Shown here piece after piece: positions 1 to 64,000 of a DNA stretch of 64,000 nucleotides (its first letter is position 1; each line of letters opens with the position of its first letter). The notes below the pieces were generated by a model, which saw only the letters and a list, made by a program, of their open reading frames with translations, was not told the DNA's origin and did no database searches. The translations under genes were made by a program, and so were the position numbers. This DNA is from Candidatus Undinarchaeota archaeon (GTDB lineage Archaea > SpSt-1190 > JASMDC01): positions 96,001 to 160,000 of the forward strand of contig CAZFHY010000004.1 in assembly GCA_964519305.1 (NCBI GenBank), written 5' to 3'.

Positions 1-66
1 GGCCGACCGTCGACCGGATGATCGCTACCGTAATCCATTTAACCTGCGGTCCGTTCACCCGGCCGC

Positions 67-933
67 ATGAAGCTGGCCGAGGAGTGCATCCCCTGTCTCA
101 TGGACCGGGCCTTGTTCGAAGCGCGTCTGGCCTCGGACAATGAGGATGTCCACCGCAAGTGCCAGGAGGAGTTCGGTCATTGGGCCCGGGACAATGCCCG
201 GATCGGTAGTAAGGTGGCCGCCGAGGTGGGCACCCACCGGTTCCGCACCGTGGTCCGTCTCTCTGGTTGTCCGGATCCGTTCAGGGAACTGAAGGCACGT
301 TCGGATGAGGTGGCAGCAACGCTCCTCCCCGAGGCCCGTTCATTCATCGACAGGTCCGAGGACGAGCAGCGAGCTCTTGTCCGGGTGTTGTGCGCCGGCA
401 ATGCCATGGACTTCGGTGTTGCTGATTATGCCTTCGATGTCAACGACTTTGCTCAGGGTTTCAGAGAGCTCCTTTCGACCCCCTTCGGTGTTGACGAGAC
501 CGATGAGCTCTTCGAAAGGCTCGAGAAGGCATCGTGGGTGGTGCTGCTCCTCGACAACCATGGTGAGTGTGTGTTCGATCTGCTCCTGGCCAAGCGCCTG
601 ATGGAAGCGAACGTCCGAGTGACGACCGTTGCCAAGGGCGTCCCCATACTCAACGACGTCACCGTATCGGAAGCGCGTGCCATGGGTTTCCCTGAAGTGA
701 TATCCGACGGCGATAGCGTAGGAGTGAACCTCGACGAGGCCGATCCCGCGTTCCTTGATGCCCTGGCCCACGCCGATGTGCTCATCGCCAAGGGTATGGG
801 TAACTTCGAGACCATGAGCGAGTTCCATGAAATGGTAGAGGGGCGGCTCGTCTACCTTCTCAAGGCCAAATGCGCTCCGGTCGCCAGGGCACTAGGAGTG
901 CCGAGAGGGTGCCTGGTCGTAAAGTGCCTCTGA
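67..933 (+). CDS. DUF89/ARMT1-like damage-control phosphatase
   Basis: N-terminal ECIPC, GNAMDFG, DNHGE, PILNDVT, KGMGNFE and KAKC motifs typical of the DUF89 family. Confidence 0.9.
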   Translation: MKLAEECIPCLMDRALFEARLASDNEDVHRKCQEEFGHWARDNARIGSKVAAEVGTHRFRTVVRLSGCPDPFRELKARSDEVAATLLPEARSFIDRSEDEQRALVRVLCAGNAMDFGVADYAFDVNDFAQGFRELLSTPFGVDETDELFERLEKASWVVLLLDNHGECVFDLLLAKRLMEANVRVTTVAKGVPILNDVTVSEARAMGFPEVISDGDSVGVNLDEADPAFLDALAHADVLIAKGMGNFETMSEFHEMVEGRLVYLLKAKCAPVARALGVPRGCLVVKCL

Positions 934-937
934 TTCG

Positions 938-3900
938 CTAGAGCGGGGGAGGTCGGTATGTATAGTATGTCCTGTAGGCCTTAGTGTAGTAGGACTTCGG
1001 TCCTGCCGCCCGTGTGGTGGTCGCCATCTCGGCCTTGCCACCGGGGATCGGTGCGAGGTCGGTGGTAGAGGTGGCCTTGACCTGATGGAGCTTGAGGTAC
1101 CCTATACCGCCGCCCACGAGCACAAGGAAGATGAGGAGATAGGACATAATGCTGCTTCCTTCATCCTCCGGGGTCGGAGGTGGTAGCGGGACCCATGTCC
1201 CCCCCTCTTCTTCGGTATCGTTACTGCCCTCATCATCATCATCATCGTCCTCGGGCGGACGTATCGCTACACCGGGCACCTTCACCGTGTAGCTACGGGC
1301 TTGACCGCTCACCATGACGGTCAGGTTGATGATATCGGAGGGACAGGACTCGCCCGGTGCGAGTTTCACGCGTTCGTCACGGTTAGGCTCCATGGTGAAC
1401 TCGCCGTCCTTGCTGAGGTATACGCATGAATAGGCCTCGTCCGGTACGAGTATCTCGATCACCTCACGGCCTTCGCCCTTGTTGCGGATCGTTAGATATG
1501 AGCCGTCCCCCACTTCATCGGGCATGAGAACTTCCACTTCGGACCGCACCGGGCGGGCGCGCACGGTGACGCGGTAGGCGAGGGATTCGTTGCCCACCGG
1601 TACAACGAGGAGCACGCACGTCTGGTCCCCGGTCGCGTTGAAACCCGAGATCGAGGCGGTGAGGTTGATCGTCTCTCCCACCTCGAGCACTTCTGGAGGG
1701 ACCGCTGCGAGCTCGGCGCCGCCCTCCGGAGCTATATCCATGTTCACCTGCTGTTCATCTGTGCCCCGGTTGGTGACCGGGACCTGGACCTTGCAGACGC
1801 CAGAATAGATGGTGCAACCTACCTCATCGATCGTCTCGAGAGCGATGTAACGCTCATCAGAAACGTGTAGAAGTACGGTCGTCGTCCGGCCCACCTCGTC
1901 CTGCCCCGACGGGAAGGCGGAGGCATGGAACTGAACGTCCCCTAGCTCGCCCTCTGTCATCTTGAATATGAATGTCCGGGAGCCGTCCACCGTGCCTTCC
2001 TTCTCCAAGGCTTCACGGGAGGCAGAGGAGAGACGCACGACGAAGGGCGCCGGATTGGAAAGCGAACTGGTCACCTTTACAGGGATCTCGACCTCCCTGC
2101 CCTGTCGGGTGAAGACGGACGCGGGCGCAGTCACCGTGAAATCGACCGATGCACGGGCGTCCAGGATAGTCTCGTTGGCGATGCAGCGCACTATAGCTGC
2201 GCCGGCCCGTTTGTAGGGACGGTTGCACATCACGACCTTGACGGGTACTTCCAGGCGCTTGGCGAGCACTGTGACCGATGCGTTGAGCATCTCCTTACGG
2301 AAAGTGATTAATGGCTCGAGCACATCGGTCAGGGGCGACTCCCGCGAGACCGCTCTGGCGAGCGCCCGGTAGACAGGCTCCTTTACTGCGGGATCGATAT
2401 TGTACCGGTCGATATCGCCCCGCACTCTGTCCGCGAGAGCGAGCACGTCGGTGAACTCCGGGGTCTCTGCGAAAAGGGCTTCCGCCTTTGCTAAGGAAAT
2501 GTAGAAGTGGAGCAGGTCCAGGTCCTGCGCCAGCTCGCGGTCATCAGCAGCGATATCATAGAGCAGCACCTCCTTATCAGCAGGCCCGCTGAGCGTCTTG
2601 GACGTGAACATGGGCTCAGAGCTCATTGCCGCAGGTGCGATGGTGTAGTAGAAGCGGTCCTCTAGCGTGCCCGATGGTGCAATTTCGAACAGACATCGCA
2701 CACGTCCTAGTAGCCACTCACATCCTATCCTACCTTGATAATCCCGGAAGTCACCAGGGTTGACGTCGAGAGCGATGGAAACAGCTCCCTCAGGTGACTC
2801 GGGGGGCTGGAATGAGACGGTGACGTTCCCGCCAGGACCCCGGTCGTACCCGACGACCACTTCCACCTCCAATTCGTTCCCCGGCGCTAGGTCCCATTCA
2901 TGGCATGTATCACCAGACACCGTAGCGTTGAAACCATCCGCTTCGGCGCACACACGCAGCCCCGGGACCGACCGGAGGTTCTTGACCTTGAACCTTAATC
3001 CTGTTCTTTCTCCCGGATATATGGTCACCGGGTCCGGCGCATCGACCTCAAAGGACCTTCCCGCGGTATAGGTGAGTGTGGCGTTCCACACGTATCTATA
3101 TGTGGTCGACTCGATAGAGTAGCGGACATCGCCCGGCTGGTCCGTCTCGATCACAGTACCGATGATGAGGGGTCGGCCCGTGTGGACGGCGACGTTGTCC
3201 GTCCGTGTCCCCGAGGGCAACTCCGTCACGAGTGTGAGGGTGTCGTCCATATAGGGAAGGATGGTCAGGTTGAGCTGGCGTCTTCCGTACACTCTGTCCT
3301 CGTACGTAACCTCCTCGACCATGCGCTCGGTGTCCGCTATCAAGGAACGTGACATGAGCTCTGCGTTGAGTGAGACGATGATGCCCCGATATAGCATCCG
3401 TGGCCGCACGTACCCCACAGCAGTTCCTGAGCGTGCGAGCACAACGGCTTCTAATCCCTTTGCATCCTCCCGGCTCACCGCCGACCACGCGACCTCGTCT
3501 TTGCATGGTATAGCGGCGACGCCGAGCTTCCCACAATGGTATGTATAATCGAAGAGACCCTTGAACGGTGCAGTCTCACCTTCCTTGTACAGACCGGCGT
3601 ACACCTCGGTCGCCGATGTCCCCGGACCGAGTTTTGCGGAACCGGTGGTGTTGTCGAACACGAGGGTAGATGTGAGGCTTAAACCACCACCCGGGGCGGA
3701 TACGGTCGCGTCGATATCTGCCGATCCCTGGAGCCCCGGCGAGCCCACGATCAGGTGGCATGCCAGCTGGCCGGGTGGTGTCCCCGGGATGACCGCCGCT
3801 GCCTTGAGCCGGCTCGGTATCCCTGCCACCGGAGGCGTGAGGAAGAAGACGGTCCGCACCTGCGAGCCGCCACAGCTCAGCCGGGTGAGGGATGGGGTGA

Positions 3901-4051
3901 ACGCGAGAAATCCTTCGAGCGAAGCGTTGATGAATAGCGCGGTCGCCGAGGGGAGGGCGAAGGCCTCCGCCGACTCGATTGTCACGGTCGCTGCCTGTCC
4001 TACTGTGAAAAGGAGTAGGACCGCTAAGAGGGTCGCGCGGCTCATTGTCAA
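938..4051 (-). CDS. Large secreted, C-terminally membrane-anchored surface protein (Ig-like beta domains)
   Basis: 1037 aa; signal peptide, beta-rich repeats (VKN/VTN motifs), acidic/Pro linker, TM helix, Tyr-rich tail; overlaps the rfcS stop. Confidence 0.75.
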   Translation of the reverse strand: MTMSRATLLAVLLLFTVGQAATVTIESAEAFALPSATALFINASLEGFLAFTPSLTRLSCGGSQVRTVFFLTPPVAGIPSRLKAAAVIPGTPPGQLACHLIVGSPGLQGSADIDATVSAPGGGLSLTSTLVFDNTTGSAKLGPGTSATEVYAGLYKEGETAPFKGLFDYTYHCGKLGVAAIPCKDEVAWSAVSREDAKGLEAVVLARSGTAVGYVRPRMLYRGIIVSLNAELMSRSLIADTERMVEEVTYEDRVYGRRQLNLTILPYMDDTLTLVTELPSGTRTDNVAVHTGRPLIIGTVIETDQPGDVRYSIESTTYRYVWNATLTYTAGRSFEVDAPDPVTIYPGERTGLRFKVKNLRSVPGLRVCAEADGFNATVSGDTCHEWDLAPGNELEVEVVVGYDRGPGGNVTVSFQPPESPEGAVSIALDVNPGDFRDYQGRIGCEWLLGRVRCLFEIAPSGTLEDRFYYTIAPAAMSSEPMFTSKTLSGPADKEVLLYDIAADDRELAQDLDLLHFYISLAKAEALFAETPEFTDVLALADRVRGDIDRYNIDPAVKEPVYRALARAVSRESPLTDVLEPLITFRKEMLNASVTVLAKRLEVPVKVVMCNRPYKRAGAAIVRCIANETILDARASVDFTVTAPASVFTRQGREVEIPVKVTSSLSNPAPFVVRLSSASREALEKEGTVDGSRTFIFKMTEGELGDVQFHASAFPSGQDEVGRTTTVLLHVSDERYIALETIDEVGCTIYSGVCKVQVPVTNRGTDEQQVNMDIAPEGGAELAAVPPEVLEVGETINLTASISGFNATGDQTCVLLVVPVGNESLAYRVTVRARPVRSEVEVLMPDEVGDGSYLTIRNKGEGREVIEILVPDEAYSCVYLSKDGEFTMEPNRDERVKLAPGESCPSDIINLTVMVSGQARSYTVKVPGVAIRPPEDDDDDDEGSNDTEEEGGTWVPLPPPTPEDEGSSIMSYLLIFLVLVGGGIGYLKLHQVKATSTTDLAPIPGGKAEMATTTRAAGPKSYYTKAYRTYYTYRPPPL

Positions 4052-5007
4052 GAACGCTTCCCGAGGAGGGTGAGGTTCGCCAAGAGAGCATCGAGCTGTA
4101 CGTACTCGTTTGCCCCTTCGGCCATGCGGAACTCGTACTCTCCGAGCCGGTCAAGGATGGTGACCTTGATCTCTTGGGCGACATCCAACGCAAGGACGGC
4201 CCGATGTATGGCGCGCACCACATCCTCCCCCGCCATGCCACGCGTTACCATCAGGTCCTGGAGCTGGCCTCGTGCTGTCAGAAAGTCCCCATCCAGAGCG
4301 GTCGTCAGCACGTCTCGCACCTCGCCGCCCTTCAGTTCAGAGGTGATCTGATAGACCTCGTCCTCGGTTATCTCCTTGCCCAAGGCGGCAGATGCCTGGA
4401 GCACGTTAACGGTCCGGCGCAGGTCACCCCGAGAGAGGTCGACGACAGCCGCAAGAGCCTTATCGCCCATCTTCAATCCCTCCCCGTCACGGATGCGTTC
4501 GGCCATCACCTTGACACCCTCGGGAGCGAGCCTTGCGAAGCGGAACACCGCACACCGCGACTGGATGGGATCAATGATACGACTGGAGTAGTTGCACGAC
4601 AGGATGAACCTGCAAGTGAGCGAGTAGTTCTCCATGGTACGCCGGAGGGCGTTCTGGGCGTCCCTGGTGAGAGCGTCGCACTCGTCCAGGAAGATTATCT
4701 TGAAGGCAGTGCCGATGGCCTTCGTGCGGGCGAAGTCCTTGATGGTGGAACGGACCACGTCGATGCCGCGTTCGTCGGACGCGTTCTTCTCGAGGAAGTT
4801 ATACCGCCACTGGTCACCGAAGAGCTCGCGAGCCACGGCGATGGCGGTCGTGGTCTTACCCGTCCCCGCAGGCCCTGCGAAGAGCATATGGGGTATCGAT
4901 CCGGATTCTACGAATCCGTTGAGACGAGCGACTATCTCGCTGTGCCCGACTACATCCTCAAGTGACCTTGGCCGATATTTTTCTGTCCAAACCTCGCTCA
5001 GGTCCAT
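4048..5007 (-). CDS. rfcS: Replication factor C small subunit
   Basis: WTEKYRP, GPAGTGKT Walker A, NASDERG, DECD, SRC motifs; no intein. Confidence 0.97.
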   Translation of the reverse strand: MDLSEVWTEKYRPRSLEDVVGHSEIVARLNGFVESGSIPHMLFAGPAGTGKTTTAIAVARELFGDQWRYNFLEKNASDERGIDVVRSTIKDFARTKAIGTAFKIIFLDECDALTRDAQNALRRTMENYSLTCRFILSCNYSSRIIDPIQSRCAVFRFARLAPEGVKVMAERIRDGEGLKMGDKALAAVVDLSRGDLRRTVNVLQASAALGKEITEDEVYQITSELKGGEVRDVLTTALDGDFLTARGQLQDLMVTRGMAGEDVVRAIHRAVLALDVAQEIKVTILDRLGEYEFRMAEGANEYVQLDALLANLTLLGKRS

Positions 5008-5963
5008 TTGTTACTGAACCTCCCCAGGAGTGAGAGCCCGAACAGGGTTCGAAGCCAATATGATATAAACCTATCCACGACGGTGAAGGTCGGCCCTCGG
5101 GCGAGGTCCAGCATCGCAGTGAAGGTGACAAGGCCACCCTCCACTACACCAAGGCCGCCAGGGGTGAGTGGGACGGACGAGAGCATGGTCTCTAGGATGG
5201 CGATCATGCAGCAGACCACCAATCCCACGTTCTCCACACCCAATCCCGCCAGGATGAACCATGTGCGGAGTGTGAGGAATACTATTGACAGGAGCGTGGA
5301 TAGCACGCATATGGTCAGGGTGGAAGGGTCATGGAGCAGTGTGCGCAGTTCTATGAACACGTCCTCGACCACCTCCTGACGTTCATGCACGACCCTGCCT
5401 AGAGCGATTCTTTCGAGCCGGTCCAGGTTGAACACGATCGCCACGAGCATAAGGAGCGGTACCAACGAAACGGCAACGACAGGCCATCCCACGAAATCCT
5501 TTGAGATGGCAAGGTGTGCGAGGAAGACGGTGCTGAGAAGGAAGGCGAATCCGAAGTCGAACGCCTTGTCGACGAAAACACTGGCGTACCCCTGCCGTTT
5601 CCGGACACCAAAGGCCTTCTCAAGGAGGATGGGGCGGACCAGATCGCCCGCGATGCGGCCCGAGGGGAGGACGTTGTTGAGGGCGATAGAGCCCGCCACC
5701 ATGTCGAGCTCAGGTGCGAACGGTACACGCACGCCCTGACGCTTGAGGAGCACATGCCAGCGCCACGTGACCAGTACTATCACAAGTATGTCGGCGAGCA
5801 CAGCGAAAGCGATATACGTGACGTCCGCGTCCCCCAAGGTAGTTAGCAGGGCCTCTCGCTCTTCCATAAGGAGGAGCAGTATGAAAATGAGAGCGCTGAC
5901 CACCAATGCCACGACCAACGTCCGCTTCCGGGGACGAAATGCCGCGAGCTCCTGCGGAGTCAC
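4998..5963 (-). CDS. Lysylphosphatidylglycerol synthase TM-domain / flippase-like membrane protein (UPF0104)
   Basis: RW, NNVLPSGRIAGD, TPGGLGVVE and DRFISYW motifs; multiple TM helices. Confidence 0.85.
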   Translation of the reverse strand: MTPQELAAFRPRKRTLVVALVVSALIFILLLLMEEREALLTTLGDADVTYIAFAVLADILVIVLVTWRWHVLLKRQGVRVPFAPELDMVAGSIALNNVLPSGRIAGDLVRPILLEKAFGVRKRQGYASVFVDKAFDFGFAFLLSTVFLAHLAISKDFVGWPVVAVSLVPLLMLVAIVFNLDRLERIALGRVVHERQEVVEDVFIELRTLLHDPSTLTICVLSTLLSIVFLTLRTWFILAGLGVENVGLVVCCMIAILETMLSSVPLTPGGLGVVEGGLVTFTAMLDLARGPTFTVVDRFISYWLRTLFGLSLLGRFSNKWT

Positions 5964-6016
5964 TGGCCGCGATGTGGTGGAAAGAATTAAAACTCTTGTC
6001 GGTCCGGAACCCAGCG

Positions 6017-6253
6017 ATGACGACGAACACGGTGGTCACTCTCTTCACCGTGGCGCTCGCGATGGTCGCGGGCTACCTCTCGTCCCAGCAGGAAGAACTT
6101 GTCATGGCCTATATCGTGGCAGTTCCTCTGCTTGCGGCCGTAGTGCTCGCCTCTAAGCGCCTATTGCCGACCAAGGGGGCTGGTGGGTGGGTGGCATCGT
6201 TCGCCTTCGTCTGGGGTGTGGTGTGGACGCTCATCCACAACATGCACTTGTGA
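6017..6253 (+). CDS. Small 3-TM membrane protein, EMC6-like archaeal family
   Basis: 78 aa from ATG 6017; three hydrophobic segments ending FVWGVVWTLIHN, resembling the EMC6 C-terminal motif. Confidence 0.55.
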   Translation: MTTNTVVTLFTVALAMVAGYLSSQQEELVMAYIVAVPLLAAVVLASKRLLPTKGAGGWVASFAFVWGVVWTLIHNMHL

Positions 6254-6275
6254 GAACCAATGGAAGTGTAGCATC

Positions 6276-7595
6276 ATGGCACTGAGGACAAAGTGGACCT
6301 GTGAGCTGACCGATGACCTCGACGGCAAGACCGTGAACGTAGCTGGCTGGGTGCATAGTAAGAGAAATCTGGGCGGGATCAGGTTCCTTCTCCTGAGGGA
6401 CAAGACCGGAATCGTCCAGGTGACCGCTGTCAAGAAAAAGCTCGATCCTGAGCTCTTCGCCAAGATAGCATCGCTCTCCAAGGAATCGGTCGTATCCGTT
6501 TCGGGGCTTATCCAGATGAACAAGCAGGCCCCCAACGGCGTAGAGGTCATCCCTGAGGCGCTTACGGTGCTCAATCCCGCCGACACCCCCCTCCCCCTTG
6601 ACGTGACAGGAAAAGTGCACGCCGAGCTCGACACACGCCTGGACAACCGAATCGTTGACCTCCGTCGGCAGAACGTAACGCGTGTGTTCATTATCAAGGA
6701 CGCCATGCTCGCGGAGTTCCGCCGGAAGTGCGAGGATGAGGGTTTCGTGGAAGTTCACACCCCCAAGATCGTGGCTGCCGGTGCTGAGGGCGGCTCCACC
6801 CTTTTCCCGATCGCCTATTTCGACCGGGAGGCCTACCTTGCCCAGTCACCACAGCTCTACAAGCAGATGCTCATGGGATCAGGGCTCGACCGGATCCTGG
6901 AGATCGCCCCTGCCTGGCGGGCTGAGAAGTCGGACACCATCCGACACCTGTCCGAGTTCATCTCGATCGACATGGAGATGGCATTCATCGAGAGCGAGGA
7001 GGATGTCATGGGAATGCTGGAGCGGGTGCTCGCCCAGTCGCTCGAATACGTCAGGACCAGCTGCTCCCCCCAGCTCGAGGAGATGGGCGTGGAGCTACCA
7101 AAGGTAAGCACACCCTTCCCCCGAGTGACGTACTCCGAAGCAGTCGAGCTCATCAACGCCTCCGGCGAGTCAGAGGTCGAATGGGGCGAGGACCTCTCGA
7201 CCGAGGCCGAGAAGGTCCTCGGTAAGATCATGGCCGAGAAGGGCCACGACCTCTACTTCATCACCGAATACCCATCGCGCATCAAACCATTCTATATCAT
7301 GGTCAATGACGAGCGTCCCGAAGTGTGTCGCGCCTTCGACCTTGAGTTCCGCGGTATGGAGATCACATCGGGCGGCCAGCGCGAGCACCGGTACGACATT
7401 CTCCTCAACCGGATGAAGGAACAGGGTCTGGACACGAGCGACTTCACATTCTACCTGGACGCCTTCCGGTACGGAATGCCGCCCCACGGCGGTCTGGGAC
7501 TGGGAATCGAGCGCGTGGTCCAGATCCTCCTGGACGTCAAGAACATCCGGGAGACCGTGCTCTTCCCCCGTGACCGCTCCCGGCTCGTACCATAA
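6276..7595 (+). CDS. aspS: Aspartyl-tRNA synthetase, archaeal, non-discriminating type
   Basis: OB fold GWVH, LAQSPQLYKQ, WRAE motif 2, PPHGGLGLGIER motif 3; His in GWVH and Pro in KQAPNG match ND-AspRS. Confidence 0.96.
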   Translation: MALRTKWTCELTDDLDGKTVNVAGWVHSKRNLGGIRFLLLRDKTGIVQVTAVKKKLDPELFAKIASLSKESVVSVSGLIQMNKQAPNGVEVIPEALTVLNPADTPLPLDVTGKVHAELDTRLDNRIVDLRRQNVTRVFIIKDAMLAEFRRKCEDEGFVEVHTPKIVAAGAEGGSTLFPIAYFDREAYLAQSPQLYKQMLMGSGLDRILEIAPAWRAEKSDTIRHLSEFISIDMEMAFIESEEDVMGMLERVLAQSLEYVRTSCSPQLEEMGVELPKVSTPFPRVTYSEAVELINASGESEVEWGEDLSTEAEKVLGKIMAEKGHDLYFITEYPSRIKPFYIMVNDERPEVCRAFDLEFRGMEITSGGQREHRYDILLNRMKEQGLDTSDFTFYLDAFRYGMPPHGGLGLGIERVVQILLDVKNIRETVLFPRDRSRLVP

Positions 7596-7607
7596 GGTGG
7601 TATATTC

Positions 7608-7781
7608 GTGGTCGCCGTCGTGAACAAGGAGATTTGCCTGCACTGCGGCGGTTGCGTGGTGACCTGCCCGGTAGACGCCAATACCTTCCGCGATCCGGAT
7701 ATCATCATCGACAGCAAGAAGTGCGTCTCCTGCGGAGCCTGTGTAAGCGTATGCCCCGTGGGTGCTATCTCACTGAGGTGA
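7608..7781 (+). CDS. 2x[4Fe-4S] ferredoxin (57 aa, absent from the ORF track)
   Basis: GTG start 7 nt after AAGGTGG; CLHCGGCVVTCP and CVSCGACVSVCP; directly upstream of the GGR genes. Confidence 0.93.
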   Translation: MVAVVNKEICLHCGGCVVTCPVDANTFRDPDIIIDSKKCVSCGACVSVCPVGAISLR

Positions 7782-7788
7782 GGGGAGC

Positions 7789-8955
7789 ATGCACGACGTC
7801 ATCGTCATCGGAGTGGGCCCCGCGGGTGCCAGCGCGGCGCGATTCGCCGCCCGCCAAGGTCTTGATGTGCTGGCCGTGGACCAGCGCCAAGAGATAGGGG
7901 CACCAAAAAGGTGCGCTGAGGGCGTCGTTCTCAAAGTCCTGGAGCGGGACCAAGTGCCCATCGATGAACGATGGGTGGCACAGCGGATCCGTGGGCTGAC
8001 CTTCGTCGCCCCCAATGGCCGCCGCGTATCTGCCCGGGAGGAACACGATGTCGGCATGATCGTGGAGCGGAAGTTGTTCGACAAACATCTGGCCATGCTC
8101 GCCGTTCGCGACGGTGCTCGCATACAAGCTCGGACCCGTGCGGAGGCCGTGGTGCGTGACGGCGACACCATTCGCGTCACGCTGTCCTCCGGTGGTCGCA
8201 CTTGGGAGGAAGAGTCGGCTATCGTCATCTGCGGCGGCGGTGTCGATGGGACCATGGCCAACATCCTGGGATTGGCCGACCCTATCCCGCCCAAGGACCT
8301 GGGCTGCGGAGCCCAGTACGAGATGGCAGGGATCGATATCGATGATCCCACCATGTGCTCCTGTTGGGTTGGTCGGAAGGTGTCCAGCGGCGGTTATGCA
8401 TGGGTGTTCCCCAAAGGCGAGGACGTGGCCAACGTGGGTGTCACGGTCCTTGGCTCGGAGAAGGAGAACGCCCTCACACAGCTCGACCGGTTCATCGCCA
8501 GCCAACCCGGACTGGCACAGGGTAGTATCCTAGAGGTGAACGCGGGCACCATCCCGGTCGGCGAGTCGCTCAAGCACCTCGTAGCCGATGGGTTCATGGT
8601 CGTCGGCGATGCGGCCCGCCAGGTGAACCCCATTCATGCCGGGGGGATCAGCGAGGCAATGGAAGCGGGCATGTATGCTGGTGAGACTGCCGCAAAGGCG
8701 ATCGAACGCGGGGACACATCAAAAAAGGTCCTTAAAGAGTACGAGGACCGCTGGAACAACAACTATGGCACGTTCCAGGACAGCCTCGTGCGCGCCAGAC
8801 GGGCCATCCACTCCCTCTCTGACGAGGACCTCGACTACCTCATCACCCGGATAACTCCCAAGGACATAGTGGACTTCCTGATCGGTAAGGGTTTCACCCG
8901 GGCCATCAAGCTCTTCGCACGACGTCCTTCATTGCTCAAGGTGTTCTTGTACTAA
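7789..8955 (+). CDS. Digeranylgeranylglycerophospholipid reductase family (GGR paralogue 1)
   Basis: GVGPAG FAD motif, PKRCAEG, ERKLFD, YAWVFPKG, GDAARQVNP. Confidence 0.92.
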   Translation: MHDVIVIGVGPAGASAARFAARQGLDVLAVDQRQEIGAPKRCAEGVVLKVLERDQVPIDERWVAQRIRGLTFVAPNGRRVSAREEHDVGMIVERKLFDKHLAMLAVRDGARIQARTRAEAVVRDGDTIRVTLSSGGRTWEEESAIVICGGGVDGTMANILGLADPIPPKDLGCGAQYEMAGIDIDDPTMCSCWVGRKVSSGGYAWVFPKGEDVANVGVTVLGSEKENALTQLDRFIASQPGLAQGSILEVNAGTIPVGESLKHLVADGFMVVGDAARQVNPIHAGGISEAMEAGMYAGETAAKAIERGDTSKKVLKEYEDRWNNNYGTFQDSLVRARRAIHSLSDEDLDYLITRITPKDIVDFLIGKGFTRAIKLFARRPSLLKVFLY

Positions 8956-8976
8956 TCGCTCTCAGGGTGCTATGCC

Positions 8977-10143
8977 ATGTACGACGTCATCGTGATCGGG
9001 GCAGGGCCTGGAGGCTCGAGCGCGGCCAGGTTCGCCGCCCGCGCCGGTCTTGACGTTCTCGCCGTCGATAAGCGTCAGGAGATAGGGAGCCCGAAACGAT
9101 GCGGGGAGTTCTTCGCATTCGAGGTGTTCGAGCGCGACATGGTCCCGCCCATCGACCGCGTCATCGCCCAGCACATCCACGGCATGCGCCTCGTGGCGCC
9201 AAGCGGTAAGGACCTGTCAGCACGATGGGACGATCCCCTGGCGGTCGTCCTAGAGCGCAAGCAGTTCGACAAGTACCTGGCAACGCTCGCGGTGCGGGAT
9301 GGAGCCCGCGTGCAGGCACGGACTACTGCTGAGTCGGTGGAACGTGACGGCGACCTCCTGCGCGTCACGCTCTCGTCCCGGACGGAGCAGTGGGTGGAAG
9401 AAGCGCGTATCCTTATCTGTGCCGATGGCGTCGATGCACCCATCGCCCGGGCCCTCGGTCTTGCCGAGCCGCTCGCTCACGAAGCGGTGGGCAGCGGCGC
9501 CCAGTTCGAGATGGTCGGCATCGAGATGGACGATCCCACCATCGTCACTTGCTGGGTCGGTCGCGAGGTCGCTGGTACGGGGTACGCATGGCTCTTTCCC
9601 AAGGGGGAGGACCGGGCCAACGTGGGGGTCGGGATTCCGGGCTCGGACCCTGGAACGGCCATCACCCTGCTCGAAAGTCTCGTCGCCTCGAAGTCGGAAC
9701 TATCCCAAGGGAGCATCCTCGAGGTGAACGCAGGGACCGTGCCGGTATGCAATATGCCCTCGCGGTTAGTGTGCGATGGCGTCATGGTGGTCGGTGACGC
9801 CGCACGTCAAGCGAACCCTATCCATGCGGGAGGGATATGCGAGGCAATGGAGGCGGGACGGTTCGCGGGCGAGACCGCCGCCAACGCGATCAATTCCGGG
9901 GACATCTCAGCGAAGTTCCTCAAGGAGTACGAGGATAGATGGAGCAAAGGGTACGGTTCGTTCCACCATCACCTTGTGAGGGCCCGTCGTGCCATGGCGG
10001 CCCTCTCTGACGACGATATCAACTACATTGTGGATAGGTTATCCCCCGAGGAGATCGTGGAGTTCGTCAGCGGGAGGGGTATTACCAGAGCCGCGCTCCT
10101 CTTCGCCGGACGTCCCTCGTTATTGAGGATCTTCCTCCAGTAA
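8977..10143 (+). CDS. Digeranylgeranylglycerophospholipid reductase family (GGR paralogue 2)
   Basis: GAGPGG, PKRCGE, YAWLFPKG, GDAARQANP; same length (388 aa) as paralogue 1 and colinear with it. Confidence 0.92.
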   Translation: MYDVIVIGAGPGGSSAARFAARAGLDVLAVDKRQEIGSPKRCGEFFAFEVFERDMVPPIDRVIAQHIHGMRLVAPSGKDLSARWDDPLAVVLERKQFDKYLATLAVRDGARVQARTTAESVERDGDLLRVTLSSRTEQWVEEARILICADGVDAPIARALGLAEPLAHEAVGSGAQFEMVGIEMDDPTIVTCWVGREVAGTGYAWLFPKGEDRANVGVGIPGSDPGTAITLLESLVASKSELSQGSILEVNAGTVPVCNMPSRLVCDGVMVVGDAARQANPIHAGGICEAMEAGRFAGETAANAINSGDISAKFLKEYEDRWSKGYGSFHHHLVRARRAMAALSDDDINYIVDRLSPEEIVEFVSGRGITRAALLFAGRPSLLRIFLQ

Positions 10144-10204
10144 CAGCGATAGTTTGTCGCTCTTTACGAAAACTATTAATTATTGATTAGATATTCCTCC
10201 CTCC

Positions 10205-10654
10205 ATGTCGGCCCCTCTCAAGGAGATCACACTACGTAAGTACGAGCGCCCCCGAGCTGCCCAAGAGAGGGAGCTCTTCCGCCGCATCTGCCTCTCGCTC
10301 GGCGTGCTCCAGCCCAACGATCGGCGTGACACCGTTGTTGACGTGCTCCATGCCCTGTTCCGCACCTATGCCAGAGGGGAACAGCCCAATTTAGAGGAGC
10401 TCATGGACGAGTTGAAGGCCATGGACGTTACTGAAGGCCTGGCTGCCTCGAACCTGCGTCGCCACCTAAGGCGGTTAGCGGCCCTTCATCTGGTCGAGCG
10501 GTCGAAGAACCGGTACCGTTTCACTGAGGGCGTTAGCCCCGTGGAGGCGTTCTCGTTCACCAGACGCTACCTCATCGACGACGTCACGGAACGGATCGAG
10601 GAATACCTTCGAGCTGGCGAAGAGGCCGTCGGCATCGAGAGAGATGGACCCTAA
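10205..10654 (+). CDS. Winged-helix (ArsR-like) putative transcription regulator
   Basis: SNLRRHLRRL..LHLVE helix-wing pattern; AT-rich promoter upstream. Confidence 0.7.
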   Translation: MSAPLKEITLRKYERPRAAQERELFRRICLSLGVLQPNDRRDTVVDVLHALFRTYARGEQPNLEELMDELKAMDVTEGLAASNLRRHLRRLAALHLVERSKNRYRFTEGVSPVEAFSFTRRYLIDDVTERIEEYLRAGEEAVGIERDGP

Positions 10655-10713
10655 GGACCACCCACACAGTGCGATATGGATGTAATCCGTGCTGATAGCG
10701 TGGGACAAGAGTA

Positions 10714-13260
10714 CTAGAACCGGGCCAGGTACTCTTCCTTCTTACGATCGTAGTCCTCCGGCATGATGAGGCCGTTGTCCAAGAGCTCCTTGAGGGTCTT
10801 GAGCTTCTCCATCAGTTCTTTGCGGTCGATGGTCTCGTACCGGACCGCCTGTGAGACTGCCTGACGCGAGTAGGGGCTGCCCGAATCCTGTAGGGTAGCG
10901 GGCACAGCGGCCTGAGCAGGACCGGTTGTCGGAGCTACTTCCGCGGCGGTCGTGGCCGCGGTCCCTTCTATGAGATGGGTAATGGAAGGCCGGACGCTCG
11001 TGGTGTACGTGCGGTAGACGGAGAGCTTCAGTGAATCGAATCCTGCTGGATTCTCCTGGTCGGCCACGGTGATGCCCATAACGCTGCCATCCACGGCGCG
11101 AGCGATAGGGGCCCGCTTGAGGTATGTCAACAAGAGCGTGAGCAGGAGGCATCCTGCCACCAGAAGGGTCGTGGTGTCGCCCAGGGCAGAAGTCACACCT
11201 GTCGCTTGTGTTGGCTGAGTGGGTGCTGCGGGTACGGGCGTCGGGGTCGTGGCAGATGTAGCTACAGCAGCTGCCTCCGGGACAGGTGTCCCGGTAGGCG
11301 GATTCGCCACGCTCGCATCCACAGTGGGCTCGGGCGTGGCCTCGGTCGCGGCCGCTTCTGGCTCCGGGGTGGTCTCCTGGACGACGGCTTGGAGAGTAGG
11401 CTCGGGAGTGACCTGTGCCGGATCGGCGGATAGCAGGTACTGGTACCCCACGCCATTGCTCTGTGCATCCATGACCAGGTCCCACTCTCCGGCCTCCAGC
11501 ACGTTGAAAGTGGCCTCAAAGCGGTCGTCGCCGACTGGTTGCCAGTCGAGGTTGATAATGGCGGCGTCCGGCCCCTTCATTCGGGAGATACTGGAGTTAG
11601 CTGTGGTGATCCCCAGACCGGGCGGGAACGTCCAGGCCAGCTGATAGGTCCACCCCGGCTCCAGAGCAGCGGTGTAGCACAGGACACCCTCACGTGTCGA
11701 ACCCCCGCTGTCGCCAGTGATGAACACCTCAGCACCGGGCGTCAGGGCGGTCCCGTTGGCAGGGTAGACCTTGATGACGTCGTAGAGGGCCTTGCATTCA
11801 CCGGCAGCACAGCATACCTCGCCATCGACGCACTGGTCGTCGGTCGTGCAACAGACCTTGTCGGCAGCACAGCATACCTCGTTGGTGCAATGGCTCGTGT
11901 CGCACTCAGCGTCCTGAGTGCATGAATCGCCTTCGGTACGGACCCGACACGAATGCGTATCGAGGTCGCAGATACCCTGCGAGCAGTCCCCATCGGATCC
12001 ACAGCACGTCTCGTCGGCAGCACAGCACACACTGTTACCGCAGTTACTAGAGGTGCAGTCGCTGGCCGCATCACAGACCGATCCATCAGAACCATCGGTG
12101 CATGCGCCCCCCGCACAGATACCCGAACCGCACTGGTTGTCGCGCTCGCATGTCTCGCCCAGGTCCAGCCGGGCGGCGAAGAGGCGAACCTTTGTACCCA
12201 GACGCACCGCGACCATGCGGTCGCCGTTAGAATGCACGACCTTCACCTGGGTCGCACCCGTGCCTCCACCTGAGATGTACAGGGGTGACGATGAGAGCTT
12301 GCCGCTGTCGATAATGCTCTCGACGAGCGAGCTGTCGGAGGCGTTGCCCGACACCAGGGATGGATGGGATTCATTGAGCACCCCGACATCGAACGCGCCC
12401 GAGGCGGGCGTTTCGACACTCCTCCGCTCGCACGAGGAGCTGTCGCAGCTGTAGACGTAAAGGTTTGTTTCGCTCCTTGTCACAAGCTCGCTCTTCCCAT
12501 CGCCGTCAAGGTCGCCGACGGCCGTGTAGGTTCCGAGGAAGTCGCCGTCCTGGATGTCCTCGGGATCGACGGAGCTCCCGTCATTGGTCTTGTCGCACCG
12601 GTTGCTCTCGCAGGCGAGCACGTTGCGGGCAGCTAGTACCTCGTTCTTCCCGTCATTGTCCACGTCCACGATATCGATGTCGTCGACGGTACCCTTCATC
12701 TCGTAGAACCATTGGTCCATGCACCCGTCGGCGTCGCAAGTGTAACTGATGAGCAGGCCCCAGCTCTTCGTGCCATCGGTGCAAGTTCCCGGGACGCGAC
12801 CGGCACCGCATTCCTTGACGGGATTGGTACCCACCATGAGGATATTGGTGCCATCGTTGTTCACATCGCCAGCAGCGAACCCGACCGCACGGCCACTGTA
12901 AAGGGTCTCGCCCTGGCCTGCCTCGACGCACCGGGAGTTGTCGCACCGGTACACAGAGAAGCCACCCGTCTTCCCCAGATAGATCTCATTGTTCCCGTCG
13001 TTGTCACCATCACCCACTGCCAAGGACCAAACGTCCGAAGCGGTGGCTCCACATGAATAATCGCGCTTACATCCTGCTGCGGAACAGCTGTAAATATCGC
13101 ACGGGAGCACGATGATCTCGTCCTTCCCGTCATTATCGGCGTCACCAACGGTGAACAGGTCACCATCTACGCTCCAGACCTCAGCATAGGTCGCCGCTAC
13201 CGCGGGGGTGGACAGCAGGAGCGTTAAGAGCAGGACAAGCATAGGGATACTACGGGCCAT
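10714..13260 (-). CDS. Surface adhesin-like protein: FG-GAP/VCBS repeats, Cys-rich repeats, P/T/A stalk, TM helix, SHOCT domain
   Basis: Signal peptide from ATG 13260; five GDxDxDGxxE-type loops; C-x5-C-xSxxC repeats; tail LKELLDNGLIMPEDYDRKKEEYL. Confidence 0.8.
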   Translation of the reverse strand: MARSIPMLVLLLTLLLSTPAVAATYAEVWSVDGDLFTVGDADNDGKDEIIVLPCDIYSCSAAGCKRDYSCGATASDVWSLAVGDGDNDGNNEIYLGKTGGFSVYRCDNSRCVEAGQGETLYSGRAVGFAAGDVNNDGTNILMVGTNPVKECGAGRVPGTCTDGTKSWGLLISYTCDADGCMDQWFYEMKGTVDDIDIVDVDNDGKNEVLAARNVLACESNRCDKTNDGSSVDPEDIQDGDFLGTYTAVGDLDGDGKSELVTRSETNLYVYSCDSSSCERRSVETPASGAFDVGVLNESHPSLVSGNASDSSLVESIIDSGKLSSSPLYISGGGTGATQVKVVHSNGDRMVAVRLGTKVRLFAARLDLGETCERDNQCGSGICAGGACTDGSDGSVCDAASDCTSSNCGNSVCCAADETCCGSDGDCSQGICDLDTHSCRVRTEGDSCTQDAECDTSHCTNEVCCAADKVCCTTDDQCVDGEVCCAAGECKALYDVIKVYPANGTALTPGAEVFITGDSGGSTREGVLCYTAALEPGWTYQLAWTFPPGLGITTANSSISRMKGPDAAIINLDWQPVGDDRFEATFNVLEAGEWDLVMDAQSNGVGYQYLLSADPAQVTPEPTLQAVVQETTPEPEAAATEATPEPTVDASVANPPTGTPVPEAAAVATSATTPTPVPAAPTQPTQATGVTSALGDTTTLLVAGCLLLTLLLTYLKRAPIARAVDGSVMGITVADQENPAGFDSLKLSVYRTYTTSVRPSITHLIEGTAATTAAEVAPTTGPAQAAVPATLQDSGSPYSRQAVSQAVRYETIDRKELMEKLKTLKELLDNGLIMPEDYDRKKEEYLARF

Positions 13261-13342
13261 TGTACTCACCGGGGGGGTACCCTTTGAAAATGGGCAACCA
13301 AAGTATATAAAAACATGGATAGGGCTGCGGAGAGCTGCGACC

Positions 13343-14254
13343 ATGCTCCCCCTTCAGACCTACGTCACGTTCCTCGGGCTAGTGGCCGCAGGCCATCTTC
13401 TACGAAGGAAAGGGATTCTCTCGGAAGAACTGGTCCGGCGGGCGCTTCTGGTACTGTTCTTCGTGTTCATCCCTGCGTCGGTGCTCACCGGTGCCGCCGG
13501 GCTCGAGCTGGACGTTGCCTTCTCACTATGGCGACTCGGGCTGGTTGCTGTGGGCCAGTACATAGTGTTCTTAGGACTTACTCTGGCCACCGCTCGTGCG
13601 TTCGGGCTCTCGGGCGCGTCCCGGGATACGCTCGTTTTCCTCGTGGCGCACCACAACGGCATATTCGTCCCGCTCCCCTTCATCCGTTCAGCTGCCGGGG
13701 AGGCTGGGGCGCTGGCCGCGGTGTTCTACTCACAGGCCTACTTCCTCACGTTCCTGGTCCTGACCCCGCTGTTCATGGACCGGGACGTGTTCGATCCCCG
13801 CGCTGTGTACGCACAGTTCTGGCCGCTCCTGGCCGCCATGGCACTTGCGGTCATCGTGGTGCTCGCACCGGGTTCCCCACCGGACCGCCTTGTACGCCTT
13901 GCTGTCCCAGTACTCTCCCGCATCGCTGCTGCCACCGGACCTCTGGCCCTGTTCGTCGTGGGTGCAAGCCTCCGCCCGGCCCCTGGTGGTATCGGGATGG
14001 ACCGTGTCACTGCATTAGCAGTCGGGCTGCGTCTGGTCGTCGGCGCGTTCCTGGGCGTGACTGTGTCCCGCCTGGTGGACCTCCCTCTCGCATGGCGCAC
14101 CTGTATAGCTGTGGAGTTCGCCAGCGCCAGCGCCACGGTGAACGTCATCCTCATCGAACGGCTCGGGCTGGAGGCCGAGGTAGGGGCCCGTGCGGTGTTC
14201 TTCACCACCATAATCTCGACCATCACCATCCCGATCGTGCTCGCCCTCGTCTAG
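13343..14254 (+). CDS. AEC (auxin efflux carrier) family transporter
   Basis: About 10 TM; FIPA, NGIFVPLP, PLALFVVG, FFTTIIS...TIP motifs. Confidence 0.85.
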   Translation: MLPLQTYVTFLGLVAAGHLLRRKGILSEELVRRALLVLFFVFIPASVLTGAAGLELDVAFSLWRLGLVAVGQYIVFLGLTLATARAFGLSGASRDTLVFLVAHHNGIFVPLPFIRSAAGEAGALAAVFYSQAYFLTFLVLTPLFMDRDVFDPRAVYAQFWPLLAAMALAVIVVLAPGSPPDRLVRLAVPVLSRIAAATGPLALFVVGASLRPAPGGIGMDRVTALAVGLRLVVGAFLGVTVSRLVDLPLAWRTCIAVEFASASATVNVILIERLGLEAEVGARAVFFTTIISTITIPIVLALV

Positions 14255-14272
14255 GCGAGATATTCTTATAGG

Positions 14273-15286
14273 ATGGCCGCCATCACGCCCACCATGGACG
14301 ATCCCACGGCGGACATCGAGGAACTGCTCCGCCAGGGGAGGGACGCTTTCGAGGAAGGCCGCATCGGCGTTGCTATCGAACGGTTCAAAGATGTCCTGTC
14401 GAGGGATCCTGACGACCCAACAGCGCTCAACAACCTCGGATCATGTCTTGTGCGGGCAGGTCGTTTCGAGGATGCGGTCCGTACTTACTCCGAAGCGCTC
14501 GAGGTGGACGCTACACAACCGGAGACGCTCCTGAACCTCGCCACCGCTCTCGAACGCCTGGTGATCGAGGAGGGAAAGGACGACCATCGGGCCCTCTGGG
14601 TCCGGACCCTTGAGTCCCTGACCCTTGTAGCTCCGAAAAATCCTGATATCTGGATCGATCTGGGAGTGGCCCTCGGCGGTACGGGAGAACAGGCCGAGAA
14701 GTGCTTTCGACGTGTCCTATCTCTTGAGCTGGGACGGCCCGAGGGGGCCGAGCGTCTAGGCGAGGCACTCATCGCACGGGAGGCGTTCGATGAAGCGGAG
14801 GTCGTGTACCGCGAGCTGGTTGAACGCGATCCGAAGAGCGTACTGGGCTGGGCCGGCCTTGGAATAGTCGACTTCCGTCAGGGGAAGCCCGCCTCTGCAG
14901 AGGAGCATCTGCGTCGCGCATTGAAGCTAGATCCGGACAACGAGAAGGCAAATCGGGGCATGGCCTTGGTGCTCGAGGCCACCGAACGACCTGACCTCGC
15001 CATCCTCCATGAAGAACTGTGCGGTATGCTCGCTCCAGAGAGGGTTCCTGACGCTTGGGCAACAGCGGGCGTGCTCCTTGAAGGGAAGGGCGAGATAGCG
15101 CGGGCACGTCGCTGCTTCGCACGGGAGCGGCTCTATCGGGATATCATGCTCCACGAGGCTACAGCACGACTGCGACCGGACGACGCAGAGGTGGCAATGC
15201 GACTGGCCGAGCTCTATTCGTCATATGGTGACGATCGCCGCGCCGCCATGTGGAGAGAGCGTGCCGGGAAGCCCGCCGAAGCATAG
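14273..15286 (+). CDS. Tetratricopeptide repeat protein
   Basis: Repeated ALNNLG / LLNLA / WIDLG / WAGLG ... DP units. Confidence 0.88.
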   Translation: MAAITPTMDDPTADIEELLRQGRDAFEEGRIGVAIERFKDVLSRDPDDPTALNNLGSCLVRAGRFEDAVRTYSEALEVDATQPETLLNLATALERLVIEEGKDDHRALWVRTLESLTLVAPKNPDIWIDLGVALGGTGEQAEKCFRRVLSLELGRPEGAERLGEALIAREAFDEAEVVYRELVERDPKSVLGWAGLGIVDFRQGKPASAEEHLRRALKLDPDNEKANRGMALVLEATERPDLAILHEELCGMLAPERVPDAWATAGVLLEGKGEIARARRCFARERLYRDIMLHEATARLRPDDAEVAMRLAELYSSYGDDRRAAMWRERAGKPAEA

Positions 15287-15319
15287 CATTTAAAAAACAT
15301 AGCCGCGTCCTCGTCCGCG

Positions 15320-16216
15320 GTGCCCATTATGATCCACGACCAAGAGCTTGTCAGTGAGATTCGCCGCCGGTTCGGCCTCAACCTCTACGAGACTAAGGTA
15401 TGGCTCGCCCTTCTTTCGAAAGGGAGCGCAACCGCCGGAGAACTTGCGGACATATCGAACGTACCGCGCTCGCGCACCTATGACGTTCTCGAGAGCCTCG
15501 AATCCAAGAAGTTCATCTCACAGAAGCCGGGCAAGCCCATCAAGTACGTGGTCGTGCCGCCAAAGGACATCATAACGGCCGTCAAGGACTACACTGAGAC
15601 CGAGCGCATGAAACAGCTCGAAGAGGTCGACCGCATCGAGAAGAGCAACGTTCTGGGCAAGCTCAAGGGCCTCTACTCCCAGGGATCCGAGTTCATCGCA
15701 CCTCCCGAGGAATCGGGCGCCGTACGCGGACAGACGAACATGCGCGACCATCTCGATCTGATGATCCGGGACGCCAAGGATTCCATCATCATCCTCACGA
15801 CCTCAGACGGGATCACCTATCTGGCCCAGGAGCACTTCGACGCTTTGAAGAAGGCGAGCAAGAACGGCACCGACATCAAGATGGCCGCCCACCTGAACGA
15901 GACGAACGTAGCGGACGCCAAGCTCCTCCTGAACGTCGGAAAGCTCCGTCACTCTGAGGACATCCACGCCCGAATTTACGTGATCGACAACGACGAGGTC
16001 ATGTTCATGGTGGTGCCCGAGAACGCCGTGCACCCCTCCTACGACACGGGTATCTGGCTGCGGTCCTCCTTCTTCGCCCAGGCGCTAACCGATCTCTTCG
16101 AGCACGCTTATGAGTTCTGGGAGCACGGTGAGAAGGCCATCAAGAAGCTTGATGATAAGATGAAGGCCTCCGAGAAGGCCGCCAGCCGTAAGGACGCTGT
16201 GGTAAACCCTATCTAG
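15320..16216 (+). CDS. TrmB family regulator / chromatin protein (TrmBL2-like); start may be ATG 15329
   Basis: GLNLYE...LADISNVPRSRTYDVLESL wHTH plus effector domain; TTTAAA box just upstream. Confidence 0.9.
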   Translation: MPIMIHDQELVSEIRRRFGLNLYETKVWLALLSKGSATAGELADISNVPRSRTYDVLESLESKKFISQKPGKPIKYVVVPPKDIITAVKDYTETERMKQLEEVDRIEKSNVLGKLKGLYSQGSEFIAPPEESGAVRGQTNMRDHLDLMIRDAKDSIIILTTSDGITYLAQEHFDALKKASKNGTDIKMAAHLNETNVADAKLLLNVGKLRHSEDIHARIYVIDNDEVMFMVVPENAVHPSYDTGIWLRSSFFAQALTDLFEHAYEFWEHGEKAIKKLDDKMKASEKAASRKDAVVNPI

Positions 16217-16271
16217 GGACGCGCCCTCCACGAAAGACTTTAATGTTCTTCCCGCCAGCCCGGGCACTATC

Positions 16272-17411
16272 ATGGCAAAGATCATCGTGCTCGGCGGTGG
16301 GCTCGTAGGCCAGGTCATGGCCCGCGACCTCGCTGCGGACAAGGACATCGACGTGACCGTTGCGGACCTCGATCCTTCCATTAAGGAACAACTCGCTCCA
16401 CACGGTATCGAATTCGTCAAGGCCGACCTATCGGACGCTGACACAGTCACACAGCTCATCCAGGGATACGATCTCGTTATCGGCTCTCTTCCCGGTTTCC
16501 TGGGATTCAAGAACCTCGAGACGGTCATCCGCGCTGGCAAGGACATCGTGGACATCTCGTTCATGCCCGAGGACGCAATGGCGCTGGACGGCCTGGCCAA
16601 GGAACATGGTATCACCGCGGTGGTGGACTGTGGTGTGGCACCCGGGATGAGCAACATGATCCCCGGGTACGTCGACTCCATACTTGACAAGACGACCGAT
16701 CTAACCATCATGGTCGGTGGCCTCCCCAAGGAGCGCAGCTGGCCCTACGAGTACAAGGCTCCGTTCTCCCCAATCGACGTGCTCGAGGAGTACACCCGGC
16801 CCGCGCGGCTCGTGCGCGACGGGAAAGTGGTCGTACTCCCGGCCCTCTCCGAGCCCGAACTGGTGGACTTCCCCGACATCGGAACTCTCGAGGCGTTCAA
16901 CACGGACGGCCTGCGCTCGCTCATCACCACGATCGACGCTCCGAACATGAAGGAGAAGACAATGCGATATCCCGGGCACATCGAGCTCATGCGTGTGCTG
17001 CGGGAGACCGGATTCTTCTCCCAGAAGAAGATCGAGCTCAAGGACGGGACTAAGGTCAAACCGCTCGACCTCACAACGCGTCTCCTCTTCCCTATGTGGA
17101 AGCTTGGGCCGGAGGACCGCGAGTTCACGGTCATGCGTGTCGAGGTCTCGGGTCTAAAGGACGACAAGCAGGTCACTTATGTCTACGACCTGATGGACCG
17201 GTACGATGAGAACACGGGATTCTCCTCGATGTCACGGACAACGGGTTTCCCGGCGGTCATCATGGCCCGCCAGGTCCTTGCCGGCCGCTTCACGGATAAG
17301 GGTGTGTTCCCACCTGAGTTCCTCGGACGCGACCACGAGCTCTTCCGGCTCTTACTTGCCGAGCTTACAAAGCGTGGCGTTGAGTTCACCGAGCGTATCG
17401 AGTCCGCGTGA
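16272..17411 (+). CDS. Saccharopine dehydrogenase family oxidoreductase (lysine 6-dehydrogenase-like)
   Basis: LGGGLVG Rossmann motif, DCGVAPGMSN, EAFNTDGLRSL, RYPGH, MSRTTGF. Confidence 0.88.
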   Translation: MAKIIVLGGGLVGQVMARDLAADKDIDVTVADLDPSIKEQLAPHGIEFVKADLSDADTVTQLIQGYDLVIGSLPGFLGFKNLETVIRAGKDIVDISFMPEDAMALDGLAKEHGITAVVDCGVAPGMSNMIPGYVDSILDKTTDLTIMVGGLPKERSWPYEYKAPFSPIDVLEEYTRPARLVRDGKVVVLPALSEPELVDFPDIGTLEAFNTDGLRSLITTIDAPNMKEKTMRYPGHIELMRVLRETGFFSQKKIELKDGTKVKPLDLTTRLLFPMWKLGPEDREFTVMRVEVSGLKDDKQVTYVYDLMDRYDENTGFSSMSRTTGFPAVIMARQVLAGRFTDKGVFPPEFLGRDHELFRLLLAELTKRGVEFTERIESA

Positions 17412-17442
17412 ACCAGTCGACGGAACGCGTATGTGATGGGCG

Positions 17443-18711
17443 TCAGCCCCATCGGGTCCGCGGGGGGCGGTTGGACATACGGTCCAGCCGCGCCTCGTTC
17501 CGCTCCTCCAGCACGACGTTGTGGAGTTCATGAGGATTGGTGATATGGTAGAACCGTCCTCCGGCTATACGGGTTAACGTACGACCGATATCCTCCCCTT
17601 CCTCGGAGAGCTCGATGCCTACTAACGAGATGGTGATATCAGCGGCAGCGGTTATGGAGGCCTCCTCGTAGGAACGCTCCACCGGGTCCTCGTCCCCGGT
17701 GGTGGGAATGGCGTCCGAGATCACTATGATGTGACGGCCTCTATGCGGTGTCGATGCGTCCATGAGCATCTCTCGTCCGGCCCGGATGGCGGCAGCGATA
17801 TCGGTACCTAGGGCCGGACTGAGGGCCGCTACTTCCCGGGCCACCTGCTCCACCTGTGGTGTCGGCTCCACTACCCGTGTAGGTCTGACGTTGAACGCCA
17901 CGACGCCCACGCGGTCACCTGACTTCGTGCCCGTGAACGCGAGACCGACAGCGGCCTTCTTACCAGCATCGAGCTTGTCACCATGCATGCTCCCGGAGAC
18001 GTCCAAGGCATACACGATGTCCAATGAGACGCTGCGTGTGCGCTCGTACACACGAAGATCATCGGTCCGGGGGAAGTTGCGTCCCCTCACCACCGCACGC
18101 TTGAGGCTCTGGCGCACGGATATATCCCTATAGGAGTCACCCTTACGATAGGGGCGAATGGACATGGGGTACCCGTGCTCACGCTCCCCTAATGTATGGA
18201 TCGCATGGTCGCCGCGACCCATCCGGGAGAGCCCTTCCAGCTCGTCGATGAGGAGGCTCACAGCGGCCAGCTCTTCTCCCTGCTCGCTGATCTCGAATCC
18301 CTCTCCCTCGCGTGCCGAAAAATAACCGGCCTGCATCATAGCGCCGACCTGTTCATCAATGCGCCGGGTAAGCTCACCCTTGCGATCAGGATGGCCCTCG
18401 TACGCATCGAAGTCCAACACCATGAGCCCTGTCATCGCTTCCAAGAACGGCTCGCCGTACACGCCCACGGCTGCCTTCGTATTGGAGGTCAGGAGCCTGG
18501 CGAGATGGGACGGATCGAAGGACGAGACGCCCCGGTTCATCATGGTGCGCAGGACCTGAGCATCCTGGCTCTCCTTGCTGGCAGCATCCAAGAGGCGCTG
18601 CCTCTCCTGAGGCTCGAGTCCATCGAAATAGGATAGGTCGATATCCGTCGGCGGATTGCCCCCACTGCCCTTCCCATCACCCGGAGGAGCGTCCTCCGGC
18701 TCATCGCTCAC
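17443..18711 (-). CDS. von Willebrand factor A domain protein (chelatase D-like partner)
   Basis: MIDAS DVSGSM, GTDI, ISD; DISVRQSLKRA motif; ATGA/GTGA overlap with the AAA gene. Confidence 0.88.
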   Translation of the reverse strand: MSDEPEDAPPGDGKGSGGNPPTDIDLSYFDGLEPQERQRLLDAASKESQDAQVLRTMMNRGVSSFDPSHLARLLTSNTKAAVGVYGEPFLEAMTGLMVLDFDAYEGHPDRKGELTRRIDEQVGAMMQAGYFSAREGEGFEISEQGEELAAVSLLIDELEGLSRMGRGDHAIHTLGEREHGYPMSIRPYRKGDSYRDISVRQSLKRAVVRGRNFPRTDDLRVYERTRSVSLDIVYALDVSGSMHGDKLDAGKKAAVGLAFTGTKSGDRVGVVAFNVRPTRVVEPTPQVEQVAREVAALSPALGTDIAAAIRAGREMLMDASTPHRGRHIIVISDAIPTTGDEDPVERSYEEASITAAADITISLVGIELSEEGEDIGRTLTRIAGGRFYHITNPHELHNVVLEERNEARLDRMSNRPPRTRWG

Positions 18712-19748
18712 GCTCGTTTTTTTTTTGCTTCGCGGAGAGCGGTGTCCACTATTTCCCCGAGGACCTCTTCGGGGCTCTTGACGTGGCTCACACGGCCGGA
18801 TAGATGGATGCGATGGGCCAGCACGGACTCCACGACGTCCAGTACATCCTGTTGTGTGACCTTGTCGCGGCCTTGTAGCATGGCGTTCGTCTGTGCCCGC
18901 TCATACAATCCGATCGAGGCACGGACACCAGCAGGTCGCTCGATGTCCTTGTGGTCGCGGGTAGCCCGGACGATGGCGATCATGAGTGCTAGCAGGTCAT
19001 CGGGGACCGTAAGCCCCTCCACGGCCTTACCGCGTTCCAGGACGATATTACGCTCGTCGTCGGTTGTAGCGGGGTAGGTCATGGTCGTGGTGTCGAACCG
19101 GTCCAGCAGTACCTCCGAGAGCTTCTCGGTACCCACGTACTCGGACGGATTCATGGTGGCGATAAGGATGAACCGGGCCGGGTAGTCCACGTCGTAACCG
19201 CCAAGTGTCGCGACACCCTCCTCGAGCACCTGGAGCAGCGCGTTCTGGAGCCGTTCAGGGCACCGGTTGAGCTCGTCAAAGAAGAGCACACCGCGGTTGG
19301 CCTTCAGGAGCTTGCCCGGAGTGAACGCCCGGGGATCGGTCGGACCGTACTTCATGGCCTTCACGGGATCTATATCACCAAGAAGGTCCTCGGCCTGGAG
19401 GTCCGGGCTCCCTTGGACACGGATGAACCGCTGGGCGCCGGTGACCTTCATCTTCTTCGCCTCACCCTCCCTTGAGCGACATAATGGGCATACAGGCCGT
19501 TCGGGATCGCAATGATAGGGACAGCCCTCAACCGCCTTCACGGAAGGCAGTAGCCCAGCTATCGTGCGGGCGAGCGTGGTCTTTCCGACACCGGGATAAC
19601 CCTTGATTATGATGTGACGTCCGGCAAGAATCGCCGAGAGCACATCGCGCTTGGTCCCACTCTGGCCGATGATCCCAGGTATGTCGATACCCTCGTCCCG
19701 CGTCCGTTCCCGCAGGGCCGTGAGGAGCTCGTCCACGGGTGTGCCCAT
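18708..19748 (-). CDS. AAA+ ATPase, Mg-chelatase ChlI/MoxR-like
   Basis: GYPGVGKT, GCPYHCDP, ANRGVLFFDELNR, ATMNP, LLDRF; start ATG 19748. Confidence 0.9.
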   Translation of the reverse strand: MGTPVDELLTALRERTRDEGIDIPGIIGQSGTKRDVLSAILAGRHIIIKGYPGVGKTTLARTIAGLLPSVKAVEGCPYHCDPERPVCPLCRSREGEAKKMKVTGAQRFIRVQGSPDLQAEDLLGDIDPVKAMKYGPTDPRAFTPGKLLKANRGVLFFDELNRCPERLQNALLQVLEEGVATLGGYDVDYPARFILIATMNPSEYVGTEKLSEVLLDRFDTTTMTYPATTDDERNIVLERGKAVEGLTVPDDLLALMIAIVRATRDHKDIERPAGVRASIGLYERAQTNAMLQGRDKVTQQDVLDVVESVLAHRIHLSGRVSHVKSPEEVLGEIVDTALREAKKKRA

Positions 19749-19788
19749 GGGACTAAAATTGATAAAGCTTGGGAACCCTAGCCTTTCC

Positions 19789-20157
19789 GTGCCCACGGGG
19801 ACCCTGTACTTCAAGGCCAAGATCGCCGAGCTCAACGACCGCATCGAGACCCTCAAGGTAGAGAACGATACGCTCACAGCCAAGCTCCGCGAGGCCGAAG
19901 CACGAAGAATCAATGCTGACGTACGTCGCTCTGCCGCTACCGTGTCGACGGAGGACATTGAGTCCAAGCTTGTAGAGTCAGAGGAGCGACGTGCTCTGGA
20001 GATCGAACGTATCCACGAGCTCGAAGAACAGCTCAGGCAGCTGGAGGGGAAACAGGCAGAGTACGAGTCCCTCATCGCCGAACTCATGGAAAAGAGGGTC
20101 GAGAGCCTCTCCCGGAATGTGAAGGAGCTTGGCGCCGAGTTCGCGGATGAAGAGTGA
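19789..20157 (+). CDS. Coiled-coil hypothetical protein (start uncertain)
   Basis: Heptad E/K/L-rich ORF; GTG shortly after an AT-rich box shared with the divergent AAA gene. Confidence 0.6.
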   Translation: MPTGTLYFKAKIAELNDRIETLKVENDTLTAKLREAEARRINADVRRSAATVSTEDIESKLVESEERRALEIERIHELEEQLRQLEGKQAEYESLIAELMEKRVESLSRNVKELGAEFADEE

Positions 20158-20175
20158 CCTCTTTATTGTAGGTTC

Positions 20176-20195
20176 TGCCCCCGCGCACGGGGGCA
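20176..20195. terminator. Perfect 8-bp hairpin between convergent CDS and tRNA
   Basis: TGCCCCCG-CGCA-CGGGGGCA. Confidence 0.5.
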
Positions 20196-20203
20196 ATAAG
20201 AAA

Positions 20204-20278
20204 TGCGACTGCCGGGATTTGAACCCGGGCAGCAGGCTTGGGAAGCCTGAGTCCTAGACCAGACTGGACCACAGTCGC
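20204..20278 (-). tRNA. tRNA-Gly(CCC), intronless, CCA not encoded
   Basis: GCGACTG/CAGTCGC acceptor stem, CAGGC-TTCCCAA-GCCTG anticodon arm, GGTTCAAATCC T-arm. Confidence 0.96.
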
Positions 20279-20405
20279 AACCATCTCCTTTCGATGAATA
20301 CATTAAAACCTTTTGGAAGGGCAGGAACGGACCGCGGCACTGGAATCTATTCGTACTCCTTTGAAGAAAGTGGGTATCGATACCAGTAGATTCGAAGGTC
20401 AACGA

Positions 20406-21692
20406 TCAAGGGACTACGCGCACCCTGGAGCCGACCAGGGATGTCGCTATCCGTCCGATGTTCACCAGGTCAGCGTCCCGTCTGCGGTCGACAATATCCG
20501 CTTCACGTTCAATGGATTTGAGCTCACGGTCCACCTTCTCTGTCTCGCGCTCCAGTTCCCGCATCCGCGCATCCTGCTCGTGGGCGCGCTGGACCACCGG
20601 ATGCTCCTCAAGCTTGCGTTCCTTCTTCTGGACATCCTCGGCCACTTGCGCGTAAGTAGTGATATAGGGAGCTAGTGCTCCGGACTGAAGATGCTTCAGG
20701 GCGGCCTTGGTCTTTGCGGCCTTGTCCTTCTTGATACCCAAGGCACGACCGTCACAGGCGGTCGCGAGTCCATCGAGGAGCCTGGAGAACTGTGGGTGTT
20801 GTGGACCCTCACCGACCAGAGTGGCGACAGGCCGTTTGAGGTATGCTGCGGCCAATTGGGACTCATCGCCCGTGTCTAGCGATTTTTGATACTTCTTTAA
20901 CGCTTTCTTAACGCCTCCAAGAGCTGTCTCGATACGGCGTCCGGCCTCGCGAAGTCGCTCGCGCGCGTCCTCCAACTCCTTTTCCACCTCGGCCAGTTCA
21001 CTCTCTGTGGCCTGACGTTCAGTGTTCAGCGCTTCGACCTTGCCATTCAATTCATCAAGGTGGTCCTGGAGCCGTTCAGTCTCTCCGACCATACGCTGGC
21101 CTATCAAGTCCGCTTCCTGAGCGTCGGCCACCAGTTCGGCAAGCTCGTCTAGACCTCCAAGGGACCGTAGACCTTTCATGGCCTTGGATAACGCTTTATG
21201 GAGCTCGACAAGCTCCCTCACCTCCTCCCCAATAGCCTTGGTCTCATTGGGGAAAACCACAGAGAGATAGTAGACATGGGCCTGACTTGCCTTCGTGAGC
21301 ATACGGAGCGACGCATCAAGGGAATCGGTGAACTCAGCAATCGATCCCAATCGCTCATCTTGTGGAAAGGCGACCTTTTGCATGGCCTTTCCCACCTTAC
21401 GCTGGAGATGACGTCGGGATTCGCCTACTGCCTTGATGAGACGAGCGTCCACTTCTTCATTATCGATTTCCCCCTCTTCCAGCCCTTCGACAAGCTCCTC
21501 AAGGGCCTCGAGCCGACTGCGGATATTGGATGCCAGCTCGTTCACGCGGTCGATCGAGTCGCGGGCCTCGCCCCGGGTACGCTCGCGAACGAGATCGACC
21601 ACCTCGTCGACCCCGACCTTGATCGGCCCGGGAGGTGGGGGTGGCTCTTCCTCGCGCCCACCGAGCAAGGAGCGCAGGAAATCAAGGACCAT
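20406..21692 (-). CDS. Long coiled-coil hypothetical protein
   Basis: 428 aa helical, charged ORF with no catalytic motif recognised. Confidence 0.75.
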   Translation of the reverse strand: MVLDFLRSLLGGREEEPPPPPGPIKVGVDEVVDLVRERTRGEARDSIDRVNELASNIRSRLEALEELVEGLEEGEIDNEEVDARLIKAVGESRRHLQRKVGKAMQKVAFPQDERLGSIAEFTDSLDASLRMLTKASQAHVYYLSVVFPNETKAIGEEVRELVELHKALSKAMKGLRSLGGLDELAELVADAQEADLIGQRMVGETERLQDHLDELNGKVEALNTERQATESELAEVEKELEDARERLREAGRRIETALGGVKKALKKYQKSLDTGDESQLAAAYLKRPVATLVGEGPQHPQFSRLLDGLATACDGRALGIKKDKAAKTKAALKHLQSGALAPYITTYAQVAEDVQKKERKLEEHPVVQRAHEQDARMRELERETEKVDRELKSIEREADIVDRRRDADLVNIGRIATSLVGSRVRVVP

Positions 21693-21937
21693 TGAACGGC
21701 CACAGGTGCCTTAATTTGAAATAGTTGTGCCACTAAACGTTAAATAGAAGTTACATGGAAAAAACCGGCGTTAATTCCGAGTTAGGCGATTTTAATGGAT
21801 TTTCATCGTTTTTTCGTATACAAAGCTTTAAAACTGAAGAGCGGGACCATAAAAAACGCCCTTTTGGGGTTTGAGCGAGATAAAACGCAAGGAAATCGCT
21901 CCGTTTACCTTCGGTCCATTGGGATGGAAGGTCGGTC

Positions 21938-22432
21938 ATGGAGGAAACAATGAGAGACGAGGAGTTCATCGAGATTGCGCGAAATTTGTTCGAGAAGAAG
22001 GAATTCTCAGTAGCGGACCTTATGCTGGCGGTCTATGATATGAAGCCACGGTCCGATACTCCCGAATACCGGACGCTCACTAGCAAACTCCGTGTTCTCG
22101 AGAAGCGCAAGCTCCTCTATTCACGCAAGGTAGGTAACCTCAAGCGTTACCGGCTCCAGGAAGAGATCCCGGGTCAGCTGAAGAAGCGTGTGCCGCCCAT
22201 CAGCGCCAAGGACCGCCTTCTGCCAGACGAGTACCTTGCTCTTCGGGAGATGGTCATAGATGGTCTCCGTACAGGGAGGATCCCTCTCAGCGGAGTAATG
22301 GGGCCGGAGAAGCATCTCCTTCCGTATCTATACAACAACATCCACAGAATTATCGCTAGTGTAAAAGCTCCGTATGAGGAGATACACATCAAGACAACAC
22401 CCCTCTACATAGAACTTGTTCCCATGGCATGA
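21938..22432 (+). CDS. Hypothetical protein with N-terminal winged helix (start 21938 or 21950)
   Basis: FSVADL...LTSKLRVLEKRKLLYSRKVGNLKRYRL pattern; followed by a hairpin. Confidence 0.6.
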   Translation: MEETMRDEEFIEIARNLFEKKEFSVADLMLAVYDMKPRSDTPEYRTLTSKLRVLEKRKLLYSRKVGNLKRYRLQEEIPGQLKKRVPPISAKDRLLPDEYLALREMVIDGLRTGRIPLSGVMGPEKHLLPYLYNNIHRIIASVKAPYEEIHIKTTPLYIELVPMA

Positions 22433-22458
22433 GGGGGAGTGGACTCCCCCCTCATGCC
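22426..22458 (+). terminator. GC-rich hairpin followed by a pyrimidine tract
   Basis: GGCATGAGGGGGAGT-GG-ACTCCCCCCTCATGCC then CTTCTTCTTTC. Confidence 0.55.
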
Positions 22459-22641
22459 CCCCCTTCTTCTTTCAACTGTTGAAGGCCCAGGGTCATCCTC
22501 CCAGTCTATCGCTATCGACTCATCAGTCTGAAAGCGTAAAGAACAGGATACTGACGTCCTTGCCGAGACCGGCTCATGGACGGTTTGGCGCGGCGAGGAC
22601 AAACCTTAAAAATACATCCTCACTCCCTTTGCCCGGTCATC

Positions 22642-22809
22642 ATGGAAGCAGCTACCTGCGCCTCGTGCGGGATGAATTCCCTTCTCGCACAATATTTTGT
22701 GATATTCCCCTGTCCGAACTGTGGCAAGGCCACCGTCGCGCGTTGCGGTCGGTGCAAGGCCCTTGGCAGGAACTACGAATGTGGGGAATGCGGATTCGAG
22801 GGACCTTAG
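22642..22809 (+). CDS. Small zinc-ribbon protein (DUF1610/HVO_2753-like)
   Basis: Four CxxC motifs, ends CGFEGP; sits upstream of EF-1beta as is usual in archaea. Confidence 0.92.
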   Translation: MEAATCASCGMNSLLAQYFVIFPCPNCGKATVARCGRCKALGRNYECGECGFEGP

Positions 22810-22810
22810 A

Positions 22811-23080
22811 ATGGGAGAAGTAATTACGACTTTCAAGGTTATGCCTGACGGACTCGATATCGATCTGGACGGGCTCAAGGAAACGATCAAGAAGGATGTG
22901 GGCGTCATCGTGAAGGTCCACGACCTCCGCGAGCAGCCTATCGCTTTCGGGCTCAAAGCGCTCTTAGTGATGGTCACCATCCCCGAGCAGGAGGGTGTCC
23001 TCGAGAAGGTCGAGAGCGCTCTTGAGGCCATCGAAGGGGTCAGCCAGGTCGACACGGTGGACGCACGCCGCGCCCTCTAG
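22811..23080 (+). CDS. ef1b: Translation elongation factor 1-beta
   Basis: KVMP, EQPIAFGLKAL, IEGVSQV motifs. Confidence 0.95.
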   Translation: MGEVITTFKVMPDGLDIDLDGLKETIKKDVGVIVKVHDLREQPIAFGLKALLVMVTIPEQEGVLEKVESALEAIEGVSQVDTVDARRAL

Positions 23081-23089
23081 GGACGGCCC

Positions 23090-24115
23090 ATGGGCGTACA
23101 GCTCCGGGACCTTCTAGCCCCGCGGGAGCTGGCCATCTCCGACCTTGCCGGCCTGAAGATCGCGATCGACGGGTACAACGCCCTCTACCAGTTCATATCC
23201 AGCATCCGTCAGAGGGACGGCACTCCCCTCCACGATGTCAAAGGGAACATAACGAGCCATCTTTCCGGCACGTTCTATCGCACAGCCAACCTCGTAGAGA
23301 AGGGTGTGCAGCCGGTATACGTGTTCGATGGCCCTCCGCCACCCGAGAAGCGCGCTGTCCTAGATGAGCGACGTGCCGTTCGGGAGGAGGCCAAGCTCCA
23401 GTGGGAGAAGGCGCTCCGCGAGGGGCGCATCGAGGATGCGCGCAAGTACTCCCAGCAAGCCGTGTTCCTTACAAAAGACATGGTGAACGAGGCCAAGACG
23501 CTCTTGGACCACATGGGCATCCCTTGGGTGGACGCTCCCGCCGAGGGCGAGGCCCAAGCGGCCCAGATGGCGGCGAAGGGCATCGTGGACGCTGCTGCGT
23601 CCCAGGACTACGATTCCCTCCTGTTCGGCTCCCCCACATTCGTCCGCAATGTCACCTTATCAGGCCGACGCAAGCTTCCCGGCCGTAACATCTACGTCCC
23701 CGTCGTCCCCGAACGCCTTGATCTGGCTGAGAGCCTCGAGAGCCTAGGCATCACACAGGAACAGCTCGTGCTGCTCGGTGTGCTCATCGGTACGGACTAC
23801 AATCCTGGCGGCGTGAAGGGAATCGGGCCAAAGAAAGGGCTCAAGCGGGTCAAGGAGCATGGTACGCTCGAGCGCGTCCTAGAGACTGTCGACTGGGAGT
23901 TCGATCTAGCGCCGGACCGCATCATGGATATGTTCCTCGATCCGGACGTCGATGTTGACGTTTCTCCCACTTGGGGCCGCGCCAACGTCCCCAAGATCGT
24001 ACGGTTCATGGCCGAGGGACATGACTTCTCCGACGAGAGGATCGAACGGACCGCCAAGCGCATGGCCAAGAACCAGTCGTCGGGCACACAAGGAAAGCTC
24101 GACCAGTGGTTCTGA
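23090..24115 (+). CDS. fen: Flap endonuclease 1
   Basis: MGV start, YVFDG, EGEAQAA, SQDYDSLLFG, GTDYNPGG, C-terminal PIP box QGKLDQWF. Confidence 0.97.
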   Translation: MGVQLRDLLAPRELAISDLAGLKIAIDGYNALYQFISSIRQRDGTPLHDVKGNITSHLSGTFYRTANLVEKGVQPVYVFDGPPPPEKRAVLDERRAVREEAKLQWEKALREGRIEDARKYSQQAVFLTKDMVNEAKTLLDHMGIPWVDAPAEGEAQAAQMAAKGIVDAAASQDYDSLLFGSPTFVRNVTLSGRRKLPGRNIYVPVVPERLDLAESLESLGITQEQLVLLGVLIGTDYNPGGVKGIGPKKGLKRVKEHGTLERVLETVDWEFDLAPDRIMDMFLDPDVDVDVSPTWGRANVPKIVRFMAEGHDFSDERIERTAKRMAKNQSSGTQGKLDQWF

Positions 24116-24161
24116 GCCGCGACCGTAGGGTTTTTATTCTTGCCCCTGCGACGCACTCCCG

Positions 24162-24821
24162 GTGAACAGGATGGATGATGAACCGACCGGACTGCTCCGC
24201 AGCGTGCTCCCCTTCGTGGCGCTGGCCTTCGCGGCCGAGGCGTACATGAAGCGCGACGTCCTCATGCCGGCCCTCTCAGCTGGCGATATTGGAATCGGGG
24301 ACGAGGATATTCTCCCCGAGGACGAAATGGAGGAAGAGAGCTGTGGCGGCCCCAGCAAGCTAAAGTCATTCCTCAAGTTCGCGGCCACCGAGGTGTTCAA
24401 GAACGCCATGGCATCCCAAGGGATCTCTCCCGACATGAAGGAGAACGTGCTCGCCGAGATCATGACCCTCAAGGACAGGGTCACTGAGGGCATGGCGGGC
24501 GGTAGCATCCCCGTGGACGTCCACCAGACGGCCAAGGAGATCATCATCCAGGCAGAGCTCCCCGGTGTTTTGAAGGAGGACATCACCCTCGAGACCAACG
24601 AGATGTACCTCCACATAGCGGCCAACGTAAAGCGACCTACAGAAGTGCCCGAGGAGGACGTGCTCGTTTCCGAGCGGACCCTCGGTCTCATCGAGCGCGA
24701 TGTTGAGCTGCCTATCCCCGTAGTACCCCAGGGTGCAAAGGCCGCGCTCGATAACGGCATCCTCACCATCACACTGAAGAAGAGTCCCGCCGTCATTATG
24801 CGGGAGATCAAGCTGAAATAA
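24162..24821 (+). CDS. Hsp20/alpha-crystallin protein with long N-terminal extension
   Basis: PVDV...AELPGVLKEDI...AALDNGILTITL; C-terminal IKL motif. Confidence 0.85.
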   Translation: MNRMDDEPTGLLRSVLPFVALAFAAEAYMKRDVLMPALSAGDIGIGDEDILPEDEMEEESCGGPSKLKSFLKFAATEVFKNAMASQGISPDMKENVLAEIMTLKDRVTEGMAGGSIPVDVHQTAKEIIIQAELPGVLKEDITLETNEMYLHIAANVKRPTEVPEEDVLVSERTLGLIERDVELPIPVVPQGAKAALDNGILTITLKKSPAVIMREIKLK

Positions 24822-24834
24822 GCGAGGGATCGAC

Positions 24835-25038
24835 ATGACAGACGCAAAGCCCAAAATCGATAAGAAACTCGTCGATGATGTCCTGGACATCATCAAGGCA
24901 CATCCTCTCGAGGTCGACCTGAAGGTGGCCAAGAAGGAGTTCGTCAACGTCAAGCTCACAGACAAGAAGATCGACGTCGACCTGCGCGATCCTGAAGAGC
25001 TCGCCCACCTCATGCGCATCATGCAGTCGCTCAAGTGA
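24835..25038 (+). CDS. Small hypothetical protein
   Basis: 67 aa, host-like codon use, purine-rich RBS, within the hsp20 operon. Confidence 0.65.
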   Translation: MTDAKPKIDKKLVDDVLDIIKAHPLEVDLKVAKKEFVNVKLTDKKIDVDLRDPEELAHLMRIMQSLK

Positions 25039-25262
25039 CCACCATGCTCGATGAGTTGTTGAACGCCAAAGAGGAGCTGAACGAGGTCAGCCGCCTCCTG
25101 CGGAACAAGGGTATGGCCGTGGAACTCTACTCCCGCGGCGTCTCCCTCATACGGATCGGAAGGAACAGCGACAGCCTTGCTATGGGCATTCTCGGTATCG
25201 AGAACGTCTCCATCAACAACAAGATCAAGCTGGTCCAGACCCTCAACGAGATCCGGCCATGA
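25035..25262 (+). CDS. Small hypothetical protein
   Basis: 75 aa; overlaps both neighbours by 4 nt. Confidence 0.65.
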   Translation: MTTMLDELLNAKEELNEVSRLLRNKGMAVELYSRGVSLIRIGRNSDSLAMGILGIENVSINNKIKLVQTLNEIRP

Positions 25263-25705
25263 GGACCGTCGACCTCACACCCGAGCAGCGGGAGCTCGTT
25301 GACGCGGCCATAGCCGCCATGCAGAACTCCTACTGCCCCTATTCAGGGTTCAGGGTAGGAGCCGCTGCCCGTACGACCACGGGGAACGTCCACGTCGGCT
25401 GCAACGTCGAATCCGCTGACTACACACTCACCAGTCACGCCGAGATGAACGCGATCAATGCCGCGGCAGTGCATGGCGAGTATCAGGTCACCTCTATGGC
25501 CGTAGTGCTCGAGGAGGGGCTCATCCCCGGCTGCGGTCTCTGTCGCCAGAAGATGATGGAGTTCAAGCCACCTGGCGGGGACATGGAGGTCATCGCCGCC
25601 AACCTTCAGGGGGAGGCGCGGGTGTTCAAGCTCTCCGAGCTCATCCCTCATGGCTTCGGGCCCGAGGACCTTGATGTCGACCGGTCCAAGTGGCTCGAAA
25701 AGTAA
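25259..25705 (+). CDS. cdd: Cytidine deaminase
   Basis: PYSGFRVGAA, GCNVE, HAE, GCGLCRQ zinc motifs. Confidence 0.9.
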   Translation: MRTVDLTPEQRELVDAAIAAMQNSYCPYSGFRVGAAARTTTGNVHVGCNVESADYTLTSHAEMNAINAAAVHGEYQVTSMAVVLEEGLIPGCGLCRQKMMEFKPPGGDMEVIAANLQGEARVFKLSELIPHGFGPEDLDVDRSKWLEK

Positions 25706-25747
25706 GGCAGTTTCATTTAACGATTTCATAACGTTCGATTGACTCAG

Positions 25748-26743
25748 CTACTCTTTCGTGCGCTTCAACCGCTTTCCGCAGAACCTGCAGAACTTCGCCC
25801 AGTGAGGGTTGTCCTCGCAGCAGTTGGGCTTAACGGCGATCTGGTGGCCGCATACAGGGCAGTAGTCAGCGGTTATGTCGATCCGATCATACCCGCATTT
25901 TTCATTTGTACATCGCTGAGCGCGCTTGTGCACCATCTGCTCGATGAAGATGGCTCCGAACACACCACCGAAAACGCACACGATGCCGATGCGCAGGAAG
26001 ATCACCATGAAGCCGGCGATGAGCTGGCCTATTGACGTGACCGGCTGGACCGGGGAGCCCACCTGTGCTACGGTGTAGAGGGACCAGAGGAAGGCGTGAG
26101 GGATGTTCTCAAAGGTCCCTGACTTCTCCTCCACCGAGTATAAAATTGAGGAGGAGGCCAGGAGCACCACGAACACCAGGAATCCCAGCAGCTGGAACAC
26201 CCGGTAGCGCTTGAAGAACACCATGCCCAGTGACTCCAGGGCCAGAGAGTAGCGGGCGAGCTTGAAAACCCTAAACACCCGGAACATACGCAACACCCGA
26301 AGAGGCCGGAGATCGATCATCCCCGTTCCCGTGAACATCCGAAAGAGATAGAAGGGGGCGATGGCCAGCAGATCTATCAGGGGCATGGGACGGAACATGA
26401 AGGTAACCTTCTCCTTGAGCACGAACAGCAGGGTCCGCTCCTCGGTCCCTTTGCTCACATTGAGGTCGCACAGCCACAACCGGAGCAGATACTCCACGGT
26501 GAAGAGGGCAACGATGATGATCTCCGAGTTCGTGAAGTACCACTCGTATCGCTCGTGGATGTGGTTGAAACTTTCGAGGATTATGGAGACGATGGACACG
26601 GCGATGAGAGCGATGATGACGAGGTCGAAGGCCTTCCCCGTGGGAGTGTCGGTCTCGAATATGATGTTGTACAACCGCTCACGGGGCGTGCGTGGCGCCT
26701 CCTTCTCGACCATTATGCCCCTGGGAGAGTCATCGTCCACCAT
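25748..26743 (-). CDS. 6-TM voltage-gated ion channel with atypical pore and C-terminal double zinc ribbon
   Basis: FTVEYLLR, IDLLAIAPFY, S4 LRVLRMFRVFRVFKLARYS; pore YTVAQVGSP; CPVCG and CRFCG. Confidence 0.85.
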   Translation of the reverse strand: MVDDDSPRGIMVEKEAPRTPRERLYNIIFETDTPTGKAFDLVIIALIAVSIVSIILESFNHIHERYEWYFTNSEIIIVALFTVEYLLRLWLCDLNVSKGTEERTLLFVLKEKVTFMFRPMPLIDLLAIAPFYLFRMFTGTGMIDLRPLRVLRMFRVFRVFKLARYSLALESLGMVFFKRYRVFQLLGFLVFVVLLASSSILYSVEEKSGTFENIPHAFLWSLYTVAQVGSPVQPVTSIGQLIAGFMVIFLRIGIVCVFGGVFGAIFIEQMVHKRAQRCTNEKCGYDRIDITADYCPVCGHQIAVKPNCCEDNPHWAKFCRFCGKRLKRTKE

Positions 26744-26752
26744 GTTCGCACC

Positions 26753-27430
26753 TCACGTGAACAGCCCGGGAACGAGCTCCTGTAGCCCGCCCAGGGTCAT
26801 CTGGAGCCCGATGCAGCAGATGAGCACAGCGACGAACCGGGAGATGAACTCCAGCTTGTGAAGGTCGAAGGTCGCTTCAGTGAAGGCCTTGGTCTTCCCC
26901 AGGGTCAGTCCGATGACGAACCCGCCCTTGCGGTCCTTCTTGTGACTGCTGGCCGTTGCGAAACGTGTAGCAATGTACATCACGACGAAGAGCACCGCCA
27001 GTGCAGCAAAAGTGTATCCAAGGACCGTGGTGCGACCGATGGCGGGATCGGCCACCTGTGTCAGGAGCACGGTGATGAACCCGGGACCTGTGGAGAGAGG
27101 GAAGGCAAGCATCGTCGACAGTGTCTCCACACCCTCGGCCTTCGTGTCCAGTACGCGCTTCGAACCCTTGGTCGCCACGTTGAAGCCCAGGTAGAATACG
27201 AGGATCCCACCTACGGTCCGGAGGGTCGGGAGCTTCACGTGGAAGAGCTCCAGCAGGAGGGGACCGGTGACGATGAAGAAGAGCGAGATGAGCACACATG
27301 AGATGGCTGTTATGTGCAGCAGACGTCCCATGTCCTTCTTGGACAGGTCCTTGCCCAGGAACAGCATGACAAAGAACTTGTCCAGGGGATTGATGATGAC
27401 CAGTAGCTCGAGCAACTGGGCAGGGATCAT
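26753..27430 (-). CDS. MarC family membrane protein
   Basis: IINPL, AFPLSTGPG, RFVAVLICCIGLQM..G motifs. Confidence 0.85.
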   Translation of the reverse strand: MIPAQLLELLVIINPLDKFFVMLFLGKDLSKKDMGRLLHITAISCVLISLFFIVTGPLLLELFHVKLPTLRTVGGILVFYLGFNVATKGSKRVLDTKAEGVETLSTMLAFPLSTGPGFITVLLTQVADPAIGRTTVLGYTFAALAVLFVVMYIATRFATASSHKKDRKGGFVIGLTLGKTKAFTEATFDLHKLEFISRFVAVLICCIGLQMTLGGLQELVPGLFT

Positions 27431-27570
27431 GAGGGAGGGCTCGGGCGTTCAGACTTATAAAGCCTGACGTGGGGCTCGATGCGAGACCTCACGAGTAAAT
27501 ACCATACATTTTTGTTATATACTTCGACATATTCACAACTCTTAAATATCATTAACTTGACATTTTTGTC

Positions 27571-29766
27571 ATGTCACCCCCCAAGGAACGCTCATCATCA
27601 AAGAACGAGAAGGCCATGCTGCGGGTGGTGTCCGGAGGCACCTCCGGCGAGCTCCAGGACTTCAAGCCAAGTCGCATCAAGGCATCCCTAATGACGGAGG
27701 TGGGTCTCGATGAAGAGACCGCCCATCGCATCGCGTTCAATGTATCGCGCACACTTCACAAGCGTGCTGACCAGGACGGGGAGGGCGTTTTCAACGTCGA
27801 GGAGGTCAGGTCGCTCGTCAACACCCAACTGTGGAAAATGGGTCTCCAGGACGAGGCCCGTAACTACACACGCCTAGGGCTGTCGGTGTTCGACATCCAG
27901 CGCCTCCTGGACGGGAGCCACGACTGGTTCCAGGAGAACGGTAACCTCACACCTGACGTGAACACGGTGCAGAAGTTCATGAGCGATATGCTCCTAAAAG
28001 AGTACACCCTGAAATATCTCATCCCCCAGCGTATAGGTGACGAGCACGCTCTCGCGCACCTGGACGGACGCATCCATATCCACGACCTCGACTACTTCAT
28101 GCTCCGCCCCTACTGCTCCAACCTCGATCTCCGACTCCTCCTCCGGAAGGGATTCGCCGTCCCTGCTGGTGGTGCGGTCTCCAAGCCCCCCAAGCACCTT
28201 GGTGTGGCAGCAGTGGCCGCCGCTAACTTCCTGGCCATCATGCAGACACAGATGGCCGGCGGTGTTGGCTATTCTTACTGGAACATGTTCCTTGCGCCGT
28301 TCCTGGCACGCAGTGACGCCCGTGATAAGTACCGTGCAGCACGCCAGGCGGTCCAGACCTTCATCTTCCAGGTGGGTCAGCTCTGGGGTGCCTACCGCGG
28401 CTCCCAGCTCATCTTCGCCGATATCGACTTCGTCTCCAACATACCACGCATCTGGCAGGACGTGCCGGCCGTTCTGCCCGGAGGCCACGTATCGGACGGG
28501 CTCACCTATGGCGACTTCGAGGAGGAGGCGCGCATCCTCATGCGTGCAGCGCTCCACGAATACTATGACGGCGACGGTTCAGGGGCGCCCTTCAAGTTCC
28601 CCAAGCCCGCATTCAAGATCACGGAGAGAACGCTCAAGGACGATCTCCTGGACGACATCGCCCGCACCATCGCCCAGAACGGCACTCCCTACCTCGCCAA
28701 CGGCGTGCAGTATGATCTGGAGAACAAGTGCATCCAGTGCTGTCGATACGTGACGGACTTCGATGAGTCGGTCATCCAGCAGGGCCATTACCTCCGCCTG
28801 GGGGCGCTCCAGGTGGTCTCCCTCAACTTCCCCAACGCGGCCCTTCTGGCCAAGGGCGATGACGATAAACTGGTGGAACAGCTCACCTCCCGTGTGGACC
28901 TCGCGCGGGACATCTTCACGACCAAGGCAGAGATCATCAAGAACAAGATCGATAGTGGCATGCTTCCGATCCTGGGACGGACGGTGTACCCTGACGCCAC
29001 CGGCGGCTATATCGCTGACAAGAAACGGGACGGTGAACCGCTCTGGAACATCGACCGCCTTGACCGCATCGTGGGCGTTGTCGGTCTCAACGAGTGCCTC
29101 AAGCTCCACACCGACGAGGAGCTGCACGAGAGCGATGATGCCTGGCGGACCGGGCTCAAGCTCGTGCAACAGGTGAGCGACTACTGCAAGGAGGTCCGGG
29201 AAGAGACTGGCGAGCGCATCATCTTCGGCCAGACCCCCGCGGAGTCCGCTGCAGGACGCCTTGCGATGATCGACGCTCGTAACCATCCGAACGCCATATC
29301 CCAGGGGACGGGAGATGCCAAGTACTACACTAACTCCACCTTCGTGCGCCAGGGGGCCGATGTCCCCCTCCCCCGGAAGGTCCAGATCGAGTCGGCGTTC
29401 CATCCCATGGAGCAGGCAGAGACCATGCTCCACATATGGCTCGGAGAGGCCCACCCCGATCCCGAGGGCATCAAGACGCTCATCGAGAAGACGGTGCGCA
29501 ACACGCTAGCGGCCGTGTTCTCGTTCACCAAGGACTTCGCCATATGCATGAGCTGCAACCGCCACTATCCTGTGGTCGCACCGGAGGACCTCAGGTCGCT
29601 CGTGTGCTCATGTGGAAGCCACCGGTTCGATGTGGTGTCGCGGGTGACCGGGTACTACTCATCCATCGGCGTGTTCGACCGCGGGCAGCTCGTGACCCAG
29701 AACTGGAACAACGGGAAGGTGGCGGAGTGGCACGAGCGTCTCCACTACGGCCTGGCGTCCCCGTGA
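27571..29766 (+). CDS. nrdD: Class III anaerobic ribonucleoside-triphosphate reductase with N-terminal ATP cone
   Basis: IHIHDLDY, QCCR, TPAES, YYTNS, Zn site CMSC..CSCG, glycyl radical RVTGYY. Confidence 0.93.
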   Translation: MSPPKERSSSKNEKAMLRVVSGGTSGELQDFKPSRIKASLMTEVGLDEETAHRIAFNVSRTLHKRADQDGEGVFNVEEVRSLVNTQLWKMGLQDEARNYTRLGLSVFDIQRLLDGSHDWFQENGNLTPDVNTVQKFMSDMLLKEYTLKYLIPQRIGDEHALAHLDGRIHIHDLDYFMLRPYCSNLDLRLLLRKGFAVPAGGAVSKPPKHLGVAAVAAANFLAIMQTQMAGGVGYSYWNMFLAPFLARSDARDKYRAARQAVQTFIFQVGQLWGAYRGSQLIFADIDFVSNIPRIWQDVPAVLPGGHVSDGLTYGDFEEEARILMRAALHEYYDGDGSGAPFKFPKPAFKITERTLKDDLLDDIARTIAQNGTPYLANGVQYDLENKCIQCCRYVTDFDESVIQQGHYLRLGALQVVSLNFPNAALLAKGDDDKLVEQLTSRVDLARDIFTTKAEIIKNKIDSGMLPILGRTVYPDATGGYIADKKRDGEPLWNIDRLDRIVGVVGLNECLKLHTDEELHESDDAWRTGLKLVQQVSDYCKEVREETGERIIFGQTPAESAAGRLAMIDARNHPNAISQGTGDAKYYTNSTFVRQGADVPLPRKVQIESAFHPMEQAETMLHIWLGEAHPDPEGIKTLIEKTVRNTLAAVFSFTKDFAICMSCNRHYPVVAPEDLRSLVCSCGSHRFDVVSRVTGYYSSIGVFDRGQLVTQNWNNGKVAEWHERLHYGLASP

Positions 29767-29779
29767 AATGTAAAGCCAC

Positions 29780-29875
29780 GTGAACTACCCCTCGCGTAGT
29801 AGAGGGGCTTCCCGCTTCGACGCTGTTCCCAGCTCCACGGGCGCATCGGGTGGTCCCCACCCGGATCGATCCTGA
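29780..29875 (-). ncRNA. TnpB omegaRNA (sotRNA-like) scaffold 3-prime region; 5-prime boundary uncertain
   Basis: Hairpin CCCCTC/GAGGGG ending GTTCAC at the IS right end, downstream of the RuvC-III motif. Confidence 0.55.
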
Positions 29876-30095
29876 ATGATGATCGCTGCGTTCAGGTCGC
29901 GGTCTATCGTTAGCTCGCTGTTCCAGCAGCTACGTACTCGAGCCGATAATCCTTCTTAACTAGCATGCCGCACCGGCTGCATATCTGAGTGGTGTTCTTC
30001 GAATCAACCAGTACTACCTTCCCACCAGCCTCTTCCGCTTTGTAGGTCGTGTACTGGAGGAGTTGGTTCCAGGAACAATAACAAGGGACTTTGCA
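29780..30095 (-). pseudogene. tnpB: IS200/IS605-family tnpB 3-prime remnant with right end
   Basis: Frameshifted SWNQLLQYTTYKAEEAG..NTTQICSRCG..DRDLNAA; terminal GAAGCCCCTC-TACTACGC-GAGGGGTAGTTCAC. Confidence 0.88.
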
Positions 30096-30321
30096 TTGGC
30101 CGGACCTAAGTCTGCAGGATGTGATTGCTGGTTTTAGTACAATAATCGTCCTTGGTTATGACCCCCAATAGATAATTGGCCGTTCATCATTATTTATCAG
30201 AGGGAGGTGGCGTACCGGTACTCGTCCGGCAAGTAACTTTCAGGTCCATCCCCACCCTCTCGAAAGGTGACTTCCCGCCGAAACAAAAAAGAGTTAAAGG
30301 GTGGCCCGTTCACGGGGGACC

Positions 30322-30681
30322 ATGGGAGATGAGGAGTCAGTGCAGGAGGGTGCATGGCCCGAGAGCGTGCCAGACCTCACCGAAGATAGCTTCGAATCGT
30401 TCATCACGAAGTATGACAAGGTCGTCGTCGACTGCTGGGCTGAGTGGTGCGGGCCCTGCAAGATGATGGGTCCCGTGATCGACAAGATGGCCGAGGACCA
30501 CAAGGGCAGCATCGCTTTCGCCAAGCTCAACGTGGACAAGAACAGCTCGGTGTCCACCAAGTACGCCATCATGGCGATCCCTGCGTTCCTGGTGTTCAAG
30601 AACGGCGAGTTCGTCAACAGCATCGTGGGGGCGCTCCCCCAGGCCTCGATGGAGGCTAAGCTGGACAAGCTGTTCGGGTGA
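30322..30681 (+). CDS. trxA: Thioredoxin
   Basis: WAEWCGPCK, KLNVD, AIP. Confidence 0.95.
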   Translation: MGDEESVQEGAWPESVPDLTEDSFESFITKYDKVVVDCWAEWCGPCKMMGPVIDKMAEDHKGSIAFAKLNVDKNSSVSTKYAIMAIPAFLVFKNGEFVNSIVGALPQASMEAKLDKLFG

Positions 30682-30869
30682 TCCCTTTGTCCGTCTCGGT
30701 CGATAAGGACGTCTGTATAGGCTGTGGCCTCTGCACCAGTGTGTGCGAAGAGGTCTTCGAGCTAGGCGACGACGGGAAGTCCCAGGTCATCGATGGGGCC
30801 GACACGTCACTATCATGTGTCGAGGACGCTGCGGACCAGTGTCCAGCTTCCGCTATTACCGTTGAATAG
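30678..30869 (+). CDS. Monocluster ferredoxin
   Basis: CIGCGLC...CPASAI; overlaps the trxA stop. Confidence 0.92.
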   Translation: MIPLSVSVDKDVCIGCGLCTSVCEEVFELGDDGKSQVIDGADTSLSCVEDAADQCPASAITVE

Positions 30870-30890
30870 CGGTCTGGCACACCCGCGAGC

Positions 30891-32702
30891 CTAGATGTCG
30901 TAGCTGACGTCCCGCTCCTGGATGGCCACGTCCACGGTGTCACCGTAGTTAGCGGCCAGCCGCTCGTGGAACGCCTCGAGCTGGTCAGGATCACCGTGCA
31001 CGAGGTGGACGTTGGGTGTCTGCCCGTACTCCTTCGAAACGAAGTCCGCATACGTGTCCACGCGCTCGTCCAGGTCGGACATGTCCGCATGCCCGCTGTA
31101 CAGGCCGTTGAGGGCCGCGGTCTCACTGTGCACGGGGTAGGTGCCCCTGATGTACTGCATGTCCTGGTTAGGCCCATCGCCCACGGGCTTGTTGAACCTG
31201 AGCGAGACAGTGTCCTCCCCGTCGAGGAGGGAGCGTCCGGGGGTTCCGTCGCCCTGGTAGCCGACCGTTATGACGGTGGCCGACGGGTCCATGAGCACCC
31301 GTGACGCATAGAAGGGGGACTTCCCTCCCGTGATCATGCCCGATGCCGCCAGGACGATCTTCACATCGTCCCTGGGCGGACCGTTCCTGTCGTCGATGTC
31401 GCGCGCCAGGTAGATATTGGGTGAGTCGAAGATATGCTTCATACCGAAGCGCTTGAGGTCCGCGTTCGTCTTGTCACTGTACTCCTCGCGGTGCTTGCTG
31501 TAGATCTCGGTGGCAGCCTCTCCCAGGGACGAGTCGATGACGAGCGATACATCCTTGGGGATCTGGCCTTCCTTCTGAAGTCGGATGATGTCCCAAGCGA
31601 CCTCTTGGAGCCGGTCCACTGAGAACACCGGAATGAGAACGTGACCCTTCTCGGCACCCAGAGGGTAGTCACCGCGTCCCGAAAGAAGGTCCTTGCTGAC
31701 CTCCAACTGGTCATTGAGCGCATCGGGACCGTATTCTTTTATGATCGCCCGTCGCTCCCGACCTCCGCGAGCATGGCGGAGCTTCTCCTCCATCTCGGCG
31801 AGGCGGGCCTCGACGTGCTTCTGATGCCCTTTTAGGACGCTCCTGCGTCCGCTGGTGTCCTGGGCATTCTGGTAAGCGGAGTTGAGGACGTCTGCGAGCT
31901 TGGACGTGTCCGACTTGTCCTGGTGCTCGCGGGCGCCGTATGTCGATTCGATGAGCATGATGTTCTCGGTGACATCCTTATGGATCCCGACATCCTCGGG
32001 CCGCAGGGGTTTGTACTCCGGGTCCTTGAGAATGGGATGTCCTCCCTTCCCCAGGTCGCCGGTGACGTACATGTAGGTGAGCTTCTCGCCCTCCTCGATG
32101 AACAGCTGGACCGATGATGAACCGCCGATATGGCCGGCGTTCTGGAACACGGCGGTGACGCGGTTGTCGCCCTTCTCAAGAGTGTAGACCTCCCCGCGGT
32201 CAATTGGATGGAACTGTCCGGCCAGGTCGTAGATGTCCTGCTCACCGTACATGGGCTCCTTGGTCCAGCCCTTCTGCTTGATGGGGCGTAGCTCGTTCAC
32301 CCGTTCACACTCTTGCTCCTGGATCCGGGCGGAATCGGCGTTGATCTCCTTGGCCAGTTCCAGGCTCGCAGGCGTGCCGACGACCTCGCCAGCGAAGCCT
32401 TCGTGAATGAGATAGCCCAACTTACCGCTGTGGTCGAAGTGAGCGTGGGTGAGCATCACGGCGTCCAGCTCCTGGTAGGGTACGCCGTTAGGTACGCGGT
32501 TGGTCTCGTTCCAGTGGCCGTCAGGGCCCTCTAGCTGGGATTCGAACCAGTTCTTGGTCGGATCGATCTTGTCGACACCCTTGCCTTGGAACATCCCCGC
32601 ATCGATGAGCAGTTCGATCTTGTCATCGCCCGTGCCCACCTCAAGGTAATGTTCGGACCCGGTTACGACGCCCGCAGCACCTTTAGAGGTCAGTTTCGCC
32701 AT
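30891..32702 (-). CDS. MBL-fold beta-CASP ribonuclease with insertions
   Basis: VTGS, THAHFDHSG, AGHI, TGD, IESTYG, SGMITGG, SGHAD, VHGD. Confidence 0.9.
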   Translation of the reverse strand: MAKLTSKGAAGVVTGSEHYLEVGTGDDKIELLIDAGMFQGKGVDKIDPTKNWFESQLEGPDGHWNETNRVPNGVPYQELDAVMLTHAHFDHSGKLGYLIHEGFAGEVVGTPASLELAKEINADSARIQEQECERVNELRPIKQKGWTKEPMYGEQDIYDLAGQFHPIDRGEVYTLEKGDNRVTAVFQNAGHIGGSSSVQLFIEEGEKLTYMYVTGDLGKGGHPILKDPEYKPLRPEDVGIHKDVTENIMLIESTYGAREHQDKSDTSKLADVLNSAYQNAQDTSGRRSVLKGHQKHVEARLAEMEEKLRHARGGRERRAIIKEYGPDALNDQLEVSKDLLSGRGDYPLGAEKGHVLIPVFSVDRLQEVAWDIIRLQKEGQIPKDVSLVIDSSLGEAATEIYSKHREEYSDKTNADLKRFGMKHIFDSPNIYLARDIDDRNGPPRDDVKIVLAASGMITGGKSPFYASRVLMDPSATVITVGYQGDGTPGRSLLDGEDTVSLRFNKPVGDGPNQDMQYIRGTYPVHSETAALNGLYSGHADMSDLDERVDTYADFVSKEYGQTPNVHLVHGDPDQLEAFHERLAANYGDTVDVAIQERDVSYDI

Positions 32703-32776
32703 GGTAGACCCATCCGTTCCGTCCGCACGAAAAAATGCACCCTAGCCGCCTTATATACGTTACCTTTTTCAGGTAG

Positions 32777-32791
32777 TGACAATTATTGTCA
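32777..32791. promoter_or_regulatory. Palindromic putative operator in divergent promoter region
   Basis: TGACAAT-T-ATTGTCA; adjacent TACCT-N5-AGGTA at 32761-32775. Confidence 0.45.
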
Positions 32792-32925
32792 TCGAGTGAT
32801 CATATGCGAGAGTGCCCTCCAAGTCCGGGTAAAGTGTCGATGAATGCGAGCCCTTGAGAGCTCCGGGCGGATGGCCGAGGATAACATTTATTAACGACCT
32901 TACCTGCAGGGGAGTACATCAGGCT

Positions 32926-33696
32926 ATGCCTGAAGGGGTAGTGGGTACAACGGACGTGAGCTATTCTCTCAACGGGCCGGAGCATGATGAACAGGACAAG
33001 AGCTCGGCCTATATCGATTGGGACCTCGACCGTGCCATCCATAAGGAGTCGTGGTGGGAGGACGACCAGGCCGAGATCAACGAGGCCCTCGCCGCCCCCT
33101 ACGGTGTCGGTCACAACGACCGGTACATCTGCATCGATGATGCATACAAGGTCAACATCGGCCGTGAGAAGTACCTGCGTATCGCCCTCGTTGAGTTCGA
33201 GAAAGGCGAGGACATGACCCCCTACCTCCAGGGCGACCGCGATGCATTCCGAGAGAAGATGAAGGAAGGCAAGTTCCGACAGATCGACATCGTCATGGAC
33301 TCCTGGAAGCCCTACGAGGACGATTTCGTCGCCGACGTCACCAACAAGGCCATCGCAGAGATGGCTCACGGTGAGGCCGTGGACATCTACGCGTGCAATT
33401 TCTTCAAGCCCTACATCGGCGGGCAGCACGACGACATCGTGTTCGCTTCGGGCCACAGGCGTAACCAGTACAGGCGGTACGTCAAGACCGCCGACGTGGC
33501 CACGAAGTGGATGGACGACGGCGAGCCCTCGCTCGCCGAGTTCGTTAAGGAGGTGGACAGGTTCTGGAAGGACAATCCCGGCGTCAGGGGCCATGAGACC
33601 TTCGACCTCAACGGGCGCACCGTCCATGTCTCTGATGAGGTGCGCAAGCACTACCACTCCCTCAACGAGGAGCCGGCCCACGCCCGTGCGGCCTAG
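32926..33696 (+). CDS. Hypothetical protein, diverged RNase H-like (paralogue A)
   Basis: YICIDDAY, VDIYACNFF, FASGHRRN..VKTADVA; own TTTATTAA box. Confidence 0.75.
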   Translation: MPEGVVGTTDVSYSLNGPEHDEQDKSSAYIDWDLDRAIHKESWWEDDQAEINEALAAPYGVGHNDRYICIDDAYKVNIGREKYLRIALVEFEKGEDMTPYLQGDRDAFREKMKEGKFRQIDIVMDSWKPYEDDFVADVTNKAIAEMAHGEAVDIYACNFFKPYIGGQHDDIVFASGHRRNQYRRYVKTADVATKWMDDGEPSLAEFVKEVDRFWKDNPGVRGHETFDLNGRTVHVSDEVRKHYHSLNEEPAHARAA

Positions 33697-33790
33697 GTGG
33701 ACCAATGGTCACCAAAAACAACACTTAATAGGCAGCGCCCTCACGATTCGCCACATCCGGGACATCCCGGAGCGGACGGGTTAACCATAG

Positions 33791-34534
33791 ATGACCTACA
33801 TCCTAGATGAGGCCGATAGCGCCACGATGGAGACGGGAACAGCTTACCTAGAGCCCGTGCTCCCCCAGGTCCTCGGCCCAGGGCATCCCGACGAGACCGA
33901 CCCTGCCTGGATCGAGCGTCTCATCAAGCAGCCCTATAACGAGGGCCGGCGCGACCGGTACATCTGTATCGATGATGCCTACAAGGTGAAGATGGGCGAT
34001 GAGTGGTTCGTCCGTGTGGCCGTCGCATCGTTCGAGAAGGGTGAGGACATCAGACCTTACCTGTATGGGGACCAGGATGCGTTCAAGCGGAAGATGGAGG
34101 ACGGTTCTCTCCGTCAGATCGACATGATCATAGACTCGTGGGAACCCACTGAGGACTACTTCGTCGGCACCATGACACAGCGGGCCATCGAGGAACTGGC
34201 AGACGGTGAACGAGTGGATGTCTACGCCTGTAACTTCTTCCGCGACTACCTCGAGACCGGTCACCCTAACTATACGTTCGCCTCGGGTCACCGACGGAAC
34301 CGCCACCAGCGGTTCGTGAAGCTCGCCGATGCTGCAAGTAAGTGGATGGACAAGGACGAACCCGTGATCGTGGACTACGTGAACGCCGTAAGGGACCACT
34401 GGGAGGAGAATCCCCAGCTCAAGGGCGAGGAGTCGTTCACGTTCGGGAAGCGCGAGGTGCTGGTCTCTCCCGAGGTCCAGAAGCGGTACGACGGTCCTTT
34501 CCACAAGCTACGTTCTCTGTCCAAGGCAGCGTGA
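33791..34534 (+). CDS. Hypothetical protein, diverged RNase H-like (paralogue B)
   Basis: Identical DRYICIDDAYKV, YACNFF and FASGHRRN blocks shared with paralogue A. Confidence 0.78.
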   Translation: MTYILDEADSATMETGTAYLEPVLPQVLGPGHPDETDPAWIERLIKQPYNEGRRDRYICIDDAYKVKMGDEWFVRVAVASFEKGEDIRPYLYGDQDAFKRKMEDGSLRQIDMIIDSWEPTEDYFVGTMTQRAIEELADGERVDVYACNFFRDYLETGHPNYTFASGHRRNRHQRFVKLADAASKWMDKDEPVIVDYVNAVRDHWEENPQLKGEESFTFGKREVLVSPEVQKRYDGPFHKLRSLSKAA

Positions 34535-34661
34535 ACGCTGTACGGAGGCCTTGTCGAATAACATCTGATATTTGTTAGGAGCCCGGAATAGGTCTTCACA
34601 GGCTCTATTCTTACCATACTCATTAGTAAGACTTAAATACCGAACGGTATCCGGAGCCCCC

Positions 34662-35117
34662 ATGATGATCGAAAACTCGTATGAAAACCAGGACAATGAG
34701 GCGGTCGCCCACCTAATGTACGTCCAGGAGGTGGAGAGGCCTGGTGTCGATGATCAGTCCCTCTATCAACGTCCGGAGCGCTCTGGTAACTTCCCCATCG
34801 ACCTGGTCCTCATAGCACAGACCGTTGGCCAGCACCACCCGGAGCCCTTCGGCACCTATCGTGTAGAGCCCTACGAGCGGATCACGGATAGCGAGCACGG
34901 TAGTGTTGTCGAGCGAGGCGTGGCGCTGGAGTACGTCGGTTGTGAGGACGGTCTTATCGAGCTGGTCACCGAGATCGCCGCCGCAGGGTACGGCCTTCCA
35001 GAGGTCAAGGAGGCCTTTGCCGATCCGCTGCGGCCCGAGGGGTCCAGGCGTGGATACCAAGCCGTGCTGGAGACCGCGCTCTCAATCTCAAAGGACAAGA
35101 ACAATCCTTCCCGCTGA
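34662..35117 (+). CDS. Acidic hypothetical protein
   Basis: ATG about 30 nt after a CTTAAATA box; no recognisable motif. Confidence 0.6.
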   Translation: MMIENSYENQDNEAVAHLMYVQEVERPGVDDQSLYQRPERSGNFPIDLVLIAQTVGQHHPEPFGTYRVEPYERITDSEHGSVVERGVALEYVGCEDGLIELVTEIAAAGYGLPEVKEAFADPLRPEGSRRGYQAVLETALSISKDKNNPSR

Positions 35118-35123
35118 GCGACA

Positions 35124-36458
35124 CTAAGGAGTCCGGACCTTCCAGATGCGCTTGCCCTTGTGAGCATCTTGGAGGTATGCCAGATAGGACGCGCACATCG
35201 CACGTCGCTCGGGGTGTAGCAGGTCGCGTACCGGGCACTGGTCCATGAGACCTAGGTCGATGACCGTCGGATCACAGAACGCCCCGAATGACAGGAGCAC
35301 CAGGTCACTGTCCAGGGATGTCTGCCGACCTACGAGGGCAGCGAGCACGCGCTGGAGGGCCGAGGCGCCGAGCCCCATGGCCTCGCGGCCGGTAAGGTGA
35401 GGCGCAGCCGCTGCCGACAGCCTGGCGGTCGCCAGGGCCGGGTAGGTGCTCCAGAGGTGCGCTGTCCGCTCCACGGCACTTGCGAGAGCGTCCACGTCCG
35501 CCACATCGTGCACAGGCACCAGTTCCTCCCCGTGACGCACCAGGGGATAGATAAGGTCTGCCGGGCACCAGCGCTGACCAGCTAGGCGAAGGAAGGCCGC
35601 TAGTACCTTCTGGAAGGCGACCACTCTTGCCATGGTCACCGCACCATCGGTAGATCCGGTGGCCAGAGCAATCAGCTCGTCTGGGCGCAAAGGCTGTACC
35701 CGTCGTTCCTTCGGTCCAGGTCGGAATGCGTATGACCGGAAGGAGATCCCCCGCACGCAAGGACTCCGTGAGGCAAGCTCCATGAGCATGCCGAAGGGAC
35801 GTTCGTTCACGCCCGACACCACAACTGACTCGATGAAGGCAGTGGCTCCCAGAGTGTCCAGATTGTCGAGTGCCGTGAGCTTGGCGTCCAGTACATCGGA
35901 TCCCCGCAGGCGGGCCAGGACGGCCGGATCAAGGGTGTCGAGCTCTAGTCGCACCTCGCGGACGCCGGCGTTCACAAGCGCCCGTGCATAGGCGGGATCG
36001 ACAAGCCTTAGGCCATTGGTGAACACGACGGGTTCGCCCCCGGCATCGCGTATAGCGGACACTATCTCGAACAGGTCCGCACGCTCAGTGGGTTCGCCAC
36101 CGAACACGCTCACACGGGGCGCATGCAGCCCCTCAAGTGCTGAGCGCACCTCGAAGACCGAGGGCTCATGGTAGCCGTCCAGACACTGGTTGGTAAAACA
36201 GGTGGGGCATTGCTCTTGGCACCGGGGAGTCACATAGAGAGAGTAGCTCTCCCCGCCGCCACGGCCCAGCCCGAGACGCTCTCGCAGAGGCAGCAGCTCG
36301 CGAAGTGCCATGCCTTCCCGGGCGAGGAGCACCTCTACGGGCCCATGGTCCTCGCATTCCTTTTCCATTACTACGATATCTCCCCGGTCGACTATGCGGG
36401 CCTCGACCTCCCGCAGGCAGGTCGGGCATACGCTCCGGGTGAGGCGAAGTAGTTCCAT
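35124..36458 (-). CDS. Radical SAM enzyme, tetraether lipid synthase (Tes)-like architecture
   Basis: TRSVCPTC..KECEDHG N-terminal metal site, CQEQCPTC, GGEPT, TNG; C-terminal FCD..D..C..C. Confidence 0.85.
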   Translation of the reverse strand: MELLRLTRSVCPTCLREVEARIVDRGDIVVMEKECEDHGPVEVLLAREGMALRELLPLRERLGLGRGGGESYSLYVTPRCQEQCPTCFTNQCLDGYHEPSVFEVRSALEGLHAPRVSVFGGEPTERADLFEIVSAIRDAGGEPVVFTNGLRLVDPAYARALVNAGVREVRLELDTLDPAVLARLRGSDVLDAKLTALDNLDTLGATAFIESVVVSGVNERPFGMLMELASRSPCVRGISFRSYAFRPGPKERRVQPLRPDELIALATGSTDGAVTMARVVAFQKVLAAFLRLAGQRWCPADLIYPLVRHGEELVPVHDVADVDALASAVERTAHLWSTYPALATARLSAAAAPHLTGREAMGLGASALQRVLAALVGRQTSLDSDLVLLSFGAFCDPTVIDLGLMDQCPVRDLLHPERRAMCASYLAYLQDAHKGKRIWKVRTP

Positions 36459-36490
36459 GAAGGCCCCTGAACAAGGATGGGCTCGACCCA

Positions 36491-36503
36491 TTTTTAAATC
36501 TTC
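36491..36503. promoter_or_regulatory. TATA box between divergent rSAM and carbamoyltransferase genes
   Basis: TTTTTAAATCTTC about 30 nt from both start codons; exact copy at 39149-39161. Confidence 0.6.
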
Positions 36504-36521
36504 GCGCACCTCTCCCGGTCC

Positions 36522-38192
36522 ATGCGTGTGCTGGGCCTCCAGGACATCAGCCACGACAGCTCTGCCTGCCTGGTCGAGGATGGGCGTGTGACCGCTGCGG
36601 TCGAGGAAGAGCGGTTCACACGTGTCAAGCACGCTGACGGCTTCTACTATGGTGGAGATCCCCCTGCCCACGCCATAGAGTGGTGCCTGCGTTCGCGTGG
36701 GCTGGACCTGGACGACGTCGACGCGGTGGCCCTCGGATTCGATATCGGGCTGGCAGGCTGGTACCGGATGACCTACGACGTGTTCCGGTACGTCAATGCC
36801 ATCGAGCCCATCGCCACAAAGGCCAGGGATCCTGACCGCCAGGACACCAGCAGCTATGTGGAGGGGCTCGTGGCCGGTTATCCCAGGCGGGTGCGCTGGC
36901 TGCGCGCTATCGCCAAGCGGGTCGGCCGCATCGTACATGTGCCACACCACACGGCGCACGCCGCGTCCGCCTACTACGCGTCAGGGTTCGATCACGCTGC
37001 GGTCCTCGTTATGGACGGCGCCGGTGAGCGCGAGTCGACATCCCTGTTCGTTGGTAGGGGTCGCGAGCTCGAGCTGATGGAGCGTCTGCCCATCAGCGGC
37101 TCTCTAGGCCTACTCTACGATCAGGTGACCCAGATACTGGGGATGGGCCAGTTCGGCGAGGGGAAGACCATGGGTCTTGCCCCGTACGGACGGTACGACA
37201 ACGTCCTTGGCCCCATGACAGACTATCGGCGCGGCCGCATGGTCATCAACAATGACCGGATCCGGGCCGCTCGCCGACTGACGCGGCACGATGGCAAGCT
37301 CACCGATGAGCACAAGAACCTGGCCGCCACGCTCCAGACCGACCTCGAGCAGGCCGCCCTCGCTCTCGCCGATCACATCTACGACCGAACCGGACTCAGA
37401 CGTCTCTGCCTTGCCGGGGGAGTGACGCTCAACTGCTCTATGAACGGTAGACTGCTGGGCAGCGAGCACGTGCGCGAGGTGTTCATCCAGCCCGCGGCCA
37501 ACGATGCCGGCTGCTCCGTAGGAGCGGCGCTCGTTGTGGCCGCAGAGGATGGAGAGCCCGCGTGGACCATGGCCCATCCTTACCTGGGTCCAGGCATAGA
37601 CGGTGAGGAGGCTGAGCGCGTGCTGCAGGAGGAGGGGTTCGATGTCGAGCGTGTGGACGATCCCGCTACCGTGGCCGCAGAACTGCTCGCCGATGGCAAG
37701 GTCGTCGGCTGGGTCCAAGGCGCTCTTGAGTTCGGGCCCCGGGCACTGGGCAACCGGTCCGTGCTCGCTGATCCCCGTAACAGGGCGATGCACACCCGTG
37801 TGAACGAGGTCAAGCGACGGGAGCAGTGGCGTCCGCTAGCGCCCTCCATCCTGGTCGAAGAGACCGGTAAGTGGTTCGACCGCAACGACCCGTCACCATT
37901 CATGCTTCTCACCTATGGTGTGCGCGAGGAGCGGCGCGATGAGGTGCCCGCTATCGTCCACGTGGACGGTACCGCGCGGCTCCAGACCGTAGACCGAAAG
38001 ACCAATCCCCGATACCACGCGCTCATCTCCGCCTTTGCTAAGGAGACGGGAGTACCGCTCGTGCTCAACACGTCGTTCAACGACCGGGGTGAGCCCATCG
38101 TACGGACCCCAAGGGAGGCGGTGCGCACATTCCGCAGCTCGGGGATGGACGTGCTGGTCATGGACGACCTGGTCGTGCAACAGGCAGGGTGA
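36522..38192 (+). CDS. O-carbamoyltransferase (CmcH/NodU/TobZ family)
   Basis: HDSSA, EEERFTRVKH, HHTAHAAS, DGAGE, EGKTMGLAPYG, EFGPRALGNRS, HVDGTARLQ, LNTSFN. Confidence 0.95.
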   Translation: MRVLGLQDISHDSSACLVEDGRVTAAVEEERFTRVKHADGFYYGGDPPAHAIEWCLRSRGLDLDDVDAVALGFDIGLAGWYRMTYDVFRYVNAIEPIATKARDPDRQDTSSYVEGLVAGYPRRVRWLRAIAKRVGRIVHVPHHTAHAASAYYASGFDHAAVLVMDGAGERESTSLFVGRGRELELMERLPISGSLGLLYDQVTQILGMGQFGEGKTMGLAPYGRYDNVLGPMTDYRRGRMVINNDRIRAARRLTRHDGKLTDEHKNLAATLQTDLEQAALALADHIYDRTGLRRLCLAGGVTLNCSMNGRLLGSEHVREVFIQPAANDAGCSVGAALVVAAEDGEPAWTMAHPYLGPGIDGEEAERVLQEEGFDVERVDDPATVAAELLADGKVVGWVQGALEFGPRALGNRSVLADPRNRAMHTRVNEVKRREQWRPLAPSILVEETGKWFDRNDPSPFMLLTYGVREERRDEVPAIVHVDGTARLQTVDRKTNPRYHALISAFAKETGVPLVLNTSFNDRGEPIVRTPREAVRTFRSSGMDVLVMDDLVVQQAG

Positions 38193-38193
38193 G

Positions 38194-39126
38194 ATGGACT
38201 CCCGGACATTGAAGGCCGGCATCCCGGTGACCATATCCCTGATCCTGCTCGTCCATGTCCTCCGGGACGTGAACCCTCACGGTGTACTCCAGCGTTTGGG
38301 CGGGATTGGTCTGGCCCCAATCGTTGCAGTGCTGGCACTCCAAGTGGCCATCATCATCATCATCTCTCTGCGGTGGCGGCTCATTATCCAACATACCGGG
38401 TGCGAGCTTCCCCTAAGCGAGGCCATGATGGTGTATGTAGGCGTCGCCCCGGCCGAGATAGTGCTCCCCGCCAAGACCGCCGATCTCATCAAGGCGAACT
38501 ACCTGCATGTCCACCAGTGTCTTCCCTTTTCGAAGGGCGTGTCCACAATCCTCTTGGATAACCTGTTCGACCTGGCGGCACTGATTTGCATTCTCTCACT
38601 GGGCGTGGCGGTCTCAGGTGAGGTCGTGCCCGGGCAGGCTGTCTGGGTGCTCGCGGGGGTCGGCACGCTGGTGGCAGGCGTAGCGGCCGCTTCCCGTTTC
38701 GTGGATCACCCGGTGTTCGCCAGCTTTCAGGCCCTCGGTCCCAGACTTATCGCCACGCTGTTCGTCCTCGCCCTGAGCGTCTGGTTGCTGGTGGTGGCCA
38801 GTGTCACGCTCTACTTTTCCATGGCGGACATAGACGTCCCCCCCACGGCGGTGATGCTCTATCTTCCCCTGACGGTGGTACTGGCCGCCCTCCCCATCAC
38901 CGTTGGTGGTGTGGGGAGCATGGAGTGGACCATGCGTCTGTTCTACGGTCGATTCGGACCTGTCGAGGCGATCATCACTGCCGCTGTGGTCCAGCGCTTG
39001 GTGACCACGGCCTTCCCCATCGTGGTGGGTCTGCCCATCATTTCCCGAGTAATCTGGTCCGACGCCACCGATCCGAGCGGTGCTCGGGCACTGTCCGGCG
39101 CTTTTGACGAGGAGGAAGAGGAATGA
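38194..39126 (+). CDS. Lysylphosphatidylglycerol synthase TM-domain / flippase-like protein (copy 1)
   Basis: SLRW, LPAKTADLIK, LPITVGGVGSME; coupled TGA-G-ATG. Confidence 0.85.
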   Translation: MDSRTLKAGIPVTISLILLVHVLRDVNPHGVLQRLGGIGLAPIVAVLALQVAIIIIISLRWRLIIQHTGCELPLSEAMMVYVGVAPAEIVLPAKTADLIKANYLHVHQCLPFSKGVSTILLDNLFDLAALICILSLGVAVSGEVVPGQAVWVLAGVGTLVAGVAAASRFVDHPVFASFQALGPRLIATLFVLALSVWLLVVASVTLYFSMADIDVPPTAVMLYLPLTVVLAALPITVGGVGSMEWTMRLFYGRFGPVEAIITAAVVQRLVTTAFPIVVGLPIISRVIWSDATDPSGARALSGAFDEEEEE

Positions 39127-39215
39127 GAACGGCTATCCCGCTACCCTCTTTTTAAATCTTCACGGCCCATCCGCACCCATGCAAGCCTCGGGACCTGGCC
39201 CCGGGAGGGCGTGAG

Positions 39216-40160
39216 ATGTCCAAACGCATCATCCGCACCATCTTCCCCGTGGCGTTCTCGATGTTCCTGCTGTGGTACACGCTCCGTAACATCGACCTTG
39301 TGGACGTACGCCAGCGACTGGCCTCCGTCGATCCAGTTTCCGTGCTCATCGTGCTCGTAATAGAGCTCGGGATCATCGCGATCCTTTCACTTCGATGGCA
39401 GCGCATCCTCCAGAACACGGGATGCACCATACCTGTATCAGAAGCGGTCATGGTGTACTGCGGTGCATCGCCCGCCGAGGTCATCCTACCCATGAAGACC
39501 TCTGACCTCCTCAAGGCCAACTACCTGCGTGTGACCCGCTCGTTCCCATTCGTAAAGGGCGTGTCCTCGGTGTTCCTGGACAACGTCTTCGACCTTGCTG
39601 CGCTCGTTACGGTCTCATTTCTGGGGCTCGCGCTCTCCGGCCATGTCCTGGGAACGCGGTTCACATGGATCCTCGGGGCGGTCTGCGTTTTCATACTGGC
39701 CGCTGCCGCTGCCTCGCGTCTTGTCGACCACCCCGTGTTCGCCAGTTTCCGCGCACTGGGACGACAGAACGTGCTCGAGCTCTACGCTCTGGCCCTCGCC
39801 GTATGGCTCAGCGTCTGCTACATGAACACCCTGTACTTCTCCATGGCGGGGATGCACGTACCGTTCACAACTGTCATGCTATATCTGCCGCTGACCATCA
39901 TGCTGGCCGCCGTGCCGGTAACCGTGGGCGGGCTGGGGAGCGTTGAATGGTGCATGCTCACGTTCTACGAGGGCCTGGGATCTCCCGAAGCCATCATCAC
40001 AGCGGACCTGCTCCAGCGTATCTTCGCCAGCGGGTTCCCCATGCTGATCGGTCTCCCTTTCATCGCCAGGGTCATGTGGCCCGAGGCACCGAAGGACGAG
40101 GGGGACGTTGCCCCTGAAACGGAAGAGGATTATGACGGGGAGGAGGGTGAGGAAGCGTGA
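39216..40160 (+). CDS. Lysylphosphatidylglycerol synthase TM-domain / flippase-like protein (copy 2)
   Basis: Close paralogue of copy 1 (KANYL, DNVFDLAAL, DHPVFASF); acidic tail. Confidence 0.85.
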   Translation: MSKRIIRTIFPVAFSMFLLWYTLRNIDLVDVRQRLASVDPVSVLIVLVIELGIIAILSLRWQRILQNTGCTIPVSEAVMVYCGASPAEVILPMKTSDLLKANYLRVTRSFPFVKGVSSVFLDNVFDLAALVTVSFLGLALSGHVLGTRFTWILGAVCVFILAAAAASRLVDHPVFASFRALGRQNVLELYALALAVWLSVCYMNTLYFSMAGMHVPFTTVMLYLPLTIMLAAVPVTVGGLGSVEWCMLTFYEGLGSPEAIITADLLQRIFASGFPMLIGLPFIARVMWPEAPKDEGDVAPETEEDYDGEEGEEA

Positions 40161-40960
40161 GCGACGAGAAGAGCACATCGACGGACGTTCCATGTGTCGT
40201 GCTCTACTCTGGCGGTTCCGACTCCACCCTCGCCGCCGTGCTCATGTCCCGTCGTTTCCATCCCGTTCACCTCCTCACCTACGACCGCCAGACCGTGCGC
40301 AGGGGTGTGCTCACATTCCCCGGGCTCCGCGACATATCCAAGTCGAGCATTAACGCCAAGCGGCTCGAGGAGGCGTTCGGGAAGGATCGGTTCGTCCATC
40401 ACATGAACGATTACACCGCGCTATTCCGCCGCATCGCCGTGGACGACGTGGACGCAGACCGGCGGCAGTTCGGCTCGCGCCTGTTCCTTTTGATCTGCAT
40501 GGGATGCAAGCTGGCCATGCATGCTCAGGCGATCGCCGACTGTCTCGAACTGGGTGTCCGACGCGTGGCCGACGGGGCCAGTAGGGAGGAGGCGTTCTAC
40601 CCGGCACAGACTCAGGGTGTCATGGACCGGCTCCGAGGTCTGTACGAGGAGCAGGGCATCACCTACGAGAACCCCGTCTACAGTCTTCCGAACAAGAACG
40701 CCGTGCACGATGCCCTAGAGGAGGCAGGCATCCGGATGGAGCGGCCCGCCGAAGGCGTGTTATCCCCCAGGCGCTACCGTGAAGCGTTCCTCTCGTTCCC
40801 CACCCAGGCATGGTGCTGGTTCGGGCTCCAAGCCGCCATGTACAACAAGTTCTACTACGGTCCGCTCCACGACAAGGACCGGGAGCCAGATGCCATTGCG
40901 TACATCGATGCCAAGATGGACGTCGTGCGCGAGTACCTTGAAGAGCGCGGCGTCAAGTAA
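40157..40960 (+). CDS. PP-loop ATP pyrophosphatase (QueC/ThiI-like superfamily)
   Basis: LYSGGSDS, CMGCKLAM, ADG, YENPVY, distal QAWC. Confidence 0.8.
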   Translation: MSDEKSTSTDVPCVVLYSGGSDSTLAAVLMSRRFHPVHLLTYDRQTVRRGVLTFPGLRDISKSSINAKRLEEAFGKDRFVHHMNDYTALFRRIAVDDVDADRRQFGSRLFLLICMGCKLAMHAQAIADCLELGVRRVADGASREEAFYPAQTQGVMDRLRGLYEEQGITYENPVYSLPNKNAVHDALEEAGIRMERPAEGVLSPRRYREAFLSFPTQAWCWFGLQAAMYNKFYYGPLHDKDREPDAIAYIDAKMDVVREYLEERGVK

Positions 40961-41065
40961 AAGTCAAGGTGAATATACGCATCACACCTGCGGAAACCCT
41001 CCCTTGCAGGAACCGGAACGGTCCCGCGGGAAGGTTTATAAGGCGGACACGGTGCCTGTCTGTTC

Positions 41066-41845
41066 GTGTACGACCTGGTGGAGCAGGAGGAGCTCGTGGC
41101 CCACGGACGGGAGCTCGTCGACTCGTACCTCGAGAAGGTGTACGGCGAGGGCGCGCCCGACGTGCCGGCCTACGTTCTCGACTCCAAGCAATTCCACCGC
41201 AAGGCACAGCGGGACCCGTTGGAGCTTTCTGGTCGGGTGGAGGTAGGCTTCTACAGCCCCCACCGCAACCTATTGCAGGGGATGCACAAGGCCGTGTACC
41301 TTGAGGACCAGGACGAGCACCGTGAGAAGTGCGTACCACGCTATCAGCAGATGCGTGACCAAGCTGCGGACGATACGTGGGACACGGGGCGCGCCGCGGC
41401 CATCGACCGCCAGCTCGCCTTCTGGGAGGCCATGACCCCCGAGGTCGTAACCGTCCACGAGTACGGCCATGTATTCCTCGACGACTATACGGGCAATCCG
41501 ACATGGAAGGACGAGCACACGTCCGAGGGATTTGCTACCTTTACTGAGATGGCAGTGCTCGAGGGCTCGGGCTACTTCGACGAAGATTATGTCGCGTCGT
41601 ACAAGGCCGCCCGGCTCCCCGCTCTCATGGACTCCCAGCGGGAAGGGATGGCGAAGTTCCAGCGCCTATGGGAGGAGAGCCCGTCGCCCGAGTTCTTCGC
41701 TGCCTCGGTCAAGCGGCTGGGAGAGCGCAAGGGCTGGTTCTCCCGCGTGTGGATCGACGACTACATGACGGCGCTCGACGATGTGTCGCCCGAGGAACTG
41801 GCCGCTGCCAGCGACATGTGCGAGATCGTGATTCGAGATCGGTGA
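41066..41845 (+). CDS. Putative gluzincin metallopeptidase
   Basis: VHEYGH and downstream SEGFATFTE; TTTATAA box upstream. Confidence 0.65.
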   Translation: MYDLVEQEELVAHGRELVDSYLEKVYGEGAPDVPAYVLDSKQFHRKAQRDPLELSGRVEVGFYSPHRNLLQGMHKAVYLEDQDEHREKCVPRYQQMRDQAADDTWDTGRAAAIDRQLAFWEAMTPEVVTVHEYGHVFLDDYTGNPTWKDEHTSEGFATFTEMAVLEGSGYFDEDYVASYKAARLPALMDSQREGMAKFQRLWEESPSPEFFAASVKRLGERKGWFSRVWIDDYMTALDDVSPEELAAASDMCEIVIRDR

Positions 41846-41852
41846 GCTCGCC

Positions 41853-43016
41853 GTGGACCTCTCCGCCCGCGCCCCCTATGCAATTCTTGCCTCCTACTGG
41901 GGCATGTACGCCATCATCATCCTCTTCTTCTCCCTCCACCTCCGCGAGATCGGGGGCAGCTATCTCCACGTGGCGTCACTGACCACGGTGATGGCGCTGG
42001 CCACCTTGCTAGCCGTGAACGTCTGGACCGCACTGCGTGACACCTACGGACGCACTCGTCCCTTCCTCGTTGCGGGGACGATGGCAATGGTCCTCACCAT
42101 GGCGGTGCCGTTCATCGTGACCAGCCCCGACTCCTTCGTAGTTATGGTGGCCGCGCTCGCCCTGGTGCACTGCAGCGTCAATCCCCTGGTAAACGCCTAC
42201 GTCACAGTCACATCCGGAGTGTCCTCGGGAGAGGCGGCCGGTGACCTCCAGACTGTCGGCTCCGGTGGTTTCTTCGCAGCGTCCCTTATCGGTGGTTTCC
42301 TATACGGGATGGGGGGCGTCAACGCCACCGCCATCCTCGGTCTCGTGGGATGCGGTACGGCCGTGATCCTGGCGCTCCTCATCGAAGAGGACGGTCACGG
42401 GGAGCAGCAGGTCGGCGGTATGGACCTCTCCTTCATCTTCTCCAATCGTGCTCTGATGGCCGTGTGCACCATCGGTCTCCTCCTCAACGCCGCCCGGTTC
42501 GGGTTCAGTTCGCTATTCCCGCTATACTTCATCTCCATCGGGGGGAGCGGCTCATGGCTCGGGTACCTTAACGCCACCGCCACGCTCCTTGCCGTGCTGA
42601 GCGCCCGTCGCATCGGGAGGATGGTAGGCTCCGGCGGCGGGATGACCTTCATGCTGGCCGGCATCAGCGGGTACCTTGTGGTGTTCCTCGGGATGCTCGC
42701 GCTCCCCATGCTCCCTGAAGCGGGCATGCGGCTCTGGGCCGTCATGTTGATGTGGGCCGTCCCCATGTACGTGCTCGTGGAGGTCCCCACGATCTCGCTC
42801 GTGGCCAATCACACCAGTGAGGAGGAACGGGCCCGCGGCATGGGGGCGCTGACCTTCGCCTACAACGCTGGTGCCGTCATCGGCCCGCTCGCGACCGGCT
42901 TCCTGGCGACACGCACCGGTGACTTCACACCGGCCATCGCCTTCGCGGCCGTGGTGACCGCGCTCACGCTCGCCTACGGTGGGTTCGCGCTGCCCCGGGA
43001 ACGTGAAACGGACTAG
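41853..43016 (+). CDS. MFS transporter
   Basis: About 12 TM; DTYGR loop, ERARGMG, GAVIGP. Confidence 0.9.
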   Translation: MDLSARAPYAILASYWGMYAIIILFFSLHLREIGGSYLHVASLTTVMALATLLAVNVWTALRDTYGRTRPFLVAGTMAMVLTMAVPFIVTSPDSFVVMVAALALVHCSVNPLVNAYVTVTSGVSSGEAAGDLQTVGSGGFFAASLIGGFLYGMGGVNATAILGLVGCGTAVILALLIEEDGHGEQQVGGMDLSFIFSNRALMAVCTIGLLLNAARFGFSSLFPLYFISIGGSGSWLGYLNATATLLAVLSARRIGRMVGSGGGMTFMLAGISGYLVVFLGMLALPMLPEAGMRLWAVMLMWAVPMYVLVEVPTISLVANHTSEEERARGMGALTFAYNAGAVIGPLATGFLATRTGDFTPAIAFAAVVTALTLAYGGFALPRERETD

Positions 43017-43024
43017 CTCCGCGT

Positions 43025-44110
43025 TCAATGTCCCGGGAGAAAATCACGATAGTAGCAGGTTAGGTCAGTGCACTCCCCACTGTACCCTTGACGGAAGGTG
43101 CGACGGGTGCGGGTGTAGAGCGCACTGTCGGGGATCGTGTCGTCCTTCGCGGCCTTGAGGATGTCGGTGATGAAGCGCACGTCCTGGAGCTTGCGGGCCA
43201 TGTCGTTGGGCCGGCCGTCGATCTTGACCGCAGTGATCCCTGCCCTGAGGAGCGTTCGGAGGACACAAGCTCCGCAGTCCACACCGGTCTTACCACCGAA
43301 GTGGCCTCCCATCCGTTGTCTGGCCGCGGCCATCCCCTCCAATGGGACGCTACCGATCGTCACTGGTGATACATTGTAGTCGAGCAGGCATGGTGCAGGC
43401 CGGAGGCCGGGAAGACGGCGCACATGCCGCAGCGCACGCTTGGGGACGAATTTGGCCGCCTGCAGCGCCCATCGACTGTTGAGGAGGCCGAACCCGATGC
43501 GCCCCGTGAGCGGCCGGACCGCTTCGTCCATGCCGTCCACGAAGGTGCAGAACCCGTCGACGTTCACGCACCGGTTGTTTAGCACGAACACCTCCAGCTC
43601 CACGGGCGAGTCGCGTGCCAGTGCCACGATCTCCTCGGGAGTGAGCTGCTGTGGCAGCACCACACGGCTGGCGCCCAGGCCCTCGTAGAACTCCAGAGCA
43701 GCACTGTTGAAGGCGGGAGCGATGGTGCTCACATGGAGACGCACGTCCGGATGCTCGGTCCGTGCACGGACCATGGTGGGCACGTCGGCGATTAGGAATC
43801 CGTCCACGCCCGCGTCAGCAGCAGCGTCCATCAACCGGCCCAGATGCTCGCGCTGGCGGTGGGTGTAGTAGTCGAGGTTGAGGGTAAGGGTCACCGGCGC
43901 CTTTCGTTCGTGAGCGCGGTCCACGGCATCCTTGAGCTCTTCTAACGAAGGGAAGTTCGCACCAACAGCGGGCTCCTGGTTGCCGGCCACGAGGGTGGAG
44001 AAGGCCTTGCGCCAGTCGGCGGTCAGCACTCCTGCATAGAAGGCGGTGGCTCCGGCATCCACCAGGGGATCCACCTCGAAGGCACGAGTGAGCGGGGAGA
44101 GGACCTCCAC
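43025..44110 (-). CDS. U32 family Fe-S protein (peptidase U32 / O2-independent hydroxylase-like); start approximate
   Basis: VLSP..AGA..FYAG, HVSTI, RVVLP, RCVNVDGFC, CGAC, KIDGR, terminal CYY. Confidence 0.85.
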   Translation of the reverse strand: MEVLSPLTRAFEVDPLVDAGATAFYAGVLTADWRKAFSTLVAGNQEPAVGANFPSLEELKDAVDRAHERKAPVTLTLNLDYYTHRQREHLGRLMDAAADAGVDGFLIADVPTMVRARTEHPDVRLHVSTIAPAFNSAALEFYEGLGASRVVLPQQLTPEEIVALARDSPVELEVFVLNNRCVNVDGFCTFVDGMDEAVRPLTGRIGFGLLNSRWALQAAKFVPKRALRHVRRLPGLRPAPCLLDYNVSPVTIGSVPLEGMAAARQRMGGHFGGKTGVDCGACVLRTLLRAGITAVKIDGRPNDMARKLQDVRFITDILKAAKDDTIPDSALYTRTRRTFRQGYSGECTDLTCYYRDFLPGH

Positions 44111-44162
44111 GTCTGGAAGGGCGACGCCAACCTTGATAAAGGTACGCGGGGAGAACGGGAGC

Positions 44163-44597
44163 ATGCTGATCACCGTCTCCGGCCTCGGGTTCGCGGCCTC
44201 CCACTTCCTGGCAGGCCATCCCACGTGCGGGCGCCTCCACGGCCATAACTACCGCGTCGAGATCGTGTGCGAGGGCGAACCTGACGACAGGGGCATGGTG
44301 GCCGACTTCCACGTGATCAAAGCGGCCGCTGCTACCGTGCTCGATGAGGTGGACCACCGGACCCTTCTTCCCGGGGAGAACGACGAGATCAAGATATCGG
44401 TCGAGGGTGACGAGGTCAGGGTCACGGGCTGCAAGACACTAGTGCTCCCACGCGAGGACGTAGTGGTGCTGCCTGTGAGGAACACGACCTGCGAGGAGCT
44501 GGTTAAATGGCTCCACGGCAGAATGGCAGAACACATCCCCTCCCTTGTGAACGTCAGGCTGTGGGAGAACGAGCGCTCGTCAGCGGCATATCCCTAG
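44163..44597 (+). CDS. queD: 6-carboxy-5,6,7,8-tetrahydropterin synthase (QueD/PTPS family)
   Basis: FAASH, CGRLHGHNY, DH, TTCE, LWEN. Confidence 0.88.
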   Translation: MLITVSGLGFAASHFLAGHPTCGRLHGHNYRVEIVCEGEPDDRGMVADFHVIKAAAATVLDEVDHRTLLPGENDEIKISVEGDEVRVTGCKTLVLPREDVVVLPVRNTTCEELVKWLHGRMAEHIPSLVNVRLWENERSSAAYP

Positions 44598-47008
44598 GTT
44601 ATGATCCCATGCCGCAGGCCCAGGAGGGCGAAGTTGGCGGCGAAGTGGAACATTATCGGTACGGCCAACGAGCGTGATCTCCTTAGAAGGATCCCCGCTG
44701 CGTAACCGAACAGGGCGAGCATGATGAACACCATGGGAGAGATGCTCTTTCCAAAGTGGGCAGCAGCGAAGAGCAGTGCCTGTATCGTGCACGCGAGCTC
44801 GAACGGGAATGCCTTGGCCAGTGAGTGCAGGAGCGCGCCACGGAACCACAGTTCCTCGGCAACTGCGGTGAATGCTGCGGTGATCACCACCCAGAGGACC
44901 AGGTTCGAGCCCCTGGGAAAGAGGAGCGTGGGCTCCCTCAACTCTTCGCCGACATATCCCCATGCCAGACCGAGAATCAGGGCACCGATGACGAAAAGAA
45001 GGGTGGGCCGCTCAAGGTACCCCTCCCGTCCCGCGATGATCACGTAGGGGAGCGACGCCTGGATGACCACAAGGTTCGCCAACAGCGTCCCGAGATGGAT
45101 GGAGATGCCGAACAAATCACCGGTGAACACCGACACGAGTATGTGGAGGAGAAGGAGGATGAGGAACACGGAGAAGCCCTCCATGGCGTGCGACAGCCTT
45201 TTCGTGAACACGCCCCGGCACCCGAGCGACCAGAACGAGAGGACGTATAGGAAGGCGATTAGCAGCATGAACTGGGAGAGCCCCGGGGTCCCATATCGAA
45301 GGATTGCTGTGTACCCGGTGATGCCCAACGCGATCCAGGCGAGAACGAAATTGTCCTCGCCGCCACCGATGAAATCCCTGGAGATCCATTGCCCCGCATG
45401 GTACAGGAAGAGCGGCAGGGCGCCCAAGTAGAAGGCGGCCGACACGACCAGCAGGTCGGCGAAGAACTTGGTAAGCATCACCCGTGTGAGGGGTTTGAGC
45501 GAGGGCGCCCACCGGAGGTTGAGCGTGTTCTTCACATTGCCCACATGTGCCTCTATCTCCGAGAACCCGTAGAGCACGGTATAGTTGGTTATGTAGAGCA
45601 TGGACATGCTGAACAGCAGTAAGTACACGATCCAGCGACGCTCCTCTTGCCTGGCCAGGGCATGGAACCCGAGGATTAGCACCATTGTGAGGATGAGGAG
45701 GCTGGTGACGTCCAGCGGGATTGTCATCCCGAAGAGGGCTGGCGCGTCGGTTATGAGCTGGGTCCGCATGTCGACGCCGATGATACCCGTCTGCGGATTG
45801 ATACGCCGCAGCGTGATCCATGGGTTGAAGAGGAAGGTGAGGACAAGCGCGCACGCCACTCCCATCATCGGGGCGTACGACTTCACCTGTTCAAGGCGCT
45901 CGCCCTTCACATCCATCATCATGAGCAGCCATATGCCCATGGGAAGGAGGAGCAGGAGGAACAGACTGATCACACCGATGGCATACAGGAAGACGGTGAA
46001 CCAGAGCTCCGCCCCCTGGTAGCGGATCGTCTCCGAATAGAGGAGGTGACTGAGCGGCTCGTGATGCTCGAGACAGACGTCCTTGTACATCTGAGCCTGC
46101 GCGGGGCCCAGGCCCCTGCCGCGGGGCGAGCAGAGCACGTTCATGTAGAACGGATCGAGCTCGCTCCCCAGCACGTACGGGATGAGGAAGTAGCCCGCGT
46201 CGGCCAGACCACGGGATATGAGGATGACGGACAGTCCCAGATGGAACAGACGGGGGGTCGTGAACAGCTTGGCGATGGTGAAGATGAAAGAGCGCTCCAT
46301 ATCGTCGATCTGGTTGGCGAACCCCGACGCGGATATCTGCTCGGAGAAGTGGAGGAAGTAGAGCGTGGAGATGAGGAAGAGCGCCTTGTCCACCGACGTT
46401 ATCATCCACTGGGTGATGGGATCGAAGATGATCAGGAAGAACGCGATGAGGATGTAGTAGGAGAGGAGGTAGCGCGCCAGGACCATGAGCAGTGATGCTT
46501 CTTTCCCGTCCAGGTGCTGATCCAGCGGAGAACGGGCAAAACGCTCCCAGACCTTGTCCACATCCACCGAACGCACGTTGGCGAGCGCTGTCAGTATAAT
46601 GTGGACCACTGAGTACAGCACACCCGGCCGGTCGAACGTGAACGTGATAGCGATATAGATGCACACGAGGTTGAGGATCACCTGGCCGAACACGAGCGAG
46701 TCGAACAGGAGGGTCGCCCGCCAGGCCTTGCTGATCTGGATGAGGTCCGTGGATGATTCCAGGGTGAGGACGTGCTTGAACGCGATCACGTAGAAGGCAA
46801 GCAGGATGAACTTGTTCAGGCGCCAATCCTCGCGGCCGAACACGTTCTCGGGCAGGTCGAACTCGTACCACAGGATGACGAGCATGAGGTAGGCCAGCGT
46901 CTTCTCGAACAGGTCGAGCTCGGGTGTTAGGAGTCCTAGGAAGTCGCCCATGGCAAGGAGCATACCCGAGATTATCAGGAAGAAGCCTACTAGCTGCCGG
47001 GGCTCCAT
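44594..47008 (-). CDS. Large polytopic membrane protein with C-terminal CPBP (Abi/CAAX) protease domain
   Basis: EELWFRG, FAAAH, HFAANF in the last ~110 aa; many upstream TM segments. Confidence 0.8.
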   Translation of the reverse strand: MEPRQLVGFFLIISGMLLAMGDFLGLLTPELDLFEKTLAYLMLVILWYEFDLPENVFGREDWRLNKFILLAFYVIAFKHVLTLESSTDLIQISKAWRATLLFDSLVFGQVILNLVCIYIAITFTFDRPGVLYSVVHIILTALANVRSVDVDKVWERFARSPLDQHLDGKEASLLMVLARYLLSYYILIAFFLIIFDPITQWMITSVDKALFLISTLYFLHFSEQISASGFANQIDDMERSFIFTIAKLFTTPRLFHLGLSVILISRGLADAGYFLIPYVLGSELDPFYMNVLCSPRGRGLGPAQAQMYKDVCLEHHEPLSHLLYSETIRYQGAELWFTVFLYAIGVISLFLLLLLPMGIWLLMMMDVKGERLEQVKSYAPMMGVACALVLTFLFNPWITLRRINPQTGIIGVDMRTQLITDAPALFGMTIPLDVTSLLILTMVLILGFHALARQEERRWIVYLLLFSMSMLYITNYTVLYGFSEIEAHVGNVKNTLNLRWAPSLKPLTRVMLTKFFADLLVVSAAFYLGALPLFLYHAGQWISRDFIGGGEDNFVLAWIALGITGYTAILRYGTPGLSQFMLLIAFLYVLSFWSLGCRGVFTKRLSHAMEGFSVFLILLLLHILVSVFTGDLFGISIHLGTLLANLVVIQASLPYVIIAGREGYLERPTLLFVIGALILGLAWGYVGEELREPTLLFPRGSNLVLWVVITAAFTAVAEELWFRGALLHSLAKAFPFELACTIQALLFAAAHFGKSISPMVFIMLALFGYAAGILLRRSRSLAVPIMFHFAANFALLGLRHGIIT

Positions 47009-47061
47009 GTTCCTGATGCCCGTTTTTTCGCTGTTCCCACCCGGGGGCGTCCCCTCCTGTG

Positions 47062-47751
47062 TCAGCGGGGCCCACCTCCAGAGCAGAGGCGGGAGAGCAT
47101 GACAGCGAGCTCGGCCATATCATCGGTACGTTGAGGGCATACGGCCAGCACCTCCTCGTCATGGGCGCGGAAGGCGATGGAATGCCCGGCCAGACGTAGC
47201 ATGGGGATGTCGGGGCGTGCGTCGCCCACGGTAGCACAATCCGCTGGCGTCAGACCACGCTCGTCCAGCGCCGCTGCGAGGAGCTCGCCCTTGTTGTCTA
47301 GAGAGCACACCACTTCGACGCCTTCCACCAGCCCGTTCCTGTAGGTCAGCCGGTTGGTTATGTAGGGTACGGTCAGCTCTTTGCTGACACGCTCTGCGAG
47401 CACGTCGAGTCCGGAGGAGATTATCAGGTTCTGGGCTCCGGCTTCTGTGACCGCGGCCACTGCTTCGCGGGCGCCGGGGGTCAGCGGGATGTCGGCTACC
47501 AGCTGCTCCAGCCGTTCCCGCGGTGTACCGCGCATGAGCGCCACGTCCAGCTCGGCCCAGCGCTGATAGCTGATCTTACCAGAGAAGTATAGCTCCTTGT
47601 TGGCGTCGCAGGCCTTGCCGTGCCCCAGGGTGCGCAGCAGATGGTCCCAGATGCTACGGACCTCGGTGAGCACGCCGTCCAGGTCCCACACGACGAGACG
47701 GACAGGGAGTGCAGTCGTTCGCGCTGTGTCATCAGGTCCGTCAAATCCCAT
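47062..47751 (-). CDS. HAD-IB phosphatase (phosphoserine phosphatase-like)
   Basis: WDLDGVL, ISSG, NKG, GDARPD. Confidence 0.88.
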   Translation of the reverse strand: MGFDGPDDTARTTALPVRLVVWDLDGVLTEVRSIWDHLLRTLGHGKACDANKELYFSGKISYQRWAELDVALMRGTPRERLEQLVADIPLTPGAREAVAAVTEAGAQNLIISSGLDVLAERVSKELTVPYITNRLTYRNGLVEGVEVVCSLDNKGELLAAALDERGLTPADCATVGDARPDIPMLRLAGHSIAFRAHDEEVLAVCPQRTDDMAELAVMLSRLCSGGGPR

Positions 47752-47799
47752 CGCGCCGTCCTTCCCCTCTCGTTCTCCTGTTCGGTGCTCCTATCGTCC

Positions 47800-48480
47800 C
47801 TACCAGCAGGGCCCCTTCGTGATGCAGTCGCCGCACACGGTCTCCTCGTTGGTGAGGGCACCTTCCAGGATAGCGTCGTCCAGGTGGGCCCGGCAGAGGT
47901 CCGCGCCCCGCAGGTCCGCGCCGGTGAGGTCAGCGTCGATGAACTGCGTGTCGTGGCAGCTGGCACCCCGGAGGTTCGCACCACGGAGGTCGGCCATGGC
48001 CAACTGCGCTCCGTGTAGGAACGCGTCGGAGAGGTCCGCACCACGAAGGGTGGCGTTGTTCATGCGGACACCCGGCGCGCGGGCCCAGGAGAGGTCCGCC
48101 ATGGTCAGATCTGCTTTGGTGAGTACCGTGCCCATGAGATTCGCCTCCTTCATGACCGCTCCTGCGAGATTGGCGCCCCTGAGCTCCGCGAACTGGAGGT
48201 CCGCCTTCTCAAGATCGCATGCAAGGCAGGAGTTAGCGACCAGGAGATAGTTCACCTCGTTGCCCGTCCGGGGCCGTGGTGTGGGCCGTGCGGACGGGAG
48301 GGGTGTGGCCACGGGTGTCGGCCGGGGGTCACCAGGGGCCGGCGTGGGCGTCGGCCCTTCGGACAACATCGCTGGAGGAAGGAGCGCTACGTCCATCCCG
48401 AGGTCGAGCCCTTCCATGCAGCCGGCGCTGGCGACGAGGGCCAACAGGACGCAGGCGATGAAAGCGTTCGACCTATCCAA
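47800..48480 (-). CDS. Pentapeptide-repeat lipoprotein
   Basis: SAGC lipobox, Pro/Thr linker, A(D/N)Lxx repeats capped by CxxC motifs. Confidence 0.85.
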   Translation of the reverse strand: MDRSNAFIACVLLALVASAGCMEGLDLGMDVALLPPAMLSEGPTPTPAPGDPRPTPVATPLPSARPTPRPRTGNEVNYLLVANSCLACDLEKADLQFAELRGANLAGAVMKEANLMGTVLTKADLTMADLSWARAPGVRMNNATLRGADLSDAFLHGAQLAMADLRGANLRGASCHDTQFIDADLTGADLRGADLCRAHLDDAILEGALTNEETVCGDCITKGPCW

Positions 48481-48610
48481 GTCTAACTACCTAGGCAGTG
48501 GTGAGCGACTACCCATTATAAAACTACTCTCCTTGGAGGCGGATGGAGGACAGTGGTTCTTTGATGGATACATGTCCGCAAAGAAGTCCCTCTCACAAAG
48601 GTGAGAAATA

Positions 48611-51600
48611 ATGGTAAGGAGTGAGGGCATTCAAGGAAAACGATTGAGCCTTGAGAGCGAAGACTATCTACTAAGCGTCCTGCTCGCCCTCACTATCATA
48701 TTCTGCATCCTCCACGGGACATCGCTCGAGCTCAAGGACTTCACGAACAGGGCAATCGGTATCTCTGTTGTCGCGGGGATCGATGCTCCCTATCGTGGTC
48801 TCCTCTATTTCGTTGCCATCGGAGCGTCGATAGTACTGATCATCGGCAATCTGTTGATCTTCGGGACCGTGAACACACATCTTCGAAAGAAACCGCTATA
48901 TGCGCTCGATAATGAGCTGCGTGCCCTCCTCTTCGACGTATCCCTCTTCGCACTTATGATGTTCTCCCTATTCCTGCTGACCGGGGAGGACCTCTTCTTC
49001 AACATCATGTGCCTTTTCTTCGTATACCTGATCATCCTATACTGCTATGTCGTCGTCAGGGCGATCGCACGGACATGCGATGCCACCTTCATTGACACGT
49101 GGTCCCCGGACAGACAAGTCCTCGTCTACGGCCTGCTCTTCCCATACCCGCTCTTCTTCATCCACTGGACCTTGACGGACAGCACGTTCACCGTGAGCTC
49201 CTGGCACCTGATCGCGTACCCGTTCCTTGTGTGCGTCTTCTTCCTGGTCTATGCCGCTCTCATCGAGGCGCTCCGTGCCCTTTCTATCAAGAGGGCACGG
49301 CTCGACGACGCCCTCGCCCTCTCCTCCATATTGTATGTGCTCATACCGATATCGGTCCCGCTCATGAACGAGCTGCAGTACACGCTCTCGTCCCGGTCAA
49401 CGGTCCCCCCTCAGACCCTCGCATTGTTGACCTGCGGGCTCCTTGTTCTCACGAGCGTCCTCCTGTTCCTCGTCTCGCTCCTTCGTCCGTTCACCCGTCC
49501 GACGTGCTACCGGATAGTCGAGTGGTACTACCTCCCGCTCATCATCGCCACCGTCACGCTCTACGCATGGCACGAACACGTCCTATCCTATGTCTGTTAC
49601 GACCTCCACCACCTCGGTCAAGAGATGCTCGCCTCCCACCAGCTCTACAATTTCGGGAGTGTTCCCTACATCGACATCCTCCCCACCCACGGAATGACCG
49701 AGGCCGTACCAAAGATAGTCTATTCCCTCGTCAACGGATACCGTCTCGTCGAGCCCATGCTGTGGAACTGGCTCCTCATGATACCGGCCATGCTCATCAT
49801 CTACGCCTTTCTATCGGTCGTGGCCGGGCCCACGTTCGCGTTCATCAGCGTGCTGACGCTCCCAATGATCAGGGGGACCTATGGGACGTTCGGTCTCATG
49901 CACGGTTCCTACTATTACGAATCGCTCCTTTTCACCCTCCTTCCCATTCTCCTTCTGCCGCGGCTGCTGCGAGGCGGGAGGTTCCCTCATCTGGTGCTCT
50001 TCTGGTCGTACCAGTTCCTCCTCTTCTTCTGGAGGATGGACCTGTGCTTCGCTTCCCTCGGGGCGTCCACCCTCATCTGGGCCTTCGTATTCCTCAGCAG
50101 GTGGCACCGGGCCGATCCACAAGACCATGTGCCCGCGAGGGAGGTGGTCTACTCCTTCCTCCTCGCGTTCGTGTCCACGGCCTCGCTGTACATGGCCATC
50201 GTCCTGGTGACCAGTGATGTCCCGCTGTCCACCCTTCTTGAACGGTACCGGGACTTCCTGAGCGTGGGCGGTCGCGCCCTCACGGCGGAGTCCCTCTTCG
50301 ACACACGGACGCATCAAATCTCCCGCATCCTCTTCCAGTACCTCCTCATCCCCTCGGTCTCGGTCGTGTACATCTGCTATGCCATCATCAAGGGCTTCTT
50401 CCAGCGAGCGCCGCTCACGACCCGGCAGCTGACCCTCCTGCACCTCAGCATCTACACTATGGCCCTCTTCGTCAGGTCCGTGATCCGCTATAGTCTCTTC
50501 CGGGTCGGATACTGCACCTTTTTCTCCTATTTCCTGGCCATGTGCATTCTGTTCTACTTCGAGATCAGGCGTACTGACCTGGCCAAGGCGTTCTTCGTGC
50601 TACTGGCCCTGCTCTATATCGCTGCCTTCCCGCGTATCGACATCCTGCTCGATGACGACCTGTTCAGCTTCCATGAATGGGTGCCCGGTATGACGAGATT
50701 GAGGGACAATGACGTCCAGTACGGGCGCATCGTCGAGTTCTTCGATCATCACCTCGGTCCCGAGCAGACCTTCTTCGACTTCACAAATCTCCCCCTTCTA
50801 TACGTGATGGCCGACAGGAGGGTCGTCACCTCGATCCCTGTGAACTTGGCCCAGACGTCGGAAAGGATCCAGACCTCGGTATTGGAAGAGCTCGAGGCTG
50901 CGAATAGTGTGGAGCTTATCCCGTTCGTCGTGTTCAAGCAGAACGGTGCCTCGTGCAATATGAAAGGTATGGACTGGGACCGTGCGGACGGCGTTTCGAA
51001 CGAAGTGCGTAGTTACCGCGTGGCCGAGTTCATCTACCGTAACTATCATCCATTGGGACGTGTTGGATCCTATGAGCTATGGATCGACAACGATGAGGCG
51101 TTCCAGGCAAGGGCGCCGGCGGAGGTCGTGCTGCCCATCACGCGCAAGACCATCGGGCCCGACACGGCTACCGATGCCGATGGGCCGATATCATGCCCTT
51201 ATAATGGAGGACCTTGTCTGCGGATGTGGGATTTCCTCGACCTCAGCGGCCTCGCCACGAGCGAGCTGGGCAGGAAGCGGGGGACATCGAGCACCCTGAA
51301 CCTCACCTACGTGAGCTCAAAGAAGAGCAGCGGACTGATCAGGTTCGACTGTCGCTATCCATCCCACGTGGTCGGCTTGTTCGAACCCTTCCCCATCAAG
51401 GATCAGGAGAGGACGGAAGTGTCAATCCCGCTCCCTGAAGACTGCATGGTAGGTGAGCTCGAGAACATTACACTGGACGTCCCGACCGACGCCACGTTCG
51501 AGGTCATGGATGCACGTATCGTAGAGAGGCGCTCGTTCAGTCAAGCGGACTCTGTGGTCACTCAGCATTTCGAGCTCAGGGAGCTACCGCGCATCTGGGC

Positions 51601-51964
51601 ATCGTTCGATGAGAAGGATGCCACCCACAGAACCGATGTCATCGCCACGCCCTATGATGGTCCCGAGGAGCTGATCGTAGATTGGCAGGACATCACGCTG
51701 CCCGTCGATCCCAACATCGATAAGCGGTCCGGTAACTATCTCCACATCAGGGCGAGGGCGAACGATGCTGCTACCATTTTCGTGCGATATGGGACGATGG
51801 GGTCCACGTTCTCGTTCAATGTCCGCCAGTCCGAGGAATTCAACGATTATCTCATCCGTCTGAGCACTCAGTGGTCATGGATGACGGAGGATATCGATGC
51901 GTTCCATGTGACCGCCTCGTATCCGGTCAGGATAGAGAGCGTATACGTCAGGGGAGGGGACTGA
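48611..51964 (+). CDS. Very large membrane protein, possible GT-C-fold glycosyltransferase with extracellular C-terminal domain
   Basis: 1117 aa; many TM helices, DLHHLGQE and PYIDILPTHG loop, soluble beta-rich C-terminus; function inferred. Confidence 0.6.
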   Translation: MVRSEGIQGKRLSLESEDYLLSVLLALTIIFCILHGTSLELKDFTNRAIGISVVAGIDAPYRGLLYFVAIGASIVLIIGNLLIFGTVNTHLRKKPLYALDNELRALLFDVSLFALMMFSLFLLTGEDLFFNIMCLFFVYLIILYCYVVVRAIARTCDATFIDTWSPDRQVLVYGLLFPYPLFFIHWTLTDSTFTVSSWHLIAYPFLVCVFFLVYAALIEALRALSIKRARLDDALALSSILYVLIPISVPLMNELQYTLSSRSTVPPQTLALLTCGLLVLTSVLLFLVSLLRPFTRPTCYRIVEWYYLPLIIATVTLYAWHEHVLSYVCYDLHHLGQEMLASHQLYNFGSVPYIDILPTHGMTEAVPKIVYSLVNGYRLVEPMLWNWLLMIPAMLIIYAFLSVVAGPTFAFISVLTLPMIRGTYGTFGLMHGSYYYESLLFTLLPILLLPRLLRGGRFPHLVLFWSYQFLLFFWRMDLCFASLGASTLIWAFVFLSRWHRADPQDHVPAREVVYSFLLAFVSTASLYMAIVLVTSDVPLSTLLERYRDFLSVGGRALTAESLFDTRTHQISRILFQYLLIPSVSVVYICYAIIKGFFQRAPLTTRQLTLLHLSIYTMALFVRSVIRYSLFRVGYCTFFSYFLAMCILFYFEIRRTDLAKAFFVLLALLYIAAFPRIDILLDDDLFSFHEWVPGMTRLRDNDVQYGRIVEFFDHHLGPEQTFFDFTNLPLLYVMADRRVVTSIPVNLAQTSERIQTSVLEELEAANSVELIPFVVFKQNGASCNMKGMDWDRADGVSNEVRSYRVAEFIYRNYHPLGRVGSYELWIDNDEAFQARAPAEVVLPITRKTIGPDTATDADGPISCPYNGGPCLRMWDFLDLSGLATSELGRKRGTSSTLNLTYVSSKKSSGLIRFDCRYPSHVVGLFEPFPIKDQERTEVSIPLPEDCMVGELENITLDVPTDATFEVMDARIVERRSFSQADSVVTQHFELRELPRIWASFDEKDATHRTDVIATPYDGPEELIVDWQDITLPVDPNIDKRSGNYLHIRARANDAATIFVRYGTMGSTFSFNVRQSEEFNDYLIRLSTQWSWMTEDIDAFHVTASYPVRIESVYVRGGD

Positions 51965-51967
51965 TCC

Positions 51968-53485
51968 CTACATGAACGCGTCCACGTCGCGTTCCGTTAT
52001 CTCGACACCGTTCTCGTAGTCGCTGGCCGCGTCCTCCAGCCCGCGTGCGTGGGACGGCTCGCTGGACCGGCGGCGGCGCACCTTGATGAAGGCCGGGTAG
52101 TTGACCGCCGCGCCTACGACGAGAGCCTCGCCCACCCGCAGGCTAGAGATGGTGTTCAGGACCTCGCGAGATATCCCCTCGCTGGATCGTCCGATGTGGT
52201 CGAGGTCGTATGGATTGGTGACCCTGAGGATTATATGGGTGTTGCACTGGGACAGGGCGGTGGTGGAGAGCTGGATGGGACGCTGGCTGATGAGGCAGAG
52301 ACCAGCGTAGAACTTACGTCCCTCCCGAGCGATCTTCTGGATGATGGAGCGTGACAGCGCCTGCTCCCGTGCTTCGCCCCCGGGCACGTAGTTGTGTGCT
52401 TCCTCGACCACCTGCACGTACGGGCACACCTCGCCCCGCTGCCGGAGCTTGAAGATGGTCCGTGACACGTGAGTGACGATGATCTGCTTGGCCCGGAGGC
52501 TAGTGAGGGGGGACATGTCGATGATGACGGCCTTCCCCGGTTTGACCAATCGCTTGAGGCTGGGCCGGTCCTTCTTGGCGAAGAGCTTGGTGGCATGCAG
52601 GTCATTGAGCCAGCCGACGAGGGCGGGCACGATGTTCTCATGGATGGACTCGTCGCTCCTCACTAGCTCGATCAGGTCGGTCAGGTCGTATTTGCCGCGC
52701 ATCTCCTCCCGCGCCCGAGCGATGACCCGCGACAGTTCCCTCCGCTGGGCAGACGACATCCTGGGGAGGTATTCCGCGATTCCGAAGGCGGATAGCTTGG
52801 GCACGGCGATGCGGTAGTCGTCCCCTCCGACCACTGTGACCTTGCCAGCGCCCACGGGATCATCGGCCTGGCCAAGGGAGGTGTACTCCCCGTGGCCGTC
52901 GAGCACCACGAGCGCTACGCGGCCTTTGCCCTCGGGGCGCGACAGCAGTTCCTCCATGAGCACGGTCGTGAGGTAGGACTTTCCAGCGCCCGAGAGCGCG
53001 AGGATGGCCACATGCTTCTGGAAGAGACGGGTGAGGTTGAGCCGGGCGTCCAGGTCGTGATGGGCCACGCTCCCGATATGTATCCCGTCGGTCTCGATAC
53101 CAAGGAATGTCCTCAGTGTATCGCTGTCGGCCAGGGCCACCTTGGTGCCCGGTGACGGGGGGAAGGAGGGACGCTGGACACCATCGCGGAGCACTCCCAG
53201 GGGGACGGCGTCGCCCACCAGGAACTCCCACCGGTCGGTGGGAAAGAGTGCGCCCAGTGTGGAGCCACCGCGCTCGTACTCCTTGACAGACTCGGCCCTT
53301 GCGAAATATCGGTTCGTCTTGCGCAGGTCCACGACCCGGGCGATAAGGGTGCCCTCCTCGCAGTCGACCTTGACGAACTGGTCCTTGCGCACGGGCATGG
53401 GTTCGCCGCCCTCCCGCACGACGAACGAGAAACGAGTAGGGGACGGCCCCTCCAGCGAGGAGATCACGGTGCCGACCTCGTCCAT
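51968..53485 (-). CDS. herA: HerA DNA translocase/helicase
   Basis: HAS barrel N-terminus, HVAILALSGAGKS, EEAHNY, IAREGRKF, ISQRP, LSQCNT. Confidence 0.92.
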   Translation of the reverse strand: MDEVGTVISSLEGPSPTRFSFVVREGGEPMPVRKDQFVKVDCEEGTLIARVVDLRKTNRYFARAESVKEYERGGSTLGALFPTDRWEFLVGDAVPLGVLRDGVQRPSFPPSPGTKVALADSDTLRTFLGIETDGIHIGSVAHHDLDARLNLTRLFQKHVAILALSGAGKSYLTTVLMEELLSRPEGKGRVALVVLDGHGEYTSLGQADDPVGAGKVTVVGGDDYRIAVPKLSAFGIAEYLPRMSSAQRRELSRVIARAREEMRGKYDLTDLIELVRSDESIHENIVPALVGWLNDLHATKLFAKKDRPSLKRLVKPGKAVIIDMSPLTSLRAKQIIVTHVSRTIFKLRQRGEVCPYVQVVEEAHNYVPGGEAREQALSRSIIQKIAREGRKFYAGLCLISQRPIQLSTTALSQCNTHIILRVTNPYDLDHIGRSSEGISREVLNTISSLRVGEALVVGAAVNYPAFIKVRRRRSSEPSHARGLEDAASDYENGVEITERDVDAFM

Positions 53486-53556
53486 CGATGGACTCCACCG
53501 CACCTTTAAATAAAAAGATTTACTCACAACTGTTCCAGTTAATACGGGGCCATACA

Positions 53557-54375
53557 ATGCCGACACTAGGACGACGGGTCATCCGGAAGGTCATCAAGAA
53601 GCCCACACCGCCCGAGGGCCCAAGCCGCGAGATCGTAGACCGCATAGAGCGGGATAAAGCCCGCCTCCACAACTGGATGGAGGGTAACATCGACCGCATC
53701 AAAGGGTGGAAGGGTGAGGAGCGCCGCATCCGGGAGCTCGAGCACCGCTTCGAGGAGGTCGAGGAAGAGGCATCGGTCCCCATCACCGTCGACGAATCTC
53801 GGATACTCGAGCACGACATCGGGCTGCTAGAGGACCACATCACTGCCCTTGAGCGGTCCAGTGCTTTCAAGGAGCTGAAGGGCCAGCCCGCTCCGAAAGC
53901 AACAACTCAGGTCCGTACGACCGCGGCCGGGCCGGTGCCCCGTGTCCGTCCGGCATCGACAGCACCTATGCAGGGACCGAGAGGTCCACCCCGACCGGGA
54001 CCCGGTGAGAGGAAGGCCACTGACGATGTGCTCGACCGCATCGACGGTGTGCTCGACAAGATGGAGTCGACCATGGGCGTGTGGGCCAACGCTACCCGCA
54101 TCTCACCCGAGAAGGTCATGCGCTCCAAACGGCGGTCCGGTGAGGGGCTACCACAGGACAATTACCAGCTCGTCGGCCGGTTCCTCGCCAACCTGGTGCA
54201 GAAGGGCACGCTCGGGCCCCCCAGCGCTATAACGCGCGAGCGCGTTCTCCGGGCCTTGCCCGGCATCTATGCAGGCGTCGCCAAGTACCTGAAGGTCACA
54301 CCCGAGGAGGTCAGGCTCTCTCCACAGGAGGAAGAGAAGCTGGCCGCCGAGCTCGTTCGGGCCGTTTCCCAGTAG
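53557..54375 (+). CDS. Hypothetical protein (basic N-terminus, coiled coil, Pro-rich linker)
   Basis: Fills the gap divergent from herA; host-like codon use. Confidence 0.65.
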   Translation: MPTLGRRVIRKVIKKPTPPEGPSREIVDRIERDKARLHNWMEGNIDRIKGWKGEERRIRELEHRFEEVEEEASVPITVDESRILEHDIGLLEDHITALERSSAFKELKGQPAPKATTQVRTTAAGPVPRVRPASTAPMQGPRGPPRPGPGERKATDDVLDRIDGVLDKMESTMGVWANATRISPEKVMRSKRRSGEGLPQDNYQLVGRFLANLVQKGTLGPPSAITRERVLRALPGIYAGVAKYLKVTPEEVRLSPQEEEKLAAELVRAVSQ

Positions 54376-54380
54376 AGGAC

Positions 54381-55601
54381 CTAGATAGGCCGATCCGGCG
54401 TTCGGGAGTATCTATCGGAGCAGTATGTACAGTTCCCGTCCTTACCCAGGACATTATCGCAGTAAGGGCAGTGACCCCGCTCGGGCCTGTTGCGTAGGAT
54501 GAAGGATGTGCCGATAAGGGTGAGCAGTACAACGATCACAGCCAGGGCTGCGCGCACCCTGCCCTGGAGACGCTGACGTTCGACGTTCTCAAGCGTCGTG
54601 TTCACGACCTCCACACGCTCAGCTGCCAGGTCCATAGAGCCCCGCTCGGCCATAGTCTGCCCTTCCTCCAGGGAGGCGAGAATCCCTGCGACCTGCCCGT
54701 CGGTGAGCAGACCATTGAAGTAGGCCTCTTCCGTCCTGGTGCGGAGCACGGCCACGTCCTTGATCATCGAGGACCTGACCTCGGGATTGGGACCTGTGTC
54801 ATCGGGCGTTGATGCACGTGTGCTGAACTGGGGGATGTGTAGCGCTACAGCCACCGAATCATCTATAGGGACCCAGTCCTCGGTGCCTGTGGGGCGGAAG
54901 GCCGTCCTGCAGGAGAGCCACCGTTCACCGGCGCGTTCAGAAGCCAAGGCAACGTCGTGTTCCACTGTCCCGTTCGGACCGATGACAAGTGGTCCTATGG
55001 TTATGTGTGTGGTGGGGTTCTCGCCCGGAGGCCCGAGCCCGGCGGGAAGCTCACACGATGCCATAACCTCCACAGCCATCTCCACATCAGTGTTGGCCCC
55101 CAGAACCTTGAGCACCGCCGGAGAGTCCGGAGCGGAGGCTGGATAATCGTCAAAGGTCATCGATGGAATGACCGGGAGCTGGTCGAGGACCAGGATCACG
55201 AGCTCGCGCTCGAGAGTGATGATGGGGGCACCCTCATCTCCAGCAGGGAACGAGACTGCGAACGCTATGGTACGCGGAGCGTTCGCGTCCACCCTTAGCA
55301 TAAGGTCCCCGGTGATTACCTCGTGGGCTCCGAGGACCGCCTCGTGGACGATCGGTATGCCGGGCCCCAGCGGGACTGTGGCATTGACCAATACCACACC
55401 CTCGGGAATCCCGATAGTGACCGTTGCGTTTCTGGGCAATCGCAGGTTGTTTACTAGGGTGAAAGTCAGGACGGTCGTCTGACCATGCTCCACGCCCGGG
55501 GGCTCGAGCGTCACGTCCACGTTCATGGCGGGGGATGGTGGAAGAGCGACCACCAGCATCGCTGCGAGGGCAATGACCATGACCGCCGTGCGCCAACCCA
55601 T
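54381..55601 (-). CDS. Secreted Ig-like protein with C-terminal TM and cytoplasmic zinc ribbon
   Basis: Signal peptide, beta domains, TM, then CPYC-x9-CTYC; starts 2 nt from the nurA stop. Confidence 0.7.
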   Translation of the reverse strand: MGWRTAVMVIALAAMLVVALPPSPAMNVDVTLEPPGVEHGQTTVLTFTLVNNLRLPRNATVTIGIPEGVVLVNATVPLGPGIPIVHEAVLGAHEVITGDLMLRVDANAPRTIAFAVSFPAGDEGAPIITLERELVILVLDQLPVIPSMTFDDYPASAPDSPAVLKVLGANTDVEMAVEVMASCELPAGLGPPGENPTTHITIGPLVIGPNGTVEHDVALASERAGERWLSCRTAFRPTGTEDWVPIDDSVAVALHIPQFSTRASTPDDTGPNPEVRSSMIKDVAVLRTRTEEAYFNGLLTDGQVAGILASLEEGQTMAERGSMDLAAERVEVVNTTLENVERQRLQGRVRAALAVIVVLLTLIGTSFILRNRPERGHCPYCDNVLGKDGNCTYCSDRYSRTPDRPI

Positions 55602-55602
55602 C

Positions 55603-56721
55603 CTAGAACGGCCTCCCATGCCGTCGAAGGTCCATCGATCCCGGCGGCCCGCCCATAACATCGGCGATGAGCGCGTGGACCATCTCGATATCGTCCTGTG
55701 ATAGCTTGGCCCGACCGTCGGCCTCGATGAGCACCGTAGGGATGCCGTAGAGGTCGTGGTGGCCCGATATCGCCAGGAGCGTGGCGGCCAGTGCGTCGGC
55801 CTGCCTGCTGATGTTCCCTGCCGAGGCAAGGAAGTCTACCCGGACCGGCCTGTCGAGGGCCGCGGTCCTGAGGTAGAACGAGTGCACCCGCTCGCCCCAC
55901 GTGCCCAGGTCCCTGAGCATGGGATGGTCGTAAGCGCGTCGAGAGTACTTGAACACGAAGGTCCGTTCCCTCTGTTCCATGAGGTGAGCCAGTAGGGGCG
56001 TATCCCTGCTCCTGCGAAGCATGTCACCCGCGTTGGCGTTCACGATCCCAGGGTTCAGATTGGGGACGATCCTGTCCGCCAGAACCATCGAGAACCGGGT
56101 CCCCCGGGAGTCCTCCACAACTCCCGCAAGCTGGCTGCCAGCACGTTCACAGGCCTTGTAAAGGTCCACGTACCGCTCCATTAGGGCGCTGTACATGTCC
56201 TTCAGCGTCGAGTCGGCCGGGGGTTGGAGGGAGGGATGAGGTGCCACGGAGCCGTCCATGAGCAGGAGGTCCGGAGAGTGTGTGCGTGCCATCCGGGCGG
56301 CCGCGGCCAGTTCGGCCATCTGACGCTCCATCCCGGCCCGAAGGCGGAGGTCGCTCTCTGATAGAGGATCGGACACCACAGTGATCGTGGGCGTGACGAT
56401 AGGGGCGGGCAGGTAGTCGCAATGCTCGATCCTGCCGTCGGCGTACCCGAAACGGACACCTACCGCCCGGGTCATTATGATGTCGATACCGTGGCACTCG
56501 CGTGTCAGGAGCCCTCCATCGATCCCCGCAACAGTAGTGTGGGCTGCGTCCCCCTTCACCCGCTCGAGGAGCCGGTCGTCGATGACGGTCTCACCGTGCT
56601 CGTCGACCTCGGTGATGGATACCTCCCGGTGCACCTGGCGAAGCGAGTACGCCAGGTCCTTGCGCCGTGCGGCCTCGCCCTTGAGACGCTGGGCGAGCGC
56701 GCGTATCTCCCCCTCGAGCAT
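55603..56721 (-). CDS. nurA: NurA nuclease
   Basis: AGIDGG, MAE, LLMDGS, GVVEDS, YGIPTVLIEADGRAK. Confidence 0.9.
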   Translation of the reverse strand: MLEGEIRALAQRLKGEAARRKDLAYSLRQVHREVSITEVDEHGETVIDDRLLERVKGDAAHTTVAGIDGGLLTRECHGIDIIMTRAVGVRFGYADGRIEHCDYLPAPIVTPTITVVSDPLSESDLRLRAGMERQMAELAAAARMARTHSPDLLLMDGSVAPHPSLQPPADSTLKDMYSALMERYVDLYKACERAGSQLAGVVEDSRGTRFSMVLADRIVPNLNPGIVNANAGDMLRRSRDTPLLAHLMEQRERTFVFKYSRRAYDHPMLRDLGTWGERVHSFYLRTAALDRPVRVDFLASAGNISRQADALAATLLAISGHHDLYGIPTVLIEADGRAKLSQDDIEMVHALIADVMGGPPGSMDLRRHGRPF

Positions 56722-56913
56722 CGCGGGTCTCCAGTAGACACTATGTGCCCTGAGAGTTAAAAAGATGTTGGACGCCGCGCGGGGGTGAATACAGCAGGAG
56801 GCATGACTGATGGAAAAGCATGCGAGGATGCGGCACGGCAGCACGCACCTACATCCACGGCCCCCTCGGGGAACATATTAAAATCTACTCTCCGTGCATC
56901 CAATGGGACGTCC

Positions 56914-58938
56914 ATGACTGAAAGATACATCGTCACATCGGCGCTGCCGTACGTCAACAACATCCCCCACTTAGGGAACCTCATCGGATCGGTCCTCCCG
57001 GCGGACGTATACTCCCGCTGGCTGCGGATGAAGGGCAAAGAGGTCATCTATATCTGCGGGACCGACGAACATGGGACGCCCATCACCGTGTCCGCCAAGA
57101 AGGAGGGCGTGACACCGCGGGAGCTCGCTGACAAGTACTATGCTATCATCAAGGACTGCTTCGAGCGGTTCGATATCAAGTTCGATAACTTCTCACGGAC
57201 CACTAAGCCCATCCATTACGAGATGACAACGCGCTTCTTTTCCAAGCTGCACGAGAACGGCTTCATCCACAAGGAGGACATGAACCTCCCCTTCTGCCCC
57301 ACTTGTGAGCATTTCCTACCGGACCGGTACGTGGAGGGCATCTGCCCCAACTGCGGCGCTGAGGGCGCGCGTGGTGACCAGTGCGATGCCTGTCAGACCG
57401 TCCACGATCCTGAGGACCTGGAAGAACCGTACTGCGTCACATGTCACACGACGCCCGAGTGGAAGATCACGGCCCACTGGTTCCTTGACCTACCAAAGCT
57501 CGCACCCGAGCTGAAGACATGGCTCGAGGAAAAGACCTACTGGCCGGCCAACGCCCGTAACTTCCCCTTGGGATGGATCAAGGAGGGCCTCAAGCCCCGT
57601 GCCATCACACGGGACATTGAGTGGGGTGTCCCCGTCCCCCTGGAGGACGCCAAGGGCAAGGTCATCTACGTATGGTTCGACGCCCCCATCGGCTACATAT
57701 CATCCACCATCGAGTGGTGCGAGAACGAGGGCAGAACGGACGAGTGGAAGAAGTACTGGTACAATGATGAGGCCAAGCTCATCCACTTCCTCGGAAAGGA
57801 TAACGTACCCTTCCACACGATCATCTGGCCTGGCATGCTCATCGGCATGCGCGAGGACTTCACCCTCCCCCACTACATCGCCAGCTTCGAGTACCTCAAC
57901 TTCGAGGGGCAGAAGTTCTCCAAGAGCCGCGGAGTGGGCATATGGATCGACCAAGCGCTGGACCTGCATCCCGTCGATTATTGGCGGTACGCCCTGGTCG
58001 CCAATGCGCCCCAGACACGGGATACGGACTTCTCCTTGAACGAGCTCAAGCGGCGTATCAACGACGAGCTCGCCGACATCATGGGCAACTTCGTCCACCG
58101 GACACTCACGTTCACCCACCGGTTCTTCGGCGGAAAGATCCCCGAACGGGGTCCTCTCGCCGAGGCGGACCAGGAGCTCCTGGCCGCGATCGAGAAGGCA
58201 CGACAGAAGATCGACGCGCGCATGGACGTCTATGACCTGAAAGGCGCTCTCCATGAGGTCATCATGCTGGCCAAGGAGGGCAACCGTTACTTCAACGACC
58301 GTAAGCCTTGGAAGACAATGAAGACTGATCCGGTCGCTGCGGGCACGACCATCAACCTATGTGCCCAGGTCGTAGGTGCGCTTGCGGTAGTCAGCTCGCC
58401 GTTCATCCCACGGTCCGCCCAGCGGATGTGGGAGGCCGTCGCTTGCGAGGGACTCGCCGAGGAGCAGACATGGGACGCTGTGGTCACTGTCGAGGCCGGC
58501 ACCACGGTGCCCGAGCCCACGCCCCTTTTCGTGAAGATCGAGGACGAGGACAAGAAGAAGGCCGCAAAACCCAAGCCGGTGGCGAAGGAAAAGAAGAAAG
58601 AAGGTGGAAAAACTATGATTACGTTCGATGAGTTCGAGAAGATCGACCTCCGTGTGGCCGTCATCAAGACGGCCGAGCAAGTGGAGGGCACCAAGAAACT
58701 CCTTAAGCTCACGGTGGACGTGGGCGAGGAGGAGACGCGCACGGTTGTAGCAGGCATCGCCGATCAGTACAAGGCCGAGGACCTGCCCGGACGACGAATC
58801 GTCGTCGTGGTCAACCTCAAGCCCGCGAAGATCCGCGGCATCAAGTCGAACGGCATGCTCCTGGCAGCAGAGGTGGGCGAGGACGTTGGTCTCCTCACCA
58901 TCGATAAGGAGCTGGACGCAGGGGCCAAGGTGCTCTGA
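56914..58938 (+). CDS. metG: Methionyl-tRNA synthetase with C-terminal tRNA-binding domain
   Basis: [17 protein letters not shown], Zn knuckles, YVWFDA, KFSKS, Trbp111-like C-terminus. Confidence 0.97.
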
Positions 58939-58939
58939 G

Positions 58940-59479
58940 ATGTACGAGGTGCGGTTCCATGGCCGAGGGGGCCAGGGCTCCGTTACGGCGGCCAAACTGT
59001 TAGCTCATGCCGCCTTCCTGGAGGACAACCATACACAGGCGTTCCCGCATTTCGGCTGCGAACGGAGGGGCGCGCCCGTGGTGGCTTTCACCCGGATCGA
59101 CGACGCGGAGATCCGTATCCATACGCAGATCCACGAACCAGACTGCGTCGTCGTGCTCGATTCCCCCCTGCTGAAGGTCCTCGACGTCACATCGGGACTA
59201 AAGTCAGGTGGCATCGTTGTGGTCAACACCGAGCGCTCCGCGAAGGAGCTGGGGCTCCCCGAGGGCACAAAGGTGGCCACAGTGGACGCGCTCACTATCG
59301 CCACGGAAGAGCTGGGGCGACCCATCGTCAACACACCTATCCTCGGTGCCCTGAGCAAGGCCACCGGTATCGTAAAGCTCGAGTCCCTTGTGAAGGCGAT
59401 CAAGGAGGTCTTCAACGAGAAGATCGCAGAGAAGAACGTACGGGCCGTTACCCGTGCCTACGAGGAGGCGAAGGTATGA
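58940..59479 (+). CDS. porG: Pyruvate/2-oxoacid:ferredoxin oxidoreductase gamma subunit
   Basis: [21 protein letters not shown]. Confidence 0.93.
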
Positions 59480-59748
59480 CCACAGTGAAGCTGAAGCGTG
59501 GAGTGCCCATATGTGCTATGTCCGTACCCCAGAAGGGGGCCATGGGCCACACCGGCGACTGGCGCACCGAGAAACCGGACAAGGACGACGAGAAGTGCAC
59601 GTCGTGCGGCCTGTGCGTCACGTTCTGCCCCGAGGGCTGCATCGAGCCTAAGACGATCACCATCGATATGAACTATTGTAAAGGCTGTGGCGTGTGCGCC
59701 GAGGAGTGTCCCGTCAAGGCCATCACCATGGGGAGGGAAACACTATGA
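59476..59748 (+). CDS. porD: Pyruvate/2-oxoacid:ferredoxin oxidoreductase delta subunit
   Basis: [27 protein letters not shown]. Confidence 0.93.
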
Positions 59749-60911
59749 CCACTCGGGAATTCGTCACCGGTAACATGGCCGCCGCTCACGGTGCCCGCCT
59801 GGCGCGGACGGACGTGGTGCCCGCTTATCCCATCACGCCCCAGACACAAATCGTCGAGCACATCTCCGAGTTCGTGGCCGACGGAAAGATGGACTGTGAG
59901 TTCATCCGCGTCGAGAGCGAGCACTCGGCCATGGCGGCCTCCATCGGCGCTGCCTTCGGCGGTGTCCGTGTGTTCACGGCCACCTCATCCCACGGTCTTG
60001 CGTACATGCACGAGATGCTCCACTGGGCGGCCCACGCCCGTCTGCCCATCGTCATGGGCATGGTCAACCGTTCCATGGGCCCGCCATGGGCCATCTGGTC
60101 AGACCACCAAGACAGCATCTCCGCCCGGGACACCGGATGGATCCAGCTCTACGTGGAGAACAACCAAGAGGTGCTGGACACATGCATCCAGGCGTTCAAG
60201 GTGGCCGAACACCCGGATGTACAGCTCCCGCTGTTCTTCTGTCAGGACGCGTTCATCCTCTCACATACGTCCGCCGAGGTTGAGATGCCCGATCAGGCGA
60301 TGGTCGACCGGTTCATCGGGAAGCGCAAGCCACTGTTCAAGATGGACTGTGACAATCCCGCCACCTTCGGTAACATCATGAGCCCTGATTACTACATGGA
60401 GCTCAAGTACCAGATCGAGGAGTCCATGGCCGCGGCCAAGCGAGTATTGGTAGAGGTCGGCAAGGAGTTCGGCGATGTGTTCGGACGCCCCTACGGTCTC
60501 GTGGAGGAGTACAAGTGCGAGGACGCTGATGCCGTCCTTGTCGCGGTCGGGGCCGTGGCGGGCAACGCCCGTGTCGCCGTGGACAGTCTGCGGAAGAAGG
60601 GCAAGAATGTGGGGCTCCTCAAGCTCCGTTCCTACCGGCCGTTCCCTGACGAGGACGTTCGCCGACTGGCCGCCAAGGTCAAGACGCTGGCGGTCCTTGA
60701 CCGTGCCATGCCCATGGGCGCCCGGAGCCAGATCGCCTCGGACATCATGGCCGCTTGCTACGACATGAACGACCGTCCTGCGATCCAATCCCATGTCACC
60801 GGTATCGGTGGCAGGGAGGTCTCACCCGCACAGATCGAGGCCATCGGCGAGAAGGCCCTCAAGGGTGGCTCGTCCACGCACCCCACATGGTTGGGGCTCA
60901 AGGAGGCATGA
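59745..60911 (+). CDS. porA: Pyruvate/2-oxoacid:ferredoxin oxidoreductase alpha subunit
   Basis: AYPITPQT, ESEHSA, TATSSHGL. Confidence 0.94.
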   Translation: MTTREFVTGNMAAAHGARLARTDVVPAYPITPQTQIVEHISEFVADGKMDCEFIRVESEHSAMAASIGAAFGGVRVFTATSSHGLAYMHEMLHWAAHARLPIVMGMVNRSMGPPWAIWSDHQDSISARDTGWIQLYVENNQEVLDTCIQAFKVAEHPDVQLPLFFCQDAFILSHTSAEVEMPDQAMVDRFIGKRKPLFKMDCDNPATFGNIMSPDYYMELKYQIEESMAAAKRVLVEVGKEFGDVFGRPYGLVEEYKCEDADAVLVAVGAVAGNARVAVDSLRKKGKNVGLLKLRSYRPFPDEDVRRLAAKVKTLAVLDRAMPMGARSQIASDIMAACYDMNDRPAIQSHVTGIGGREVSPAQIEAIGEKALKGGSSTHPTWLGLKEA

Positions 60912-61840
60912 TGACGATGACCGACAAGCTTGTTGGAACGGATGACACCGAAACGGTTATGCTCCCTGGTAACGCTGCCTGCCCCGGATGCGGCGGATCC
61001 CTTGCGATCCGGTTGGCCCTGGAGACGCTGGGAAAAAAGACAATGGTCGTAGTGCCCGCGTGCTGCATGTCCGTTATCGAGGGGCTCTACCCGAAGAGCT
61101 GCTTCAACGTACCGATCATGAACATCGCGTTCGCGTCGGCCGGCGCTGCAGTGTCCGGGCTGGAGGCGGCCCTAAAGCGCCGCGGTGACGCGGACGAGAC
61201 CACAATCCTGGCCTTTGCTGGCGATGGTGGTACTGTGGACATCGGCATCCAGGCCCTCTCGGGGGCCATCGAGCGCGGCCATGATTTCATCTACATATGC
61301 TACGACAACGAGGCCTACATGAACACGGGCATCCAGCGCTCGGGATCCACTCCTTACGGGGCCTGGACCACGACGACACCCGTGGGTACGAACCGGCATT
61401 ACAAACGGGAGTTCAAGAAGGACATCCCAAGTATCATCGCCGCCCACAACATCCCTTACATGGCCACGGCGTCAGTTGGCTACCCCAAGGACTTCCAGAA
61501 GAAGGTCAAAGCGGCCAAGGATATCAAGGGACCCGCCTTCATCCAGGTGCACGCTCCGTGCCCGGCGGGATGGAAGTACGAGGGTCGGTTGAGCATCAAG
61601 CTCGCCCGGATGGCCCATGCCTGCGGGATGTGGAAGCTCTTCGAGCTCAAGGAAGGACAGACATCCATCCAGCGAAGACCGAAGGCCTTCGAGCCCATCA
61701 AGCCCTATGTGCGGGCACAGGGGCGGTTCGGCCACCTCAACGACGAGGAGATCTCCGATATGCAGGAACGGGTGGATGCGGACATCCGTGACTTCTACGG
61801 CATCGAGGGCGAGATCCCCGTCAAAGAGCCAAAAGCCTAG
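60908..61840 (+). CDS. porB: Pyruvate/2-oxoacid:ferredoxin oxidoreductase beta subunit
   Basis: ACPGCG, GDGG, YDNEAYMNTG TPP motif, PCPAGW. Confidence 0.94.
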   Translation: MMTMTDKLVGTDDTETVMLPGNAACPGCGGSLAIRLALETLGKKTMVVVPACCMSVIEGLYPKSCFNVPIMNIAFASAGAAVSGLEAALKRRGDADETTILAFAGDGGTVDIGIQALSGAIERGHDFIYICYDNEAYMNTGIQRSGSTPYGAWTTTTPVGTNRHYKREFKKDIPSIIAAHNIPYMATASVGYPKDFQKKVKAAKDIKGPAFIQVHAPCPAGWKYEGRLSIKLARMAHACGMWKLFELKEGQTSIQRRPKAFEPIKPYVRAQGRFGHLNDEEISDMQERVDADIRDFYGIEGEIPVKEPKA

Positions 61841-61852
61841 ATAGGGAACCAC

Positions 61853-61880
61853 GACGGGTCCCGTTCATGCGGGGCCCGTC
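61853..61880 (+). terminator. Hairpin after the por operon
   Basis: GACGGGTCCCG-TTCATG-CGGGGCCCGTC. Confidence 0.55.
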
Positions 61881-62001
61881 ATTCCTTACAGAAAGCTGCT
61901 AAATGGCAGATTCTAATTCATCTGTTAGTGAAATATTTGTAATATATACCATATATACCTTTTTAACCTAATCTATATACACTCAAAGGACTAGGTGATA
62001 T

Positions 62002-62103
62002 TAGGGAGCCGCGTGTGCCACCCGTGTCTCCTTAGGGGGGCGGAGTCTCCCTGAGCGACTAGACGTCTTGTACATTTAGCTGCCACCTCCGTCCCCTGTT
62101 TTT
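62002..62103 (+). ncRNA. Candidate structured small RNA (unassigned)
   Basis: AT-rich promoter upstream, two GC stems, T-tract end, no credible ORF. Confidence 0.3.
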
Positions 62104-62177
62104 CATCCCAGTTCTAACAATAACTGGCAGAAATGAACACATCGGTCGTTCTGACGGGCAGCGAACAGTGCGCTACC

Positions 62178-62396
62178 TCATCCCTCAACGAGGAACACGT
62201 GGAGGATTATGAAGAGGAGCACGGCCACGGAAAAGTAGGAAACGGCGTCCTTGAGGTACACGAGGGCCCCCTCCGCGCCCTCTTCCTCACCAATGATGTC
62301 AAGAAGGAAGATGGCCAGGAGGACCAGAGCACCAGCGAGAGTGGTCACAAAGATAACGGAAAGAGGATCGATGCCGTTCTCATCAAGTCCGAGCAT
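62178..62396 (-). CDS. Small two-TM membrane protein
   Basis: 72 aa, two hydrophobic helices joined by an acidic loop. Confidence 0.65.
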   Translation of the reverse strand: MLGLDENGIDPLSVIFVTTLAGALVLLAIFLLDIIGEEEGAEGALVYLKDAVSYFSVAVLLFIILHVFLVEG

Positions 62397-62495
62397 CCAT
62401 GTTACCTCACATTACTGCGTCGTTCTCGCCTTCCGACGCCCTGTCATCGACGGCCCCTATCAAACATTATAAAGCTTGTCCAGCGCGCCGCACGC

Positions 62496-63692
62496 TCATT
62501 TCTTCGCCATTATGGAGACGACAGCACCGTCGTCCAACACGTGCGATTCGCCCATCCGTCGCTTGGAGCGGCCGTCGATTGCGCATACGAACTTCTCCCC
62601 GATGTCCGTGTGTATCCTGTAGGCCAGCTGGCGGGCCGTTGTGCCTTCTGGGACCAGATGAGCGTCAGGGAGCACGTTGCCCTTACCGTCCGCCCATTTG
62701 TTCTCGTCCTCGACGGGGTATACGACGATGAGCTTCAGCAGGTCCCTTACCGCAGTGTCAAGCACCTTCTGGATACCGGTGCCCTTCAGGGGCCTGATAA
62801 CACGGTCGCGTATGAGCTCCAGACCGAGCCGCTGTTTGTCGTTTAGGTCCGCATCCTCATGGATGTTGAAATCCTCGGCCCCGGGGACGTAGTCCACAAC
62901 ACCACCGCGGGCAGCGTTGCGAAGGGCCAGTTCGGCCTCGGCGCAGGTGGGGATGACGAGCATGTCAGGGAAGGTCTTTCGCAGCAGCTCTAGGTTCTCT
63001 GCGGCCTTCGGCGTGTCTGCCTTGTTGGCGGCGATGATGATCGGTTTTGCGATAGCTCGTAGTGCTGAGCAGAACTTATGGATGTCATCGTCCGACCACT
63101 GGGCCGGCTTCTCGGCATCTACACCGGAGAGCCTGAGCGCGTCGCGCACATGGTCCTCGCTCACACCGAGACCCGTGAACTGCTCCGCCACGACTACCTC
63201 GAACTTTAGGTGCTCGAACTGTACGCGCCGGGCGAACCGGGTCCAGCTCTTCTTTAGGATGCCCGCGAACCATGCGACGATCTCCTCCTCCAGGAACCTC
63301 ACATCCTCGCAGGGATCGTGCTCGTCGCACGCCTTGCCCTCGATGTCGGTATTACCTGAGACGTCCACGACGTGGATGAGCACCGATGCCTGTCGAAGGT
63401 CGTCGAGGAACTGGATCCCTAGACCTTTGCCCTCGCTGGCCCCCGGGACCAGTCCCGCCACATCGATCATCCGCATTGGGACCAGCCGGATGCCCTCTGC
63501 ACACTCCGAGTTGCGCGGGGAGCAGGGTGTGCCCAGCTCTGTGTGGGGACAGGGCGCCCGTGTATATCCCACACCCACGTTCGCCTTAATCGTCGTGAAG
63601 GGATAGTTCGCGACCTCGGCCTCCGCCAGAGTAGCTGCGCGGAAGAAGGTTGATTTGCCCACATTGGGCTTGCCGACAATGCCGACCTCCAT
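62496..63692 (-). CDS. ychF: Obg-family ATPase YchF/Ola1 with TGS domain
   Basis: GKPNVGKST, NYPFTT, DVAGL, NKAD, IHTD. Confidence 0.95.
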   Translation of the reverse strand: MEVGIVGKPNVGKSTFFRAATLAEAEVANYPFTTIKANVGVGYTRAPCPHTELGTPCSPRNSECAEGIRLVPMRMIDVAGLVPGASEGKGLGIQFLDDLRQASVLIHVVDVSGNTDIEGKACDEHDPCEDVRFLEEEIVAWFAGILKKSWTRFARRVQFEHLKFEVVVAEQFTGLGVSEDHVRDALRLSGVDAEKPAQWSDDDIHKFCSALRAIAKPIIIAANKADTPKAAENLELLRKTFPDMLVIPTCAEAELALRNAARGGVVDYVPGAEDFNIHEDADLNDKQRLGLELIRDRVIRPLKGTGIQKVLDTAVRDLLKLIVVYPVEDENKWADGKGNVLPDAHLVPEGTTARQLAYRIHTDIGEKFVCAIDGRSKRRMGESHVLDDGAVVSIMAKK

Positions 63693-63747
63693 GGCGAACG
63701 GGGTGCGGGATAAGCTTAATATATCTACGGAGACCCAATACTTGTAT

Positions 63748-64000
63748 ATGCGTAGTCCTCTCGCGACACTCCTCCTGGTGCTCGCTCTTGCATCGGCCTA
63801 TGACTGTGCGCCCTTCAACGTAGAGGTCAATAGCACCAGTGCTGTTACCCTTCGCGTGGCGATAGTCTGTGCGGACTGCACTGATCCGGTGAACGTGACG
63901 GCCATGCAGTGCGACATCGAGGACGACCCGGACTGTGACGAGATGGTGAACGTCACCGGTGACCTGCCATGGCAGCTCTGGTCCCCCGGGGATGGTGACG
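63748..64000 (+). CDS. Secreted Cys-containing protein, truncated by the window edge
   Basis: MRSPLATLLLVLALASA signal peptide; frame open to the end; TTAATATAT box upstream. Confidence 0.65.
   Translation, partial: MRSPLATLLLVLALASAYDCAPFNVEVNSTSAVTLRVAIVCADCTDPVNVTAMQCDIEDDPDCDEMVNVTGDLPWQLWSPGDGD

Follow-up and report, generated by a model that had tools for sequence, protein, structure and literature searches.

Membrane proteins of the MprF type (UPF0104/LPG_synthase_TM) are encoded together with one or more cytoplasmic enzymes that modify a lipid head group, both in MprF systems and in two lipid head-group operons, hexSDF (PMC10128005) and gpgSDF (PMC12713373), each of which includes a stand-alone flippase of this type. 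Carbamoyltransferases of the NovN, TobZ, GdmN and NodU kind share a two-domain Kae1-like/YrdC-like architecture and come from antibiotic or Nod factor contexts; a preprint also describes an amine that is N-carbamoylated by a NodU-like enzyme (PMC13174530). Tes and GDGT-MAS (7tol) combine an N-terminal zinc ribbon with a radical SAM core. Finally, YcfA, from the YcfA-YcfC 6-thioguanine system of Erwinia amylovora (PDB 9kq6 and related entries), is a PP-loop enzyme that adenylates the amide carbonyl of guanine and then substitutes sulfur for oxygen (PMC12494993).

The locus described here, which lies in a window of 64,000 nt (the whole stretch of DNA that was analysed), encodes relatives of these proteins side by side. 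Its most informative gene proves to be the PP-loop gene, whose product is predicted from sequence and modelled fold to be a YcfA-like, amide-carbonyl-activating enzyme.

Gene layout and promoter-like elements

All nine genes named in the sequence-only reading were found at the positions, in the order and with the families that it gave (Pfam, NCBIfam), but they do not form one operon.

35124..36458, minus strand: radical SAM protein, 444 aa, from the Tes/GDGT-MAS (HMPTM) superfamily (Pfam, NCBIfam, PDB, Foldseek)
36491..36503, no strand: copy 1 of a TATA-like element of 13 nt, in the intergenic region of the divergent radical SAM and carbamoyltransferase genes
36522..38192, plus strand: NodU/CmcH/TobZ-family carbamoyltransferase, 556 aa (Pfam Carbam_trans_N 182 bits, Carbam_trans_C 241 bits)
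38194..39126, plus strand: Flip1, stand-alone MprF-type flippase-like membrane protein (LPG_synthase_TM 103 bits, cut-off 33.4)
39149..39161, no strand: copy 2 of this TATA-like element, in the gap between Flip1 and Flip2
39179..39214, plus strand: candidate leaderless mini-ORF of 11 codons (read from the sequence)
39216..40160, plus strand: Flip2, tandem paralogue of Flip1 (LPG_synthase_TM 112 bits, cut-off 33.4)
40157..40960, plus strand: YcfA-like PP-loop ATP pyrophosphatase, 267 aa (profile against PDB, Foldseek on the model)
41036..41042, plus strand: TTTATAA ahead of the HExxH gene, 24 nt from its start
41066..41845, plus strand: soluble HExxH (gluzincin-like) protein, 259 aa (Peptidase_M1, weak, 18 bits)
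41853..43016, plus strand: MFS transporter, 387 aa (MFS_1 88.7 bits)
43025..44107, minus strand: U32-family protein of a putative Fe-S enzyme class (Peptidase_U32 100 bits)
44131..44142, no strand: A/T-rich near-palindrome in the short divergent U32-QueD region
44163..44597, plus strand: PTPS/QueD-family protein, 144 aa (PTPS 87.5 bits)

The core comprises five genes (35124-40960): the radical SAM gene on the minus strand and, on the plus strand, carbamoyltransferase-Flip1 and Flip2-PP-loop. What had been read as a single coupled run is two coupled pairs, with 1 nt between the carbamoyltransferase stop and the Flip1 start and a 4-nt overlap of Flip2 with the PP-loop gene; each flippase-like gene is translationally coupled to one soluble enzyme gene. 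The TATA box proposed to serve both the radical SAM gene and the run does have a counterpart, a TATA-like stretch (36491-36500) between the ATG codons of the radical SAM (36458) and carbamoyltransferase (36522) genes, but the second pair has its own exact copy of the 13-nt element, in the 89-nt gap that separates the pairs. This element occurs exactly twice in the window (0.01 expected), once ahead of each plus-strand core unit, and is conserved in L001, a close, 93%-identical relative. TTTAWATA, allowing up to one mismatch, is found 23 times in the window versus 8.4 +/- 3.0 in shuffles, none of 100 of which reach 23. Since its ATG lies 21 nt past the A/T core of copy 1, the carbamoyltransferase transcript is probably leaderless. 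The ATG of the possible leaderless mini-ORF is 20 nt past copy 2, and its stop 1 nt ahead of the Flip2 ATG; in L001 it carries four nucleotide differences, three of them synonymous.

L001 has all nine ORFs in intact form, and comparison with it shows purifying selection on each (pN/pS 0.11-0.26; 0.15 for the radical SAM gene). For the radical SAM, U32 and QueD ORFs, the longer listed starts (36959, 44224 and 44046, respectively) are probably not used, the U32 start being placed partly by pN/pS, which is 0.76 in the upstream extension versus 0.11 in the core of the gene.

The HExxH, MFS, U32 and QueD genes do follow the run in position, but not as its continuation. TTTATAA appears to mark a separate promoter for HExxH-MFS, and the U32 gene, on the minus strand and convergent with the MFS gene, shares with QueD a short divergent region whose near-palindrome is a candidate shared TATA. 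The HExxH protein belongs to no NCBIfam family, its best PDB match has an E-value of 0.014 and its Atlas matches are unnamed. The U32 protein, whose Atlas matches are U32 clusters, scores 103 bits with UbiU (cut-off 440) and 57 bits with TrhP (cut-off 534), and its translation displays a C-x6-C motif that we take to resemble that of UbiU. The PTPS/QueD protein reaches 71.7 bits with QueD TIGR03367 (cut-off 89.25), and C-x3-HGH is visible in its translation.

Twelve related PP-loop loci, all chosen by one peptide pattern, were examined for comparison. A single hydroxylate/carbamoylate/flip pathway of all nine genes, QueD included, with U32 as an oxygen-independent hydroxylase, is improbable. 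It would agree with the contiguity and synteny of the genes in L001, with an organism judged anaerobic from its gene content (NrdD and POR) and with the UbiU-like motif of U32, yet the nine-gene synteny carries little weight given the 87-91% nucleotide identity of L001, where, moreover, a 1.3-kb insertion of three unrelated small genes parts the PP-loop gene from HExxH. The promoters are separate and unlike, and U32, QueD and HExxH were found in none of the 11 PP-loop loci other than L001 (tblastn; Pfam on 130 selected ORFs). An MFS orthologue was seen only in L001, a separate MFS_1 protein lying 7 kb off in L008. HExxH-MFS is thus best described as a separately promoted neighbour and U32 plus QueD as an unrelated divergent pair; system membership is not supported for either. 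The "hydroxylate" step of the sequence-only reading is likewise unsupported, since U32 does not recur beyond L001 in these loci and sits in its own divergent unit. MprF-type flippase genes, too, were found in no related locus but the near-identical L001.

The core proteins and their nearest relatives

The radical SAM protein (Zn_ribbon_HMPTM 58 bits, Radical_SAM 53.8 bits) has GDGT-MAS as its best solved relative in sequence (7tol, E 1.7e-25) and fold (top Foldseek match, TM 0.58, about 22% identity, with a poor model of pLDDT 61), but its C-terminal roughly 100 residues, where the model is unreliable, are unmatched. It was rejected as a Tes orthologue at 112 bits, well under the cut-off of 450, and scores 128 bits with TrsS (cut-off 490). 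Close homologues are very few (6-7). A similar enzyme with a TrhS-like pattern (TrsS 167 bits, Tes 151 bits) lies 0.9 kb from the carbamoyltransferase gene in L009, the one independent locus that links a radical SAM gene to the core. Among PADLOC defence families, the one match was of a generic kind, pVip to the core of the radical SAM protein at 29 bits.

The carbamoyltransferase shares the two-domain architecture and scores 347 bits with NovN (9s2t), about 320 with TobZ and about 311 with GdmN; it is not the equivalog of NodU (NCBIfam 186 bits, cut-off 1000), and its context is membrane or glycan. Flip1 and Flip2 are 51% identical, and Flip1 also matches TIGR00374 (53 bits, cut-off 43.2). 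The bifunctional MprF model gives 24-48 bits (cut-off 600), and the aminoacyl-PG synthase domain of MprF is missing from the locus. The core resembles a split MprF or the hexSDF and gpgSDF operons, from which it differs in having no glycosyltransferase or deacetylase, in its two tandem flippase paralogues and in its modifying enzymes, a carbamoyltransferase and a PP-loop ATPase.

For the PP-loop protein, to which the sequence-only reading had assigned no specific role, the closest characterised relative by sequence and modelled fold is YcfA, by a wide margin. A 20-sequence profile found YcfA (9kq6) in PDB at E 4e-26, with QueC the next family at 1e-4, and the structure model (pLDDT 87) matched YcfA in Foldseek with TM 0.71/0.86 and E 7e-14, versus TMq of at most 0.49 for QueC, MnmA, ArgG, ArtA, TilS, TtuA and LarE. 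The two proteins share the PP-loop fold, the SGGxDS motif (SGGSDS, residues 18-23) and an aromatic-P-x-Q substrate motif, F132-P133-E134-Q135 of YcfA aligning with Y148-P149-A150-Q151; at the positions equivalent to Q135 and F132, the family keeps Q in 138 and an aromatic residue in 99 of 166 sequences. Adenylation of an amide carbonyl for oxygen replacement, as described for YcfA (PMC12494993), may extend to the window protein.

The differences from YcfA are nevertheless considerable. Its general base E134 is Ala here, and just 54 of the 166 family sequences have E at this position, while its L-Cys-binding Y128 and Q129, absent from the window family, are replaced by E144 and E145. No YcfC-type PLP lyase gene occurs in any of the 13 loci, and the purine metabolism context of YcfA gives way to a carbamoyltransferase and membrane or glycan genes. 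The window family also carries three conserved Cys but not a fourth: a CxxC some 90 residues past the PP-loop, and a single Cys roughly 100 residues beyond that. Of 166 sequences, 156 retain Cys114, 155 Cys117 and 152 Cys220 (about 92-94%), whereas YcfA lacks at least the first two, the alignment stopping before the third. The spacing is presumably that of the [4Fe-4S]-dependent PP-loop sulfur transferases TtuA, TtcA, NcsA and LarE, which act on tRNA or cofactors rather than on a membrane or glycan substrate as proposed here; TtuA and LarE are distant structural matches (TMq 0.39 and 0.43, ranks 42-43). The three-Cys site could bind zinc instead.

The family is rare (222 clusters at E<=1e-30), and many of its members are membrane-anchored, unlike YcfA. 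An N-terminal hydrophobic helix is present in 16 of 23 N-extended homologues, several of which bear an LP-aromatic-R motif that also occurs in a small membrane ORF separating the PP-loop gene from the carbamoyltransferase gene in L006-L008. P0141 is a Wzx/MurJ-type flippase fused to a PP-loop domain, and another homologue is fused to a 2-thiouracil-desulfurase-type domain.

Identification of the PP-loop protein as QueC was rejected, the TIGR00364 match (20 bits, cut-off 150) covering only the 30-residue PP-loop, and so was its identification as another tRNA enzyme. It is very improbable that the locus gathers unrelated tRNA or cofactor housekeeping genes, such as a U32 RNA hydroxylase together with the QueD, QueC-like and QueE-like proteins of a divergent deazapurine route. 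The QueD-family gene 3 kb away and the weak QueC matches to the PP-loop motif (also 18 bits in Pfam) would fit such a set, but YcfA is a far better match, the radical SAM protein matches Tes and TrsS with no QueE among the 25 of 27 NCBIfam matches listed, and recurrent linkage to carbamoyltransferase and glycan genes is unlike tRNA chemistry.

Recurrence of the carbamoyltransferase/PP-loop pair and its proposed role

A carbamoyltransferase gene of the same family as that of the window lies within 10 kb of the PP-loop gene in seven of the 12 loci (L001, L003, L004, L006, L007, L008 and L009), directly adjacent or one small gene apart in L003, L006, L007 and L008. In the family tree, the PP-loop genes of these loci occupy at least four separate deep branches, from archaea as well as bacteria. 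Carbamoyltransferase and PP-loop enzyme are a module that recurs across distant genomes. No carbamoyltransferase was found within 10 kb in L002, L005, L011 and L012, so that this partner is not an absolute requirement for the PP-loop family; L010 does not extend far enough for a verdict. Other neighbours encode XrtA-type polysaccharide deacetylases, GT2, SGNH/GDSL, MBOAT and GT-C-like proteins.

The sequence-only reading had proposed two findings that would speak against it, homologues that never co-occur and genes that each map to a known tRNA or cofactor function. For the core the linkage recurs, and the radical SAM, PP-loop and U32 proteins fall below every named equivalog cut-off (NCBIfam), so that neither applies. 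Our literature search found no paper on a carbamoyltransferase/PP-loop pairing. The lipid or glycan carbamoylate-and-flip idea gains from the recurring pair, its glycan and lipid neighbours and the flippase and anchor fusions; its extension to nine genes is not supported.

The two enzymes could instead work independently on one surface glycan or lipid, each at a group of its own, for example by O-carbamoylation of a sugar hydroxyl next to formation of acetimidoyl or thioacetyl from an N-acetyl group, or amidation of a uronic acid by a WbpG/PseA- or AsnB-type PP-loop enzyme. We consider this unlikely, though worth keeping in view: the four of 11 evaluable loci without carbamoyltransferase, adjoining SGNH/GDSL, MBOAT or AsnB genes, the deacetylases and N-acetyl-sugar chemistry common in carbamoyltransferase-linked loci and a weak WbuX (N-acetyl sugar amidotransferase) match of the L009 PP-loop protein (20 bits, cut-off 203) are in keeping with it, whereas the pair persists, often adjacent, over those lineages while other tailoring genes vary, no HisH/HisF-type ammonia-delivery genes were seen in the loci, and YcfA acts on a ring amide, not a carboxylate.

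A cluster for a soluble metabolite, carbamoylated, thio-modified and exported by the MFS transporter in the manner of novobiocin, tobramycin or 6-thioguanine, is quite improbable. NovN, TobZ, GdmN and YcfA all make soluble antibiotics, and the MFS gene starts 0.9 kb downstream of the core, but a gene that would form the scaffold is lacking, the carbamoyltransferase and the PP-loop enzyme are each translationally coupled to a flippase-like membrane protein, PP-loop homologues occur as fusions with membrane anchors or a Wzx-type flippase, and the MFS gene is separately promoted and not conserved beside the pair.

The reading we prefer, to which we give an even chance, is that the five-gene core is a module for tailoring membrane head groups or lipid-linked glycans that carbamoylates, exchanges oxygen for sulfur, flips and adds a radical step. 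The acceptor, a polar-lipid head group or polyprenyl-linked sugar, would be tailored on the cytoplasmic face and then moved outward. First, the NodU/TobZ-type enzyme would use carbamoyl phosphate and ATP to place a carbamoyl group on an acceptor hydroxyl or amine, as is its family chemistry. Second, the YcfA-like enzyme would adenylate the carbonyl oxygen of an amide-type group, most likely the carbamoyl group just added, and swap that oxygen for a nucleophile. Sulfur, delivered through the three-Cys site as a TtuA/LarE-style [4Fe-4S] cluster or persulfide, would yield a thiocarbamate or thiourea and is favoured on account of the three conserved Cys, the desulfurase-type fusion and the lack of an adjacent glutaminase gene in 11 of the 12 loci; nitrogen, giving a guanidino or amidino group, would be the second choice, and elimination to a cyano group the third. 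Third, the two flippase-like paralogues would hold or flip the lipid, and fourth, the Tes-superfamily enzyme, divergent from the same promoter region, would add a further radical modification. The acceptor, the order of the steps, sulfur over nitrogen and Fe-S binding are what we infer.

Several observations count against this proposal: the solved carbamoyltransferases closest to this one have soluble antibiotics as substrates; the YcfA residues E134 and Y128/Q129 are substituted; no sulfur-donor gene (desulfurase, ThiS-like or rhodanese) was seen in any locus; MprF-type flippase genes were found in none of the related loci but L001; the five-gene core has no acceptor-making gene (glycosyltransferase or lipid synthase); and four related loci do without the carbamoyltransferase. 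Taken as a whole, the locus probably serves to modify either a lipid of the membrane or a lipid-linked sugar, by a route that has not been described before.

Gene content and transcription units

The window encodes RFC, FEN1, HerA-NurA, an anaerobic ribonucleotide reductase and a pyruvate:ferredoxin oxidoreductase at a GC content of about 60%, and its source is an archaeal anaerobe. Translations, Pfam and NCBIfam place nine genes at 35124-44597 in the order and families given by the sequence-only reading, which had taken them as one hydroxylate/carbamoylate/flip pathway acting on a lipid or glycan.

Genes of the cluster (coordinates, strand, product)
35124-36458 (-): radical SAM protein with an HMPTM-type zinc ribbon
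36522-38192 (+): carbamoyltransferase, NodU/TobZ-type
38194-39126 (+): Flip1, LPG_synthase_TM flippase-like protein
39216-40160 (+): Flip2, LPG_synthase_TM flippase-like protein
40157-40960 (+): PP-loop protein
41066-41845 (+): HExxH protein, soluble
41853-43016 (+): MFS transporter
43025-44107 (-): U32 protein
44163-44597 (+): PTPS/QueD protein

The same nine genes are intact in L001, a close relative labelled Candidatus Undinarchaeales, with protein identities of 87-94% and pN/pS ratios of 0.11-0.26, which argues that all nine ORFs are real genes. For U32 the shorter start is favored, since pN/pS is 0.76 in the part of the ORF that lies upstream of it.

A TATA-like element had been proposed to serve both the radical SAM and the carbamoyltransferase genes, and it does sit between their divergent starts. 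The 64 kb of the window contain exactly two copies of its 13-nt core, where 0.01 would be expected; the second lies in the 89-nt gap between Flip1 and Flip2, and both are conserved in L001. Since the carbamoyltransferase and Flip1 genes are separated by 1 nt, the Flip2 and PP-loop genes overlap by 4 nt, and a copy of the element falls between these pairs, the coupling described earlier holds but not the single run: the genes form two coupled pairs behind twin promoters. Between the second promoter copy and Flip2 lies an 11-codon ORF (39179-39214, plus strand), whose ATG follows that copy by 20 nt, as the carbamoyltransferase ATG follows the first, and whose end is 1 nt short of the Flip2 start. 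L001 retains this ORF (about 9029-9064), 3 of 4 nucleotide changes being synonymous; it may be a mini-ORF that is translated without a leader and serves re-initiation.

Downstream, a separate TTTATAA precedes the HExxH start by 24 nt. Directly before this gene, L001 has a 1.3-kb insertion (L001 10827-12087, between the PP-loop and HExxH genes) with three small, unrelated genes: two minus-strand paralogues of 70 and 92 aa, and one for a 192-aa HTH/nucleotidyltransferase protein. The insertion resembles a small cassette of mobile or toxin-antitoxin-like type. The U32 gene is convergent with the MFS gene and has a short divergent region in common with QueD. We treat 35124-40960, from the radical SAM to the PP-loop gene, as the core of the system. 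A scan for bacterial-type promoters and terminators remained at or below shuffle expectation, and no Rfam family or tRNA was found in the nine-gene region; the window as a whole gave one RNA gene, a tRNA-Gly (CCC) at 20203-20279 (-).

Several neighbors deserve mention. A beta-CASP/MBL nuclease (30891-32702, minus strand) has as its top NCBIfam model the type VII CRISPR-associated Cas14 (200 bits, cut-off 800), ahead of archaeal aCPSF1 (139 bits), and no PADLOC match. Two adjacent paralogous ORFs, 32854-33696 (+) and 33791-34534 (+), of 280 and 247 aa, are alike over long conserved stretches in translation and match no family of Pfam, NCBIfam or PADLOC. A third, distant LPG_synthase_TM gene (4998-5963, minus strand; 26% identical to Flip2) and tandem geranylgeranyl-reductase paralogues, 7789-8955 (+) and 8977-10143 (+), add more lipid-handling genes 25-30 kb from the cluster. 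On the other side, an 804-aa membrane protein with a terminal CPBP/Rce1-like intramembrane protease domain (44594-47008, minus strand) and a 1117-aa protein without Pfam or NCBIfam family, whose first half looks hydrophobic and whose C-terminus looks soluble (48611-51964, plus strand), may be cell-envelope proteins.

The conserved gene pair across genomes

A scan of 185,579 species genomes with a PP-loop family peptide returned 13 loci. One (L013) matches the 30-residue motif only and was set aside, leaving 12 for comparison, all picked by one peptide pattern and including a 2.1-kb contig (L010). By tblastn, the carbamoyltransferase has a homologue in 7 of the 12 (L001, L003, L004, L006, L007, L008 and L009) and the radical SAM gene in L001 and L009; homologues of the flippases, HExxH, MFS, U32 and QueD genes appear in L001 only. 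Conservation as a unit is thus supported for the carbamoyltransferase with the PP-loop gene and, to the extent of one independent locus (L009), for the radical SAM gene; for the remaining genes it is not supported. Pfam was also run on 130 ORFs of the compared loci, chosen by length and, in high-GC loci, by third-position GC, with overlapping ORFs dropped; none carried a U32, PTPS or LPG_synthase_TM domain. In L008 there is one MFS gene, at a distance of 7 kb.

Gene arrangements at the compared loci
L003, Thermoplasmatales: deacetylase, HemK-like methyltransferase, carbamoyltransferase, PP-loop; contiguous on one strand
L004, Methanotrichaceae: PP-loop, deacetylase, methyltransferase on one strand; carbamoyltransferase adjacent and convergent on the other
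L006-L008, bacteria: (GDSL-like), PP-loop, small two-helix membrane protein, carbamoyltransferase
L009, Nanoarchaeota: PP-loop, unassigned gene, B12-radical SAM, carbamoyltransferase, methyltransferase, HMPTM-type radical SAM; flanked by GT2 and hexapeptide acyltransferases
Loci without carbamoyltransferase, various organisms: SGNH/GDSL, MBOAT, GT2, GT-C-like or AsnB beside the PP-loop gene

With 275.9 bits, the L003 deacetylase stays just below the XrtA-system model (cut-off 276.2). A tree of 12 sequences spreads the PP-loop genes that have a linked carbamoyltransferase over four or more distinct, well-supported branches, with unlinked genes in between. The Nanoarchaeota locus, unusually radical-rich and glycan-like with its GT2 and hexapeptide acyltransferases, has six radical SAM genes in 15 kb around the pair (L009 3768-18536): two with a Pfam B12-binding domain, two of B12 type by NCBIfam only, one SPASM-type and one HMPTM-type.

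A membrane link recurs in the PP-loop family. One homologue of 874 aa (P0141) fuses a Wzx/MurJ-type polysaccharide flippase to a PP-loop domain with intact Cys motifs, and 16 of 23 N-extended homologues, picked from the list, have an N-terminal hydrophobic helix. An LP-aromatic-R motif is found both in several N-extended homologues (P0078, P0094, P0107, P0148 and others, as an N-terminal extension) and in a separate small membrane ORF of the bacterial loci. The latter, a two-helix protein encoded between the PP-loop and carbamoyltransferase genes (L006 2525-2863, L007 10742-11080, L008 10739-11086), probably belongs to the module as its third component.

The PP-loop protein and its partners

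The PP-loop family is rare and without an assigned role. A word-indexed search of 5.8 billion proteins returned 19 relatives; when 1.84 billion representatives were searched exhaustively with a profile, 839 reached E<=1e-3, 566 of them E<=1e-10 and 222 E<=1e-30. Pfam and NCBIfam recognize only the 30-residue PP-loop (DUF7411, 29 bits; QueC, 18-20 bits), and a literature search on DUF7411 was without result. Assignment as QueC was rejected, TIGR00364 scoring 20.4 bits against a cut-off of 150.3 and covering residues 13-43 only. Among solved structures, the family profile has one strong match, YcfA of Erwinia amylovora (E 4e-26), with QueC next at 1e-4. The AlphaFold model (pLDDT 87) agrees with YcfA in Foldseek at TM 0.71/0.86, far ahead of QueC, MnmA, argininosuccinate synthetase, the nitrile synthetase ArtA, TilS, TtuA and LarE. 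The protein thus has the PP-loop fold, the SGGxDS motif and the overall sequence and structure similarity that define the YcfA family, and its D22 is conserved in 158 of 166 family sequences.

YcfA is described as adenylating the amide carbonyl of a guanine nucleotide and adding cysteine sulfur, the lyase YcfC then finishing the thioamide (PMC12494993). The substrate-binding F-P-E-Q of YcfA aligns with Y148-P149-A150-Q151 of the window protein, whereas the L-Cys-binding Tyr128/Gln129 are replaced by E144 and E145, and the general base Glu134 by A150; across the family, Q occupies YcfA position 129 in 33 of 166 sequences and E position 134 in 54 of 166. No aminotransferase class V or desulfurase-like domain, of the kind that would point to a YcfC-type PLP-dependent C-S lyase partner, was found in the window ORFs or in the 130 ORFs of 11 loci. 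The family instead conserves Cys114 (156/166), Cys117 (155/166) and Cys220 (152/166), of which YcfA lacks the first two where aligned. A Cys triad with no conserved fourth residue characterizes the [4Fe-4S] PP-loop thiolases TtuA, TtcA, NcsA and LarE; the three Cys here are candidate cluster ligands. In the homologue P0136, the PP-loop domain is fused to a 2-thiouracil-desulfurase-type (DUF523/TudS-type) domain, which connects this family with thiocarbonyl chemistry.

The carbamoyltransferase belongs firmly to the NodU/CmcH/TobZ family (Carbam_trans_N, 182 bits, cut-off 24; Carbam_trans_C, 241.5 bits, cut-off 27; 311-347 bits against solved NovN, TobZ and GdmN), with a predicted carbamoylation activity that uses carbamoyl phosphate and ATP. 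O- and N-carbamoylation are both possible, because a preprint reports a NodU-like enzyme that carbamoylates an amine (PMC13174530). Flip1 and Flip2, 51% identical to each other, carry the MprF-type domain (PF03706, 103 and 112 bits, cut-off 33.4; TIGR00374, 53.2 and 50.9 bits, cut-off 43.2) and are putative lipid translocases. Unlike bifunctional MprF, these proteins of 310 and 314 aa have no aminoacyl-PG synthase domain (NF033480, 24 and 48.5 bits, cut-off 600). Stand-alone MprF-type flippases that partner a head-group-modifying enzyme are described for hexSDF (PMC10128005) and gpgSDF (PMC12713373).

The radical SAM protein has an N-terminal zinc ribbon (PF23545, 58 bits) and a CxxxCxxC radical SAM core, and C80, C84 and C87 as well as C11, C14 and C35 are invariant in six sequences; homologue searches gave at least 6-7 proteins among the matches listed. 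Its nearest solved relative is GDGT-MAS (E 1.7e-25), also first in Foldseek at a TM of only 0.58 with a poor model (pLDDT 61 from an alignment of 6 sequences; below 50 at residues 395-444 and 43-97); the C-terminal part, which in Tes/GDGT-MAS carries a lipid-binding domain and an auxiliary cluster, is among the low-confidence stretches. The initial description as a Tes-like enzyme does not extend to Tes itself at equivalog level: NF045702 reaches 111.6 bits, a quarter of its cut-off of 450. TrsS, the top NCBIfam name, was dropped as a functional lead, a table listing it as an uncharacterized selenoprotein (PMC13188914). PADLOC returned no defense family except a generic viperin-like match to the radical SAM core, and a defense-system reading was rejected.

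Outside the core, the HExxH protein matches unnamed Atlas clusters and, marginally, M1/zinc proteases only. The U32 protein carries the Pfam domain (100 bits, cut-off 22.4), falls in generic U32 clusters of the Atlas and has no solved relative by sequence; against characterized Fe-S hydroxylases its scores stay below equivalog level (UbiU, 103 bits against 440; TrhP, 56.7 against 534). QueD scores below its TIGR03367 cut-off (71.7 against 89.25 bits) and above that of PTPS Pfam (87.5 against 22.4 bits), and C-x3-HGH is visible in its translation. A literature search found no link between U32 and QueD. P0020, a 264-aa protein encoded after the L009 PP-loop gene, would have rescued the proposed U32 link as a U32 relative; it was rejected on a BLASTP E of 0.048 in one comparison and no Pfam, NCBIfam or PDB support.

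A proposed carbamoyl-tailoring module at the membrane

The best-supported reading is the tailoring of a membrane head group or lipid-linked glycan, built on a conserved carbamoyltransferase and YcfA-like PP-loop module. An acceptor would first be carbamoylated; the new amide-type carbonyl would then undergo ATP-dependent activation and exchange of its oxygen, the flippase-like proteins acting as partners of this two-step tailoring. Against it stand the occurrence of the PP-loop family without a carbamoyltransferase, the alanine of the window protein at the YcfA general-base position and the lack of an acceptor-forming gene in the core. Sulfur would be the first choice of replacing atom, given the thioamide made by YcfA, the thiolase-like Cys triad and the desulfurase-type fusion. 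Nitrogen is a plausible substitute, yielding a guanidino group by ornithine-citrulline-arginine logic; it fits the deacetylase neighbors and the cationic cargoes of known MprF-type flippases, but no glutaminase gene lies beside 11 of the 12 loci, a further reason for which sulfur is preferred.

The components come from known superfamilies, and their layout is similar to that of lipid head-group operons already described; in the literature searched, no description of the carbamoyltransferase/PP-loop pairing was found, and there is a real chance of new chemistry at the locus. An unlikely but far-reaching version of the tailoring reading is a membrane chemistry so far unrecognized, in a reduced, probably host-dependent DPANN-type archaeon. 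A carbamoyl would be placed on a lipid-linked sugar or on a lipid head group, in the latter case perhaps that of a lipid scavenged from the host, and a new Fe-S-dependent YcfA branch would convert it to a thiocarbamate or thiourea, alternatively a guanidinium, within a "split MprF" machine in which each flippase paralogue is paired with one soluble enzyme.

If this version were true, the carbamoyltransferase/PP-loop module would mark an unrecognized and widespread glycan or lipid modification in archaea and bacteria. Should the module work as proposed, thiocarbamoyl or guanidino would be a new group among cell-surface lipids and glycans, and a rare family (222 clusters at E<=1e-30) would gain a function. 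The YcfA family of thioamide-forming enzymes, solved recently, would reach beyond the making of a soluble antibiotic into membrane biology, and sulfur would be delivered differently there, probably by an Fe-S-based route. Undinarchaeales are reported to be without complete lipid synthesis (PMC7414124), and head-group remodelling in this lineage would be relevant to the adaptation of borrowed membranes by symbionts of this kind.
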